Translations under genes and position numbers: made by a program
Part shown: positions 1-53,391 of the stretch, one piece after another
Numbering within the stretch: position 1 is the stretch's first letter
Layout: every line of letters begins with the position of its first letter
Notes under the pieces: generated by a model
The model's input: the letters and a program-made list of their open reading frames with translations, nothing else
Told to the model about the DNA's origin: nothing
Databases searched by the model: none
NCBI GenBank assembly: GCA_021741765.1
Contig: JAIOXH010000001.1
Span: forward strand, 1-53,391
From: Aurantimicrobium sp.
GTDB lineage: Bacteria > Actinomycetota > Actinomycetes > Actinomycetales > Microbacteriaceae
Direction of reading: 5' to 3'
Length of the DNA: 53,391 nucleotides

Positions 1-1497
<1,497 letters not shown>

Positions 1498-1565
1498 CTC
1501 GGGCTAACTTGCACTCACCCGTGCGAGTGCCATACTAAAAACACCTCAAAAAAGAAAGACACACG

Positions 1566-1739
1566 ATGCGCGTTTTCATCTTTGCCCTCAGCATGGTTCT
1601 CTTCTTGGCCAGCTGGTACGTCATGGCTCAAGCCTTCAACGTGCCCGGCTATGAGGGGCTCGTGTTTACGGGTGGCATCATCCTCTTCACGCTCTCCATC
1701 ATGATTCCGTTCATGGCGCGCGGGCGTCGTCGCTCATAA
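1566..1739 (+). CDS. Small hydrophobic protein of 57 aa with two predicted TM segments, absent from the ORF track (below its size cutoff)
   Basis: ATG at 1566 and TAA at 1737-1739. Translation: MRVFIFALSMVLFLASWYVMAQAFNVPGYEGLVFTGGIILFTLSIMIPFMARGRRRS. An AAAGAAAG purine tract lies upstream, and a perfect 11-bp hairpin follows immediately downstream. Confidence 0.45.
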   Translation: MRVFIFALSMVLFLASWYVMAQAFNVPGYEGLVFTGGIILFTLSIMIPFMARGRRRS

Positions 1740-1760
1740 CTTGAGGCCCTACAGACGACG

Positions 1761-1794
1761 AAACCCGAATCAATGGCGATTCGGGTTTTCGTTC
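1761..1794. terminator. Bidirectional intrinsic terminator candidate between the small ORF (+) and the SDR gene (-)
   Basis: Perfect 11-bp stem AAACCCGAATC (1761-1771) / GATTCGGGTTT (1778-1788) with a 6-nt loop, followed by TTTTCGTT on the + strand. Confidence 0.6.
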
Positions 1795-1820
1795 ATATCT
1801 GGCTTCGGGTCGTCGACGAG

Positions 1821-2573
1821 CTACTGCGCGGTGTAACCGCCGTCGACGAGGTAGTACGCGCCGGTGAGAAAACTGGCGCGGTCCGATAGCAGGAAGCAGA
1901 CCAGCGCCGAGACCTCTTCGGGCTCACCCAAGCGACCCATGGGGTGGCTGGCGGCCAGAACGGGCAGGGCCTCATCAGGCAGGTTGTCGAGCAGGGGCGT
2001 CTTGATGAAGGCGGGCCCCACGGCGTTGATGCGGACGCCCTCCTTGGCGTACTCGAGTGCGCTGTTCTTGGTCAGACCCACCACACCGTGCTTGGCTGCC
2101 ACATAACCCGTGGGCACGCCCAGGGCGCCGACGGAACCGAGGATCGATGACATGTTCACGATCGCACCGCCGCCCGTCTTGAGCATCGCGGGGATCTGGT
2201 GGCGCAGGCCGTAGGCCACACCGCTCAGGTTCACCGAAATCATGTGGTCCCACTGCGCAAGATCCATGCCGCCCATGCGGTCGGCCTGATCGCCGATGCC
2301 GGCGTTGTTGACGGCGAGGGTGAGCTTGCCGAATTCCTTAACGGCTGCGTTTACCGCTGCTTCGTGGTCGGCGACAACCGTGGTGTTGTGCTTCAGTGCG
2401 ATGGCCTTACCGCCGGCGGCAACGATCTCATCGGCCACGGCGGTTGCCGTAACGAGGTTCATGTCGGTGACAACCACGGCGGCTCCGCCGGCGCCGAGCT
2501 CGCGGGCAATGGTGGCTCCCAGGCCCTGTCCGCCTCCGGTGACCAGGGCGACGTGTCCGTCAAATGCGTTCAT
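1821..2573 (-). CDS. Classical short-chain dehydrogenase/reductase (SDR), last gene of the minus-strand operon
   Basis: Carries the TGGGQGLG cofactor motif, NNAG, and the catalytic Y-x-x-x-K (YVAAKHG). 250 aa. Confidence 0.9.
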   Translation of the reverse strand: MNAFDGHVALVTGGGQGLGATIARELGAGGAAVVVTDMNLVTATAVADEIVAAGGKAIALKHNTTVVADHEAAVNAAVKEFGKLTLAVNNAGIGDQADRMGGMDLAQWDHMISVNLSGVAYGLRHQIPAMLKTGGGAIVNMSSILGSVGALGVPTGYVAAKHGVVGLTKNSALEYAKEGVRINAVGPAFIKTPLLDNLPDEALPVLAASHPMGRLGEPEEVSALVCFLLSDRASFLTGAYYLVDGGYTAQ

Positions 2574-2618
2574 GAGTGATTCCTTATCGTTGCGGGAGAT
2601 TGTTTTACGGCAGTGTTG

Positions 2619-3497
2619 CTAAACCTTCGCGGCGTCAGCCTGCTTGAGCAGGTCAATCAGTCCGAACATATTCGAGACCACGAGTTCGGGCTTTATCTCG
2701 GGCGCACACGTTGCGGCATCCTCTGCACTGCTGGTTCCGGTGGTGACCAGCCCGGCAACGGCACCACCCTCGCGCGCCATCTTCGATTCGAGCATGATGT
2801 CGTCGCCAATCACGAGGATGTTGGCAGCGGGATGCCCTAAGTGCTCGGAGATGATGTCCATCGAGTGCTGAGACGGCTTGCCGAGAACCTCACGCTTCTG
2901 CCCAGAGACATATTCGAGTCCGGAGGCGATGAATCCGGAGACGCCCACATTGAGGCGGTGCTGCGACGCAAAGAACGGGACGTCGCTCGCGCAGTAGAGT
3001 TCGGCACCGGCAAGCAGCGCTTCGGCGGCAATCTGAAGCTTGGCACGACCAAAGTCGACGTCCCAGCCCACCATGACGGCCTTCGTGTCGTGTGGCTCGC
3101 CGGCAATGGCTTTATCGAGGTCAACGACGTTCACGTCGCGTTTGATGAAGTCGTCCACGATGCCGGATCCTCCGAACACCATCACCTGCTCGGTCGGAAA
3201 TTTGCGCTTGAGCACGGTGGCTGCGACAACCGCGGGGGTGAAGACCTCGTCGTCGCTCACCTCGATTCCCATCGAGCGCAGGTGGGCGGCAACATCGCGA
3301 GGTGGCTGAGCCGTGCCGTTCGTGAACACACACACGCTTCGACCGCTCTCGCGCACATACTTCAGTGACTCGACGGCGCCCTCGAGCACGCGGCCGTCTT
3401 GGCCGGCCGGTCCGTCGGAAATCACGAGGCAGCCGTCGATGTCGAACATCACGCCCTTCACGTTGGCGAGGCGTTCGATGAGTGCGGCGTCAGCCAT
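2619..3497 (-). CDS. HAD-superfamily subfamily IIA (NagD-like) phosphatase
   Basis: Motifs FDIDGCL (DxDG nucleophile), FTNG and VIGDD. I chose the start at the internal ATG (CAT at 3495-3497), 2 nt after the upstream stop at 3500. The longer ORF-track version (to 3659) would overlap the carboxyltransferase gene. Confidence 0.85.
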   Translation of the reverse strand: MADAALIERLANVKGVMFDIDGCLVISDGPAGQDGRVLEGAVESLKYVRESGRSVCVFTNGTAQPPRDVAAHLRSMGIEVSDDEVFTPAVVAATVLKRKFPTEQVMVFGGSGIVDDFIKRDVNVVDLDKAIAGEPHDTKAVMVGWDVDFGRAKLQIAAEALLAGAELYCASDVPFFASQHRLNVGVSGFIASGLEYVSGQKREVLGKPSQHSMDIISEHLGHPAANILVIGDDIMLESKMAREGGAVAGLVTTGTSSAEDAATCAPEIKPELVVSNMFGLIDLLKQADAAKV

Positions 3498-3499
3498 GG

Positions 3500-5128
3500 T
3501 TATTTTCCTTCCGAGGCGCGACGGAGCGAGACGCTTTCGCCGGCGAAGTTGACCGAAACCGAACGCCACTTGGGCAGTTCGTTTACGGAGTTGATGAACT
3601 CTGAGATATTCGTGGCGGTGCCCGCAGCTCCGGCAGCCTTCGTTGCTTTGCCCGCCCACTTCGGGGCCGGGCCGGCGGCAAACATGGTGTCGACCTGGTC
3701 CTGGGGGAGCACCAGGCGCAGCATGAGCTCTTCTTCGTCGAGTTTGCGGCCAAATTTCTCGGCGTACTCGGTGTGGAGTTCCTTGAGCGACTTCTCGTCG
3801 ACGGGCACCTCGAGTTCGGCTGTGCGCGGCATGTCGGCCACACGCTGCAGAATGTCGGGGTTGATCGGCCCCTCGGGCGTGCCGAAGTGACCGAGCACGA
3901 ACCGCAGCACCTCATCGGGGATTCGCGAGTAGCGCTCCTGACCGCTCTTGAGCGCGAGCACGTTCATCAGGGCTTGGCTACCCACAAACTGGCTGAACGG
4001 CGTGACCATAATGGGGTATCCCAGGTCTGCGCGCACGCGCGAGGCTTCGGCCATCACCGCGGGCAGCTCATCGATCATGCCAATTTCGGTCAGTTGGCGC
4101 TTGAGCGTGCCAATCATGCCACCGGGAACCTGGTGCACGTGCGTGCTCAGGTCATATTCAGTGGGCTGGCCCGCCTTCAGGCCCTGTGCCTTGGCAAACG
4201 ACCACAGCATCTCGGCTGCCTTGGCGGCCGCATCCCGATCCACATCGACCGCGATGCCCATGGCGTCGAGGTTGCCGAGCAACTTCTCCAGGCTCGGTTG
4301 TGCGGTTCCGTTCGACAGCGGGCCGAGGCCGGTGTGCAGCACGTCGATGCCCAGCTGTGCCGCCGTCAGGTACAACTGCGAGGCGGCACCTGTCGTGCAG
4401 TGACTGTGCAGTTCGAGAATCTTGTTGCCCGTAATCTCGCGCATGGGCGGCACGAGGTCGCGAACGCGCTCGTCGGTGAGAAGACCGCCCGGATCCTTGA
4501 GGTAGATAATGTCGATATTGGGGTCGGCAGCATAAGCGCGGGTGTTCGCGAGATACCGCTCGTCGGTGTGAACGGGGCTCTCGGTGAACACCACACCGGC
4601 CACCACCTGCTCGATGCCCTCTTCCTTCGCCCAGCGGGCCACCTTGGTGGTGGCCTCCACATCGTTCATGGGCTCGGCGATCTGCAGGCGGCGCAGTCCG
4701 TGCCGCGCGAGCAGTCGCAGCGACATACGGAACACGGGCTCGGATGCCTTCTCCCACGACATGAAGCGCATTCCGGTCGTGATCGCTGCGAGGGGAGTGT
4801 TGGGCGTGACCGCGCGCATGCGCGACAGCCGCTCCCACGGGTTCTCCTGGTGAAACTTCACCCCCATCGAGAGGTGGGTGGACGACGTGAAGTCAATGGC
4901 CTGAAGGTTCATGGCTTCGAGCAGGGGGCCCACGGCTTCAACCATGCCCGTGGTGACGCCGAGAGCGGCCCACAGGCTTTGGTTACCGTCGCGCACACTG
5001 GTGTCGACAATGCGGATGGGCCCGCGCGTGCGCTGGGCACCTCCGGCCGCAAGGTGCGGGGCAACGCGGCCCGCATCACTTACTTCGGTGCCGGCCTCTG
5101 TTGTGGGGGCCTTCTTCGCTGGCGTCAT
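3500..5128 (-). CDS. Carboxyltransferase subunit of the pyruvate carboxylase / oxaloacetate decarboxylase-alpha / transcarboxylase-5S type, with no fused biotinyl domain
   Basis: Aligns by eye with OadA/PycB: DTSVRDGNQS, IYLKDPGG, LELHSHCTTG, HQVPGGMIGTLKRQL, DLGYPIMVTPFSQFVGSQALMNV. There is no AMKM/EIMK motif at the C-terminus. I chose ATG 5128, which overlaps the upstream TGA as ATGA (5125-5128). The alternative is ATG 5170. Confidence 0.85.
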   Translation of the reverse strand: MTPAKKAPTTEAGTEVSDAGRVAPHLAAGGAQRTRGPIRIVDTSVRDGNQSLWAALGVTTGMVEAVGPLLEAMNLQAIDFTSSTHLSMGVKFHQENPWERLSRMRAVTPNTPLAAITTGMRFMSWEKASEPVFRMSLRLLARHGLRRLQIAEPMNDVEATTKVARWAKEEGIEQVVAGVVFTESPVHTDERYLANTRAYAADPNIDIIYLKDPGGLLTDERVRDLVPPMREITGNKILELHSHCTTGAASQLYLTAAQLGIDVLHTGLGPLSNGTAQPSLEKLLGNLDAMGIAVDVDRDAAAKAAEMLWSFAKAQGLKAGQPTEYDLSTHVHQVPGGMIGTLKRQLTEIGMIDELPAVMAEASRVRADLGYPIMVTPFSQFVGSQALMNVLALKSGQERYSRIPDEVLRFVLGHFGTPEGPINPDILQRVADMPRTAELEVPVDEKSLKELHTEYAEKFGRKLDEEELMLRLVLPQDQVDTMFAAGPAPKWAGKATKAAGAAGTATNISEFINSVNELPKWRSVSVNFAGESVSLRRASEGK

Positions 5129-6489
5129 GTCAGGCTTTCCTTTCGGGCTTCCCACACCGGACCGAACCACGAGGTGGGGATGCCGCCGGCGATGAAGTCG
5201 GGGTGTGCCAGCACATAAGCGTGCATCGGCAAGGTGGTCTTGAGCCCGTCGATCGTGACGTTGCGCACGGCGGCCGTGGCTGCGGCAACAGCGGCATCAC
5301 GATTGTGTGCGCGCACAATGAGCTTGGCCATCAGGCTGTCGTAGAACGGGGGAAAGCGATAGCCCTCCTCGATCTGCGTGTCGATACGGATTCCGGGTCC
5401 CTTGGGCCAGACCAAACGCGTGATGTCGCCCGAGTTCGGCTGGAAGTCGGCGTTGGGATCCTCGGCGTTGATGCGCATTTCGATAACGGCCGCCGGAGGC
5501 ACCGGCCCCACGTCAGGAAGTTCGGGGTCGAGGCCGAGCGCGAGCCTCAGCTGGGCGGCCACGAGGTCGACGCCAAAGGCCTCTTCGGTAACGGGGTGCT
5601 CTACCTGGATGCGCGCGTTCACCTCGAGAAAGATGACGTCTTCTGATTCGGTGTCTACCAAGAACTCCACGGTGCCGGCGCCGCGATAGCGCAGTACCTT
5701 CACGAGTGCGCGCGACGAGTCGTGCAGGAGCTGGCGACGCTTCTCGCTGAGTCCGGGAGCGGGGCACTCCTCGATGAGTTTCTGGTGGCGGCGCTGCACC
5801 GAGCAGTCGCGGTCGCCAAAGATCCAGGCGTTGCCTTCGCCGTCGCCAAAAACCTGTACCTCAACGTGCCGAGCACGACCGTAGTAGCGCTCAAGGTAGA
5901 GCGCGCCGTTGCCAAACGCGGCTACTGCTTCGGCGGCGGCCTGTGGTGCGAGTTCGACGAGTTCTTCGGGGTTCGTGACCAATCGAATGCCGCGGCCACC
6001 GCCACCGTGAATCGCTTTGATGAGGAGCGGGTAGCCAATCTGCTCGCCCAAGGCGACGACGTTGGTGGGGTCGTCAATCTCCACGCCGGCACCAACGGGT
6101 ACGCCGGCATCGATGGCCACCTGGCGGGCACTGCCCTTGTCACCCACGGCCCGAAGCGTTTCTGGGCGCGGTCCCACCCAGGCGATGCCCTCTTCTTCGA
6201 GCAGTTCGCACAGGGCGGGTTGCTCGCTCAGGAACCCGTAGCCGGGGTGAACGGCAGCGGCGCCGGCCATGACGGCCGCTTGGGCTACCTGCTCGGGCTT
6301 GAGGTACGACTGGTTGGCGGGGGAGGCGCCAATCACAATCACACGATCCGCGGCACGTGCCGCCGGTGAATCCTTGTCGGCCACGCTTGCGGCCAAGACG
6401 GGGGATGCGCCAATGCGCCGCGCAGCCGCGATGATGCGCATGGCAATCTCGCCGCGGTTGGCGACGAGGATGACGGGGACGTCAGACAC
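5125..6489 (-). CDS. Biotin carboxylase (AccC-like ATP-grasp subunit)
   Basis: ILVANRGEIAMRII at the N-terminus, GGGGRGIR, and the EMRINAEDP-type C-terminal domain. 454 aa. GTG start at 6489, 2 nt after the BCCP stop. Confidence 0.93.
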   Translation of the reverse strand: MSDVPVILVANRGEIAMRIIAAARRIGASPVLAASVADKDSPAARAADRVIVIGASPANQSYLKPEQVAQAAVMAGAAAVHPGYGFLSEQPALCELLEEEGIAWVGPRPETLRAVGDKGSARQVAIDAGVPVGAGVEIDDPTNVVALGEQIGYPLLIKAIHGGGGRGIRLVTNPEELVELAPQAAAEAVAAFGNGALYLERYYGRARHVEVQVFGDGEGNAWIFGDRDCSVQRRHQKLIEECPAPGLSEKRRQLLHDSSRALVKVLRYRGAGTVEFLVDTESEDVIFLEVNARIQVEHPVTEEAFGVDLVAAQLRLALGLDPELPDVGPVPPAAVIEMRINAEDPNADFQPNSGDITRLVWPKGPGIRIDTQIEEGYRFPPFYDSLMAKLIVRAHNRDAAVAAATAAVRNVTIDGLKTTLPMHAYVLAHPDFIAGGIPTSWFGPVWEARKESLT

Positions 6490-6491
6490 GG

Positions 6492-6992
6492 TTACGCGCT
6501 GGTGTCGATGGTCGCGAGTGGCTGGCCAAACTCGACCGCGTCAGCATCCGTCACGAGGAAGTCGGTGATCACGCCCGCCTTGCCGGCAACAATCGGGTTC
6601 ATGAGCTTCATGATCTCGATGATGCCGATCGTGGTGTCGGCCTCAACGCGCTGTCCGGGCTCCACAAACGGTGCGGCTCCCGGCGACGGGCGACGATAGA
6701 ACACGCCAATCATGGGTGCGTCAATCGTGTCACCCAACGCGGCCGCCGGAGCGGCAGTCGGTATGGCTGCCGCCGCTGGTTGAGTAGCCGACGCAGTCGG
6801 CGTATCGAAACCAGTCTCGATACGGGGCTGCGCCCCTACTCGACCAGCGGTTGTCGGCGCATCAAACACCGCATCATTCTTTGACAGGCGAATCGACACA
6901 TCGCCCACCTGCACACTCGCTGACTCGTAGTCGCTCTCGTTGAGCTGTGAGATGAGGTCGAGAACGTCTTGCCAGCTGGGCTGTTCGCCCAC
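6492..6992 (-). CDS. Biotin carboxyl carrier protein (AccB-like)
   Basis: A Pro/Ala-rich linker precedes a C-terminal biotinyl domain with IIEIMKLMN (canonical E-[AI]-M-K-[ML]). GTG start at 6992, 2 nt after the upstream stop at 6995. Confidence 0.9.
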   Translation of the reverse strand: MGEQPSWQDVLDLISQLNESDYESASVQVGDVSIRLSKNDAVFDAPTTAGRVGAQPRIETGFDTPTASATQPAAAAIPTAAPAAALGDTIDAPMIGVFYRRPSPGAAPFVEPGQRVEADTTIGIIEIMKLMNPIVAGKAGVITDFLVTDADAVEFGQPLATIDTSA

Positions 6993-6994
6993 GC

Positions 6995-8824
6995 TTACGC
7001 CTCTTCCAGAATCGTGACCTTGCCGGTGTCGCCGTCGACGCGAATGAGCATTCCCGTCTTGATGGTGGTCGTGCCGAATCCGGTACCCACCACGGCCGGC
7101 AGGCCGTATTCACGCGACACGATGGCCGCGTGACACATGATGCCACCAATGTCGGAGACGGCTGCCTTGATGCGGCTGAAAACCGGTGTCCACGAGGTGT
7201 TGGTCACGGGAGCCACGAGAATTTCGCCGTCCTGTACCTGGTCGAGCTCATCGGGTGTCAGCACGATTCGCGCACGCCCCTCGGCAATTCCGGGTGCGGC
7301 GGCAAAGCCACCGAGCTCGGTCTTGCTTCCCACGCCCTCGGCCTGGTCGAGCCAACGCTCCACGGTCTCCGGGGTGATGCCCCAGAGCATGATCGTAAGC
7401 GGCTCAGAGACGTCCTCGGGCACGGGGCCGAGTGCCGGCGGGGGAGTCCACTTGGCCAGGGCCTTGTAGATCGCCTTGCGCTTGGCTACCACGGCGGGCC
7501 AGTAGGCAGGACCCTGCGGCTCGGTGCCGTGGCTCCACGCAGCCTGGAGGTCGATGATGGCCTCCACTGCTTCGGCGCGACGCAGCATGAAGATGTCGTC
7601 TTCCGACTCCCAGAAGCCCCACTTCGCCAACAGCGCACCGAACTCGCGCACCTTGTTCCAGAACTCGGTCATGAACCAGTGTTCGATGTAGAAGTTGTGG
7701 TTCTCCACGTAGGGGAACACCGTGCGCGACAGGCCCAGGGCACCGTCGAACTCGGCCAGCACATCGCCCTCGAGGAGGTCGCGGTAGATGTTCGTAATCT
7801 CGTCACGCTCGGCCTGGCGCTTGTCGAGCTGGCGCTCGAGCGATTCGCCGCGACGCACCATCTTGATGTAGTCGCCGATGCCCTGGATGGGCATGCTCAG
7901 GTCGTCGACCCACGAGCGGTGGTGGTGATACATGCCGGAGCCGTTGGAGAAATAGAACCAGGGGTTCTTGGTTTCTTCGAGATCGGCCAGCCACTTCTTT
8001 CCGGCATCGGTGCCCGACAGGTTGGCCTGCAACGAGGTCTCGTCCTTCGAGGCAAGCACGGCATCGCCCACACCGAGTTCTTCGGCGAGCTTGGCCAGGC
8101 GACGCAGCTCGTCGTCCGGACGGAACAGAATCACATCGATGCCCGAAACCATGCGCGAGATGGTCTGGTCGGTGATGTCGGGGAAGTTCGCCTTGCACAG
8201 CAGCAGGAACTGCAGATAGGCGGCGTAACCGAGGTTGAGGAACTCCGAGTGAAGAGTCCAGATGGCGTCACCCTGGGCAATGAGGTCGAGATAGTTGGCC
8301 AGCACCGTGTTGGCTTGCGTGTTGCCGTGGGTCTCGGTGACGTACTCGAGCGTTTCGAATTCGGTCATCTCGGGAATCGCAATGCCCTTGACGGCAGAGA
8401 TGCGACCCTTGACGCGCTCAACCCAGTCCTCGTAGAGGCTGTCCCAGTTCTGGAAGTAGTGGCCGGCCCGCACGCCGAACTCGGCGGCGCGACGCTCGAT
8501 CTCTTCGGGGGCGGGAGCGGGGAGAGCGCTCATGTAGGTGTAGCCGTTGACCACGCGAACGTCGAGGCCCTTTGCCGGCGGCATGGCGAAAACGCGCGTG
8601 TTGGTCACACCGGTACCCATGAAGGCACAGTCAATGGTGATCTGGTCGAACGGGTACGACACCTCGGGGAAGTGCAGTGAGTTGCGGAACCACGTCTTTT
8701 TGCCGTCAACAGCCTGGCGTCCCTCCTGGAACAGGTTGTGGTACGCGTAAAGGTCTTGCCAGCCCTCGGCGCCCTCGGGCGTTTCAATGGCGTAGGGATC
8801 CGGGAATGTGCGCTTGCCGGTCAA
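6995..8824 (-). CDS. PEP-utiliser family protein. It has a C-terminal phosphohistidine swivelling domain; I do not recognise the N-terminal ~500 aa. First gene of the operon.
   Basis: The C-terminus reads GRARIV...GEILVAPVTNTSWTPVFSRIKAAVSDIGGIMCHAAIVSREYGLPAVVGTG, the mobile-domain signature G-G-x-x-x-H-A-A-I-V-[AS]-R-E. I found no GGK(G/N)AxL ATP-grasp motif. I prefer the TTG start at 8824, which sits 6 nt downstream of AAGGAG. The ORF-track ATG at 8908 is the alternative. Confidence 0.75.
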   Translation of the reverse strand: MTGKRTFPDPYAIETPEGAEGWQDLYAYHNLFQEGRQAVDGKKTWFRNSLHFPEVSYPFDQITIDCAFMGTGVTNTRVFAMPPAKGLDVRVVNGYTYMSALPAPAPEEIERRAAEFGVRAGHYFQNWDSLYEDWVERVKGRISAVKGIAIPEMTEFETLEYVTETHGNTQANTVLANYLDLIAQGDAIWTLHSEFLNLGYAAYLQFLLLCKANFPDITDQTISRMVSGIDVILFRPDDELRRLAKLAEELGVGDAVLASKDETSLQANLSGTDAGKKWLADLEETKNPWFYFSNGSGMYHHHRSWVDDLSMPIQGIGDYIKMVRRGESLERQLDKRQAERDEITNIYRDLLEGDVLAEFDGALGLSRTVFPYVENHNFYIEHWFMTEFWNKVREFGALLAKWGFWESEDDIFMLRRAEAVEAIIDLQAAWSHGTEPQGPAYWPAVVAKRKAIYKALAKWTPPPALGPVPEDVSEPLTIMLWGITPETVERWLDQAEGVGSKTELGGFAAAPGIAEGRARIVLTPDELDQVQDGEILVAPVTNTSWTPVFSRIKAAVSDIGGIMCHAAIVSREYGLPAVVGTGFGTTTIKTGMLIRVDGDTGKVTILEEA

Positions 8825-8934
8825 GGTGTGCTCCTTTGCAACATGTGGACAGGATTGCTTTCGCGTCGGCACGGGGTGCAAACGAGAAGTCGTGACACAA
8901 GTAGACACTCTTTTGCAGGAAAGCGCAACATATT

Positions 8935-8949
8935 TTTCATTGAGTGAAA
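8935..8949. promoter_or_regulatory. Palindromic box 1 (TTTCATTGAGTGAAA), a candidate IclR operator in the divergent control region
   Basis: TTTCA-N5-TGAAA inverted repeat in an AT-rich intergenic region, 14/15 identical to box 2. Confidence 0.4.
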
Positions 8950-9035
8950 CCGCAAGCTATTTTTCGGTTGACCTCAAAAACAGCGAAAATATTGAATTTG
9001 CAGAGTATTTCTCAAAAATGTCAAGGAAATGACCT

Positions 9036-9050
9036 TTTCATTTAGTGAAA
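9036..9050. promoter_or_regulatory. Palindromic box 2 (TTTCATTTAGTGAAA), a candidate IclR operator
   Basis: Same inverted repeat, 101 bp from box 1. It lies just upstream of my preferred IclR start (9071). Confidence 0.4.
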
Positions 9051-9070
9051 AAGTCTCTACATTGGAGAAC

Positions 9071-9868
9071 ATGACAGATGTCATTCTCGCGACCGACGCG
9101 CCACCAGCGGCCACGCGGTCCGTCACGGCTCGCGCTTTGTCCATTCTGGGCGTGTTCAGCATGGAGCGTCCCAGCATGACGCTGTCTGAGATTTCGCGCG
9201 CCACGGGGCTGCCGGTCGCAACCGTCTATCGCCTCGCGGGCGAGCTCGAAGAGGGCCGTTTTCTCGACCGCGACGAGGACGGCCGTTACAGTTTGGGTCT
9301 CTATCTCTGGGAGATGGGCATGCTCACTCCGGTGCACGGTCGCCTGCGTGAGATTGCCATGCCGTTCCTCCTCAACCTGCAGTACACATGTCGCGAGACG
9401 GTGCAGCTGGCCGTGATTGATGGCGTGGATGCCATCTACATCGAGAAACTCACCATGGTGGAGTCGGCGCCGGTGCAGTCACGCATTGGCGCGCGCATCC
9501 CTCTGCACGCCACAGGCGTCGGCAAGGCACTCTTGGCCTTCAGTGGTCCCGCGTTTGTCGACACTGTTTTGGGCATGCCGTTGACGCGCTTTACCGATGA
9601 CACCACGACGAGTCGCCACACGCTGGCCAAACAACTCGCGCACGTTATCGAAGACGGCTTTGCGCACTCGCGTCAGGAGTACCTCATGGGGTCGACGTCG
9701 ATCGCCTCCCCGGTGCTCGTGAACGGCGTCGTTAAGGCGTCCATCGGAATCGTGAACTACGAAGACACCAATCTCAGCGAGTGGGTGCCCGCACTGCTTC
9801 ACGCGTCCGAGGCTCTGGGCACGCGCCTCGAGGAGCTGCGCTGGGGAACAAAAGAGGAGAAGAAGTGA
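9071..9868 (+). CDS. IclR-family transcriptional regulator
   Basis: N-terminal wHTH RALSILGVFS...MTLSEISRATGLPVATVYRLAGELEE, plus a C-terminal IclR effector domain (HATGVGKALLAF). I chose ATG 9071 (GGAG just upstream) over ATG 9029 because box 2 lies inside the longer version. Confidence 0.85.
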   Translation: MTDVILATDAPPAATRSVTARALSILGVFSMERPSMTLSEISRATGLPVATVYRLAGELEEGRFLDRDEDGRYSLGLYLWEMGMLTPVHGRLREIAMPFLLNLQYTCRETVQLAVIDGVDAIYIEKLTMVESAPVQSRIGARIPLHATGVGKALLAFSGPAFVDTVLGMPLTRFTDDTTTSRHTLAKQLAHVIEDGFAHSRQEYLMGSTSIASPVLVNGVVKASIGIVNYEDTNLSEWVPALLHASEALGTRLEELRWGTKEEKK

Positions 9869-11844
9869 CCATCGAATCAGGTACCTTGCTACGACCGGCG
9901 ATTGATCGCTCTCACTGGTCAGATTCCCGCATGGGGCGCTTTCTTGAGCGCATCGCCGCGCGCGAGGGCATCACCTTTGCCACGTTCGAAGACGCCTGGC
10001 AGTGGTGCATCGACAACCTCGAAACATTCTGGGCCGACGTCATCGACGAGTTCGACATCATTCTGCATTCGCCATATGAGCGCATCCTGGCCTCGCGCCA
10101 GATGCCCGGAGCCGAGTGGCTTCCCGGGGCAACCCTGAACTATGCCGAAAATGCCGTTTCGGCACTGCGCGCGCGTGGCGACAATCGCTCACTTATTGCG
10201 CGCTCGCAGACCAACGGCGCTCGCGAGTGGTCGGCCAATCGTCTCGTCGAAGAAGTGGGACGCGTTCAAGCGGGACTGCGTCGCGCCGGTGTAGGCGTGG
10301 GCGACCGCGTGGTGGCCTACCTTCCCAACCTTCCGGAGACGGTGGCCGTGTATCTGGCCACGGCGTCGCTCGGGGCCATCTTCTGTTCGATTCCTCCTGA
10401 GATGGGCCCGACGAGCATGATCGATCGAGCGGGTCAGCTCGACGCCAAGGTGATCATCGCCGTCGACGGCTACGTGTGGGGCACCAAGCGGGTGGGTCGC
10501 ATGGATGAGCTCGCGCGCATCCGTGAGGCCATCCCGAGTGCCCAGTACGTCGTGCTGCCGTATCTCGATACCGACGTCACGATTCCTTCGGGCATGGCGT
10601 CATACGCCGACTTCACGGCAGAGCAGAACGAACCCACCTTTGAGGCTGTGCCCTTCAACCATCCGCTGGTAATCCTGTTTTCGTCGGGCACGACGGGCAA
10701 GCCCAAGGCCATTGTGCACTCCCACGGCGGCATGCTCTTGGCTCACCTGCGTGACATTGGCCTGCACTTCGACATCAACGAGAAGGATGTCAACTTTTGG
10801 TACTCCACCACCGGCTGGATGGTGTGGACCCTGAGCGTGTCCAACCTGTTGGTGGGCGCGGCCATGGTGCTGATGGACGGCGACCCAAACTTTCCGTCGC
10901 TCGACGGCGAGTGGTCGCAGTGGGCGGTCGCTGCCGAGACGGGCGCCACCTACATGGCCACCAGTTCGGCGTATCTGGCCGCGTGTGCCCATGCCGGCAT
11001 GACACCGGGTTCGACGTGGGACCTCTCGAAGCTTCGCGAGATTCAGTGCTCGGGCTCACCGCTGGCTGCCGACGTGGCTGCCTGGGTGTACGCCGAGGTG
11101 AGCCCCACGCTCACGCTCACCCCCGCATCCGGTGGTACCGATATCTGTTCGGGGTTCCTCATGGGCTCGCCCCTCACAGCGGTTTATGCCGGCGAGATGT
11201 CGTGCCGCCCCCTCGGCGTAGCCACCGATTCGTGGGACCCGAGCGGCCACTCGATTGCCGGTGAACCCGGCGAACTGGTCTGCACCCAGCCCCTGCCCAA
11301 CATGCCGGTGTACTTCTGGGGCGACGACAACTTTGAGCGCTACCTGGCCAGTTACTTTGACACCTACCCCGGAATCTGGCGCCACGGCGACTGGTTGATT
11401 CGTACGCCTCGCGATACCTGGATGATTACGGGTCGGTCGGATGCCACGCTCAACCGCGGTGGCGTGCGCTTGGGCACCGCCGAGTTCTACGCCGTCCTCG
11501 ATCCGTTGCCCGGCGTGAACGACTCCATGGTGATGCACTTCGAAGACCCGGATGGCGGTATGGGAACGCTCGTCATGCTCGTTGTGGCGGGAGCAGAGAC
11601 CGACCACGCCGAGCTCGAAAAGGCGATTCGCACCGCCATTCGCACCGAGCTGTCACCTCGCCACGTGCCCGACGCCATCGTGTTCACCGAGAGCGTGCCG
11701 CGCACGGCGACGGGCAAGCGCCTCGAGATTCCGCTCAAGCGCGTGGTGCAGGGCATGACCGGCGAAAACGTGATGGATCGCAGCGTGCTCGTCAACCCTC
11801 AGCATGTCGACGACATCGTGGCGGCGGTGCGCGCCGTAATCTAG
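9865..11844 (+). CDS. Acetoacetyl-CoA synthetase (acetoacetate-CoA ligase)
   Basis: Strong resemblance to AACS: FWADVIDEF..., LNYAEN, ILFSSGTTGKPKAIVHSHGG, GRSDATLNRGGVRLGTAEFY, SPRHVPDAIVFTESVPRTATGKRLE. GTG start at 9865 after GAGGAG, overlapping the IclR stop (GTGA). Confidence 0.88.
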   Translation: MTIESGTLLRPAIDRSHWSDSRMGRFLERIAAREGITFATFEDAWQWCIDNLETFWADVIDEFDIILHSPYERILASRQMPGAEWLPGATLNYAENAVSALRARGDNRSLIARSQTNGAREWSANRLVEEVGRVQAGLRRAGVGVGDRVVAYLPNLPETVAVYLATASLGAIFCSIPPEMGPTSMIDRAGQLDAKVIIAVDGYVWGTKRVGRMDELARIREAIPSAQYVVLPYLDTDVTIPSGMASYADFTAEQNEPTFEAVPFNHPLVILFSSGTTGKPKAIVHSHGGMLLAHLRDIGLHFDINEKDVNFWYSTTGWMVWTLSVSNLLVGAAMVLMDGDPNFPSLDGEWSQWAVAAETGATYMATSSAYLAACAHAGMTPGSTWDLSKLREIQCSGSPLAADVAAWVYAEVSPTLTLTPASGGTDICSGFLMGSPLTAVYAGEMSCRPLGVATDSWDPSGHSIAGEPGELVCTQPLPNMPVYFWGDDNFERYLASYFDTYPGIWRHGDWLIRTPRDTWMITGRSDATLNRGGVRLGTAEFYAVLDPLPGVNDSMVMHFEDPDGGMGTLVMLVVAGAETDHAELEKAIRTAIRTELSPRHVPDAIVFTESVPRTATGKRLEIPLKRVVQGMTGENVMDRSVLVNPQHVDDIVAAVRAVI

Positions 11845-11848
11845 AGAT

Positions 11849-13054
11849 GTGAGGGGCATCCTGCACGTCGATATGGATGCGTTCTTCGCGTCTGTCGAAC
11901 TGCTCGAGCGCCCGGAGCTTCGCGGCAAACCTGCGGTGGTCGCTCACGACTCCGGTCGCTCGGTGGTGACGAGCGCCACATACGAGGCCCGGGCACTCGG
12001 TGTGCACAGCGCCATGCCCCTGGCGTTTGCAAAACGTGCTGTGCCCGGTCTTATCGTTCTCGAACCGCATCGGGCGCTTTACACGCGCTACTCGCGCGAG
12101 GTCATGCAGATCTTCTCGGAGTACTCGCCGTTGGTTGAGGCGCTCAGCATTGACGAAGCGTTCATCGATGTCACGGGTGCGCGGCGCCTGTACGGCGAGC
12201 CGGCCGAGATTGGCGCCCTGATTCGTGACGACGTTCTGCGACGTACGGGTTTGACCTGTTCGGTAGGGGTGGCGAGCACAAAGTTCGTGGCCAAGATTGC
12301 GTCTGACATGTCTAAGCCCGACGGACTTCTCGAAGTGCCGCACGAAGAAACGCTGGACTTCTTGCACCCCCTGCCCATCCGCAAACTCTGGGGTGTGGGT
12401 GTGCAGACGGCCAAAGTTCTCGAACGCCGCGGTCTGCACACCGTGGGCGACGTGGCCGACACACCCGAACAGACCCTCGTGGCCGCGCTGGGCGAAGCGG
12501 CGGGTCGTCACCTCTTCGAACTGGCGTGGGGGCGAGACCCGCGAACGGTGATTCCCGAGCGACGCGAGAAAAGCGTGGGTCGGGAGCAAACGTTTGCCAC
12601 CGACCTCACAACCCGCGAACCCGTGGTCGCTGCATTTCTCGATCAGGCTGAGCGCGTAGGTAGAACCCTCCGCGTCGCCGGTCTGCGCGCGAAGACGGTC
12701 GGAATCAAGATCACCTTCGCCGACTTCCAATCGCTTACGAGAAGTCGCACCTTGCCCGAACCCACCGATGTGGGGCGCGAAATTTACGCCACGGCCTGCG
12801 CCCTTTTTGATGAGTTGGAGCTCGACCAGCCTGCCCGCCCCATTCGTTTGGTCGGAGTGCGCGCTCAATCGCTTGTCGTGCCCGAGGAAGGACTCGTGGG
12901 TTTATGGGAAGACGACAACGAAACGTGGCGCAAAGCCGAAGTAGCCGTCGACCGGGTCACCTCTCGTTTCGGGCCGGGCTTTGTAACTCCCGCCACACTT
13001 CTGGGCAAGCGCGGTAGTGTGGGGGAAACACGGGAGTCCGGTGAACCGGGCTGA
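11849..13054 (+). CDS. dinB: DNA polymerase IV (Y-family)
   Basis: ILHVDMDAFFASVE, PLAVGVASTKFVAKIASD-type motifs and LPIRKLWGVG. 401 aa. Confidence 0.93.
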   Translation: MRGILHVDMDAFFASVELLERPELRGKPAVVAHDSGRSVVTSATYEARALGVHSAMPLAFAKRAVPGLIVLEPHRALYTRYSREVMQIFSEYSPLVEALSIDEAFIDVTGARRLYGEPAEIGALIRDDVLRRTGLTCSVGVASTKFVAKIASDMSKPDGLLEVPHEETLDFLHPLPIRKLWGVGVQTAKVLERRGLHTVGDVADTPEQTLVAALGEAAGRHLFELAWGRDPRTVIPERREKSVGREQTFATDLTTREPVVAAFLDQAERVGRTLRVAGLRAKTVGIKITFADFQSLTRSRTLPEPTDVGREIYATACALFDELELDQPARPIRLVGVRAQSLVVPEEGLVGLWEDDNETWRKAEVAVDRVTSRFGPGFVTPATLLGKRGSVGETRESGEPG

Positions 13055-13118
13055 GAGGAACGTTGAAATAACGTTCGACCGTCGAACCTGATCTGGATCA
13101 TGCCAGCGCAGGGAGGCA
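13026..13118 (+). promoter_or_regulatory. TPP (THI-box) riboswitch
   Basis: ACACGGGAGUCCGGUGAACCGGGCUGAGAGG ... CGAACCUGAUCUGGAUCAUGCCAGCGCAGGGAGG matches the conserved CUGAGA and ACCUGAUCUGGAUAAUGCCAGCG(U/C)AGGGA cores. It sits directly upstream of a ykoE-like gene. Confidence 0.85.
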
Positions 13119-13122
13119 TCTC

Positions 13123-13794
13123 TTGAGAGAACCCGTGCACCTTTATACGGAAGGGGCACGCACAGTGCGCAACACAAACACCCAAAAATCAACTCCTCAA
13201 ACCCCCTCGCGGCGCCATTCCGTGCGGTCTCTGTTTCGCTGGCGCGTCGTTGACATCGTTGTGGCCGCCGTTCTCGGAGTCGCCGCCGGACTCGTCTTCT
13301 GGCTGTGGTCTCTCGCGTACCAGCCGCTGTCGGTTGTCCTCGGGCTCACACCGGGTCTCGAGGGGCTCACCGCGGGAGGCTGGCTCTTTGCCGGTGTTCT
13401 GGGTGGTCTCATCATTCGGCGTCCGGGAGCGGCTATCTTCACCTCGGTTGTCGCCGGAGTTGTTGAGGCCCTGCTCGGCAACGCGTGGGGCACCGGAAAC
13501 ATTATTTTTGCTGTCGTTCAGGGCGTGGGTGCCGAGATGGGCATCGCTCTCTTTGCCTACGCCTCGTCTCGCATCTTCGTGGCCATGATTGCCGGCGCGC
13601 TCGCCGGCGTGGCCAATGTGTTGATTACCATCCCGCTCTACTACTCGGGTGTGGTGCCCATGGTGGTCACCGTATACGCCGTCTCTGCCGTTGTTTCGGG
13701 AATCGTGCTCGGTGGAATCTTCGCGTGGATTGTGGCACGCGGCCTCGCACGCGCGGGAGCACTCTCTCGATTCCCCATGGCACACGCGAGGTAG
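13123..13794 (+). CDS. ykoE: ECF transporter S component, YkoE-like (HMP/thiamine precursor uptake)
   Basis: RRPGAAIFTSVVAGVVEALLGNAWG...VVQGVGAE aligns with B. subtilis YkoE RKPGAALVSEIIAALVECLLGNPSG...QGLGAE. The start is uncertain: TTG 13123, or in-frame GTG codons within the next ~40 nt. Confidence 0.82.
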   Translation: MREPVHLYTEGARTVRNTNTQKSTPQTPSRRHSVRSLFRWRVVDIVVAAVLGVAAGLVFWLWSLAYQPLSVVLGLTPGLEGLTAGGWLFAGVLGGLIIRRPGAAIFTSVVAGVVEALLGNAWGTGNIIFAVVQGVGAEMGIALFAYASSRIFVAMIAGALAGVANVLITIPLYYSGVVPMVVTVYAVSAVVSGIVLGGIFAWIVARGLARAGALSRFPMAHAR

Positions 13795-13795
13795 C

Positions 13796-15217
13796 GTGAG
13801 CGTTCCCGTCGGCGTTGAGGCCCGCGACTGGCGCTGGCAGTTTTCGGGGCGACCCCAGCCGGCACTCCACGATCTCAGCTTTAGCATCGCGCCCGGTGAG
13901 CGGATTCTGCTCTCCGGCCCTTCGGGGTGCGGAAAGAGCACGCTGCTCATGGCGCTGGCCGCAGTTCTGGGTGCAGATCAGGGGACGGAGACGGGCCTGC
14001 TCCTGGTGAACGACAGCGCACCGGATGCGGGCCGGCGTCTCACGGGTCTCGTGATGCAGGACCCTGAAACCCAAGTGATCATGGAGCGCGTGGGCGACGA
14101 CGTGGCCTTTGGCTGCGAGAACTTTGCCGTGCCCCGGGACGAAACGTGGCGACGGGTCCACGCCTCCCTCGCGAGCGTCGGACTCACGGGCCCCGGGCTT
14201 CCGGTCACCATCGATACGCCCACGGCAATTCTCTCGGGAGGTCAAAAACAGCGACTGGCGTTGGCCGGTGTCATTGCCTTCGAACCCGGGCTGCTGTTGC
14301 TCGACGAGCCCACGGCAAACCTCGACCCCCAGGGCGTGCTCGACGTCGTCGTCGCCGTGTCACGTGTGGTGCGCGAGACGGGATGCACGCTCATCGTGGT
14401 GGATCACAATCCGGCGCCCTGGGAGCAACTGCTCACGCGCGTAATCGCCCTCGACTCCTCCGGTGGTCTGGCATCCGAGAGTGCCGATTACCCGCGCGTG
14501 AACCGCGCTCGAGTGCCCGTAACGCGCGTGCCGGGTGATGTCGTCATATCCACGGTCAACCTGTCGGTGGGCCGACCGGGACAGCCGGCCATCTCGGTTC
14601 CCGACCTCACCCTTCGTGCCGGCACCATCACCGCGCTCTCCGGCATCAACGGCTCAGGGAAGTCAACCCTGTCGCTCACGCTCGGGGGGCTCCTGCCTCC
14701 GCGCTCGGGCGAAATCATTGTGGGCGCGCCGCTGCGCCACGGCCTCCGCCCCCGCCAAGTTCCGTCCCCGCACCTGTGGCCGGCCCGGTCGCTGGTTCGC
14801 CGCGTTGGCAGCGTCTTTCAATCGCCGGAAAACCAGTTCGTTCAACCCACGGCTGCGTCAGAGGTGGGGCTTGCACTCCGCGTCACGGGAGTCAAGCGAC
14901 ACGAGGCCGCCGAACGTGTGCAGAGCAGGCTCGAGTTGATGGGGCTTGTCGACCTGGCGAGCGCTCATCCGTTCACCCTTTCCGGTGGTCAAAAGCGTCG
15001 CCTCGCTCTCGTTTCGGCCACGGTGACCCAACCAGGTCTTGTGGTGGTGGATGAGCCCACATTTGGCCAAGACGATGATTCGTGGTCGGATGTCGTGACC
15101 CTGCTCGACGAGCTGGCGCGGGCCGGGTCTGCCGTGGTGATCACGACCCACGATCCAGACCTTTTGGCTGTGGTTGACCACATTGTGACGCTGTCGCCTA
15201 TGGTGCCGGTCGCATGA
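13796..15217 (+). CDS. ykoD: ECF transporter duplicated ATPase (YkoD-like, two ABC domains)
   Basis: Two Walker A motifs (GPSGCGKST, GINGSGKST) and two LSGGQK(Q/R)R signatures. GTG start at 13796, 1 nt after the ykoE stop. The ORF-track 5' extension overlaps ykoE. Confidence 0.9.
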   Translation: MSVPVGVEARDWRWQFSGRPQPALHDLSFSIAPGERILLSGPSGCGKSTLLMALAAVLGADQGTETGLLLVNDSAPDAGRRLTGLVMQDPETQVIMERVGDDVAFGCENFAVPRDETWRRVHASLASVGLTGPGLPVTIDTPTAILSGGQKQRLALAGVIAFEPGLLLLDEPTANLDPQGVLDVVVAVSRVVRETGCTLIVVDHNPAPWEQLLTRVIALDSSGGLASESADYPRVNRARVPVTRVPGDVVISTVNLSVGRPGQPAISVPDLTLRAGTITALSGINGSGKSTLSLTLGGLLPPRSGEIIVGAPLRHGLRPRQVPSPHLWPARSLVRRVGSVFQSPENQFVQPTAASEVGLALRVTGVKRHEAAERVQSRLELMGLVDLASAHPFTLSGGQKRRLALVSATVTQPGLVVVDEPTFGQDDDSWSDVVTLLDELARAGSAVVITTHDPDLLAVVDHIVTLSPMVPVA

Positions 15218-15951
15218 ACCCGCTCGCACCGATTATCGCCACGAGCATCGTTGGCCTCGTGGTTCTGGTGTCGTTCGACCCGGTGTCGGTGGCGGTTGCT
15301 CTGGTCTGTCAAGCCATCGCGCTGCCGTGGCTTCGGCTACCCTTTCGACGAACATGGCCGATCGTGGGCATCGTGGCCGTGAGCGCCATTCTCGGTGCCA
15401 TGGGCACGGCGCTGTATGGCAGGCCCTCGGGGGAGTCTCTGCTGAATTGGGGCCCCGTGCATGTCACCACCGGTTCGCTTGACCTGGCCGTTCTCGTTGC
15501 CCTGCGCATCGTGGCGATTGCTCTGCCTGGCGCACTGGTCTTTGCGGCAACCAACCTCACCGCACTCGCGGATTCGCTCACCCAGATTGCTCGGCTGCCC
15601 TCGCGCTTTGTCGCTGGTGCACTCAGTTCGTTGCGCATGATGTCGCTGCTCAGCGACGACTGGCGCACCATGGGCTACGCCCGTCGAGCACGAGGTCTTG
15701 CCGCACGCGGTCCTCGGCAGTTTGCTGGGCAATCATTCGCGCTTTTTGTGAGAGCCGTGCGTCGAGGCTCGGCGCTTGCGACCACAATGGAGGCGCGCGG
15801 ATTCGGCGGACAGAATCAGCGGTCGTGGTCGCGTGTGTCGGTGTGGCGAACCCGCGACTGGCTTGTCGTGGCGGGGGGATGCCTTATCGCTTCACTCGTG
15901 GTGGGCATCTCAGTGGTTACCGGAAGTTGGGAGGTGGTGGTCTTTGGATAG
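15214..15951 (+). CDS. ykoC: ECF transporter T component (YkoC/CbiQ family)
   Basis: Polytopic membrane protein with ATGA overlap onto ykoD and a conserved Arg-rich cytoplasmic helix region (RTMGYARRARG). Confidence 0.85.
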   Translation: MNPLAPIIATSIVGLVVLVSFDPVSVAVALVCQAIALPWLRLPFRRTWPIVGIVAVSAILGAMGTALYGRPSGESLLNWGPVHVTTGSLDLAVLVALRIVAIALPGALVFAATNLTALADSLTQIARLPSRFVAGALSSLRMMSLLSDDWRTMGYARRARGLAARGPRQFAGQSFALFVRAVRRGSALATTMEARGFGGQNQRSWSRVSVWRTRDWLVVAGGCLIASLVVGISVVTGSWEVVVFG

Positions 15952-16561
15952 CAATGCTGCCGAGCCGGCACACCTTCGCTTCACTCCCGATGTCGACGAC
16001 GTCTGGCAACACGTGGAGGGCGTGCTCTCGGCCCGCGCAGGCGGGGGAGTCATAGGTTCGTCGACCGGTGCGCTGGTGCTCATTGATGGCGCCAGCGGGA
16101 CCGGCAAGACCTCGCTGGCTGCCGAGCTCGCGGCACGGTGGCCCACAGACCGCCAGGTGATTGTTGTGCACATGGACGACCTGTACGGCGGCTGGGACGG
16201 TCTCGCTGCAGGAATACTGGCGCTCGATGTCAGCCTCTTAACGCCACGTTCTCGGGGCGAAGACGCACACCTGGGCTCATACAACTGGGTGACTGAATCG
16301 TGGGACGACGGACAGGTCGTACTGACCGAAGTTGACGTCATCGTCGAGGGGTGCGGTAGCTTCGGTCCTGTTCTGGCACAGACGGCCGATGCGCGTATCT
16401 GGCTCGAAGCTCCCGAGAATCTGCGTCGTGAACGCGCCCTCGGACGTGGCGCCGAGGACTTCGAGCGGCACTGGGATATGTGGGAGCAACAGTTCCAGCA
16501 GTTTGAGCGTCGCGTGGAACCATCGCAGCTCGCGTCACTGCGCGTGAGGGCGAACCACTAG
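15944..16561 (+). CDS. Uridine-kinase/PRK-like P-loop protein of unknown substrate
   Basis: Walker A GASGTGKTS, VVHMDDLY, DVIVEGCG and RIWLEAPENLRRERALGRG follow the uridine-kinase family layout. My proposed TTG start at 15944 overlaps the ykoC stop by 8 nt. The start is uncertain. Confidence 0.6.
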   Translation: MDSNAAEPAHLRFTPDVDDVWQHVEGVLSARAGGGVIGSSTGALVLIDGASGTGKTSLAAELAARWPTDRQVIVVHMDDLYGGWDGLAAGILALDVSLLTPRSRGEDAHLGSYNWVTESWDDGQVVLTEVDVIVEGCGSFGPVLAQTADARIWLEAPENLRRERALGRGAEDFERHWDMWEQQFQQFERRVEPSQLASLRVRANH

Positions 16562-16570
16562 CCTGAGGAC

Positions 16571-16831
16571 ATGACAACCCCGAATCACGCAGACGTGTTC
16601 TACACCGCCGAGTTCATCGATGGCCCTCTCGCGGGCGATAGCGAAGAGCGTGTCCTCGTGCACGGAAAGCACGACGACTCTCTGGGCGTTGTTGCTCTCG
16701 TCGACGGTCTCGAATCGATCTTTCGCTACAACGCTCTTGAGTCTCGAGACATCGCCGGGAAGTTGCACGTTACCTACACGTTCAACGAGGCATCGAGCGA
16801 TCCGTTCGAGTCGGACGACGAAAACGAATAG
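16571..16831 (+). CDS. Small acidic hypothetical protein (86 aa)
   Basis: ATG-initiated ORF with genome-typical codon usage, followed by a strong terminator. I recognise no domain. Confidence 0.55.
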   Translation: MTTPNHADVFYTAEFIDGPLAGDSEERVLVHGKHDDSLGVVALVDGLESIFRYNALESRDIAGKLHVTYTFNEASSDPFESDDENE

Positions 16832-16845
16832 TTCACCGCTTTATG

Positions 16846-16883
16846 TGACGAAGGCCCGGAGATATTTCTCCGGGCCTTCGTCA
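16846..16883. terminator. Intrinsic terminator hairpin, usable from both strands
   Basis: TGACGAAGGCCCGGAGA / TCTCCGGGCCTTCGTCA, a 17-bp perfect stem with a 4-nt loop, placed between the small ORF and the 3' end of tRNA-His. Confidence 0.7.
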
Positions 16884-16885
16884 TA

Positions 16886-16962
16886 TGGGGTGAGTAACGG
16901 GGCTTGAACCCGCGACCTCCTGGACCACAACCAGGCGCTCTGCCAGCTGAGCTATACCCACC
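16886..16962 (-). tRNA. tRNA-His (anticodon GTG) with encoded G-1 and CCA
   Basis: Reverse complement: GGTGGGTATAGCTCAGCTGGCAGAGCGCCTGGTTGTGGTCCAGGAGGTCGCGGGTTCAAGCCCCGTTACTCACCCCA. It folds by hand into a cloverleaf with anticodon loop TTGTGGT. Confidence 0.95.
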
Positions 16963-17058
16963 ATGTGAGCCGCAAACGGCACCCCACAATTGTATAACGA
17001 GCAGGGATGCCGCGAAACGCGACGCTAATCGGTGCGCTTTCTGCTCAATCGGGTCGAA

Positions 17059-17691
17059 CTAGGAATCCGCTCCGAGGGTGGCGGCATACTCAGCGGTGAC
17101 GGCGTCCGAAATTTTTGCGGCTTCTTCGCTGGAGAGTCCCGGCTCGGCAATCAGCATGGCGCGGCGGTAGTACTCAAGTTCGCGAATCGACTCGATGATG
17201 TCGGCCAGCGCCCGGTGGTTGCCGTCTTTTGAGGGAGCGTTGAAGTACACCCGGGGGAACCAGCGGCGGGCCAGCTCTTTGAGCGACGAAACATCGATGT
17301 TTCTATAGTGCAAGGCCGCATCGAAGCGCGGCATGTATCGGGCCAAAAACATGCGGTCAGTGCCAATCGTGTTTCCGGCCAGCGGTGCTCGGTGACCTTC
17401 GGGAACGTGGGCGGCGAGGTACTCGAGCACCAGGGTCTCGGCTTCCGCGAGCGCCAGGCCGTCGTCGAGTTCGGTGATGAGTCCCGACTTGGTGTGCATC
17501 TCACGAACAAAGTCGCCCATGTTGTTCAGCGCCGTGGGGCTCGGCTTGATTACCAGAGATAAACCCTCGTGGCGGGGAACAAGGTTCGAGTCGGTGATGA
17601 TGACGGCAATCTCTACGATTTCGTCGATGGCTACGTCGAGCCCTGTCATTTCGCAGTCGACCCAGACGAGATAGTCGTTTCCATTAGCCAT
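17059..17691 (-). CDS. orn: Oligoribonuclease
   Basis: DEDDh exonuclease motifs: LVWVDCEMTGLD, and H...ALADI near the C-terminus. 210 aa. The orn-tRNA-His arrangement is typical of actinobacteria. Confidence 0.93.
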   Translation of the reverse strand: MANGNDYLVWVDCEMTGLDVAIDEIVEIAVIITDSNLVPRHEGLSLVIKPSPTALNNMGDFVREMHTKSGLITELDDGLALAEAETLVLEYLAAHVPEGHRAPLAGNTIGTDRMFLARYMPRFDAALHYRNIDVSSLKELARRWFPRVYFNAPSKDGNHRALADIIESIRELEYYRRAMLIAEPGLSSEEAAKISDAVTAEYAATLGADS

Positions 17692-17767
17692 GTGGCTCAG
17701 TTTAGTTTGGCGTCGCGACAGTATTCTTGAGGTGAATCATTCGGCCAACTCATCAAGGGGTGCTTTC

Positions 17768-19297
17768 GTGCGCGTAACCGGACTCGGACATGCCGGGCTC
17801 TTCATTGAGACCCTGGGCGGATCCGTGCTCTGTGACCCTTGGGTGCACCCGGCTTTTTTCGGCTCGTGGTTTCCCTTCCCCGACAACCGGGGCCTCGACT
17901 GGGAGAAGTTCGGCAAGGCCGATTACCTCTATGTGTCGCACCGCCACCGCGACCACTTCGATCCCCAGCTGCTCCAGCGCTACGTGCCCACCGACATTAC
18001 GGTGCTCTTGCCCGAGTACCCCACCGATGATCTCGAACGCGATCTTCGCGCACTCGGTTACACCAACATCTTTTACACCAAGGCCGGCGAGGTGATTGAG
18101 CGCGACGGCTTGCGCATCATGGTCACCCCCATGCGGGCGCCCAGTGATGGGCCCGTGGGTGATTCATCTCTGTCGCTTGACGACGGCACGGCCGTCATAC
18201 TCGATCAGAACGACGCTCATCCGCTCGACCTCGATGCCCTGCTGGGCTTCGGTAAGGTCGACGCGTACTTCACGCAGTTCTCGGGCGCCATCTGGTGGCC
18301 CATGGCCTATGACCTCACGCTCGAGGAGAAGCAGCACTTCGCTCAGCTCAAGCGTGACGCACAGACCAAACGCGCGCAGTTCTACATCACCAAGATTGAT
18401 GCCCCGCACGTTTTTCCCATGGCGGGCCCACCCATGTTCCTCGACGACGAACTGTTCGGGTTCAACGGTTCCGGTGTCAACGGAGAGTCGATCTTTACCG
18501 ACCAGGCGGAGTTCCTCGACGTGCTCACGGAGTCCCACGCGCAGGCTGCCGGCCACATCTTTATGCCCGGCACGGTTGTCGAGATAGAACACGGCAATGT
18601 GACCGTGACCAACGAGCTGTTTACCGATGACGAGATTCGCCACATGTTCGCCAACAAGTGGGAGTACTTCGAGAACCAGCGCTCTACGCGGCAGGCCGAG
18701 CTCGCGGCCGAGAAGGCCAGTCGGGCTCCCGTGCCCGCAGACCTGTTCGAGCAGGTCAAGGCGTGGTGGGAGCCTCTGATGAAGCGCGCTCCCACGCTGT
18801 GCGACGGCATCGGCGCCCTGGTACGTTTCACCATCGGCGACGACGACCTCGTGGCCGATTTCCCCAAGGGGGAGGTACGCCGATTCAACGATGAGGCCTG
18901 CCGATACTGGTTCACCATTCCGGCTGACCTGGTGGCCACCAACCTGCGCGACCACGAGATTGACTGGTCTAACTCCATTTTTCTCTCGGTGCGGTTTCAA
19001 GCCGGTCGCATTGGCAAGTTCAACGAGTATCTCTACACGTTCATGAAGTGCCTCTCACCGGAGCGCATCGATTACGTGGAGAACTGGTACTCCGAGCAGT
19101 CGGATACGGGCGAGGATATCCGCATCGACGACTGGCTCGTGCAACGGCGTTGCCCGCACCTGCGCGCCGACCTGAGCAAGGCGGGCACGGTTGAGAACGG
19201 CGTGCTTACCTGCAGCCTTCACGACTGGAAGTTCGACCTCGCCACGGGCCGTTGCCTCACGAGCCATGGGCACGAGATTCGCGCGAGCAAGATCTAG
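17768..19297 (+). CDS. MBL-fold metallo-hydrolase fused to a C-terminal Rieske [2Fe-2S] domain
   Basis: N-terminus VTGLGHAGLFIE...YLYVSHRHRDHFD (HxHxDH-like). C-terminus CPHLRADL...LTCSLHDWKFD (Rieske CxH...CxxH). GTG start at 17768 after AAGGGG. Confidence 0.8.
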   Translation: MRVTGLGHAGLFIETLGGSVLCDPWVHPAFFGSWFPFPDNRGLDWEKFGKADYLYVSHRHRDHFDPQLLQRYVPTDITVLLPEYPTDDLERDLRALGYTNIFYTKAGEVIERDGLRIMVTPMRAPSDGPVGDSSLSLDDGTAVILDQNDAHPLDLDALLGFGKVDAYFTQFSGAIWWPMAYDLTLEEKQHFAQLKRDAQTKRAQFYITKIDAPHVFPMAGPPMFLDDELFGFNGSGVNGESIFTDQAEFLDVLTESHAQAAGHIFMPGTVVEIEHGNVTVTNELFTDDEIRHMFANKWEYFENQRSTRQAELAAEKASRAPVPADLFEQVKAWWEPLMKRAPTLCDGIGALVRFTIGDDDLVADFPKGEVRRFNDEACRYWFTIPADLVATNLRDHEIDWSNSIFLSVRFQAGRIGKFNEYLYTFMKCLSPERIDYVENWYSEQSDTGEDIRIDDWLVQRRCPHLRADLSKAGTVENGVLTCSLHDWKFDLATGRCLTSHGHEIRASKI

Positions 19298-19382
19298 CGT
19301 TCAACGAAATCTTGGCCAAACCTTGGCATGCCAGGACGGATCTTTTCAGCTTTTTCTCAAAAAATGATTTAGTATTACGAGT

Positions 19383-22300
19383 ATGGGATTATTTGCCGGA
19401 CGATTTGCGCGCGCGCGCATCGCCGCGGTGAGTGTTCTGGCACTCGCCGTGGGCATGTTCGTTGCCGTGGCGCCGGTGGGCTCTGAGGCTCCCGCAGCGC
19501 AAGCTGCCGACATGAGTCAGTTTCAGGCGGGCAACATTATTGCCGACGCCCTGTTCTTTGACGGCAACGCCATGTCGGCCGCCGAGGTGCAGGCATTCCT
19601 CAACGCCAAGGTTGCTTCGTGTGCCGGTGGATACGTCTGCCTCAAGAACTACACCGAGACCACGCGCACGATTCCGGGCAACCCCATGTGCTCGACCTAT
19701 CAGGGTGCCGCTAACGAAACGGCTGCCACGATCATTTACAAGGTCGGCAAGGCCTGCGGCATCAGCCAAAAGACGATTCTCGTCATGCTGCAAAAAGAAC
19801 AGGGACTGGTTACCAGCACGGCACCGTCGTCGGGAAGGTTCCGTGCGGCCATGGGTGCGGGATGTCCCGACACCGCGGCCTGTGATTCCACGTACTACGG
19901 CTTCTTCAACCAGGTGCACTACGGGTCGTACCAACTCAAGCGTTACACGCAGCCGCCGGGAACCGGCCCGGGTACGGCTTGGGACACGCGCTACGACCTG
20001 TGGAAGCCCGTGGGCCAAGTTTCGAACATCCTCTACAGTCCCGTCCGCGACGGCGCCGGCAACTACGTCTGCGGCACCAAGTCGGTTTACATTGCTAACC
20101 AGGCCACGCACTCGCTCTACATCTACACGCCTTACACGCCAAATCAAGCGGCCCTCAACGCCGGATACTCGCTGGGCGACGGCTGTTCGGCCTACGGAAA
20201 CCGAAACTTCTTCAATTACTACTACGACTGGTTTGGTAGCACGCAAGCTGTAGGCGCGCGCGCGTCAACGATGCCGCAGATTTCCGGCCTGAACGCTGTG
20301 GGCGCCACCCTTACGGCTGCGCCGGGCACATGGTTAGGCACTCCCGCACCCACGATCGCCTACCTCTGGCAGGCGTGCACCTCCGTGGTAGTAACGTCCT
20401 CGTCGACGCAACCCGCAGGTTGCACAAACCGCACAACGGGTGCGCAGTACGTTGTGACCGCGGCCGACGCCGGCAAGTACCTCACCGTGGCTGTCACCGG
20501 GTCGAACTCGAGCGGTGCGGCAACAGTATGGTCTGCCAGCACGCCTGGCGCCATCGGATCGCCGAGCCTCACGACGTCGCCCGTTCTCGCGGGAACCCCA
20601 GCCGTCGGCTCCTCCGTTTCAGTGAATACGGGGGCATGGACAGCATCGCCAACGTCTTATGCCTATCAATGGTTTGTGTGCACGAGTGACGTCGCATCGG
20701 CCACGAACTACCAGCCCGCCGGATGTTCGACAATCTCCGGCGCAGCAGCAAACGTCTTTGTTCTGACAAACGCGACCGTCGGCAAGCATGTGAGCGCTCG
20801 AGTGTCCGCCCTCAACGCCTCGGGTACTACGTGGACCTGGACGAAGAGCATGGCGGTCACAAAGGATCCGTTCGTCACGGGCACTTTGCAGTCGGGACTT
20901 GCTGTCACAGCCGATGTGGGTGGTTGGCTCGGCGCAACGAGCTTCGCCCCCGTCCCCACCGATGGCCCAACAACTGGCAATAGCTACTCTGTCAAGGCCA
21001 TCCAGACGTACCTGTCGCGGGCAGGCTTCCCGACTGACGTTGACGGCATTCTGGGCCCCCAGACATCGGGTAACGTCGCCCTATACCAGGGCAAATTTGC
21101 ACTCGGTGCCGACGGAATCGTCGGCCCGGCAACCTGGGCACACATGGTTGCCGCCAACACCCCGTCGACCTACGCCACGCAGTGGCAACGTTGCACGAGC
21201 CCGGTTGCGCTCCCAGCGACATCCCAGCCCGCCGGCTGCACAGATATCGCTGGCGCCACGGGATCAAGTTACACAATCGCATCCGACGACATCGATAGCT
21301 ATCTCACCGTGCGCGTCACCGCGACGCGCGGAACAACCGTTGAGCGACGCTGGGCGGCCAATGCTGTCGCCGCGTTGGCCTTTGTGACGCCGACGCCCAC
21401 ACCTACCCCGACACCGACTCCGTTGACGAACCCGCCCACTATTTCGGGCACGGCAACGATTTCCGCCACGCTCACCGCGTCATCCGGTCAATGGCTGGGC
21501 GCGCCCACGGCAGCTGTGCCCACCGACGGGCGAACCTACGGTGCCAACGCTTACCCGGTCAAGTCGATACAGACCTACCTGTCGCGGGCCGGATTCGCGA
21601 CCACAGTAGACGGCGCCTACGGTCCGGCAACAACCGCGAGTGTGAAGGCATTCCAGGCTAAGTACGGTCTGGTTGCCGACGGTCTTGTGGGCCCCGCAAC
21701 ATGGGGCAAGATGTTGTCACTCAAGCTGTACACCACTTACCAGTACCAGTGGATTCGATGCCCCGCGGCCCTTCCCGCACCCGCCGCTGACGGACCCGCG
21801 ACCTGCACCGACATCGTGGGTGCCACTGCAGTAACCTATCGACCCGTTGCGGCAGACGCAGGATCGTTCGTGGCCGTTCGCGTCTTCGCCGAAAGTGGCG
21901 CGAAGGCTGAGAACAGGTGGAGCGCCTCGACCGTCGCGCTAGCCAGCGGCGTGTCAGCCACTCCTACTCCGACTCCTTCGGTAACGCCGACTCCTTCGGT
22001 AACGCCGATTCCTTCGGTAACGCCGACGCCTTCGGTAACGCCGACTCCTTCGGTAACGCCGACGCCTTCGGTAACGCCGACGCCTTCGGTAACGCCGACG
22101 CCTTCGGTAACGCCGACGCCTTCGGCAACGCCCACGGCGAGTCCCGTCCCTGTCGGACTTCTCAACCCGCCGACAGCCGCCGGTGTGGCCAAAGTCCTTC
22201 AGACGTTGAACGCAACTTCGGGACAGTGGCTTGGTGCTCCCACCGCGGCAATTCCCGCCGACGGCCCTAGGTACGGCACCAACGCATACCCGGTGAAATC

Positions 22301-22685
22301 AATCCAGACCTATCTCACTCGCGCGGGAATCCCCACCACGGTTGACGGCCTCTATGGCCGCGGCACTACTGCGAGCGTCAAGACCTTCCAGGCCAAGTAC
22401 GGACTCCTGTCTGACGGCCTCGTGGGCCCCGTCACGTGGTCGAAGATGCTTGGGCTCAGGCTCTACACGACCTACACCTATCAGTGGGTGAGTTGCACGG
22501 CGCCTGTCTCAGTGGCCACCGCCACGGCACCCACCATCTGCACGAACATCACGACGGCCACGTCGGCGGCATACGTGCTCAAGAGTTCAGATCTCGCCAA
22601 ACACATCGCGGTAAAAGTCACCGGTGTGAGTGGAGCCACGACTGAGTCCCGCTGGTCGGCATCGCTCGGCCCGGTTGTTCCCTAG
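19383..22685 (+). CDS. Large secreted cell-wall-associated protein (1100 aa). It comprises a signal peptide, a Cys-rich N-terminal domain of uncertain (possibly muralytic) function, five Ig-like modules (three carrying nested PG_binding_1-like domains) and PT/PSVT linkers.
   Basis: The signal peptide ends AQA/AD. Three copies of Y(S/P)VK(A/S)IQTYL(S/T)RAG...VDG..GP.T...V..(F/Y)Q.K..L..DG(I/L)VGP.TW..M. The repeated module is G.WLG...Y.(Y)QW..C...(PAG)C(T)...G....Y.......(G/K).(L/V/I).V.V. Confidence 0.85.
21972..22133 (+). repeat. In-frame 18-nt tandem repeat, 9 units (ACKCCTTCGGTAACGCCG), encoding (TPSVTP)n
   Basis: Units start at 21972, 21990, 22008, 22026, 22044, 22062, 22080, 22098 and 22116. 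They differ by 0-2 nt, and the last is degenerate (GCA/CCC). Confidence 0.9.
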
Positions 22686-23438
22686 TTGACAACCCAGCAC
22701 GCACCCCATCGCGCCCTCGATCGGCACGAGGTTTTTCAGACCGGCACCATGGGGGCACTCCTCGACGGCATCTACGACGGGGACTGCTCGGTTGAGCACC
22801 TGCTCACGCGCGGCGACTTTGGTGTGGGCACGTTTAACGCCCTCGACGGTGAGATGCTGATTCTCGACGGCACGTGTTACCGACTCTCCAGTGACGGCAG
22901 CGTGGGGCCCACGGCATCCTCCGTTCAGACGCCGTTTGCCGTAGTTACGCGATTCGAGGCGCACGTCACACAGCGCATCGACGAGCCGCTCACGCAAGAA
23001 GAAACGCGCGACCTCCTGGTTAGCCTCACGCCGTCAGACAACTACCTCTACGCCTATCGCATTCGGGGCGAATTTGCGTCGGTGCGAACACGCACCGTTG
23101 CGCGACAGTCCCCGCCCTATCGCCGACTCGTAGAGGTGACCAAGGGTGAGCCGGTGCAAATGTTTTCGAACCTCAGTGGCGACATTGTGGGATTTCGCAC
23201 TCCCGTATTTCAGCAGGGCATCGGCATCGCGGGCGATCACGCCCACTTCATTGACGAGCCTCGCACGCAGGGCGGGCACGTGCTCGACTTTGCGCTCACA
23301 CGGGGAACTCTCGAGGTGTGCATCGGCACCGACCTTCACCTCGAGCTGCCGCGAACCGTGGCATTTGAGCGTGCCGACCTCGATGACGACCCGGTCGAAC
23401 GCGACGCAGAGGTTACCGCTTCGGAGAGACACACGTAG
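22686..23438 (+). CDS. alsD: Alpha-acetolactate decarboxylase
   Basis: VFQTGTMGALLDGIYDGD...GDFGVGTFNALDGEMLILDG.CYRL, plus GDHAHFIDE...GGHVLDF, match AlsD/BudA. The only upstream in-frame start is TTG 22686, immediately after the TAG of the preceding gene. Confidence 0.88.
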   Translation: MTTQHAPHRALDRHEVFQTGTMGALLDGIYDGDCSVEHLLTRGDFGVGTFNALDGEMLILDGTCYRLSSDGSVGPTASSVQTPFAVVTRFEAHVTQRIDEPLTQEETRDLLVSLTPSDNYLYAYRIRGEFASVRTRTVARQSPPYRRLVEVTKGEPVQMFSNLSGDIVGFRTPVFQQGIGIAGDHAHFIDEPRTQGGHVLDFALTRGTLEVCIGTDLHLELPRTVAFERADLDDDPVERDAEVTASERHT

Positions 23439-23509
23439 AGCTGGCGCGGTCTGTCGCGGGTAAGACAACCACGTTTTTTCTCGGAGTTCACGTGCAATAG
23501 TGTGTGAGC

Positions 23510-24412
23510 ATGTCGCCCACACCAGATGCCTACGAAGCTTTCTTAAATCTGCCCACGATTGTTCTGGTGATCATTGTCGCCATCCCAGCAATCGTGATCA
23601 TGTGGCTGGGCATCCTTTTTAGCTTGCGCCGCGGCGCAGACAGCGACTTCACCGATTTTGCCAACTCGGCGCTCGCCATCGTGGGCGGTGCCTTTATTTT
23701 TGTGGGCGCGTTTTCCGTGGTTACCTCGTGGGACACTCAGTCGCGCCTCGAAGCGAGTGTGACGAGTGAATTCACCTCGATTACCTCGCTGGCAGAAGAC
23801 CTCGGGGGTATTCCGCGAGAGTCCTCCCGTGAGACTGCTCTCTCTTTGGTGGACTACGCCACGCTCGTGAGAGACACCGAGATTGGCACGCAGGGAGTCG
23901 TCGCGCCTAACCCCGAGGCGCAAAAGGCTCTGGCGGTCATCGAGGCTAGTGTCACGTCGACTGCCGAGTCGCCCGGACTTACGGAACACCAGGTCGACAA
24001 CCTCTATAACCACATGGAGGCCGTCAAGGATGCCCGCAAGGATCGACTCACCATAGACGTGCCCAATCTTCCCGTGAGCCTGAACGTCATGTTGGGGCTA
24101 GCGGCCGTGCTCATGCTTCTCGGAATTGGTCTCTACCCCGCATCGCGCATTCCGTGGCTCAAATACTTCTACGGTGGCGCCACCACCATTGTGACGATTG
24201 CCATGATTTCTGCGGTGCTCACTCTTCAGTCTCCGGTCAACGTCGCCGCCCAGTCTTCTCAGGTCATCGACATGTTCATTACGTCGGTGACCGAGGGTGG
24301 GGCGAATCTTGGTCTGAACGATGGGCAACAGGGAACACTTCCCGCTCCGGAGCCCGGCCAGCAGCCCGGACAAGCACCGGGAGACGGGCAACCGCCCGCA
24401 CCGGCACCCTAG
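23510..24412 (+). CDS. DUF4239-like membrane protein with a Pro/Gly/Gln-rich tail (paralogue A)
   Basis: N-terminal TM, then GGAFIFVGAFSVVTSWD, a helical region, and two C-terminal TM segments. The tail is PAPEPGQQPGQAPGDGQPPAPAP. Clear similarity to the ORF at 27623-28513. Confidence 0.72.
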   Translation: MSPTPDAYEAFLNLPTIVLVIIVAIPAIVIMWLGILFSLRRGADSDFTDFANSALAIVGGAFIFVGAFSVVTSWDTQSRLEASVTSEFTSITSLAEDLGGIPRESSRETALSLVDYATLVRDTEIGTQGVVAPNPEAQKALAVIEASVTSTAESPGLTEHQVDNLYNHMEAVKDARKDRLTIDVPNLPVSLNVMLGLAAVLMLLGIGLYPASRIPWLKYFYGGATTIVTIAMISAVLTLQSPVNVAAQSSQVIDMFITSVTEGGANLGLNDGQQGTLPAPEPGQQPGQAPGDGQPPAPAP

Positions 24413-24579
24413 GGCGCGTCGCGCGTCGTCGCCGAAACACTCCGGCCCCGGCTCCGCACGCCTCGGAGGTACCTGGGCCGTCTCAAATTGACAACTGCCC
24501 AAGAGCTCAATGCGTCAACGTCAGCACCCGGGAATCTGTAGTCTTTATGGGGGCACAGACGACGCGAAGGAGCGATCAG

Positions 24580-26121
24580 ATGACACGAATTGGTGTGGTT
24601 CGGGAGCAAGACGGCGAGACACGTGTAGCCGCAACTCCCGACACTGTGGCCAAGATTGTCGCTCTCGGTTACGAGGTCAACGTGGAGAAGGGTGCCGGCG
24701 CGAAGTCGGCCTCACCCGACGCTCAGTATGAGAAGGCCGGCGCGAGCATTGTGACCACCGCCAAGGCGTGGTCTGCCGACGTCGTCATGAAAGTCAACGC
24801 TCCGACCGACGAAGAAATAGGCAAACTCGCAGCCGGCACAACCCTGATCAGCTTGCTCAGCCCCGCCCTGCGCCCCGAACTTCTTGAGGCGCTCGCCAAG
24901 CGCGACGTCACCGCTCTCGCTCTCGACGCCGTACCGCGCATTTCGCGAGCCCAGTCGATGGATGTGCTCAGTTCCATGGCCAATCTGGCCGGTTACCGCG
25001 CGGTGATTGAGTCGGCCCACGAGTTTGGCCGTCTGTTCACTGGTCAGGTCACGGCAGCAGGCAAGGTTCCTCCCGCCAAGGTACTCGTGGCCGGTGCGGG
25101 TGTTGCCGGACTTGCGGCCATTGGTGCCGCCTCGAGTCTCGGCGCCATCGTGCGTGCCACCGATCCGCGCCCCGAGGTTGCCGACCAGGTGCGGTCGATT
25201 GGTGGCGAGTATGTTGCCGTTGAGGTCGACGAAAAGATGGAGTCGTCCGACGGCTACGCCAAAGCGACGAGTGAGGCCTACGACCGACGTGCCGCCGAGG
25301 TGTACTCAGAACAGGCGCTCGACGTTGACATCATCATCACCACGGCTCTCATTCCGGGACGTCCGGCACCGAAACTTCTCACGGCGGCCGACGTGGCGAG
25401 CATGCGCCCGGGCAGCGTCATCGTAGATATGGCCGCGGGCATGGGTGGCAACGTTGCCGGCTCAGTTGCCGGCAAGCGCATTGTCACCGACAACGGCGTG
25501 GTGATTCTCGGTTACACCGACCTGGCCGGCCGCCTTCCTCAGCAGGCCTCGCAGCTGTTTGGCACCAACATGCTCAACCTGCTCAAGTTGCTCACCCCCG
25601 CCAAAGACGGCCAGCTCGTGATTGATTTCGAGGACGTCGTGCAGCGAGCCGTTACCGTGGTGCAGGAGGGCAGCATTACGTGGCCGCCCCCGCCGGTTCA
25701 GGTTTCGGCCGCCCCCGCCGGGGCCGCAGAAATAGCCAAGCCTGAGCCAAAGCCCAAGAAGACTATGTCGCGCGGCAGCAAGGGCGTGCTCATCGGCATC
25801 GGTCTGCTCGGTCTTCTGGCTGTTTGCACGTTTGCGCCCGCTCCGTTGCCCCAGCACTTCCTCGTACTCATGCTCTCGGTTGTCGTGGGCTTCTACGTCA
25901 TCGGCAAGGTGCACCACGCACTTCACACGCCGCTGATGAGCGTGACCAATGCCATCTCGGGCATCGTGGTGGTGGGTGCCATCGCACAGCTCGCATCCTC
26001 GAACCTTGTCGTGCAGATACTGGCCGCCGTCGGAGTTCTTTTCGCGTCAATCAACGTCTTTGGTGGCTTCGCCGTTACCGGACGAATGCTCAAGATGTTT
26101 AGCAAGGGAGGCCCGCGATGA
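24580..26121 (+). CDS. pntA: NAD(P) transhydrogenase subunit alpha (full-length, with C-terminal TM helices)
   Basis: MTRIGVVRE...[11 protein letters not shown], Rossmann motif [16 protein letters not shown]-terminal membrane helices. ATG 24580 follows GAAGGAG. The ORF-track 5' extension has no support. Confidence 0.93.
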
Positions 26122-27521
26122 GCGTCGAGATGCTGATGACGGCCACCTACATTGTGTCCGCGCTCATGTTCATCATGAGCCTCGCCGGATTGAGTAAGCA
26201 CGAAACTTCTCGGGGCGGCCTCGCTTTCGGCATCGTTGGCATGGTTCTCGCTCTCGCGGCCACCATCGCCTCGATGGTGCTCAAAGTGTGGGGCACTCCC
26301 CAGGTCACGCTAAGCCTCGGGCTCCTCGTTGTTGTCATTCTGATCGGCGCCGGCATCGGCCTGTGGCGCGCTCGCGTCGTGGCCATGACGGGTATGCCCG
26401 AGCTCATCGCCCTCCTGCACAGCTTCGTGGGTCTGGCCGCCGTGCTCGTGGGTTGGAACGGCGCGCTCGACTCGAAAGACGTGCCGGAGAATCTTCTGGG
26501 CATTCACCACGCTGAGGTCTTCATCGGCGTCTTCATCGGGGCCGTGACGTTCACGGGATCCATCGTGGCCTACCTCAAACTGTCGGCCCGCATTTCGTCG
26601 CGTCCGTTGATGTTGCCCGGCAAGAACGCGCTCAACATTGGCGCCCTCGTTGTGTTCGTGGGGCTCACGGCCTGGTACGTCGTTACGCCCGAGTTGTGGT
26701 TGCTGATTGCCGTTACCGCCCTTGCGCTCCTGCTCGGTTGGCACCTCGTGGCCTCCATCGGCGGTGGCGACATGCCCGTCGTTGTGTCCATGCTCAACAG
26801 CTACTCGGGTTGGGCCGCCGCCGCAGCGGGTTTCCTGCTCAACAACGATCTGCTGATTGTCACTGGTGCGCTGGTAGGTTCATCCGGTGCGTACCTGTCG
26901 TACATCATGTGCCGCGCCATGAACCGATCGTTCATCTCGGTGATTGCCGGCGGCTTCGGTATCGAGAAGCCGGCCGCTGCGGGCGAAGAGGAGACGGGCG
27001 AAATCCAAGAGATGGATGCCTCCTCGGTAGCCGAGATGCTGGCCGCTGCCGATTCGGTGATCATCACACCGGGCTACGGCATGGCCGTGGCTCAGGCGCA
27101 GTACCCCGTGGCCGAACTGGCGAGCCAGCTCGCGGCCAAGGGCGTGAAGGTGCGCTTCGGTATTCACCCCGTGGCTGGTCGTCTGCCCGGTCACATGAAC
27201 GTGCTGCTGGCCGAGGCAAAGGTTCCTTATGACATCGTGCTCGAATTGGACGAGATCAACGAGGACTTTGCCTCAACGTCGGTCGTGCTCGTCATTGGCG
27301 CTAACGACACCTGTAACCCGGCAGCGGCGGAAGATCCGAGTAGCCCCATCGCCGGCATGCCCGTCTTGCACGTGTGGGAGGCCAGCAACGTGATTGTGTT
27401 CAAGCGCTCCATGAGTTCCGGCTACGCCGGTGTGCAGAACCCGCTGTTCTTCCGGGAGAATGCTCACATGCTCTTCGGTGACGCCAAGGAACGCGTGGAA
27501 GACATCCTCAAGTCGCTGTAA
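26118..27521 (+). CDS. pntB: NAD(P) transhydrogenase subunit beta
   Basis: N-terminal polytopic domain plus dIII domain: [49 protein letters not shown] overlap with pntA. Confidence 0.95.
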
Positions 27522-27622
27522 TTTCTGTCTCCACAAGAGCGCGAAGCGGGTCGCTGACGCGTTCACATTCGTGTCGCTTTTTGTTCCCTTCCATGGGCTA
27601 GGGTGACGGCGTGGAAGAACAA

Positions 27623-28513
27623 ATGGATGCCTTTGAGTCGTTTCTGAACCTGCCGCCCGGGGTGATGCTGCTCATCATTGCGCTGCCACTTGCCGCGCTG
27701 ATGGCCGGAGCCTTCTATCTTTCCCGGAACCGGGGGCGTGACCTCCAGTCAGCCGACTTTGGCAAGGAGGCCCTGGCCATCATCGCGGGTGGCTTTGTCT
27801 TCGTGGGTGCTTTCGCCATTGTCACGTCGTGGAATCTGCAGTCGTCGATCGCTACGCACGTCACCAACGAATTTGCGGCGGCAACCTCGCTTGCCGAGGA
27901 CATGGGCGACGTCAAGTCGCCCGAGGCGCAGGCGCTGGCTCAGCAACTCGTCACGTATGCCGAGTCGGTGAAAGCTGCCGAACTGGGCTTCTCCGGGGTT
28001 GTCGGCCCGAGCCGCGACGCACAGGCGCAGCTCGCGACAATCCAAGACAGTGTTGTGTCGATTGTCTCCACCACAGCCCTCACGACCTACCAGATCGATA
28101 ACATCTACTCCCATCTTGAAGAACTGAAGGATGCCCGTAAGGTGCGCCTAGCGGTCACACTGCCGAACCTCCCCATTGAGCTCATTTCCCTCATCGTGAT
28201 TTCGGCGGCTCTGTCGCTTGTCGGCGTGAGTCTCTACCCGCCCTCGGATCTCAAGTGGGTCAAGTACTTTTATGCCATTTCGTCACTCGCGGTCGTGAGC
28301 GGACTCATCCTGACCATCTTGGTTCTGCAATCGCCTCGTTACACCGCAACTCAGGTGAGTCATCAACTTGACATGTTCATGAGTTCGGTGACTGGCGGCG
28401 GAGCGAATATCGACAAGGACCAGCCCTCAATGGGCGATGCACCGGCTCCGGGCGAGGGCCCACAGCCAGGCCCTCCCGACGGTTCGGGCAACCCCGCCCC
28501 CGGACAGCCGTAA
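27623..28513 (+). CDS. DUF4239-like membrane protein with a Pro/Gly-rich tail (paralogue B)
   Basis: MDAFESFLNLPPGV...GGFVFVGAFAIVTSWN... parallels paralogue A along its whole length. The tail is APAPGEGPQPGPPDGSGNPAPGQP. An alternative GTG start lies at 27611. Confidence 0.72.
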   Translation: MDAFESFLNLPPGVMLLIIALPLAALMAGAFYLSRNRGRDLQSADFGKEALAIIAGGFVFVGAFAIVTSWNLQSSIATHVTNEFAAATSLAEDMGDVKSPEAQALAQQLVTYAESVKAAELGFSGVVGPSRDAQAQLATIQDSVVSIVSTTALTTYQIDNIYSHLEELKDARKVRLAVTLPNLPIELISLIVISAALSLVGVSLYPPSDLKWVKYFYAISSLAVVSGLILTILVLQSPRYTATQVSHQLDMFMSSVTGGGANIDKDQPSMGDAPAPGEGPQPGPPDGSGNPAPGQP

Positions 28514-28643
28514 CCAAAAGATCAAGGTGGGGCGCCTCAATGTGCCCAAAAACTCCTTGATGTGAACTTCTCAGACGGTAAACTGAATCGACTTAATACT
28601 CATCGATTCGCCCGTTGCTGGAGAAGTGCCTCTGGAGGATTTC

Positions 28644-29282
28644 ATGACGACATCGCGGTCCTTCAGCCTCATCTCCGTGACTCTCGCCGTTGGCCTGGCC
28701 CTCAGCGGTTGCACCACCACGGCGGCGACGCAAGAGGTAGACTCAACGTCCTCAACTGCTCGGCTGGCCGCATGGAAGGACGTATGGGTGTGCATGCTCG
28801 CCCAGGATCCTGCTGCCGCTCCGAGCGTCTTTTTCGGCTCCGAGATGTATCCCGGAACGTACTGGCTGAATGGCAAGACGGGCACGGGCGCCGTCCAGCT
28901 TTCGCCACGGGCGTGGGTGTGTAACTCGTCAATTGAATCTGCGGCCAACGGCAACTGGTTGCCCGACAGCATGGATACATTTGTCACCATTACGTGGCCA
29001 AACGGGAGGCCAGCCCAGTTCGGCATTCAGAACCCTCTCATCGGAACTCCTAAGTTCTACCCTTCGCTGGTTTGTTCTTCGAGTGGACCCAACTGCAGCG
29101 GTGAATCAAAGTTTTCGTTGGACGAGGGTGACACGTTCGCCTGCAGCACCGCCGGTTTTGATTTCACCATCAAAAGGAATACAGACACGTCCGACTTCAA
29201 GTATTTCGAGATTGTCTTTGGGTCACCGAGCGAAATCACCGACGACTTTGATTTTGAAAGCCCCCTATGCACCAAAAGGTAG
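28644..29282 (+). CDS. Lipoprotein, divergent member (L1) of a four-gene paralogous family
   Basis: ATG after GGAGGA. Signal peptide plus lipobox LALSGC. The C-terminal motif KRNTDTSDFKYFEIVF is shared with L2-L4. Confidence 0.72.
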   Translation: MTTSRSFSLISVTLAVGLALSGCTTTAATQEVDSTSSTARLAAWKDVWVCMLAQDPAAAPSVFFGSEMYPGTYWLNGKTGTGAVQLSPRAWVCNSSIESAANGNWLPDSMDTFVTITWPNGRPAQFGIQNPLIGTPKFYPSLVCSSSGPNCSGESKFSLDEGDTFACSTAGFDFTIKRNTDTSDFKYFEIVFGSPSEITDDFDFESPLCTKR

Positions 29283-29833
29283 TGGTGGCAGCCGTCGGGG
29301 CTCTGCTGACGACGGTTTCGTTGATCACGGCCGGTTGTGGGCTCCAGCCCGCAGCGCAGTCAGAGACCGACAACACAGTATCCCGCGAAGCCTTGGGCCG
29401 TGACGAGCGACTGTGTGTCACCAATAACACGGGAATGACCGTCAAGATTCTGTGGTCGTACGAGGACACCAAGGAACCATTGGCCAACGATCTGCTCACG
29501 GCCGGGGCTACGAACTGTGCAGCGGGCTCAAACACCGGTGCTTTTGGCCTCACCGTGAGAGTCCGCTGGAACGACAGGCTTTCACAGATGTTTACCGTCT
29601 ATAACCCGTCAGTGGGTACACCTCAAGTAGTCGTGGACAGCGACAAACAGTCGGCCATGGACGTCACGAGATGCGGGCAGGTTTATGGCTGGACGGGTGT
29701 CAACTACTGCAGCCAATCGCTCGAGATCAACCAATCCAAAACGTATGGAGCCTATGGCTGGCACGAATCGGTGCTCGCGCGTATCGGCGATTCCGCAAAC
29801 TACAAGGAATTCACTCTTTCCTTGAACCGATAA
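29267..29833 (+). CDS. Lipoprotein L2 of the paralogous family
   Basis: Lipobox ITAGC. Motifs LCVTNNTGMTVKILW and RIGDSANYKEFTLSL. Four mature-region Cys. Confidence 0.75.
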   Translation: MHQKVVVAAVGALLTTVSLITAGCGLQPAAQSETDNTVSREALGRDERLCVTNNTGMTVKILWSYEDTKEPLANDLLTAGATNCAAGSNTGAFGLTVRVRWNDRLSQMFTVYNPSVGTPQVVVDSDKQSAMDVTRCGQVYGWTGVNYCSQSLEINQSKTYGAYGWHESVLARIGDSANYKEFTLSLNR

Positions 29834-29843
29834 TCGATTCCCA

Positions 29844-30452
29844 ATGAAGAGGAGCATCGTGAGCACGAGAACGAGAAGCGCAGTAATCGCCTTGGCACTG
29901 GCCGCTCTCGTTCTTTCCGGTTGTGCTTCGGGCGCAGCCGGACCCGCCCCCGCTTCGCCCTCAACCGATTCCGAGCGCGAAGCGTCACTCCGTGGCACCG
30001 AGGTCTGCGTCCAGAACAATTCCGCCATGAACATGCGCATCACCTGGCTAGGGTTTGCCACGCCGAAGGCGTTGCCCCCGGCGGGACGAGAGTGCCACAG
30101 CGGTTATGTATCCGGGGGGAAACCCGACGTTCAGGCGACAATCGAATACGAGCCGGTGTCTTCTTCCAACACGTGGCTCACGATGGGGCTGTGGGCCACA
30201 AATCCGTGGTCGGCACGGCCGCAAGCGGCAACGTGGTTTGCCAAAGGCGAAAAGAAATATGGGATGTGCGGAGGCTTTGACGTCGAAGAGATGTATTCGT
30301 TCACGGCCGATGACATTTCTGCGCAACTGACCCGAATCGCCGATACAGCTGACAACAAAAAATTCGTTCTCAACCTCACCGATTCAGAGGGACGTGCTGA
30401 CCTCCCAGACGTGACCGAGTGCGTCAAGGAACCCTCGCCCGATCCCCTCTAA
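29844..30452 (+). CDS. Lipoprotein L3 of the paralogous family
   Basis: Lipobox VLSGC. Motifs VCVQNNSAMNMRITW and RIADTADNKKFVLNL. Four mature-region Cys. Confidence 0.75.
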   Translation: MKRSIVSTRTRSAVIALALAALVLSGCASGAAGPAPASPSTDSEREASLRGTEVCVQNNSAMNMRITWLGFATPKALPPAGRECHSGYVSGGKPDVQATIEYEPVSSSNTWLTMGLWATNPWSARPQAATWFAKGEKKYGMCGGFDVEEMYSFTADDISAQLTRIADTADNKKFVLNLTDSEGRADLPDVTECVKEPSPDPL

Positions 30453-30504
30453 TGCTCTCAACAATTCAATCCCGCTCACGAATCCTGAAAGTAGGAAACC
30501 CAAT

Positions 30505-31071
30505 ATGAAGAATGCACGTCGATCCGTAGTTGCCGGGATGGGCATGGTTCTGGTTTCGGTGGTACTCGCCGCATGTGCACCCATGCCTGCGGACGACACC
30601 GAGCGCCAAGCGTCGCGCCTCGATTCGCGTCTCTGCATCCGCAATGACACGTCCATGCAGATGCGCGTGCAGTGGCGCGGTTATCCGGCGCCTAGCGACA
30701 TCGCACGAGGGGAGACCACGTGCAACACCGGGTACGAAACGTTGTATTCCGATGTCGAGGCAACAATTGAGTATGAACCTGAAGATGATCCAGGCAACTG
30801 GCTTTCACTCACCGCCTTAGCCGATAACCGTGTTCTCGGACTTCCCCAGGGGGCCGTGTATTACGAGCAGCAGGATTATAAGTACGGCGTTTGCGAAAAC
30901 TTCTTTGTGGGCGACACCCACACGTTCCAGAACTTCATCTTCCGCGCCGACTTGACACGTCAGGATGATTCCGCCGACCACAAAGAGTTCTCCCTCACAA
31001 TTTCCGGTCCCAATGGGCGAAACCCAGCGCGTGAAGTATCCGGCTGTCTAAAGCCCAAAATCCCAGACTGA
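30505..31071 (+). CDS. Lipoprotein L4 of the paralogous family
   Basis: Lipobox VLAAC. Motifs LCIRNDTSMQMRVQW, ATIEYEP (shared with L3) and RQDDSADHKEFSLTI. Four mature-region Cys. Confidence 0.75.
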   Translation: MKNARRSVVAGMGMVLVSVVLAACAPMPADDTERQASRLDSRLCIRNDTSMQMRVQWRGYPAPSDIARGETTCNTGYETLYSDVEATIEYEPEDDPGNWLSLTALADNRVLGLPQGAVYYEQQDYKYGVCENFFVGDTHTFQNFIFRADLTRQDDSADHKEFSLTISGPNGRNPAREVSGCLKPKIPD

Positions 31072-31119
31072 GCAAACCGTCCTATGGCGAAAGGAAAGCG
31101 GCCTCTATGCGTCTCCTCG

Positions 31120-31917
31120 TCATCCAAAGAGCGGCGGCGAAACCGGCCATTCGGCGGCTACGGGAGAATCGTCACCCTCGGCAATGGGGTGCCAAATCAT
31201 GTAGATCCACGAGGTGCGGTCGAAAACCTTAGTGGCGGCATATTCCGCACCAAGCTTCTCTCCCAGCGACGGTAGAGACTCAACACGCCGCAGTTCGGGT
31301 GAGTTGGCGCCATCGTTGGCAGTCGCAACGTCGGCATCAAATGCGGTGACGATTCCAATTTGCGGGTGGATGGGATCAGAGCCGAGTAGCAGCCACACCG
31401 ATGTGGCGCCAGACTCCATTGCGGCCCCCCTGATTTTTGGCCACCACGACGCCGTAAAGTCGCTCAGCGAGGGTGCTTGCAGGGCATGCCAGCGTTCCAC
31501 CCGCATCACCTTCTGGCTTTCTACCCCGGCAAAATCCTCGATGCCCGCAACGTGCCAGAGCTGTGAGCGCGGCTCCAGAAACTCGGGGCGGTCAAGAAAA
31601 AGCGTCTCGCCATCGAGCTTGAACTGGTTGGCGCACCAGTCGCCATAGGCTGCGGCCTCTGCGTGGGTGGCAAAGGCATAGGTTCCCCCGCAGAAGACTC
31701 CACTCGCGTCGATGCGCAGCGGTAACAGTTTGCGAAGCATGCCCGGTCGTGCGGCCATGACGAGCCTGTCGGCCTCGATGTAAGAGGGAACCTCGGGCGC
31801 TATGTCGTGGCCGGGAAACTGGAACTCATCGCTGAAGACAGCGGTTGCCTCGGACAAATCACGATGATAGCTACTCGTGAGATTACCGGCCGATTCAGAT
31901 TCGTTTGATGTCGTCAT
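31120..31917 (-). CDS. Hypothetical cytoplasmic protein (265 aa) with no domain I recognise
   Basis: ATG-initiated ORF with coding-like composition and no signal peptide or TM segment. Convergent with the lipoprotein cluster. Confidence 0.6.
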   Translation of the reverse strand: MTTSNESESAGNLTSSYHRDLSEATAVFSDEFQFPGHDIAPEVPSYIEADRLVMAARPGMLRKLLPLRIDASGVFCGGTYAFATHAEAAAYGDWCANQFKLDGETLFLDRPEFLEPRSQLWHVAGIEDFAGVESQKVMRVERWHALQAPSLSDFTASWWPKIRGAAMESGATSVWLLLGSDPIHPQIGIVTAFDADVATANDGANSPELRRVESLPSLGEKLGAEYAATKVFDRTSWIYMIWHPIAEGDDSPVAAEWPVSPPLFG

Positions 31918-31942
31918 GACGTATTCGCCCTTTCAGGACTAC

Positions 31943-31966
31943 GTTAGGGGCCCAGTTAGGGGCCCA
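31943..31966. repeat. Perfect 12-bp tandem duplication (GTTAGGGGCCCA x2, plus a partial third GTT) spanning the yqhA-like stop codon
   Basis: On the minus strand it reads ...AAA CTG GGC CCC TAA CTG GGC CCC TAA, so the last three codons plus the stop are duplicated. Confidence 0.8.
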
Positions 31967-32438
31967 GTTTGGTCTTCGGGCCGCCACCCTTACGAGACGC
32001 CCAAGCAAAGGCGGCTAGAGCGATAACCAGCGCCCCCGAACCAATGCCGTAGGCCATCACCTCATCCGCGCGGTTGACGTCAACAAACACACCGACAAAG
32101 ACCACGGCGATGATGGCTACGACCACGCCGATGAGCTTTGACTTCAGATCGTCGAGGTCCTTGACGCGCAACCATGCGGGAACCGGAATCTCGGAGTCAA
32201 TGAAGAGTTCGTAGAGACCGTATCCAATGACCAGGAGTACCGTGCCGAGCAAGATGGCGTCAACGGCAGTTAACACATCAACGATTGATTCTTTGAGCAC
32301 GTAATCGGAAACGATGGCCTTGTAGACGACAATGCCCATCTCAATCGAACCTTGGATCATGAGCAACAAAGCACCGATGATCGAGGCGATGGCGGGAACG
32401 AAGACGGCGTACCGGGTTATTCCGAGGATTTTAGGCAT
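31956..32438 (-). CDS. YqhA-family (UPF0114) membrane protein
   Basis: 160 aa. ITRYAVFVPAIASIIGALLLM...LLGTVLLVIGYGLYELFI...LKSKLIGVVV fits the YqhA family pattern as I recall it. Confidence 0.75.
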   Translation of the reverse strand: MPKILGITRYAVFVPAIASIIGALLLMIQGSIEMGIVVYKAIVSDYVLKESIVDVLTAVDAILLGTVLLVIGYGLYELFIDSEIPVPAWLRVKDLDDLKSKLIGVVVAIIAVVFVGVFVDVNRADEVMAYGIGSGALVIALAAFAWASRKGGGPKTKLGP

Positions 32439-32533
32439 GAGTCGAGTTTATCGTCCGCGTTTACGCCTACACGAGGGCCAGGTTCGGCTGATGTTGGCAA
32501 ACTTTGCGAGAAATTGCTGATGCTTTCAGCCGG

Positions 32534-33586
32534 TTACGTTTCTTTCACGCTGGCGTTGAGGGCAGAAATCGCATCCACGGCATCGACCAGTGCAGTCTGC
32601 TCCTCGGGCGAGATTTCCTCAGGAACAACCTGGCTCCAACCGGTGGGATCGGTGAGCACGGGCACGGCCACCGGGCCGTGAAGTCCCGGCCAGTCGCCGT
32701 CAATAAGTACCTGCGCGGGAATCGCCATTTTCATTCCGCTCCCAATGAAGCCCACCACGTCCGTCACGGCGTGCGCGGTGGCTAGCTCAGTTGTTCGTCC
32801 CGCGGTGAAGTGTGTGAAAAACGGCTTTATGGCAGCTCGAACGTCGGGCAGTTGTGCCTGCACGAAGGCATATGCGGCAGGAACGTCGTCGCGTTCAATG
32901 AGCGACAACGCGTGGGCGCGGGCTACACGAATTTCCTCGGGGAGGTCGCTGAGCTTGCGATCCTGGGTGGCGCGGCCAAGGAGGTCGTCTACGAGGCTCT
33001 GTTTGGCGCCGCGCACACGAATGGTGCTCCACATGGGCACAAGATGGTCGCCGTGTTGCCCCCACATTTCTGCATCGACCATTGGTCGCGTTACGCCCAG
33101 ATCGGCAGCAATCTCACGGCGAAAGCGGAGCGAGTCTGACCAGGCTGCTGCGCCCAGAATCCGATTCCGACTCACAACGCCGGAGAAAACGTCCAAGGCG
33201 AGTTCAACCGGATTCGATTGCACGATCACAATTGGTTCGGCGTTCATGCGAGCCACGTCGGCAGCCGACTCGACGAAAATCGCGTGATTTAATTCGGCCA
33301 GTTGGCTGCGGTCGGAGGCTAGGCTGGAGATGGTGGCACCCGCCATCATGACCACGATGTCTGCGTGGCTCTCCGCCACATTCGTGCCCACCTCGATTCG
33401 CGGTGCACGATCAGCAAACGCATCGTGCAGGTCGGCGCGTAAGCCCCAGAGCTCCATCTCGTGCGCGCCACCGGCATGACCGATGAGATCAAGTGCTCCG
33501 TCGGGCGGAAGAATTCCCCGTGCCAAAATTTGAGCAGCCACTTGGCGACCGCAGCTACCGGTTGCCCCGATGATGGCAAGCTTCAT
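32534..33586 (-). CDS. Lactate/malate dehydrogenase-family 2-hydroxyacid dehydrogenase-like protein
   Basis: MKLAIIGATGSCG (Rossmann), IVVQSNPVE, SDSLRFRREIA (substrate Arg region, compare LDSARFR) and GQHGDHLVPMWS (catalytic His region, compare GEHGDS). I prefer ATG 33586 over the TTG at 33616. Confidence 0.8.
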   Translation of the reverse strand: MKLAIIGATGSCGRQVAAQILARGILPPDGALDLIGHAGGAHEMELWGLRADLHDAFADRAPRIEVGTNVAESHADIVVMMAGATISSLASDRSQLAELNHAIFVESAADVARMNAEPIVIVQSNPVELALDVFSGVVSRNRILGAAAWSDSLRFRREIAADLGVTRPMVDAEMWGQHGDHLVPMWSTIRVRGAKQSLVDDLLGRATQDRKLSDLPEEIRVARAHALSLIERDDVPAAYAFVQAQLPDVRAAIKPFFTHFTAGRTTELATAHAVTDVVGFIGSGMKMAIPAQVLIDGDWPGLHGPVAVPVLTDPTGWSQVVPEEISPEEQTALVDAVDAISALNASVKET

Positions 33587-33625
33587 GTCAGGTACTGTCT
33601 CTCTGGTTTGGGGCAAAAAACCGGA

Positions 33626-34909
33626 CTAAAGCCGGCCGAGCCTCTCGATGTCTTGCTCGAACTCCTCGATGGCCTCGTCGCTCACTGTTTGTCGGGTGTC
33701 TCCGATGGCCCACAGGTAGTGTTCGGTCTTCGTCGTTGAGGAATCTTTGGTGGCAACCTTGCTCTCATAAACCGACTGTTCCAAGGCCCGCTGGGAGGCT
33801 TTGCGGGCGGCGTACTCGATATCGGCCGGCGAGAAGCCGGCCGTGCGCTTCACCAACTCCGAAAGGTCAATCGTGCCGACAGCCGATGCAGGAATGTAGC
33901 GGGTCCAAATCGACTCGCGCGCCTCGGCATCCGGCAGGCCAATGGGAATGACGTAATCAAACCGACCGTGCCGCAGGAAGGCGTCATCCAGCGCGCGGAT
34001 GTAGTTCGTCGCGACAACCAAAAGTCGTCCGGGCTTTTCTCTAAAACTCGGAATCAGCTTGAGCAGCTCGTTCGTCACACCCTGAGTGGGGGAGGGGGGA
34101 TCGCCTTTGCGTTTCGACGCGATCTCTTCTACCTCGTCAATAAACACGACGACGTTTTCGAGTTCGTCAACAGAGGTGAAGACGTCTCTCAGCCCGCCCG
34201 CCACGCCATTCTTGTCGCCCCCCAAGCGAGACGGGAAAAACTCGATGAAGGGCCAGTCCAGTCGAGACGCCACGGCCTTAGCGAACGTGGTCTTTCCCGT
34301 TCCCGGCGGGCCAAACAGCACGATTGCTTTGGGTGGCTCGACCCCGAAGGCTTCGGCCAACTTGGAATCCGAGAGAGGTAGCACGAGTCGTCGCTCGAGC
34401 AGCTCCTTCTCGTTTTTCATTCCGGCGATTTTGTCCCAGAGGTCACGTTCCAGCACGCGACCGCCCAGGTCTCGCAACAGCTCGCGCTCGCGCTCACTCA
34501 CCGACACTTCGCGCTCAAAGTACTTGAGGTGCTTGAGGTCGATAAAGCCTGCCTTTTCGAGCACACCGCTCTTGCCGTCATCGGCGACCAGCATGGAGAG
34601 TTTGGTGATTCCCGACTTGGCCATGTCAACTTCAAGCTCGCCCAGAAGCCGTCCGCCAATGCCCAATCCGCGGTAGTTCTCATCCACAACCAGCAGAACG
34701 ACCCAGCCTTGCTCGTGGGCAACACGACCTACCGCCACGCCGATGATGGATGTCGAATCGTAGGCAACGATCGCGTGGTCTTCGTTGCACGAGGCCAATA
34801 CTTCGGCAAGCGAATAGACCGGCTCGAAGCCGGTACTTCGCGATTTATCCCAGAGCGCCAGAACGGCGTCGGTGTCTACCGGTTGAAAATTCCTAAACCT
34901 CGTGCTCAT
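33626..34909 (-). CDS. GNAT N-acetyltransferase domain fused to a single classic AAA+ ATPase domain
   Basis: GNAT motif A YRGLGIGGRLL in the first ~150 aa. Then Walker A GPPGTGKT, Walker B VVFIDEVE, and the second region of homology ATNYIRALDDAFLRHGRFD. ATG 34909 lies 8 nt after GAGGA; ATG 34918 is the alternative. Confidence 0.85.
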   Translation of the reverse strand: MSTRFRNFQPVDTDAVLALWDKSRSTGFEPVYSLAEVLASCNEDHAIVAYDSTSIIGVAVGRVAHEQGWVVLLVVDENYRGLGIGGRLLGELEVDMAKSGITKLSMLVADDGKSGVLEKAGFIDLKHLKYFEREVSVSERERELLRDLGGRVLERDLWDKIAGMKNEKELLERRLVLPLSDSKLAEAFGVEPPKAIVLFGPPGTGKTTFAKAVASRLDWPFIEFFPSRLGGDKNGVAGGLRDVFTSVDELENVVVFIDEVEEIASKRKGDPPSPTQGVTNELLKLIPSFREKPGRLLVVATNYIRALDDAFLRHGRFDYVIPIGLPDAEARESIWTRYIPASAVGTIDLSELVKRTAGFSPADIEYAARKASQRALEQSVYESKVATKDSSTTKTEHYLWAIGDTRQTVSDEAIEEFEQDIERLGRL

Positions 34910-34947
34910 CGCGCACATCCTCTAGAGAAGCCCATTCTTAAATGTAG

Positions 34948-34986
34948 CGTGCTCGCCCGGTGTTGGCTCGAACCCGCGGAAGGCAC
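34948..34986 (-). other. tRNA-3'-half-like fragment, not a functional tRNA
   Basis: The minus strand contains ...CCGCGGGTTCGAGCCAACACCGGGCGAGCACG, with a GGTTCGAGCC T-loop-like core. No complementary T-stem or acceptor stem can be drawn. Confidence 0.3.
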
Positions 34987-35003
34987 TCTCGTTTACTGAG
35001 TGA

Positions 35004-35474
35004 CTAACTCGCCTGTTTTCTACTCGCCCGCTTGCTGATCAGCGACAGGCCGAGCAGGATCACCAGCACAAAGAACGTCGGCCAGTTGAGGGCTTCACCC
35101 GGGGGAGTGCGCGTACTTTCGACGGCACCCATCTGTCCGGCCAGCGCGCGCATGGGCGCATCGAGGCAGAGAAACAGAATGATGAGTGGCGTCAGGCCCT
35201 TGTAGGCGAAGAACAAAACGAGCATGAGGCCCACCAGAAGGAGCTGGATGGCTCCCCACTGGTGAAAGATGGCAATGATGTTGTTGCCGCCTGCAACGCT
35301 CGTATCAATGCCGGCGATGGTTCCCGCCCCGCCATCGGGCGAAAAGACGTGGATACCACTGCGCGCCACGACGATGATCAAGAAGACGAACGTGATGATC
35401 CTGACGAACAGGTACCCCCGGTACTCCTTCGGGTTCTTTGGCAAAAGCGCGTTCGCCATGGCAGTGCCTTTCAT
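35004..35474 (-). CDS. Hypothetical membrane protein (156 aa, about 4 TM)
   Basis: Hydrophobic segments: FVRIITFVFLIIVVA, LLLVGLMLVLFFA, LIILFLCL, FFVLVILLGLSLI. I recognise no family. Confidence 0.6.
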   Translation of the reverse strand: MKGTAMANALLPKNPKEYRGYLFVRIITFVFLIIVVARSGIHVFSPDGGAGTIAGIDTSVAGGNNIIAIFHQWGAIQLLLVGLMLVLFFAYKGLTPLIILFLCLDAPMRALAGQMGAVESTRTPPGEALNWPTFFVLVILLGLSLISKRASRKQAS

Positions 35475-35479
35475 GTCAG

Positions 35480-35569
35480 CCGTGCCCGCTCGGTGCGGAC
35501 TCGACTCCCCAGCCTAGGACTGTGGAACCGTGCCCTCGGTGCGGACTGAACTCCCCAGCCTAGGACTGT
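35480..35569. repeat. Two tandem direct repeats (44 and 42 nt, 48-bp period) resembling the 3' end of the adjacent tRNA-Arg
   Basis: Copy A is at 35480-35523: CCGTGCCCGCTCGGTGCGGACTCGACTCCCCAGCCTAGGACTGT. Copy B is at 35528-35569: CCGTGCCCTCGGTGCGGACTGAACTCCCCAGCCTAGGACTGT. CGTGCCCTCGG is identical to 35670-35680 at the tRNA-Arg 3' end, and similarity continues through GGACTCGA(A)C. Confidence 0.85.
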
Positions 35570-35671
35570 CGAAGCTGGCGCTTCGCCAGTAACCGGCGGC
35601 TGTGGGCCCACGAGCAGGTTCTCGATCTACCAACGCCACGAATCGCACCGGCATGAGCCGGCTTCGATTCG

Positions 35672-35744
35672 TGCCCTCGGCAGGACTCGAACCTGCGACC
35701 AAGAGATTAGAAGGCTCCTGCTCTATCCTCTGAGCTACGAGGGC
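35672..35744 (-). tRNA. tRNA-Arg (anticodon TCT), CCA not encoded
   Basis: Reverse complement: GCCCTCGTAGCTCAGAGGATAGAGCAGGAGCCTTCTAATCTCTTGGTCGCAGGTTCGAGTCCTGCCGAGGGCA. It gives a hand-folded cloverleaf with anticodon loop CTTCTAA. Confidence 0.92.
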
Positions 35745-35875
35745 GACACTACAAAACTACCGGAGAATTCGTGCCACAGAGGGGGTCGGCTGCGTCCCAA
35801 TTCAGTTTGCGCACGTGAGTCCGTATGCTCGAAGGGACGCAATTCGACGGCGTCACCACGCCTAAGGAGGCCATC

Positions 35876-36163
35876 ATGTTCGTTGCTACCTGGAAAGGTG
35901 CCGTTATCGCACAGTCCGACAAGACCATCGAGATTGAGGGAAACAAGTATTTTCCCTTCGACAGCGTTGATCAGACGCTGCTTGTCGACTCGGCCACCAC
36001 ATCGAACTGCCCCTGGAAGGGCACCGCAAACTACTATTCGCTTTCCGTTGACGGCGATACGAACACTGATGCCGTTTGGGTGTATCGCGAGCCCAAAGAC
36101 GCCGCCAAGGAGATCGCCGGCTACGTGGCCTTTTGGCGCGGCGTGGAGGTTCGCGCCGTCTAA
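35876..36163 (+). CDS. DUF427 domain protein
   Basis: WKGAVIAQSD...IEGN.YFP...CPWKGTANYYS...AVWVYREP...IAGYVAFW is the DUF427 pattern. ATG 35876 follows AAGGAGG. Confidence 0.8.
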   Translation: MFVATWKGAVIAQSDKTIEIEGNKYFPFDSVDQTLLVDSATTSNCPWKGTANYYSLSVDGDTNTDAVWVYREPKDAAKEIAGYVAFWRGVEVRAV

Positions 36164-36181
36164 GAACGGCGGGCACAGACC

Positions 36182-36898
36182 GTGATCGAGTTCGTCAACG
36201 CGTCAAAAACCTACGGTGGCGTCGTAGCGCTGGCGGATTTTTCTGCCGTGGTTCCGTCCGGCACCATCACCGTGCTCATGGGCCTTTCGGGGTCGGGCAA
36301 GACCACCGCGGTGCGCATGGTCAACAAGATGGTTATCCCGTCGACGGGCTCCGTGCTCATCGACGGTGTTGATGTCTCTTCGCAAAATGCGGTGGCGCTT
36401 CGCCGCTCCATCGGTTACGTGATGCAAGACATTGGCTTGCTCCCACACAAGACCGTTTTAGACAACGTGGTTCTGATCGCCACTATCGCCGGTCAATCGC
36501 GGGAGACGGCTCAGCAAAACGCCCGAGAGATGCTCACCCTAGTGGGCATCGACCCCTCGTCGTTTGGCCGGTTCCCCCGGCAGTTGTCTGGCGGTCAGCA
36601 ACAGCGTGTGGGTGTGGCGCGCGCACTGGCAACCAAGCCAAACATCTTGCTCATGGATGAGCCCTTCGGTGCGGTTGACCCCATTGTGCGCGAAGAGTTG
36701 CAAGACGAACTGCTGCGCATTCAGCGTGAACTCAAACTCACCGTGCTCTTTGTCACTCACGATCGTGGCGAGGCCCTCAAAATTGCCGATCAGCTGATTG
36801 TGCTTTCGCAACAGGGCACGATTGAGCAGGCGGGCACACCTCGTGAACTCACAAAAAAACCGGCGAATGATTTCGTGCGCAAGATTCTCGGTGTCTAG
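36182..36898 (+). CDS. ABC transporter ATP-binding protein (OpuC/OpuB-type osmoprotectant uptake, no CBS domains)
   Basis: Walker A GLSGSGKTT, signature LSGGQQQRVGVARAL, Walker B LLMDEPFGAVD. Confidence 0.88.
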   Translation: MIEFVNASKTYGGVVALADFSAVVPSGTITVLMGLSGSGKTTAVRMVNKMVIPSTGSVLIDGVDVSSQNAVALRRSIGYVMQDIGLLPHKTVLDNVVLIATIAGQSRETAQQNAREMLTLVGIDPSSFGRFPRQLSGGQQQRVGVARALATKPNILLMDEPFGAVDPIVREELQDELLRIQRELKLTVLFVTHDRGEALKIADQLIVLSQQGTIEQAGTPRELTKKPANDFVRKILGV

Positions 36899-37539
36899 TG
36901 GATTGGTTCTTCGCTAACGCTTCGTTTGTGGCAGGGCTGGCGCTCACGCACCTGAGCATCGTGATTGTTCCCATAGTTTTAGGGTCGATTCTGGCGATTG
37001 TGGGAGCGCGACTCGTTCGGGCGCGATGGGTTCCGGGGGTAACGGCCGTTCTGAGCGCTGTGTATGCCATCCCGTCGCTCGCGCTGTTCGTGGCGCTTCC
37101 GGCCCTCATCGGTACCCCTTTTGTCGGCCCGACCAACGTGGTGATTGCGCTCACTGTTTACGCAGTGGCATCAATGTTTTTCTCTGCTCGCGACGCTTTC
37201 TCGCAAGTGCCGTCGTCGACAAAGACAACCGCGACGGCGTTGGGCATGAGCCGATTCCAACTTTTTGTTCACGTGGAATTGCCCATGGCCATACCCGGGC
37301 TCATCTCTGGTCTGCGCGTGGTTTCGGCCACAACCGTGTCGATGGCTGCCATCGGTGCCGTGGTCGGTGTGCGAAACCTCGGCTACCTGTTCCTCGACGG
37401 TTTTCAACGTCGCATCCCCGAAGAAATCGTCACGGGCCTCGTGGCTGTCTTCGTGATCGCGATTGCCTTCGACGGCGGCCTGTGGTTGCTGGGGCGGGCT
37501 CTCACGCCGTGGCGCGCGCGAGGCGGTGAGCGTGTTTAG
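36898..37539 (+). CDS. ABC transporter permease (OpuCB-like)
   Basis: 213-aa polytopic protein with the BPD_transp_1-style EAA region (TATALGMSRFQLFVHVELP). Confidence 0.85.
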   Translation: MDWFFANASFVAGLALTHLSIVIVPIVLGSILAIVGARLVRARWVPGVTAVLSAVYAIPSLALFVALPALIGTPFVGPTNVVIALTVYAVASMFFSARDAFSQVPSSTKTTATALGMSRFQLFVHVELPMAIPGLISGLRVVSATTVSMAAIGAVVGVRNLGYLFLDGFQRRIPEEIVTGLVAVFVIAIAFDGGLWLLGRALTPWRARGGERV

Positions 37540-38191
37540 TATTTCTGACCTGGCAGCCTGGTTTGCCGATCCCGTCAACTGGGACGGACGCTATGGCCTG
37601 TGGTTCCTGTTGCTCGAGCACGTTGCCATCACCCTTGCTGCACTTCTCATCGCGACCATCGTTGCCCTGCCCCTGGGACTCGCCATCGGACACACCGGGC
37701 GAGGCGAGTTCCTGGTGATCGGGCTCGGGTCGATCTCCCGAGCGGTCCCGACGATGGGACTGCTGTTCGCGCTGGTACTTCTGTGGGGCGTGCAACTAAG
37801 GGATGTCTCTCTCCTCGTGGCCTTAGCGGCCATCGCCATTCCACCACTACTGGCGGGCACCTTCGCGGGTGTCACCACCATTCCTTGGGGCATTCGAGAT
37901 TCGGCAAAAGCTCAGGGCATGACGGGTTTTCAACGCGTTCGCTACGTTGAGTTTCCGTTGGCAACTTCGTCGATGATTGGCGGAATGCGCATCGCCTTCA
38001 TTCAGGTGGTGTCGACCGTCGTTCTTGCGCCACTCGTGGGCCTCGGCGGGCTGGGTTTTGGCATTGTGCAGGGCCTGGCTCTGCGAAACTATTCGCAGGT
38101 CGTGGCCAGTTCGCTCGTAATCATTGTCATAACGATTGTGGGAAGCCAGCTTCTCGGGTGGTTGCAACGACGCACGGACGATAGGTTGTAA
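37526..38191 (+). CDS. ABC transporter permease (OpuCD-like)
   Basis: EAA-like region SAKAQGMTGFQRVRYVEFP. The start is GTG 37526 or GTG 37532, overlapping the upstream stop (37537-37539). The ORF-track 5' extension is unlikely. Confidence 0.82.
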   Translation: MSVFSISDLAAWFADPVNWDGRYGLWFLLLEHVAITLAALLIATIVALPLGLAIGHTGRGEFLVIGLGSISRAVPTMGLLFALVLLWGVQLRDVSLLVALAAIAIPPLLAGTFAGVTTIPWGIRDSAKAQGMTGFQRVRYVEFPLATSSMIGGMRIAFIQVVSTVVLAPLVGLGGLGFGIVQGLALRNYSQVVASSLVIIVITIVGSQLLGWLQRRTDDRL

Positions 38192-38214
38192 ACACCCCAC
38201 CACTTGGAGACACC

Positions 38215-39102
38215 ATGAAACTCTCGCGAATCACAGCCCTGGCCGTTAGCATCACCGCTCTTGTCGGATTGGCCGGATGCGCCACCTCCGAAGCCCCGCC
38301 CACAGACCCGTCCATAGAGACCATCGTCATTGGCTCGCAGGCTTACTATTCCAACGAAATTATTGCCGAGACGTACGCGCAGATTCTTGAGGATTCGGGT
38401 TATCCGGTTGAGCGCAAGTTCTCACTGGGACAGCGCGATGTCTACATTCCAGCTCTCGAAGCCGGTGAAATTGACCTTATCCCCGAGTACACGGGAAACC
38501 TGTTGCAGTTCTTTGACCCGGCAGCCACCGAGACGGCAGCCGACGAGGTTTACACGGCGTTGGGTTTGGCCCTTCCCGAAGGCTTGACAGCCTTTACCAT
38601 GTCGTCGGCAACCGACCAGGATTCCTACAACGTCACGAAAGAGTTTGCCGACGCAAATTCTCTCGTGTCGATTGAAGACCTGGCCAAGGTCACGGGACTC
38701 ACCTTGGGCGGCGCCCCCGAATTGGCAGAGCGCCCCTACGGCCCGAGCGGACTGCTCTCGGTCTACGGTGTAACCGTCGAATTCCAAGCGACGGGTGAGA
38801 CCACGGTTGATTCCCTCGTTGCGGGCATCGTTGACATGGCAAACGTCTACAGCGCAGACCCGCGAATTGAGCAGCTCGGCCTCGTCACTCTTTCTGACCC
38901 CCGCGGCCTGTTCCTCGCGTCGAACGTTGTCCCCGTTGCGTCAGGTGTTGTCAGCGATTATGTTGCCTACCTCATCGACAAGGTGTCGGCTGCCATGACC
39001 GCCGAAGATCTGGTTGCCATGAACGTGCGCAGTGTTGACGAGAAGCTTTCCGCCAGCGTCATCGCTCGTGAGTGGCTCCTTTCCAAAGGTTTGGTGAAGT
39101 AG
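38215..39102 (+). CDS. Glycine betaine/choline-type ABC substrate-binding lipoprotein (OpuCC/OsmF-like)
   Basis: Lipobox GLAGC. IVIGSQAYYSNEIIAETYAQILEDSGY...ALEAGEIDLIPEYTGN matches the OpuAC-fold family. Confidence 0.85.
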   Translation: MKLSRITALAVSITALVGLAGCATSEAPPTDPSIETIVIGSQAYYSNEIIAETYAQILEDSGYPVERKFSLGQRDVYIPALEAGEIDLIPEYTGNLLQFFDPAATETAADEVYTALGLALPEGLTAFTMSSATDQDSYNVTKEFADANSLVSIEDLAKVTGLTLGGAPELAERPYGPSGLLSVYGVTVEFQATGETTVDSLVAGIVDMANVYSADPRIEQLGLVTLSDPRGLFLASNVVPVASGVVSDYVAYLIDKVSAAMTAEDLVAMNVRSVDEKLSASVIAREWLLSKGLVK

Positions 39103-39150
39103 CCCTGCGTTTTTAGCGCGGCGCGGACTTCTTACTGTGAAGGAAACGGA

Positions 39151-40122
39151 TTAGCTTTCGGGCTTAAGAAGTTGACCCTTGAACGCCAGAGCGGCGGTGC
39201 GAACGACGAGCGTCGCGACCACCAGTACGAGCACTGCGAAGAGGCTCAGCCCTAGCCAGAGGTAGAAATCCTGCCTCACGAGCGTGAAGTACAGCAGCGC
39301 TGCCAAGGTGATTGACGCGAGGGGAAAGCTAAACGCCCACCAGGTGAGCGCAAAGGGCAGACCCACAAATTTGCGCCATTGACTAACAACCATGAGCGTC
39401 ATGAAGAGGGCTGCGTAAAACAACACGATGCCGAAGTCGTCGAGTTTGCCCCCGTGGAGTGCCGTCCACGCGATAAAACCAAGCGCCGGCGGCACAATGA
39501 GAATGAACAGCGACGGCATGAGCTTTTGTGGAATCGGAGCAAAGAAGAAGCTCCTGTTCAAGCTGATTGCTAATAGGGGCAACCAAAAGACGATTCCAAT
39601 GGCGAAGAAGAAGTAGGAGACTTCCACGTAGCCGAGCGGGGCTCCCGAAATGGGCACGAGCAGGTTGGCCAGAATGGGGATGAACCATGCGGGTGAATTG
39701 TGCTCGACGGTAAAGCGTTCTGAGTGAAACCACCTATTCAAGATCAGCAGCGTAAAGCCGAGCTGCACCACAACAGCGATCCACCAGAGCACGTGTGTGA
39801 CCCCTGGCGAATAAGGTAACAGCGCCGCCGTGATCAGGAGCAGTCCCACAGAAATCGCAGGAAAAAAACTCAAGCGGATGGGGTTGTTCAGTTCGTCGCG
39901 AACGGCCTGGGGATATCGGATCCACTTGGTGAGGTAAGCGACGACCAGCGTCAGCCACACGGCTGAGGTCAATGTGAGAAGGGCGATAGATACGTACCCC
40001 GGCACGCCGAAGTGACGTTCTACGCTCTCTGTAGCTGTGGTGAGTCCACCCAACCCCATCACCGTGGTAAAAAGCGTGACGGGAAGGTGCTGGAGGCTGG
40101 ATTTCTCCGCTGTGGCTGCCAC
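39151..40122 (-). CDS. TehA/SLAC1-family anion channel / C4-dicarboxylate transporter-like membrane protein
   Basis: LQHLPVTLFTTVMGLGGLT at the N-terminus and about 10 TM segments. The start is uncertain. I chose GTG 40122; the ORF-track 5' extension to 40344 has a non-protein-like, Arg/His-rich composition. Confidence 0.72.
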   Translation of the reverse strand: MAATAEKSSLQHLPVTLFTTVMGLGGLTTATESVERHFGVPGYVSIALLTLTSAVWLTLVVAYLTKWIRYPQAVRDELNNPIRLSFFPAISVGLLLITAALLPYSPGVTHVLWWIAVVVQLGFTLLILNRWFHSERFTVEHNSPAWFIPILANLLVPISGAPLGYVEVSYFFFAIGIVFWLPLLAISLNRSFFFAPIPQKLMPSLFILIVPPALGFIAWTALHGGKLDDFGIVLFYAALFMTLMVVSQWRKFVGLPFALTWWAFSFPLASITLAALLYFTLVRQDFYLWLGLSLFAVLVLVVATLVVRTAALAFKGQLLKPES

Positions 40123-40330
40123 GATTCGCCGGGCTAGCTGCCGGCTTGAATTATGCCGCGGATTCGGGCTGGTGAGTGCATCTCGACCAAAGAAATTGTG
40201 ATGATGGGCATGTCGACAGGATAGCAGGCGCCAATCGCGGGTCTCGTCACGCGTTTGCAATCGGATGGCAAGTAGCGCGTCACACGTTGTACGGTGAAGG
40301 CAGACTAAGAACTCTGAGGGAGGGGCAATC

Positions 40331-41197
40331 GTGTCCGGCATCATGAACGAATCTGACGAAGCAACACCGGCCGTTCAGCCCAAGCGCTCGCCCTCGGGTC
40401 TCGCCATCGCCGGGTTTGTTCTCGCGCTCCTTGCCCTCGTGGTTGCAGTGCTGGGAACTCTGGGTGCGATACTCGTTACGTCGCTCTCGGGCGGCCTGGC
40501 AACTAACTCGACCTCGCAGGCGCAGTCCGGCACGAACGTCGATGTGGCCGCCGTCGTGGCGTTGGCGAACGCGGCCGTGGTCACGGTGTACTGCGGTAAT
40601 TCCTCGGGCTCCGGTTGGGGCATCGACTTGGCCGATGATGCGAGTTCAATGGCCGACGATGATTACCCCTACGAGATTGTGACCAACTGGCACGTGATTG
40701 AAGAGTGCGTCGACACGGATGTGCCCATCACCATTCAGACACTCGCTGGCACCAGCGAAGTGGACGCTTTTCTTTTCGATTTTGATGCCAGTTATTACGA
40801 TGAAACCTCAGAAGTGTGGGCCGATCTCGCTCTTCTCATGACCGCCGAGCCCGTGGAAAGCTTGCAGCCCGCCACCGCGCCACCCGCCGTGGGTGACTGG
40901 GTGATGGCCGCTGGCAGCCCGTACTCGCAGTTTTTCGACGCCATCATTCCCGGCACGTACACGTTTGGAAACGTGAGCAACTTCTTTCCCGACATCAACG
41001 TGATTGTCACTGACGCGGCAATAAATCACGGCAACTCGGGTGGCCCTCTTCTGAACGCGCAGGGCGAAGTGATCGGCACCAACACGTGGGGCGATGACAC
41101 GTCGGTGTCGGAGAACAATGGCTACGCCATCGGAATACCCACGCTGTGTGTCAAGTTCATCACGTGCGACGTATCGTCAAACTGGGAATGGAACTAG
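40331..41197 (+). CDS. Membrane-anchored trypsin-like serine protease (S1C-like, no PDZ)
   Basis: N-terminal TM segment, His region TNWHVIEEC, Ser region INHGNSGGPLLNAQGEVIGTNTWG. GTG 40331 follows GGGAGGGG. Confidence 0.8.
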   Translation: MSGIMNESDEATPAVQPKRSPSGLAIAGFVLALLALVVAVLGTLGAILVTSLSGGLATNSTSQAQSGTNVDVAAVVALANAAVVTVYCGNSSGSGWGIDLADDASSMADDDYPYEIVTNWHVIEECVDTDVPITIQTLAGTSEVDAFLFDFDASYYDETSEVWADLALLMTAEPVESLQPATAPPAVGDWVMAAGSPYSQFFDAIIPGTYTFGNVSNFFPDINVIVTDAAINHGNSGGPLLNAQGEVIGTNTWGDDTSVSENNGYAIGIPTLCVKFITCDVSSNWEWN

Positions 41198-42174
41198 GTA
41201 TTACCTCCCACGAGAAGCGAGCTGCCGTCGTTTACAAACCCAGCGCTGCTCTCGTCGAGGTGTATCGGCGTCACCTGCGGGCGGAAGAAAAGAAACTCGG
41301 GCGGGCACACGCTCACTGGTTTGCAACGGATTCCGCCGACCGAGGTGAGCGAGCCATCCGGCGTGCGATTGCCACGGATCCGGATGTGCTGATCGTCTTG
41401 GGCGGTGATGGCACTGTTCGCCGAACGGCAGAGGTTCTAGCTGACACGCGCATCCCTCTGGCCGTCTTCCCCGCGGGCACTGGCAATCTCTTTGCCCGAA
41501 ATATGGGCATTCCCCTACTCGATCATCGACGCGCGGTTCAGACGGCGTTGTCTGGCCAGACGGTCGCCATTGACGTGGCTGAAGCCGACCTCTGGAATGG
41601 CTCACAGCATCGTCACGCGCGTTTTTTGGTGATGGCGGGAATTGGATTCGACGCCGACATGGCCGCCAACACGAAAGCAAAAACAAAGCGTCGCTTCGGA
41701 TGGTTAGCCTACGTCAGACCCATCGTGCGGTCGGTGTGGAAGAACGACCAGCAAGAGTTGAAATTCTGTATCGATGGAAATCGCCGGCGCACCATCCGCG
41801 CCCACACCGCCATCATTGGTAATTGCGGGCTCTCCACAGGAAATGTCGCGCTGTTTCCGCAAGCCCGATTTGACGACGGTCTGCTCGATTTCGTCGTGAT
41901 GAACCCGCGCACGTTCGGTGGATGGACACGCATCTGGTCACACATCATGGTGATGAGCGTCCTCAGCCAAACTCCCGGCGTCGATGCCCTCATGGCGTCA
42001 ATGCCCGCAATCAAGAGCGCCCGGTACGCGCAGGGGAGGACGCTCGACGTAGACATCCCACAACCGCAGAACGTTCAGCTCGACGGCGACTTCTTGGGAC
42101 AGGTCACCTCGATGCGCATCGCCGTGAATCCCGGTGCTCTCAACGTGCGGGTGGCAGCGGCACCGGCTGGGTGA
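41188..42174 (+). CDS. Diacylglycerol-kinase-family lipid kinase
   Basis: DVLIVLGGDGTVRR and FPAGTGNLFARN (DAGK catalytic domain). ATG 41188 overlaps the protease gene's end. Confidence 0.85.
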   Translation: MELGITSHEKRAAVVYKPSAALVEVYRRHLRAEEKKLGRAHAHWFATDSADRGERAIRRAIATDPDVLIVLGGDGTVRRTAEVLADTRIPLAVFPAGTGNLFARNMGIPLLDHRRAVQTALSGQTVAIDVAEADLWNGSQHRHARFLVMAGIGFDADMAANTKAKTKRRFGWLAYVRPIVRSVWKNDQQELKFCIDGNRRRTIRAHTAIIGNCGLSTGNVALFPQARFDDGLLDFVVMNPRTFGGWTRIWSHIMVMSVLSQTPGVDALMASMPAIKSARYAQGRTLDVDIPQPQNVQLDGDFLGQVTSMRIAVNPGALNVRVAAAPAG

Positions 42175-43336
42175 TGGTGGAGCGAAAGCGTCTCTTGAAT
42201 GCCTGCGTGTCAGACACGCGAGCGAGCAGCGGTCCCACGACAACGGTGATCAGCATGTAGGTGGCAGCGAGTGGCGCAATGGCGGGCTCTAATCCCGCCG
42301 AAATCGCCAACCCGGCGATGATGATGGAGAACTCCCCGCGGGGGGTGAGCGCCAACCCGGCGCGCCAGCGTCCCGCGCGTCCGATGCCCGCGCGGCGAGC
42401 CCCGAGGTAGCCCGTGAGAATCTTTGTACTCATGGTGACAACCGCAAGGATGGCGGCGGGCAGTAACGCACCGGGGATGTCGGTGGAATCCGTGGTCAGG
42501 CCGAATACGAGGAAGAAGAATGCGGCAAAGAGGTCGCGCACGGGGCGAAGGTACTTCTGCGCCATCTTGGCCACCTCGCCCGAGATGGCAATTCCCACGA
42601 GGAAGGCGCCCACGGCACTCGACACTTGAACAAGTGCGGCAAGGCCGGCAACCAACATGGCCAGGCCTAAAACGCCAATGACGAGTGACTCGATGTGGGT
42701 CGACGAAAAAAAGCGTGAGATGCGCTTGCCAAACCTCAGGGCCACGAGGAGCACCACGAATACTGAGCCCACGGCAATTGCCACGGTGATGGCGCCCTGC
42801 GCGATGCTGGCACCAATCACGAACGCGGAGAGGATGGGCAGATAGAAGGCCATGGCCAGGTCTTCGATCACGAGAACTGCCAGCACGGTGGGTGTTTCGC
42901 GGTTACCCACGCGTCCTAAGTCGGTGAGCACCTTGGAGATGACGCCCGACGAAGAAACCCAGGTCACCCCCGCCATAACGAGGGCCCCCATGGCCCCCCA
43001 CCCCATGATGAGTCCGAAGGCGGCGCCGGGGACAGCATTCAATAGCGCATCCCACACCCCAACGGGAGCCGATGATTTGAGGTTGCTCACCAGTTCTCGC
43101 GCCGAGAATTCAAGTCCGAGCATCAGGAGCAGCAAGACCACACCAATCTCGGAACCCGTCTTCAGGAAAGGCATGCTTGCGTCTAGCGACAAGAAACCGC
43201 CCACGCCAAAGAGCAGCCCGATGGTCATATAAAACGGGATAGGCGATTGCCCGAGCCGGTTCGCCAGCCTACTGACGAGGCTCATGATGAGCAGTAGGGC
43301 GCCCACCTCGATGAGGACGAGCGTTATCTCAGGCAT
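42140..43336 (-). CDS. Cation:proton antiporter (CPA2 / Kef-type)
   Basis: 398-aa polytopic protein. LLIMSLVSRLANRLGQSPIPFYMTIGLLFG and LLLLMLGLEFS are typical of the Na_H_Exchanger family. Confidence 0.88.
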   Translation of the reverse strand: MPEITLVLIEVGALLLIMSLVSRLANRLGQSPIPFYMTIGLLFGVGGFLSLDASMPFLKTGSEIGVVLLLLMLGLEFSARELVSNLKSSAPVGVWDALLNAVPGAAFGLIMGWGAMGALVMAGVTWVSSSGVISKVLTDLGRVGNRETPTVLAVLVIEDLAMAFYLPILSAFVIGASIAQGAITVAIAVGSVFVVLLVALRFGKRISRFFSSTHIESLVIGVLGLAMLVAGLAALVQVSSAVGAFLVGIAISGEVAKMAQKYLRPVRDLFAAFFFLVFGLTTDSTDIPGALLPAAILAVVTMSTKILTGYLGARRAGIGRAGRWRAGLALTPRGEFSIIIAGLAISAGLEPAIAPLAATYMLITVVVGPLLARVSDTQAFKRRFRSTITQPVPLPPAR

Positions 43337-43354
43337 GGGCTGGCGGCGGTGACT

Positions 43355-43849
43355 TTAGACCGCGGTGTGTGCCAATAGGGCTTCGAGCTTCTCAAGGCCG
43401 GTGCGCGTTCCGACGGCGACAAAGATGTCGTCCTGGCGGAGAATCTCGGAGGGTTCGGGGGAAGGGATCACTTTGTCGCCGCGCAAGATAGCCACAATCG
43501 ACACACCTGTCTTGGTGCGAGCCTGCGTTTCGCCCAGCGTGTGGTCGAGGTATCGCGAGTCTGTGGGCAGAATAAGTTGATCGGTATACAGGCCGAGGGC
43601 GCCCGAGCCGAGGTCGTTTATTTGGCTGAGCAGTGAAGTATGACCGAGCAGGTCAGACAGGGCATCCGACTCGTCGTCATCAAGCTCGATGAAGTGCAAA
43701 ACGGTATCGGGGTCTTCAGGATCGTAGAAGGCCAGTTCGCGGCGCCCGTCGCGATAGTTCAGCACGCCCACGTGCCGGCCATGCTTCGTCACCATGTCGT
43801 GACGGATTCCCACTCCCGGAAGGTCAATTTTTTCGATGCGCACACCCAT
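43355..43849 (-). CDS. Cation:proton antiporter regulatory subunit (KhtT-like, TrkA-C domain)
   Basis: IEKIDLPGVGIRHDMVTKHGRHVGVL at the N-terminus and a C-terminal TrkA_C-like region LRQDDIFVAVGT. It lies directly upstream of the antiporter. Confidence 0.85.
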   Translation of the reverse strand: MGVRIEKIDLPGVGIRHDMVTKHGRHVGVLNYRDGRRELAFYDPEDPDTVLHFIELDDDESDALSDLLGHTSLLSQINDLGSGALGLYTDQLILPTDSRYLDHTLGETQARTKTGVSIVAILRGDKVIPSPEPSEILRQDDIFVAVGTRTGLEKLEALLAHTAV

Positions 43850-43909
43850 ATGCTTACGCTACCCCGGGATAGGCGGATATCTCTTCGATGCATCGTGGCG
43901 TGCTTCGTG

Positions 43910-44263
43910 TTAGGCCCAACCGAGCTCGTCAAGTTCCTCATCGGTGAGTCCGTAGAAGTGCGCGATCTCGTGCACCAAAGTAATGTGCACCTGCTCGCGA
44001 AGTTCTTCCACTGTTGCGCAGGCATCGAGTAACGGTAAGCGAAACAGCACGATGCGGTCTGGTAGTTCGCCAAAACCGTACTGCGAGCGCTCGGTGAGGG
44101 CAATGCCGTCGTAAACCCCCAGCAGACCCATGTCGCTGTCGGGGGAGATGTCTTCTAAGACAAAGATGACGTTGTCGAGGCGCTCTACGATTTCATCTGA
44201 GAGGGCGTCGAGCTCCTCCGTGACGAGCTCGTCAAAACTCTCCGCTGAGAGTTCGAGGGGCAC
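43910..44263 (-). CDS. Zinicin-like metallopeptidase family protein (DUF1025-type)
   Basis: 117 aa and acidic, with HEIAHFYG (HExxH) near the C-terminus. Confidence 0.78.
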   Translation of the reverse strand: MPLELSAESFDELVTEELDALSDEIVERLDNVIFVLEDISPDSDMGLLGVYDGIALTERSQYGFGELPDRIVLFRLPLLDACATVEELREQVHITLVHEIAHFYGLTDEELDELGWA

Positions 44264-44268
44264 GACTG

Positions 44269-44763
44269 TTAGCGGTTTCGCTGGTGTTCAAGGTCATCGC
44301 GACGGAATGCACGGATGCCGTCTTTGGGTTCGTACGCCCAGGTAAGGAAGGCCTCGCGAATCTGATCGAGGATTCGGCCTGTGTCGCCGCGTTCGAGGCT
44401 TGATGCGTTGCGGAGGGCTGTGAAGCGGCCGCTGAGCCAGTCGGCGGCTTCGGCAGCTCCGTCGCGGTTTAGCAAGCGAACGCGCATGTCGATGCCAATG
44501 GCCGCGCGATCCGCCAGTTGCTTGCCTTCCGGGCTCATGCTGGCGTAGAGCGACGCATCGATACCCACGTTCATCACCGCGGGAGCAAGGCTGTTGAGTT
44601 CATTCTCGATGGCGTCTTTACGTCGACGGCGCGCAATCGAGGAGAGCGTCGCTCCCACCACGACGGCAATGAGGAGCGAGCCAATAATGACACCCACCGC
44701 CACAACCATTCCGAGGTTGGCGTTGTCGGTGAGCCAGTTGGTGAAAGTCTTGATGGCGTCCAT
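44269..44763 (-). CDS. Single-pass membrane protein, hypothetical
   Basis: MDAIKTFTNWL...GMVVAVGVIIGSLLIAVVVGATL then RRRRK. I chose ATG 44763. The ORF-track extension to 45228 runs antisense through msrA. Confidence 0.6.
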   Translation of the reverse strand: MDAIKTFTNWLTDNANLGMVVAVGVIIGSLLIAVVVGATLSSIARRRRKDAIENELNSLAPAVMNVGIDASLYASMSPEGKQLADRAAIGIDMRVRLLNRDGAAEAADWLSGRFTALRNASSLERGDTGRILDQIREAFLTWAYEPKDGIRAFRRDDLEHQRNR

Positions 44764-44805
44764 GACTACATTCTGGCACCCGATGCGCGTAGATTTGAGA
44801 GCATC

Positions 44806-45330
44806 ATGATGTCTTTTGTCCTTGGCGGTGGGTGCTTTTGGTGCCTTGACGCAGCGTATCGAGTGTTGACCGGTGTTTCGGATGTCGTTTCGGGTTACTG
44901 CGGTGGCCAGATTGAGCACCCCACCTACGAGCAAGTGTGCACCGGTCAGACAGGCCATGCCGAGGTCGTTCGCGTTGATTTCGACGAATCGGTGATTCCG
45001 CCAGAGGTCATACTTGACGCGTTTTTTACGATGCACGATCCTCGCCAGCTCAACCGTCAGGGAAACGACGTGGGAACGCAGTATCGCAGCGCAATGTTTT
45101 TCGTGGATGATGCCCAGCGTGTGATGTTTGAGGAGGCACGCGCGCGCGCCGAACAGACCTGGGGCGGGGGAGTCGTCACCACAATTGAACCTCTCGGCGA
45201 GTTTTACGATGCCGAGGATTACCACCAAGATTTTTTTGCCAAGAACCCCGGTCAGGGTTATTGCCTGGCTGTGGCTGTGCCCAAGGTGGCCAAGGTTCGG
45301 GCGGGTTTCGCAAAGTATCTCGCGCCCTAG
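44806..45330 (+). CDS. msrA: Peptide-methionine (S)-S-oxide reductase
   Basis: MMSFVLGGGCFWCLD...GHAEVVRVDFD...DPRQLNRQGNDVGTQYRS. Confidence 0.93.
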   Translation: MMSFVLGGGCFWCLDAAYRVLTGVSDVVSGYCGGQIEHPTYEQVCTGQTGHAEVVRVDFDESVIPPEVILDAFFTMHDPRQLNRQGNDVGTQYRSAMFFVDDAQRVMFEEARARAEQTWGGGVVTTIEPLGEFYDAEDYHQDFFAKNPGQGYCLAVAVPKVAKVRAGFAKYLAP

Positions 45331-45472
45331 TTTTTCTACCTCCCGGCTCGCGCCTCACCCCTCCACAGGCTGACAGCGCTGGCCTGCTCCCCGATTATGG
45401 GTGCGGGTGATGGCGGCGTCCTCGCCCCGGGCCACACTGAGGGCGTTCATTAGCCATCAGTAGGGAGCATTT

Positions 45473-45922
45473 ATGTCTGACACCATCTCGGTCACGGGTC
45501 TCGTGGCCACCACGCCTCGACACATCACGACGAGTGAGGGACTAGCCATCACCTCATTTCGTCTCGCGTCGAGCCAGCGCCGCTACGATCGAACCCAACA
45601 GCGCTGGATCGATGCCGACACCAACTGGTACACCGTGTCGTGCTTTCGTGGACTGGCCAGCAACGCGGCCGACTCGGTAGTGAAAGGCGACCGCGTCATG
45701 GTCTCTGGTCGGCTCAAGATCCGCGACTGGGAGAACACCGATCGGTCGGGAACCACCGTCGAAATCGAGGCAGAAAACCTTGGTCACGACCTCTTCTGGG
45801 GAACCAGCACATTCACGCGTACCCTCACTTCGGGATCTGATGAGTCGGGTAATTCTGTCGCGGAGAACACAGATTTCACCGACAGCGCGAACGACGACGG
45901 GTGGGTCGCGGTCTCGGCCTAA
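45473..45922 (+). CDS. ssb: Single-stranded DNA-binding protein paralogue (SsbB-like)
   Basis: OB-fold pattern: ISVTGLVATTPR...SFRLAS......WYTVSCFRGLASNAADSVVKGDRVMVSGRLKIRDWE. It has no Gly-rich tail and no terminal acidic D-D-x-P-F tip. Confidence 0.82.
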   Translation: MSDTISVTGLVATTPRHITTSEGLAITSFRLASSQRRYDRTQQRWIDADTNWYTVSCFRGLASNAADSVVKGDRVMVSGRLKIRDWENTDRSGTTVEIEAENLGHDLFWGTSTFTRTLTSGSDESGNSVAENTDFTDSANDDGWVAVSA

Positions 45923-45946
45923 CCGGCCGGCTTACTCAACAAGCTT

Positions 45947-45992
45947 GGCAACCTGTGGGGTCGACTTCGGAGTCCTCACAGGTTGCCTTCTT
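45947..45992 (+). terminator. Terminator candidate after ssb
   Basis: GGCAACCTGTG (45947-45957) / CACAGGTTGCC (45977-45987), an 11-bp stem with a long 19-nt loop, followed by TTCTTC. Confidence 0.5.
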
Positions 45993-46039
45993 CGCCCGCC
46001 TTACACTGGAGTCAGACTTTTACCACTCTAGGGGAACAC

Positions 46040-46534
46040 ATGAGGCTATTCGCAGGCGCGGCCCTTGTGTCGAGTGTCGCTGTCCTGTTGGCAGGATGCG
46101 CCAGTCTCGGCGTTGCGGGCGGATCAGATTCTTCAAGCACTGCTCCCAGCACGAGTGCACCCGAGGTGCACCCCACGCCATCCGGCCCAAAGCCCAATTT
46201 TCAACCGACCGTCGATCCCACATCTGCGCAGGCTAACCAGCGTCTGTTCGTCATATTGCTCGAGCAGGGCATCGTCGCGGAGGGCATTTCGGCAAACCCG
46301 GCGGCAACTGCAGAGCGTCTTCGGGCGTCCGGTTTTGATGCCGCCGGAATATCGTGGACCGACAGTTCGACGGCCATCGGCCTGCTTTCCGACACGGTTT
46401 TCGTCTCTGCTCAAGTCGGGAGCGACTGTCTCATCGGTCAATACGGCACGTCGATTCAGACAATCGCTGTCGCTATTGCACCTGTTCTACCCGCCGGCGG
46501 TTGCCTCGTCGGGGCAGACATCAATCGCTTCTAG
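46040..46534 (+). CDS. Hypothetical lipoprotein
   Basis: MRLFAGAALVSSVAVLLAGC lipobox followed by a Ser/Pro-rich linker. I chose ATG 46040 rather than the track start 45983. Confidence 0.7.
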   Translation: MRLFAGAALVSSVAVLLAGCASLGVAGGSDSSSTAPSTSAPEVHPTPSGPKPNFQPTVDPTSAQANQRLFVILLEQGIVAEGISANPAATAERLRASGFDAAGISWTDSSTAIGLLSDTVFVSAQVGSDCLIGQYGTSIQTIAVAIAPVLPAGGCLVGADINRF

Positions 46535-46543
46535 ACTTAGCCC

Positions 46544-48226
<1,683 letters not shown>

Positions 48227-48242
48227 CTGAGGTTCTCTTTCT

Positions 48243-48728
48243 ATGCGACTTCACGTTCCGATTGGCCTGCGCTGGTCTGACCTCGATGCTTACGGACACG
48301 TCAACAATGCGGCCATGTTTGGTTTACTCGAGGAGGCGCGTATCCACGCTTTCTGGGCGGGCGATGAGTCGTTCGACGGGAGGCCCGACGAGACGGTACC
48401 AGCCACGCGGATTTTTTCCGGAGGGCCCGACGCCGGCACCATCACACTGATAGCTCGACAGCAGGCTGAGTACTTGGCCCCGATTCCGTACCTGCGAGAC
48501 CCGCTCGATGTCGAGATGTGGGTGGGAAAACTCGGCGGCGCCAGCATGGACGTGTGTTATGAGGTCTATTCGCCGTCGGGGGTCGCACCCCGAGTGCTTT
48601 TTGCCCGCGCGCAGACGACCCTCGTGGTGATTGATGCGGGCGAACAAAAACCACGGCGCATCACCGACGCCGAACGAGCTGTCATCGAGCAGATTCTGGA
48701 TGCTCCGCTGGTCTTTCGCGAACGCTGA
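48243..48728 (+). CDS. Hotdog-fold acyl-CoA thioesterase (4HBT/YbgC-like)
   Basis: RWSDLDAYGHVNNAAMFGLLEEAR is the typical 4HBT N-terminal motif. 161 aa. Confidence 0.82.
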   Translation: MRLHVPIGLRWSDLDAYGHVNNAAMFGLLEEARIHAFWAGDESFDGRPDETVPATRIFSGGPDAGTITLIARQQAEYLAPIPYLRDPLDVEMWVGKLGGASMDVCYEVYSPSGVAPRVLFARAQTTLVVIDAGEQKPRRITDAERAVIEQILDAPLVFRER

Positions 48729-48769
48729 CGGTTTCGTTCAGCAGGCGCACGGGCGCGTCTGCCTATGAT

Positions 48770-48782
48770 GGGGGTAAACCCC
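48770..48782. promoter_or_regulatory. Inverted-repeat motif G-GGGGTAAACCCC (copy 1), candidate TetR operator
   Basis: The 12-mer GGGGTAAACCCC (GGGGT/ACCCC arms) recurs exactly at 48906-48917. Confidence 0.3.
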
Positions 48783-48905
48783 TTCACTATTCACGGAAAG
48801 CGAGAGAACGTCATGGCACGTCACACCCCTCGCGAACGCTTGCACGCCGTGGATATGCAGGTTCCCGTCACACGGCTTCTCAACGCCAACTTCTGGCTTC
48901 AGTTT

Positions 48906-48917
48906 GGGGTAAACCCC
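48906..48917. promoter_or_regulatory. Inverted-repeat motif GGGGTAAACCCC (copy 2), candidate TetR operator
   Basis: Exact second copy, ending 9 nt before ATG 48927. Confidence 0.3.
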
Positions 48918-48926
48918 GAGCCGCCG

Positions 48927-49589
48927 ATGCGTGACAAGATACTCTTCACCACGATTGACGACGTGAGTCGGGTGGGTCCGGCTACGTTCAACGTCAAATT
49001 GGTCTGCGAAGCACTCGACGTCTCGTATTCACTGATCAACCACCACTTTGGAAGTCGTGATGAGCTGCTGGCCGAAGCGACGGTCATTGCGTACGCGATG
49101 TACGTGGAAGAACTCTGGCAGAACGTGTCGCTGGCCGAACACACTCCCGAAGCCCGCCTCGAAAGGTGGATTCGAGCGTCCATTTCATGGACGAAACGCA
49201 TGAGTGGCTGGGGCGCGGTGCTCAACTACCCCACGGCCTCGCTTGATGTGACGGAGTTCGTGAACGAGAAATACCGCACCGAGATGACCGAATGGGGAGA
49301 GCTCAATCTCGCCCGGCTTTTCGTGCTCGTTCGAGACGTCCGCCTCGGCCGGGTTTCCGATACACCCCTTGTGCGAGGAAGAGTGCCCAAGGCGCGGTTG
49401 CTGACCGACATCCGTGAGCAACAGGTGATGGCGAGCATCGGGTGGTCAATCCTTGGCGTATCGGTGTGGCATGCGGGTCGCCACCTCCCGACCTCTGACA
49501 TTCCCGAGGTAAATGGCCTGTACGACAAGCTCGTTGATTATCACGTCTCACGACTCATCGTTGAGGCTCGCAGTTTGGGCGCGAGCTAG
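48927..49589 (+). CDS. TetR-family transcriptional regulator
   Basis: HTH region ILFTTIDDVSRVGPATFNVKLVCEALDVSYSLINHHFGSRDELL. Starting at ATG 48927 puts the HTH at the usual distance from the N-terminus and leaves both 12-mer motifs upstream. Alternatives are 48765, 48813 and 48855. Confidence 0.7.
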   Translation: MRDKILFTTIDDVSRVGPATFNVKLVCEALDVSYSLINHHFGSRDELLAEATVIAYAMYVEELWQNVSLAEHTPEARLERWIRASISWTKRMSGWGAVLNYPTASLDVTEFVNEKYRTEMTEWGELNLARLFVLVRDVRLGRVSDTPLVRGRVPKARLLTDIREQQVMASIGWSILGVSVWHAGRHLPTSDIPEVNGLYDKLVDYHVSRLIVEARSLGAS

Positions 49590-49621
49590 CACGGTTCGTC
49601 TTCGTCGACGGCGACGAGAGG

Positions 49622-50482
49622 TCAGTTCGGAACGCGAACCATGCCCTCCTGGGCCACACTGGCTAAGAGAGTTCCGTCGCGCGCGTACAAGCGCCCCGTG
49701 CACAATCCGCGGCCGCCCTGCGCGCTCGGCGACTCCTGCACGTAGAGCACCCACTCGTCGGCGCGTCCATCGCGGTGAAACCACATCGCGTGATCAAGGC
49801 TGGCAGCCCTTAAGCCCTCGGTTGCCCACGGAACGCCATGCCGGCGATAGATGGATTCCAGAATGGTGTAGTCGCTCGCATAGGCAAGAGCAGCGCGATG
49901 GAGGCTTGCATCGTCGGGGAGCTGATCGAGGCAGCGCATCCAGACGGCCTGGTGGGCCACATTCGGCCCCGGCACGTCCACGTAGATGGGGCCGTTGATA
50001 TAGCGGATGTCAAACGGTCGCTGCGCCGCCCAGTAGGAGGCGCGGGGGTGATTAAGTTCGGCAAACAGCTCTGCAGGTTCGGGAAGGGACTCGGGATCCG
50101 GAATGCCCGCGGGCATCGGTTCGGCGTGGTCGAGGCCGGGAACGACCTCCTGAAACGACGCAATCATAGAGAAGATCGGAACACCCTTTTGCAGTCCCTG
50201 TGTGCGCCGCGTACTGAACGAACGTCCATCGTGAATACGATCAACGCTGTACTCGATGGGTTGCGTGTCGTCGCCAGGTCGCAAAAAATAGCCGTGCATC
50301 GAATGCACCGGACGGCTCGAGGGAACTGTGGCGCTCGCCGCAATCAGCGTCTGCGCCAACACCTGACCGCCGAAGACGCGATCGTGGGGCATCTTGATGC
50401 TCGTGGCCACGAAGGTGTCTGCAGCACCGGGTTCGGGGCGGAGCGTGAGTGCTTGAAGCATTGCGGCGACACTGTCGTGCAC
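49622..50482 (-). CDS. tesB: Acyl-CoA thioesterase II
   Basis: Double hotdog: RVFGGQVLAQTLIAA, HSMHGYFLRPGD, SLDHAMWFHR. 286 aa. Confidence 0.9.
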   Translation of the reverse strand: MHDSVAAMLQALTLRPEPGAADTFVATSIKMPHDRVFGGQVLAQTLIAASATVPSSRPVHSMHGYFLRPGDDTQPIEYSVDRIHDGRSFSTRRTQGLQKGVPIFSMIASFQEVVPGLDHAEPMPAGIPDPESLPEPAELFAELNHPRASYWAAQRPFDIRYINGPIYVDVPGPNVAHQAVWMRCLDQLPDDASLHRAALAYASDYTILESIYRRHGVPWATEGLRAASLDHAMWFHRDGRADEWVLYVQESPSAQGGRGLCTGRLYARDGTLLASVAQEGMVRVPN

Positions 50483-50531
50483 GGTACCCCTCTCGACGGT
50501 AGTGGCGATTCTCTCGCTAGTTTAGGTAGCA

Positions 50532-51176
50532 ATGGATGATGAACTCGTACTCGCCTCGGCGCTCGACCTCGCAGATCTGACGACCTTCATGTCGCGCTCG
50601 GCAGCTCTCGGTTGTGAACACGTGCGCGTGAGCGCTCACGGCAGCCTGCTTGTGGTGTCGGTGGGGGTACTCACGCGAGCCTCGCTGCTCGACACCACAC
50701 CCATCGTGTTGGGTGTGCGTGTCTTCGAACTGGCCACGCCCTCACGCCTCGATCGGGTGATTCTGGTGCGGGCCCTCACAGATCGTCTCGCCCGAGTTGA
50801 ACTGACTCTGCCAATGCCCCCCGTTGTCCCCGGTGTTAGCTGGTCGGGGGTTGCGCCACCCTCTGGAGGATGGTCACCGGTGGGTACGGTTTCAGAAGGC
50901 GAGCTCGAATCCATCGCTCGCGAGGGCATTGCCGAGGTTGCCAGCGTCTCAGGAAAGGGCGCCATCATCGTGGCGCGTGTTCGCACGGAGGTGTGGTCGC
51001 GCATGCGCCAACTCTCGGGAATCGAAGCGCCGGCGGGTGTTGCGTTTGCTGCCTACGGACTCGGATTTCTCTCCTCGGATCCCAGCGCAGCTCAAGAACC
51101 CTCAGTCGTGAGCGTGAGTCGCGCCGCCAACTGGACGCGCTTCACCTCACCTCGCGGGCACGTCATCTTGCGCTAG
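50532..51176 (+). CDS. Conserved hypothetical protein
   Basis: 214-aa ATG ORF with coding-like composition. I recognise no motif. Confidence 0.55.
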   Translation: MDDELVLASALDLADLTTFMSRSAALGCEHVRVSAHGSLLVVSVGVLTRASLLDTTPIVLGVRVFELATPSRLDRVILVRALTDRLARVELTLPMPPVVPGVSWSGVAPPSGGWSPVGTVSEGELESIAREGIAEVASVSGKGAIIVARVRTEVWSRMRQLSGIEAPAGVAFAAYGLGFLSSDPSAAQEPSVVSVSRAANWTRFTSPRGHVILR

Positions 51177-51205
51177 CGCGGCGAACGGCGCAATGCACGC
51201 CTGGG

Positions 51206-51607
51206 TCAGCCCGGGATCTCGTCGGGCTGATTTGTCATGGCGTGGGCGGCGCGATCCACGTAATCCAGCATCTCTTCTTCGTGCAAGGGCGCGAGCCCGA
51301 GGGACTCGATGGCACCGGTCATGTGCACGAGCCAGCGCTCGCGGGCCTCGGCGTTGATGTGAAACGGCATGTGCCTCATGCGGAGCCGCGGGTGACCGCG
51401 CGTATCGGAGTACTCGGTGGGACCACCCCAGTACTGCTCGAGAAAAAGTTGAAGCCTGACGCGGGCGGGTTCAAGATCTTCTTCCGGGTACATAGGGCGC
51501 AGCACCGGGTCGTCGGCCACGCCACGGTAGAACTCTCTCGTGAGCTTTTCGAAGGTCGCGTGACCGCCCACTTGATCGAAGTAAGAAGATTCGTTCACAA
51601 CGCTCAC
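51206..51607 (-). CDS. glbO: Group II truncated haemoglobin
   Basis: YFDQVGGHATFEKLTREFY...DPVLRPMYPE...LFLEQYWGGP..YS...GHPRLRMRH.PF matches trHbO. Confidence 0.9.
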   Translation of the reverse strand: MSVVNESSYFDQVGGHATFEKLTREFYRGVADDPVLRPMYPEEDLEPARVRLQLFLEQYWGGPTEYSDTRGHPRLRMRHMPFHINAEARERWLVHMTGAIESLGLAPLHEEEMLDYVDRAAHAMTNQPDEIPG

Positions 51608-52266
51608 AGGGCGCGCGAGTGATCGGGAGCCGACTTCTTATGGCCTTTCCTGGCACTGGCCACGCGCCGTGGCGCGCCCTTGGTTGCTTCGTACGAGAAG
51701 TTGCCCACCCGAAGAATTTCGCCGTTGCGAACGAACCAGATCACACCGGCGTCGTCGCGCAGGGTGGTGATGCGCACTCCCACCGCTTCGACAGTTCCAA
51801 CCGCGAGGCCGAGGTCGACCTTGTCGCCCACCCCCAATTGGTCTTCGAGCACCATAAGAAATCCGCTGATCACATCCTTGATGATGTTCTGAGCGCCGAA
51901 GGCCAGCGCGGCACCAATGATTCCGGCGGAGGCAAGAACGGCTGCCACGGGAATGCCGAGCAACTGCATGATGATGATCAGGGCGACCCCGGCCACCACC
52001 CACGTCACAAAGTTGTCGAGCACCGTGCCCATCGTGCGTGTGCGCTGAACGATGCGCGGATTTGAGGGATTCTTCTGTGCCACAATCACGGGATCTGAAG
52101 AGGTGGCTTTCTTGCGCGCGTCGGTGACAATGCGGTGGACAACGAGGCGGTTGATCGCCACGAGGGCAAAGCGAACCCCGACGGCCGCCGCGGCCACAAT
52201 CACCGCAGAAATCAGCGGAGCGAACGGCTCGAGGGCAGGCCACGCATTCGTCCACATGTCGTTCAT
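51604..52266 (-). CDS. Small-conductance mechanosensitive channel family protein
   Basis: TM helices followed by IIKDVISGFLMVLEDQLGVGDKVDLG...GTVEAVGVRITTLRDDAGVIWFVRNGEI (MscS beta-domain pattern). ATGA-type overlap with glbO. Confidence 0.8.
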   Translation of the reverse strand: MNDMWTNAWPALEPFAPLISAVIVAAAAVGVRFALVAINRLVVHRIVTDARKKATSSDPVIVAQKNPSNPRIVQRTRTMGTVLDNFVTWVVAGVALIIIMQLLGIPVAAVLASAGIIGAALAFGAQNIIKDVISGFLMVLEDQLGVGDKVDLGLAVGTVEAVGVRITTLRDDAGVIWFVRNGEILRVGNFSYEATKGAPRRVASARKGHKKSAPDHSRAL

Positions 52267-52269
52267 TGA

Positions 52270-53391
52270 CTAGTCTTCCGCAGCGTCTCGGGCCTGCGCG
52301 GCCAAAGCCCGGTCGACCCCAGCGAGGTTCTCCACGACGAGGCGACGCAACGCCGGTTCGTCAGTGTTATCGGCGAGCCAGGCCTGTGAGGCCGCCTGCA
52401 GATCCTTGTTCGCGAGTGCGGCGGGGTAGAAGTCCACCACAAGGGTTTCGGCAATTTGGAACGAGCGGTCCTTCCAGATGCGCTTCAGCGAAGAGAAGTA
52501 CTGGGGAACGAACCCCTCCAGGAGAGCGGTGTCGGCCGCGCGCAGGAATCCGAGGCCCGTGTTGCGAATGATCAGGTTTGACGCAGAGTCATCAACGAAA
52601 ACCGAGTCCCACGCTCGCTGCTTGCCCGCCACGGTGGGCACGGCAGCCCGCGCGTGCGCAGCCGACTGCTGGCCGGTGGCCGTGTTGTCTTCTGCCAGGT
52701 AGGCATCAACGTCATCTTCGTTGCAGCGCCCACCGGCTACCAGCGCAATCAGCAGGTCCCACCCGAGGTCGGTGTCGATGTCGAGGCCGCCGAGAGAAAT
52801 ATGACCCCCGCGCAGAGCGGCGACGGTATCTAGTTGTTCTTCGGTGCGCGACAGGGCCGAGAATGCTTTAACAAACTGGAACTGGTTATCGCTACCGGCC
52901 TCGGCCGCCTGAGCCAACGTCCACATGAGATCGCCCGCTTCTCGAATGCGAGTAGTACGAGTCGTTGGCGAGGTGTAAAAAGTGAGCGCGGTGGCGAATT
53001 GCGCGAGGGTGGTGCGCACGGTGGTGGACTCGCTTTCAGCCGCAATGTTTCCGGCAACGAGGTCGAGGAACTGGCGTGCCGGCAATTCGGCGTCTCGCGT
53101 GGCATCCCAAATGGCCCCCCAAACGAGCGAGCGAGCCAGCGGGTCGGCAATGCGCGCCAGGTTGGCAATGGCAAACGCCACCGAGTCCGCATCGAGTCGG
53201 ATCTTGGCGTAAGCGAGGTCATCGTCGTTGAGCAGAATTAGCCCCGGGCGCTTTCGACCAACGAGCTCGGGCACCTCGGTACGGATTCCGTGCACGTCGA
53301 GTTCGATACGGTGAGTGCGCTTTATCGAACCGCCCTCGAGGTCGTAGAAGCCGATGGCCATGCGGTGGGGGCGAATAGTGGGCCACGCGAC
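52270..53391 (-). CDS. pepN: Aminopeptidase N, C-terminal part (5' end lies beyond the right window edge)
   Basis: LILLNDDDLAYAKIRLD...DPLARSLVWGAIWDATRDAELPARQFLDLV is typical of the actinobacterial PepN ERAP1_C-like domain. The frame stays open from 53361 to the window end. Confidence 0.85.
   Translation of the reverse strand, partial: VAWPTIRPHRMAIGFYDLEGGSIKRTHRIELDVHGIRTEVPELVGRKRPGLILLNDDDLAYAKIRLDADSVAFAIANLARIADPLARSLVWGAIWDATRDAELPARQFLDLVAGNIAAESESTTVRTTLAQFATALTFYTSPTTRTTRIREAGDLMWTLAQAAEAGSDNQFQFVKAFSALSRTEEQLDTVAALRGGHISLGGLDIDTDLGWDLLIALVAGGRCNEDDVDAYLAEDNTATGQQSAAHARAAVPTVAGKQRAWDSVFVDDSASNLIIRNTGLGFLRAADTALLEGFVPQYFSSLKRIWKDRSFQIAETLVVDFYPAALANKDLQAASQAWLADNTDEPALRRLVVENLAGVDRALAAQARDAAED

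Follow-up and report, generated by a model that had tools for sequence, protein, structure and literature searches.

A probable Hpe/Acv-type catabolic operon with an orphan kinase alpha subunit in streamlined freshwater Microbacteriaceae

In Rhodococcus rhodochrous GD02, the genes hpeHICBADEF encode the Hpe (hydroxyphenylethanone) pathway (Dexter et al. 2022, PMC9618137). Biochemical work on clusters homologous to the one described here appeared in 2022 (PMC9618137; 10.1101/2022.04.28.489975), and a survey of the distribution of such clusters followed in 2025 (PMC12624787). In both the Hpe and the Acv pathway, a two-subunit kinase of the PpsAB type transfers a phosphoryl group to the phenolic hydroxyl of 4-hydroxyacetophenone or acetovanillone. 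The acetyl methyl group is then carboxylated by an enzyme composed of BCCP, BC and a PycB-type CT, a NagD-type HAD enzyme dephosphorylates, and the beta-keto acid is activated by an AcsA-like ligase. HpeHI needs both of its subunits to phosphorylate acetovanillone (AV) and 4-hydroxyacetophenone (HAP), HpeCBA accepts only phosphorylated ketones as substrates, with an approximately tenfold preference for 4-phospho-acetophenone over phospho-acetovanillone, and HpeD dephosphorylates the product (PMC9618137). AcvAB, AcvCDE and AcvF behave like their Hpe counterparts, with the PPDK_N subunit charging the histidine of the alpha subunit. The papers on the homologues conflict as to whether dephosphorylation precedes or follows carboxylation. 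Actinomadura macra NBRC 14102 (our locus L029) carries a complete syntenous hpe cluster according to PMC9618137.

Here we describe a related locus within the window (the whole stretch of DNA that was analysed, 53,391 nt). We regard its homology, synteny, loss of hpeI, purifying selection on H and fold as established, and the locus is probably an Hpe/Acv-type catabolic operon of streamlined freshwater, Aurantimicrobium-like Microbacteriaceae. That the operon functions in the Hpe/Acv manner is highly probable, and a 4-hydroxyaryl methyl ketone of the 4-hydroxyacetophenone or acetovanillone type is its rather likely substrate. The novelty is a beta-less variant of a known pathway, with an orphan alpha subunit under strong purifying selection.

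Organisation of the locus and its control region

Six intact genes on the minus strand run from 8824 to 1821, with no internal stops and with a purine-rich, RBS-like stretch 5' of each. The first, H (6995..8824), encodes an HpeH/AcvA-like alpha subunit of an aryl-ketone dikinase (PpsA, 'protein 1' type), as assigned from Pfam, NCBIfam and 67% identity to Rhodococcus HpeH. It is followed by genes for a free, HpeC/AcvC-like BCCP (6492..6992; PF00364, TIGR00531; biotinylation motif EIMKLM), a biotin carboxylase subunit (BC; 5125..6489; PF00289, PF02786, PF02785), a PycB/OadA-fold carboxyltransferase subunit without a biotinyl domain (CT; 3500..5128; PF00682, PF02436), a NagD-type, HpeD/AcvF-like HAD-IIA phosphatase (HAD; 2619..3497; PF13344, PF13242, TIGR01460; DIDG motif) and, finally, an SDR oxidoreductase (1821..2573; adh_short). 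Gaps of 2 nt separate H from BCCP, BCCP from BC and CT from HAD, the BC stop codon and CT start overlap as ATGA, and 45 nt lie between HAD and SDR. On the plus strand are the genes for an IclR-family regulator (9029..9868; PF09339, PF01614) and an AcsA-type AMP-forming ligase (9865..11844; NF002937). The ligase gene begins at 9865 with a GTG that shares bases with the iclR stop codon, and none of the eight genes is disrupted. An earlier note on this DNA had given positions for the six genes, for the IclR gene and for the ligase gene overlapping it, along with the 2-nt gaps and the 4-nt overlap within the operon; the ORF listing and junction check agreed with all of them. Pfam bore out the domains that the note had predicted for all genes, including the expected PF00391, PF00364, PF02785/PF02786 and PF00682+PF02436, and, as it had claimed, found no acyl-CoA-type carboxyltransferase (AccA/AccD/PccB) at the locus.

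We place the start of H at the TTG at 8824 (609 aa), which has AAGGAG 7 nt upstream; in an alignment of upstream DNA, this codon and the GGAG align in every relative. A longer ORF of 637 aa is an over-extension, because positions 8825-8908 contain indels among relatives and are missing from some of them.

The divergent control region (8825..9028, 204 nt) has a G+C content of 0.56 versus about 0.63 in its surroundings. A conserved palindrome, TTTCATTGAGTGAAA, at 8935-8949 is a candidate operator, with a second copy just inside iclR at 9036-9050 (2 matches to the motif versus 0.00 expected by chance). The palindrome is found upstream of H in the window's clade, Alpinimonas, Cryobacterium and Arthrobacter sp. 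C2, and upstream of BCCP in A. minutum. The regulator is 63% identical to the IclR adjoining hpeH in Rhodococcus and is an ortholog of the one beside canonical hpe clusters; it would control both divergent units through the conserved palindrome.

The alpha subunit and the loss of hpeI

The canonical cluster of Rhodococcus sp. IEGM 1330 (in order vanAB, two IclR genes, H, I, BCCP, BC, CT, HAD, ligase and Amidohydro_2) supplied the tblastn queries against the window. H is 67% identical to HpeH of this cluster and 68-69% identical to that of Actinomadura macra, compared with 46-49% for the Cre-like clade, and an NJ tree places it next to the canonical Hpe clade and distant from the Cre-like one. 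Pfam finds PF00391 alone in H (residues 531-601) and NCBIfam assigns PRK08296. The protein comprises a substrate-binding helical domain and a C-terminal phospho-His swivel domain, with an invariant His565 in GGIMCHAAIVSRE, and has no ATP-binding domain. Its AF2 model aligns over the full length to rifampin phosphotransferase (RPH) minus the ATP-grasp domain, and it shares the large helical substrate-binding domain of that enzyme at 17-19% identity. The swivel protein had been taken for a partner of the carboxylase; it instead belongs, as alpha subunit, to a two-subunit dikinase that is distinct from the carboxylase, and HpeCBA acts alone on pre-phosphorylated substrate.

Neither a PPDK_N gene nor a UPF0261 (MarK-type) kinase gene is present in the 53-kb window, and the kinase is therefore incomplete as encoded there. 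Among loci that encode an H of at least 55% identity and extend past it, hpeI comes directly after H except in the window's clade (L002-L011), and carboxylase genes are present in most. The earlier note had proposed a test of the conservation of this neighbourhood but overlooked the absent ATP-binding beta subunit, the one unusual feature of the cluster. Alpinimonas psychrophila shares the gatB...dinB synteny, SDR and ligase of the window and keeps hpeI. In the window's freshwater Microbacteriaceae clade, hpeI (the ATP-binding, PPDK_N beta subunit) has been cleanly deleted, whereas the sister Alpinimonas keeps it.

With hpeI and hpeF missing, H also absent from a related strain, and the lineage being genome-streamlined, the operon could be regarded as a decaying remnant that is being lost, its kinase dead since the loss of hpeI. 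All eight genes are nevertheless intact, dN/dS is 0.01-0.15 in every gene and lowest in H (0.025-0.03, on a level with BC and gatB) and BC (0.01-0.02), and the beta-less arrangement is retained across species for which dS is saturated, all of which makes decay extremely improbable. Over the deeper divergences of the clade, no other protein of the operon is as conserved as H (86-89% identity). Strict conservation of the alpha subunit suggests that it is charged in trans, by a beta subunit whose gene lies outside the operon. We give such a putative trans-acting subunit an even chance. The best candidate would be the CreI-like subunit of a cre-type alkylphenol cluster, common in the lineage. Subunits of the CreI-like kind occur widely in Aurantimicrobium and Rhodoluna, the lineage's cre clusters adjoin LigAB and PobA-like genes, and the carboxylase operon of A. 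minutum MWH-Bo1, which lacks both H and I, has a cre cluster as its immediate neighbour. An H that is 86% identical (P0007) and a CreI-like protein (P0253) have the same longest contig listed, of 295,391 bp.

The branch leading to H after the loss of hpeI is long and carries 31 clade-fixed substitutions, 8 of which fall between residues 494 and 553, in the area where the His domain begins. An orphan alpha subunit with no ATP-grasp partner might have become an aryl-phosphate:aryl-alcohol transphosphorylase, its swivel His accepting a phosphoryl group from an aryl phosphate, such as the carboxylated product, and handing it on to fresh ketone, in which case a catalytic amount of phosphate donor would suffice. 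Besides the long branch, the strong purifying selection on H after the deletion and its possession of substrate-binding and phospho-His domains with no nucleotide site are consistent with such a shuttle, and protein 1 of the Thauera phenylphosphate synthase alone exchanges phenol and phenylphosphate. We consider the shuttle quite unlikely, since the intact HAD phosphatase implies hydrolysis of the phosphate, a source of primer phosphate would still be required, the Hpe/Acv work offers no precedent and found both subunits to be required, and the common CreI-like subunits of the lineage are a simpler answer.

Carboxylation, ligation and the proposed pathway

Identity to the Rhodococcus cluster is 47% for BCCP, 74% for BC, 70% for CT (motifs RDGNQS, LKDPGG and HSHCT) and 54% for HAD (HpeD). 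CT falls under all PycB/OadA NCBIfam cut-offs (272 bits versus 402 for PycB), and its nearest solved structure, PycB chain 5ks8_C, reaches 177 bits only; CT is presumed to be a phospho-aryl methyl ketone carboxyltransferase. The ligase scores 749 bits on NF002937 and passes the NCBIfam cut-offs for 'acetoacetate-CoA ligase', but its family name leaves the substrate unfixed because that model gives 840 bits to the Rhodococcus HpeE-position ligase. At 37% identity to the latter and 43-55% to the in-cluster ligases of distant hpe-like clusters, it is presumably the functional counterpart of HpeE and EbN1 AcsA, with hydroxyphenyl-beta-ketopropionate as its substrate.

A novel carboxylase that joins a swivel-His protein to a biotin enzyme, and that converts acetone or a small unactivated ketone or 2-oxo compound, with acetoacetate as product for the neighbouring acetoacetyl-CoA synthetase, was the reading in the earlier note. 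Its appeal lies in the family assignment of the ligase, the absence of aromatic catabolic genes from the window, and the need for some non-canonical charging that follows from the absent ATP-binding subunit. We regard it as very improbable, as H, BC and CT share 67-74% identity with enzymes from clusters whose characterised substrates are phospho-aryl ketones, the HpeE-position ligase scores still higher on the acetoacetate-CoA ligase model, H matches rifampin phosphotransferase in its large helical substrate-binding domain, the sister genus retains hpeI in its operon, and LigAB and PobA-like genes occur in the lineage. The likelier substrate is a 4-hydroxyaryl methyl ketone, phosphorylated on the phenolic hydroxyl. 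The system is also not undescribed: its homologues were biochemically characterised in 2022, an outcome that the note itself had named as refuting its reading, and the cluster is a close relative of the pathway for lignin-derived phenolic ketones described in that year and no novel kind of carboxylase. The note's underlying logic, in which a methyl ketone undergoes biotin-dependent carboxylation coupled with phosphoryl transfer, a HAD enzyme removes a phospho-intermediate and the neighbouring ligase takes the beta-keto acid product, is nonetheless that of the characterised Hpe and Acv pathways.

In the pathway that we propose, the 609-aa HpeH-like alpha subunit would use its phospho-His to phosphorylate the phenolic hydroxyl, and the aryl-phosphate would then be carboxylated on its acetyl methyl group by BCCP, BC and the PycB-fold CT, with consumption of ATP and bicarbonate. 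The HAD-IIA phosphatase would remove the phosphate from the carboxylated product, and the AcsA-type ligase would form a beta-ketoacyl-CoA. Enzymes from other loci would split this into acetyl-CoA and either a hydroxybenzoate or the corresponding CoA ester; the 53-kb window contains no gene for HpeF, a thiolase or ring cleavage. The SDR (74-78% identity within the clade and 75% in Alpinimonas, position unchanged) has counterparts directly upstream of H in distant hpe-like clusters. It probably connects a 1-aryl-ethanol with the ketone, interconverting an alcohol of the 1-(4-hydroxyphenyl)ethanol type and its ketone in free or phosphorylated form; supply of the ketone, as suggested earlier, would be one possibility that fits the pathway logic.

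Alternatively, the substrate might arrive already phosphorylated, leaving the hpe-type kinase dispensable and H with a side function, for example the salvage of free ketone with the help of a beta subunit from another system. A cre kinase could phosphorylate 4-ethylphenol, a P450 could hydroxylate the benzylic carbon, and an SDR could oxidise the resulting alcohol to 4-phospho-acetophenone, the compound for which HpeCBA has its approximately tenfold preference. An SDR is the last gene of the window's operon, and in A. minutum MWH-Bo1 an IclR gene is followed by BCCP-BC-CT-HAD, with no H or I, beside a cre-like cluster that resembles the IclR-P450-I'-H'-HD-SDR-Fer2-FdR-HD-Aldh arrangement of locus L083 (ORF sizes, tblastn). 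This route is unlikely here, as the 53-kb window contains no cre cluster and the top conservation of H in the operon would be left unexplained.

Comparison with known systems

The locus shares with Hpe of GD02 the alpha swivel-His subunit, free BCCP, BC, PycB-fold CT, NagD-type HAD, AcsA-like ligase and adjacent IclR, as well as the gene order H-(I)-BCCP-BC-CT-HAD; the window is 47-74% identical to canonical clusters, and its operator motif is found in several canonical-type clusters. It differs in lacking hpeI (the PPDK_N beta subunit) and hpeF (a hydrolase) and in having a terminal SDR. Its ligase is of another AcsA-like lineage (37%) and divergent with iclR, whereas the Hpe ligase lies downstream of hpeD, and the cluster occupies the core gatB-dinB region of a small freshwater genome, whereas Hpe lies between transposase genes.

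The acvABCDEF genes of Sphingobium sp. SYK-6 (Higuchi et al. 2022) follow the same logic and order, A(H)-B(I)-C-D-E-F, and there too the genes for later steps (VceAB) lie outside the cluster. The marK-acvCDEF genes of Novosphingobium aromaticivorans (PMC12624787) show that the kinase module can be exchanged around a constant core of carboxylase and phosphatase. Both the acv and marK systems have a complete kinase, of two subunits or a monomeric UPF0261 protein, whereas the window encodes half of a two-subunit kinase. XccABC of the Aromatoleum aromaticum EbN1 p-ethylphenol pathway, compared by description, is likewise a three-part biotin carboxylase for 4-hydroxyacetophenone clustered with hpeHI homologues, but it is proteobacterial and anaerobic, and both kinase-like genes are kept. 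Presumably the EbN1 cluster has, in addition, a ligase resembling acetoacetyl-CoA synthetase (AcsA) and alcohol dehydrogenases of the SDR family (Hped/ChnA).

PpsAB (Thauera aromatica), CreHI (Corynebacterium glutamicum) and RPH are, like the kinase considered here, swivel-His dikinases in which an ATP-grasp domain charges the His that then phosphorylates a substrate hydroxyl. They are uncoupled to a biotin carboxylase, and phenylphosphate carboxylase is not homologous to HpeCBA. The CT fold (PF00682, PF02436) and metal-site motifs recur in two-subunit pyruvate carboxylase (PycAB), in transcarboxylase 5S and in the alpha subunit of oxaloacetate decarboxylase, but the window CT has no fused biotinyl domain and scores under every curated cut-off (272 bits), and its characterised homologues use an aryl-phosphate methyl ketone, not a 2-oxo acid.

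The operon and the pathway it resembles

The minus-strand operon opens with H, a 609-aa swivel-His protein that initiates at a TTG codon (8824-6995) and has PF00391 as its sole Pfam domain (residues 531-601). BCCP (6992-6492; PF00364; EIMKLM motif) lies 2 nt behind H, and the biotin carboxylase BC (6489-5125; PF00289, PF02786 and PF02785) 2 nt behind BCCP. The carboxyltransferase CT (5128-3500; PF00682 and PF02436, without a biotinyl domain) overlaps the BC stop codon in an ATGA and is followed 2 nt later by HAD, a NagD-type HAD-IIA phosphatase (3497-2619; PF13344 and PF13242; DIDG motif), and, after a 45-nt gap, by an SDR (2573-1821; adh_short; YxxxK motif). On the plus strand, an IclR regulator (9029-9868) is divergent from the operon, and an AcsA-type ligase with a GTG start at 9865 overlaps the IclR stop codon. 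An ORF listing and a direct check of the junctions showed all six minus-strand genes to be intact and bore out the layout proposed in the earlier note, including the junctions, the regulator and the overlapping ligase gene; the domains it had expected (PF00391, PF00364, PF02785/PF02786, and PF00682 with PF02436) were found in Pfam scans. Catalytic motifs are intact in the translations (H GGIMCHAAIVSRE; CT RDGNQS, LKDPGG and HSHCT), and a purine-rich, RBS-like stretch precedes each of the six genes. A longer, 637-aa ORF of H starting at 8908 was discarded. When the upstream DNA of seven relatives was aligned, positions 8825-8908 had indels or were missing, so that this stretch is not conserved as coding sequence, and a start codon of TTG or ATG aligned in all seven, as did a GGAG; 8824 is the correct start of H.

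The same gene association has been characterized elsewhere. Dexter et al. 2022 described hpeHICBADEF of Rhodococcus rhodochrous GD02, in which the two-subunit kinase HpeHI, related by homology to CreHI and phenylphosphate synthase, phosphorylates the phenolic hydroxyl of acetovanillone and 4-hydroxyacetophenone and needs both subunits to do so (PMC9618137). The phosphorylated ketones are the sole carboxylation substrates of HpeCBA, a three-subunit biotin enzyme, the carboxylated product loses its phosphate through HpeD, a NagD-like HAD enzyme, and HpeE (an AcsA2-like ligase) and HpeF (a hydrolase) complete the conversion to vanillate or 4-hydroxybenzoate (PMC9618137). A homologous set, acvABCDEF, was reported in Sphingobium SYK-6 by Higuchi et al. 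2022, in which the PPDK_N subunit passes phosphate from MgATP to a conserved His of the larger subunit (10.1101/2022.04.28.489975). The HpeE/HpeF step is not universal, as SYK-6 lacks HpeEF (PMC9618137); VceAB is an analogous pair. The two reports disagree on which comes first, dephosphorylation or carboxylation, and their labels for the GD02 subunits conflict: hpeB is CT and hpeA is BC in Table 1 of PMC9618137, whereas apkA is CT and apkB is BC in 10.1101/2022.04.28.489975. The canonical Rhodococcus locus (L001) has the order BCCP-BC-CT, which fits the Higuchi labels.

The Rhodococcus sp. IEGM 1330 canonical cluster (vanAB, two IclR genes, H, the PPDK_N subunit I, BCCP, BC, CT, HAD, ligase and Amidohydro_2) holds a relative 69% identical to the window's swivel protein. 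When Rhodococcus cluster proteins were compared with the window by tblastn, identity was 67% for H, 47% for BCCP, 74% for BC, 70% for CT, 54% for HAD, 63% for IclR and 37% for the ligase, and HpeI and HpeF had zero matches in the 53-kb window. Compared with HpeH of canonical clusters overall, H shows 67-69% identity, and 68-69% when compared with H of Actinomadura macra NBRC 14102 (L029), which had been named as a carrier of a complete syntenous hpe cluster (PMC9618137). The combination of a swivel-His protein, a biotin carboxylase in three parts and a HAD phosphatase is the hallmark of the Hpe/Acv aryl-ketone route. The pathway logic of the earlier note, in which phosphoryl transfer is combined with biotin-dependent carboxylation, largely stands, and its suggestion of an undescribed system falls, since homologous clusters (hpe, acv) have a known, biochemically characterized function (PMC9618137; 10.1101/2022.04.28.489975).

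The substrate is likely a hydroxyaryl methyl ketone, judging from these homologies, rather than acetone, which the earlier note had offered, speculatively, as an example that would proceed through acetoacetate to acetoacetyl-CoA. The family name 'acetoacetate-CoA ligase' was rejected as a pointer to acetone: on the same model the window ligase scores 749 bits, less than the 840 bits reached by the ligase at the HpeE position of the canonical Rhodococcus cluster. The window ligase is 37% identical to that HpeE-position ligase and 43-55% identical to in-cluster ligases of more distant hpe-like clusters. CT was also considered as pyruvate carboxylase subunit B or oxaloacetate decarboxylase alpha, and this was rejected: it falls under all curated PycB/OadA cut-offs, lacks a fused C-terminal biotinyl domain (PF00364), and reaches only 177 bits on the nearest PycB of known structure. 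Its best curated-family score is 272.6 bits on NF006761, where the cut-off is 402 and coverage ends at profile position 431 of 591.

A palindrome, TTTCATTGAGTGAAA / TTTCATTNAGTGAAA, occurs at window positions 8935-8949 and again at 9036-9050, just within the annotated iclR coding start, where none would be expected by chance. It is conserved upstream of H in the window's clade, Alpinimonas, two Cryobacterium species and Arthrobacter sp. C2, and upstream of BCCP in Aurantimicrobium minutum. We regard it as a candidate IclR operator, one that would tie regulation in the window to that of canonical-type clusters.

The remainder of the window is housekeeping in character (gatB, dinB, ABC transporters, pntAB, an ion exchanger and others). 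Among these genes are a 535-aa protein (17690-19297, plus strand) whose N-terminal part is metallo-beta-lactamase-like and which also has an Rv3818-like SCP2 domain and, at the C-terminus, a Rieske domain; a 430-aa fusion of GNAT acetyltransferase and AAA ATPase domains (33626-34918, minus strand); and a lone alpha-acetolactate decarboxylase gene (PF03306; 22686-23438, plus strand) with no operon link seen. The listed PntA ORF (24154-26121, plus strand) has about 146 residues before its first Pfam domain; its start is probably over-called, or else it has an unusual N-terminal extension.

A conserved alpha subunit with no beta partner in its operon

The window shares with Hpe/Acv the alpha subunit, three separate carboxylase subunits and a NagD-type HAD directly downstream, and it lacks the kinase beta subunit (HpeI/AcvB; PF01326, PPDK_N). 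Neither PPDK_N nor UPF0261 was detected among the 38 ORFs of the window scanned with Pfam, and tblastn with PPDK_N proteins of Rhodococcus, Alpinimonas and Aurantimicrobium (the last of the cre type) revealed no hidden beta subunit in the 53 kb. In loci that extend past an H of at least 55% identity, hpeI comes after H, and most of these loci also have the carboxylase genes, an association whose conservation the earlier note had proposed to check. The exception is the clade of the window (L002-L011), in which all loci long enough for the operon have H-BCCP-BC-CT-HAD-SDR with the divergent IclR-ligase pair, flanked by gatB and dinB. Alpinimonas psychrophila has identical synteny, including the SDR and the ligase, yet it retains hpeI between H and BCCP (71% identical to the Rhodococcus protein), so hpeI was cleanly deleted in the common ancestor of L002-L011 and the window. 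No orphan HpeI orthologue was found in the window's lineage: the best matches to Alpinimonas HpeI fall directly from 97% to 73%, and the abundant 73% match (P0122) sits in a canonical H-I-BCCP neighborhood.

The phospho-acceptor of H, His565, is invariant and lies in the PF00391 swivel domain. The AF2 model of H (pLDDT 87.7, pTM 0.90) aligns over about 610 columns with Listeria rifampin phosphotransferase (5fbu, 5fbt; E ~1e-17, TM ~0.6), the match spanning the substrate-binding and C-terminal His domains, and the N-terminal ATP-grasp domain has no counterpart in H. H and I together therefore constitute a split, rifampin-phosphotransferase-type dikinase, and H by itself has no nucleotide site. 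That H might be an ordinary PEP synthase or pyruvate phosphate dikinase was rejected, as only the swivel domain matches, without the full set of PPDK_N and TIM barrel (PF02896); PEP synthase models give it about 100 bits, where the cut-offs are 598-976. Sequence matches of H in the PDB are restricted to residues 489-606.

The source of the window is a freshwater member of the Microbacteriaceae. H is 97-98% identical to its counterparts in lake MAGs and 86-89% identical to those in Aurantimicrobium MAGs, the latter figure making it the best-conserved operon protein over the deeper splits of the clade. Against two close relatives (dS ~0.5), its dN/dS is 0.025-0.03, compared with 0.01-0.02 for BC and 0.025 for gatB; constraint is weaker on CT, HAD, SDR, IclR and the ligase. 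Because of this low dN/dS and deep conservation, H is not decaying. The branch leading to the window's clade is long and has 31 fixed substitutions in H at residues otherwise conserved in beta-containing relatives, eight of which fall within residues 494-553, a 60-residue stretch around the point where the swivel domain begins. Convergence on the Cre-like alpha subunit was checked at these 31 sites as a possible hint of adaptation to a CreI-like partner; seven match in the derived state and eight in the ancestral state.

Cre-type clusters and the possible source of phosphate

The Cre phosphorylation-oxidation set for 4-cresol and other alkylphenols consists of the CreHI kinase, the P450 CreJ, redox partners, an HD phosphohydrolase and an aldehyde dehydrogenase. 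Pfam scans found no P450, HD or Aldedh gene in the window; cre-type clusters are present elsewhere in the genomes of relatives. The CreI-like subunit occurs widely, both in genomes of Aurantimicrobium and Rhodoluna and in metagenomes from lakes, and cre-type alkylphenol clusters are common in small freshwater genomes (Aurantimicrobium-like loci L083, L084 and L087-L090). By Pfam, the L083 layout is IclR, P450, I', H' (the cre-type beta and alpha subunits), HD, SDR, Fer2, reductase, HD and aldehyde dehydrogenase. Genes for LigAB (protocatechuate 4,5-dioxygenase), an HpcH/HpaI aldolase or a PobA-like FAD monooxygenase neighbor the clusters in these loci, so the lineage has ring-cleavage capacity for hydroxybenzoates and is a degrader of phenolics.

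The simplest reading is that the orphan H would be charged in trans by a CreI-like beta subunit. P0007, an H that is 86% identical to that of the window and belongs to a beta-less operon, and P0253, a CreI-like subunit, are probably on one contig, because both list the same longest contig size (295,391 bp).

Two other sources of phosphate may be considered. H may be an aryl-phosphate transphosphorylase; in phenylphosphate synthase, protein 1 alone catalyzes phenol/phenylphosphate exchange. Alternatively, the carboxylase may receive 4-phospho-acetophenone straight from cre-type oxidation of 4-ethylphenol. In A. minutum MWH-Bo1, an IclR gene (78% identical over 98 residues) is divergent from BCCP-BC-CT-HAD (61%, 82%, 66% and 58% identical to the window proteins, respectively), with neither H nor I. 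This carboxylase operon (L075, 17039-21803) is convergent to, and directly adjoins, a cre-like cluster (6695-17035) whose ORF sizes and tblastn matches fit the cre-type layout. The arrangement suggests a 4-ethylphenol route that would supply an already phosphorylated ketone.

A broader proposal, which we consider improbable, is that the alpha subunit of the freshwater clade is independent of a dedicated ATP-binding partner, either as an ATP-grasp-free phosphoryl shuttle or through a promiscuous CreI-like subunit shared by two alphas. In the first form, phosphate from the carboxylated product, or from a different aryl phosphate, would be recycled onto new substrate; if true, this would be a new way of running a swivel-His dikinase and would save two phosphoanhydride bonds per substrate molecule. 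In the second, one CreI-like ATP-grasp subunit would serve two substrate-specific alphas in a multiple-alpha aryl kinase network.

Significance and relation to known systems

Proteins of this operon type are currently annotated as 'PEP-utilizing enzyme', 'pyruvate,water dikinase' or 'hypothetical'. Recognizing that the gene association marks the Hpe/Acv aryl-ketone pathway corrects a tempting misreading and places a lignin-monomer pathway in abundant, genome-streamlined freshwater Actinobacteria, with relevance to how phenolics from land are turned over in lakes. The interest of the system stems from this placement together with the conserved orphan alpha subunit: a whole clade lacks the ATP-binding kinase subunit, and its alpha subunit is as tightly conserved as a housekeeping gene. 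The clade is a natural experiment on whether dikinase alpha subunits can share a beta subunit or do without one.

Acetone and acetophenone carboxylases are hydantoinase-type and biotin-independent, in contrast to the window operon, among whose proteins Pfam found no Hydantoinase_A/B-type subunits. The kinase of the Cre system is also distinct, H being 46-49% identical to the Cre-like clade; in a neighbor-joining tree built from 77 H proteins, Alpinimonas is the sister group of the window's clade, and the pair lies beside the canonical Hpe clade and distant from the Cre-like one. Replacement of the kinase is known in Novosphingobium, in which MarK, a non-homologous kinase, stands in for AcvAB (Hall et al. 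2025, PMC12624787). The same study counted hpeHI/acvAB beside carboxylase genes in 25 representative genomes and marK in 27 (PMC12624787). Because the kinase beta subunit, which is among the defining features of the family, is absent from the window, we file its system as a variant of the described Hpe/Acv kind, neither a canonical member nor categorically new.
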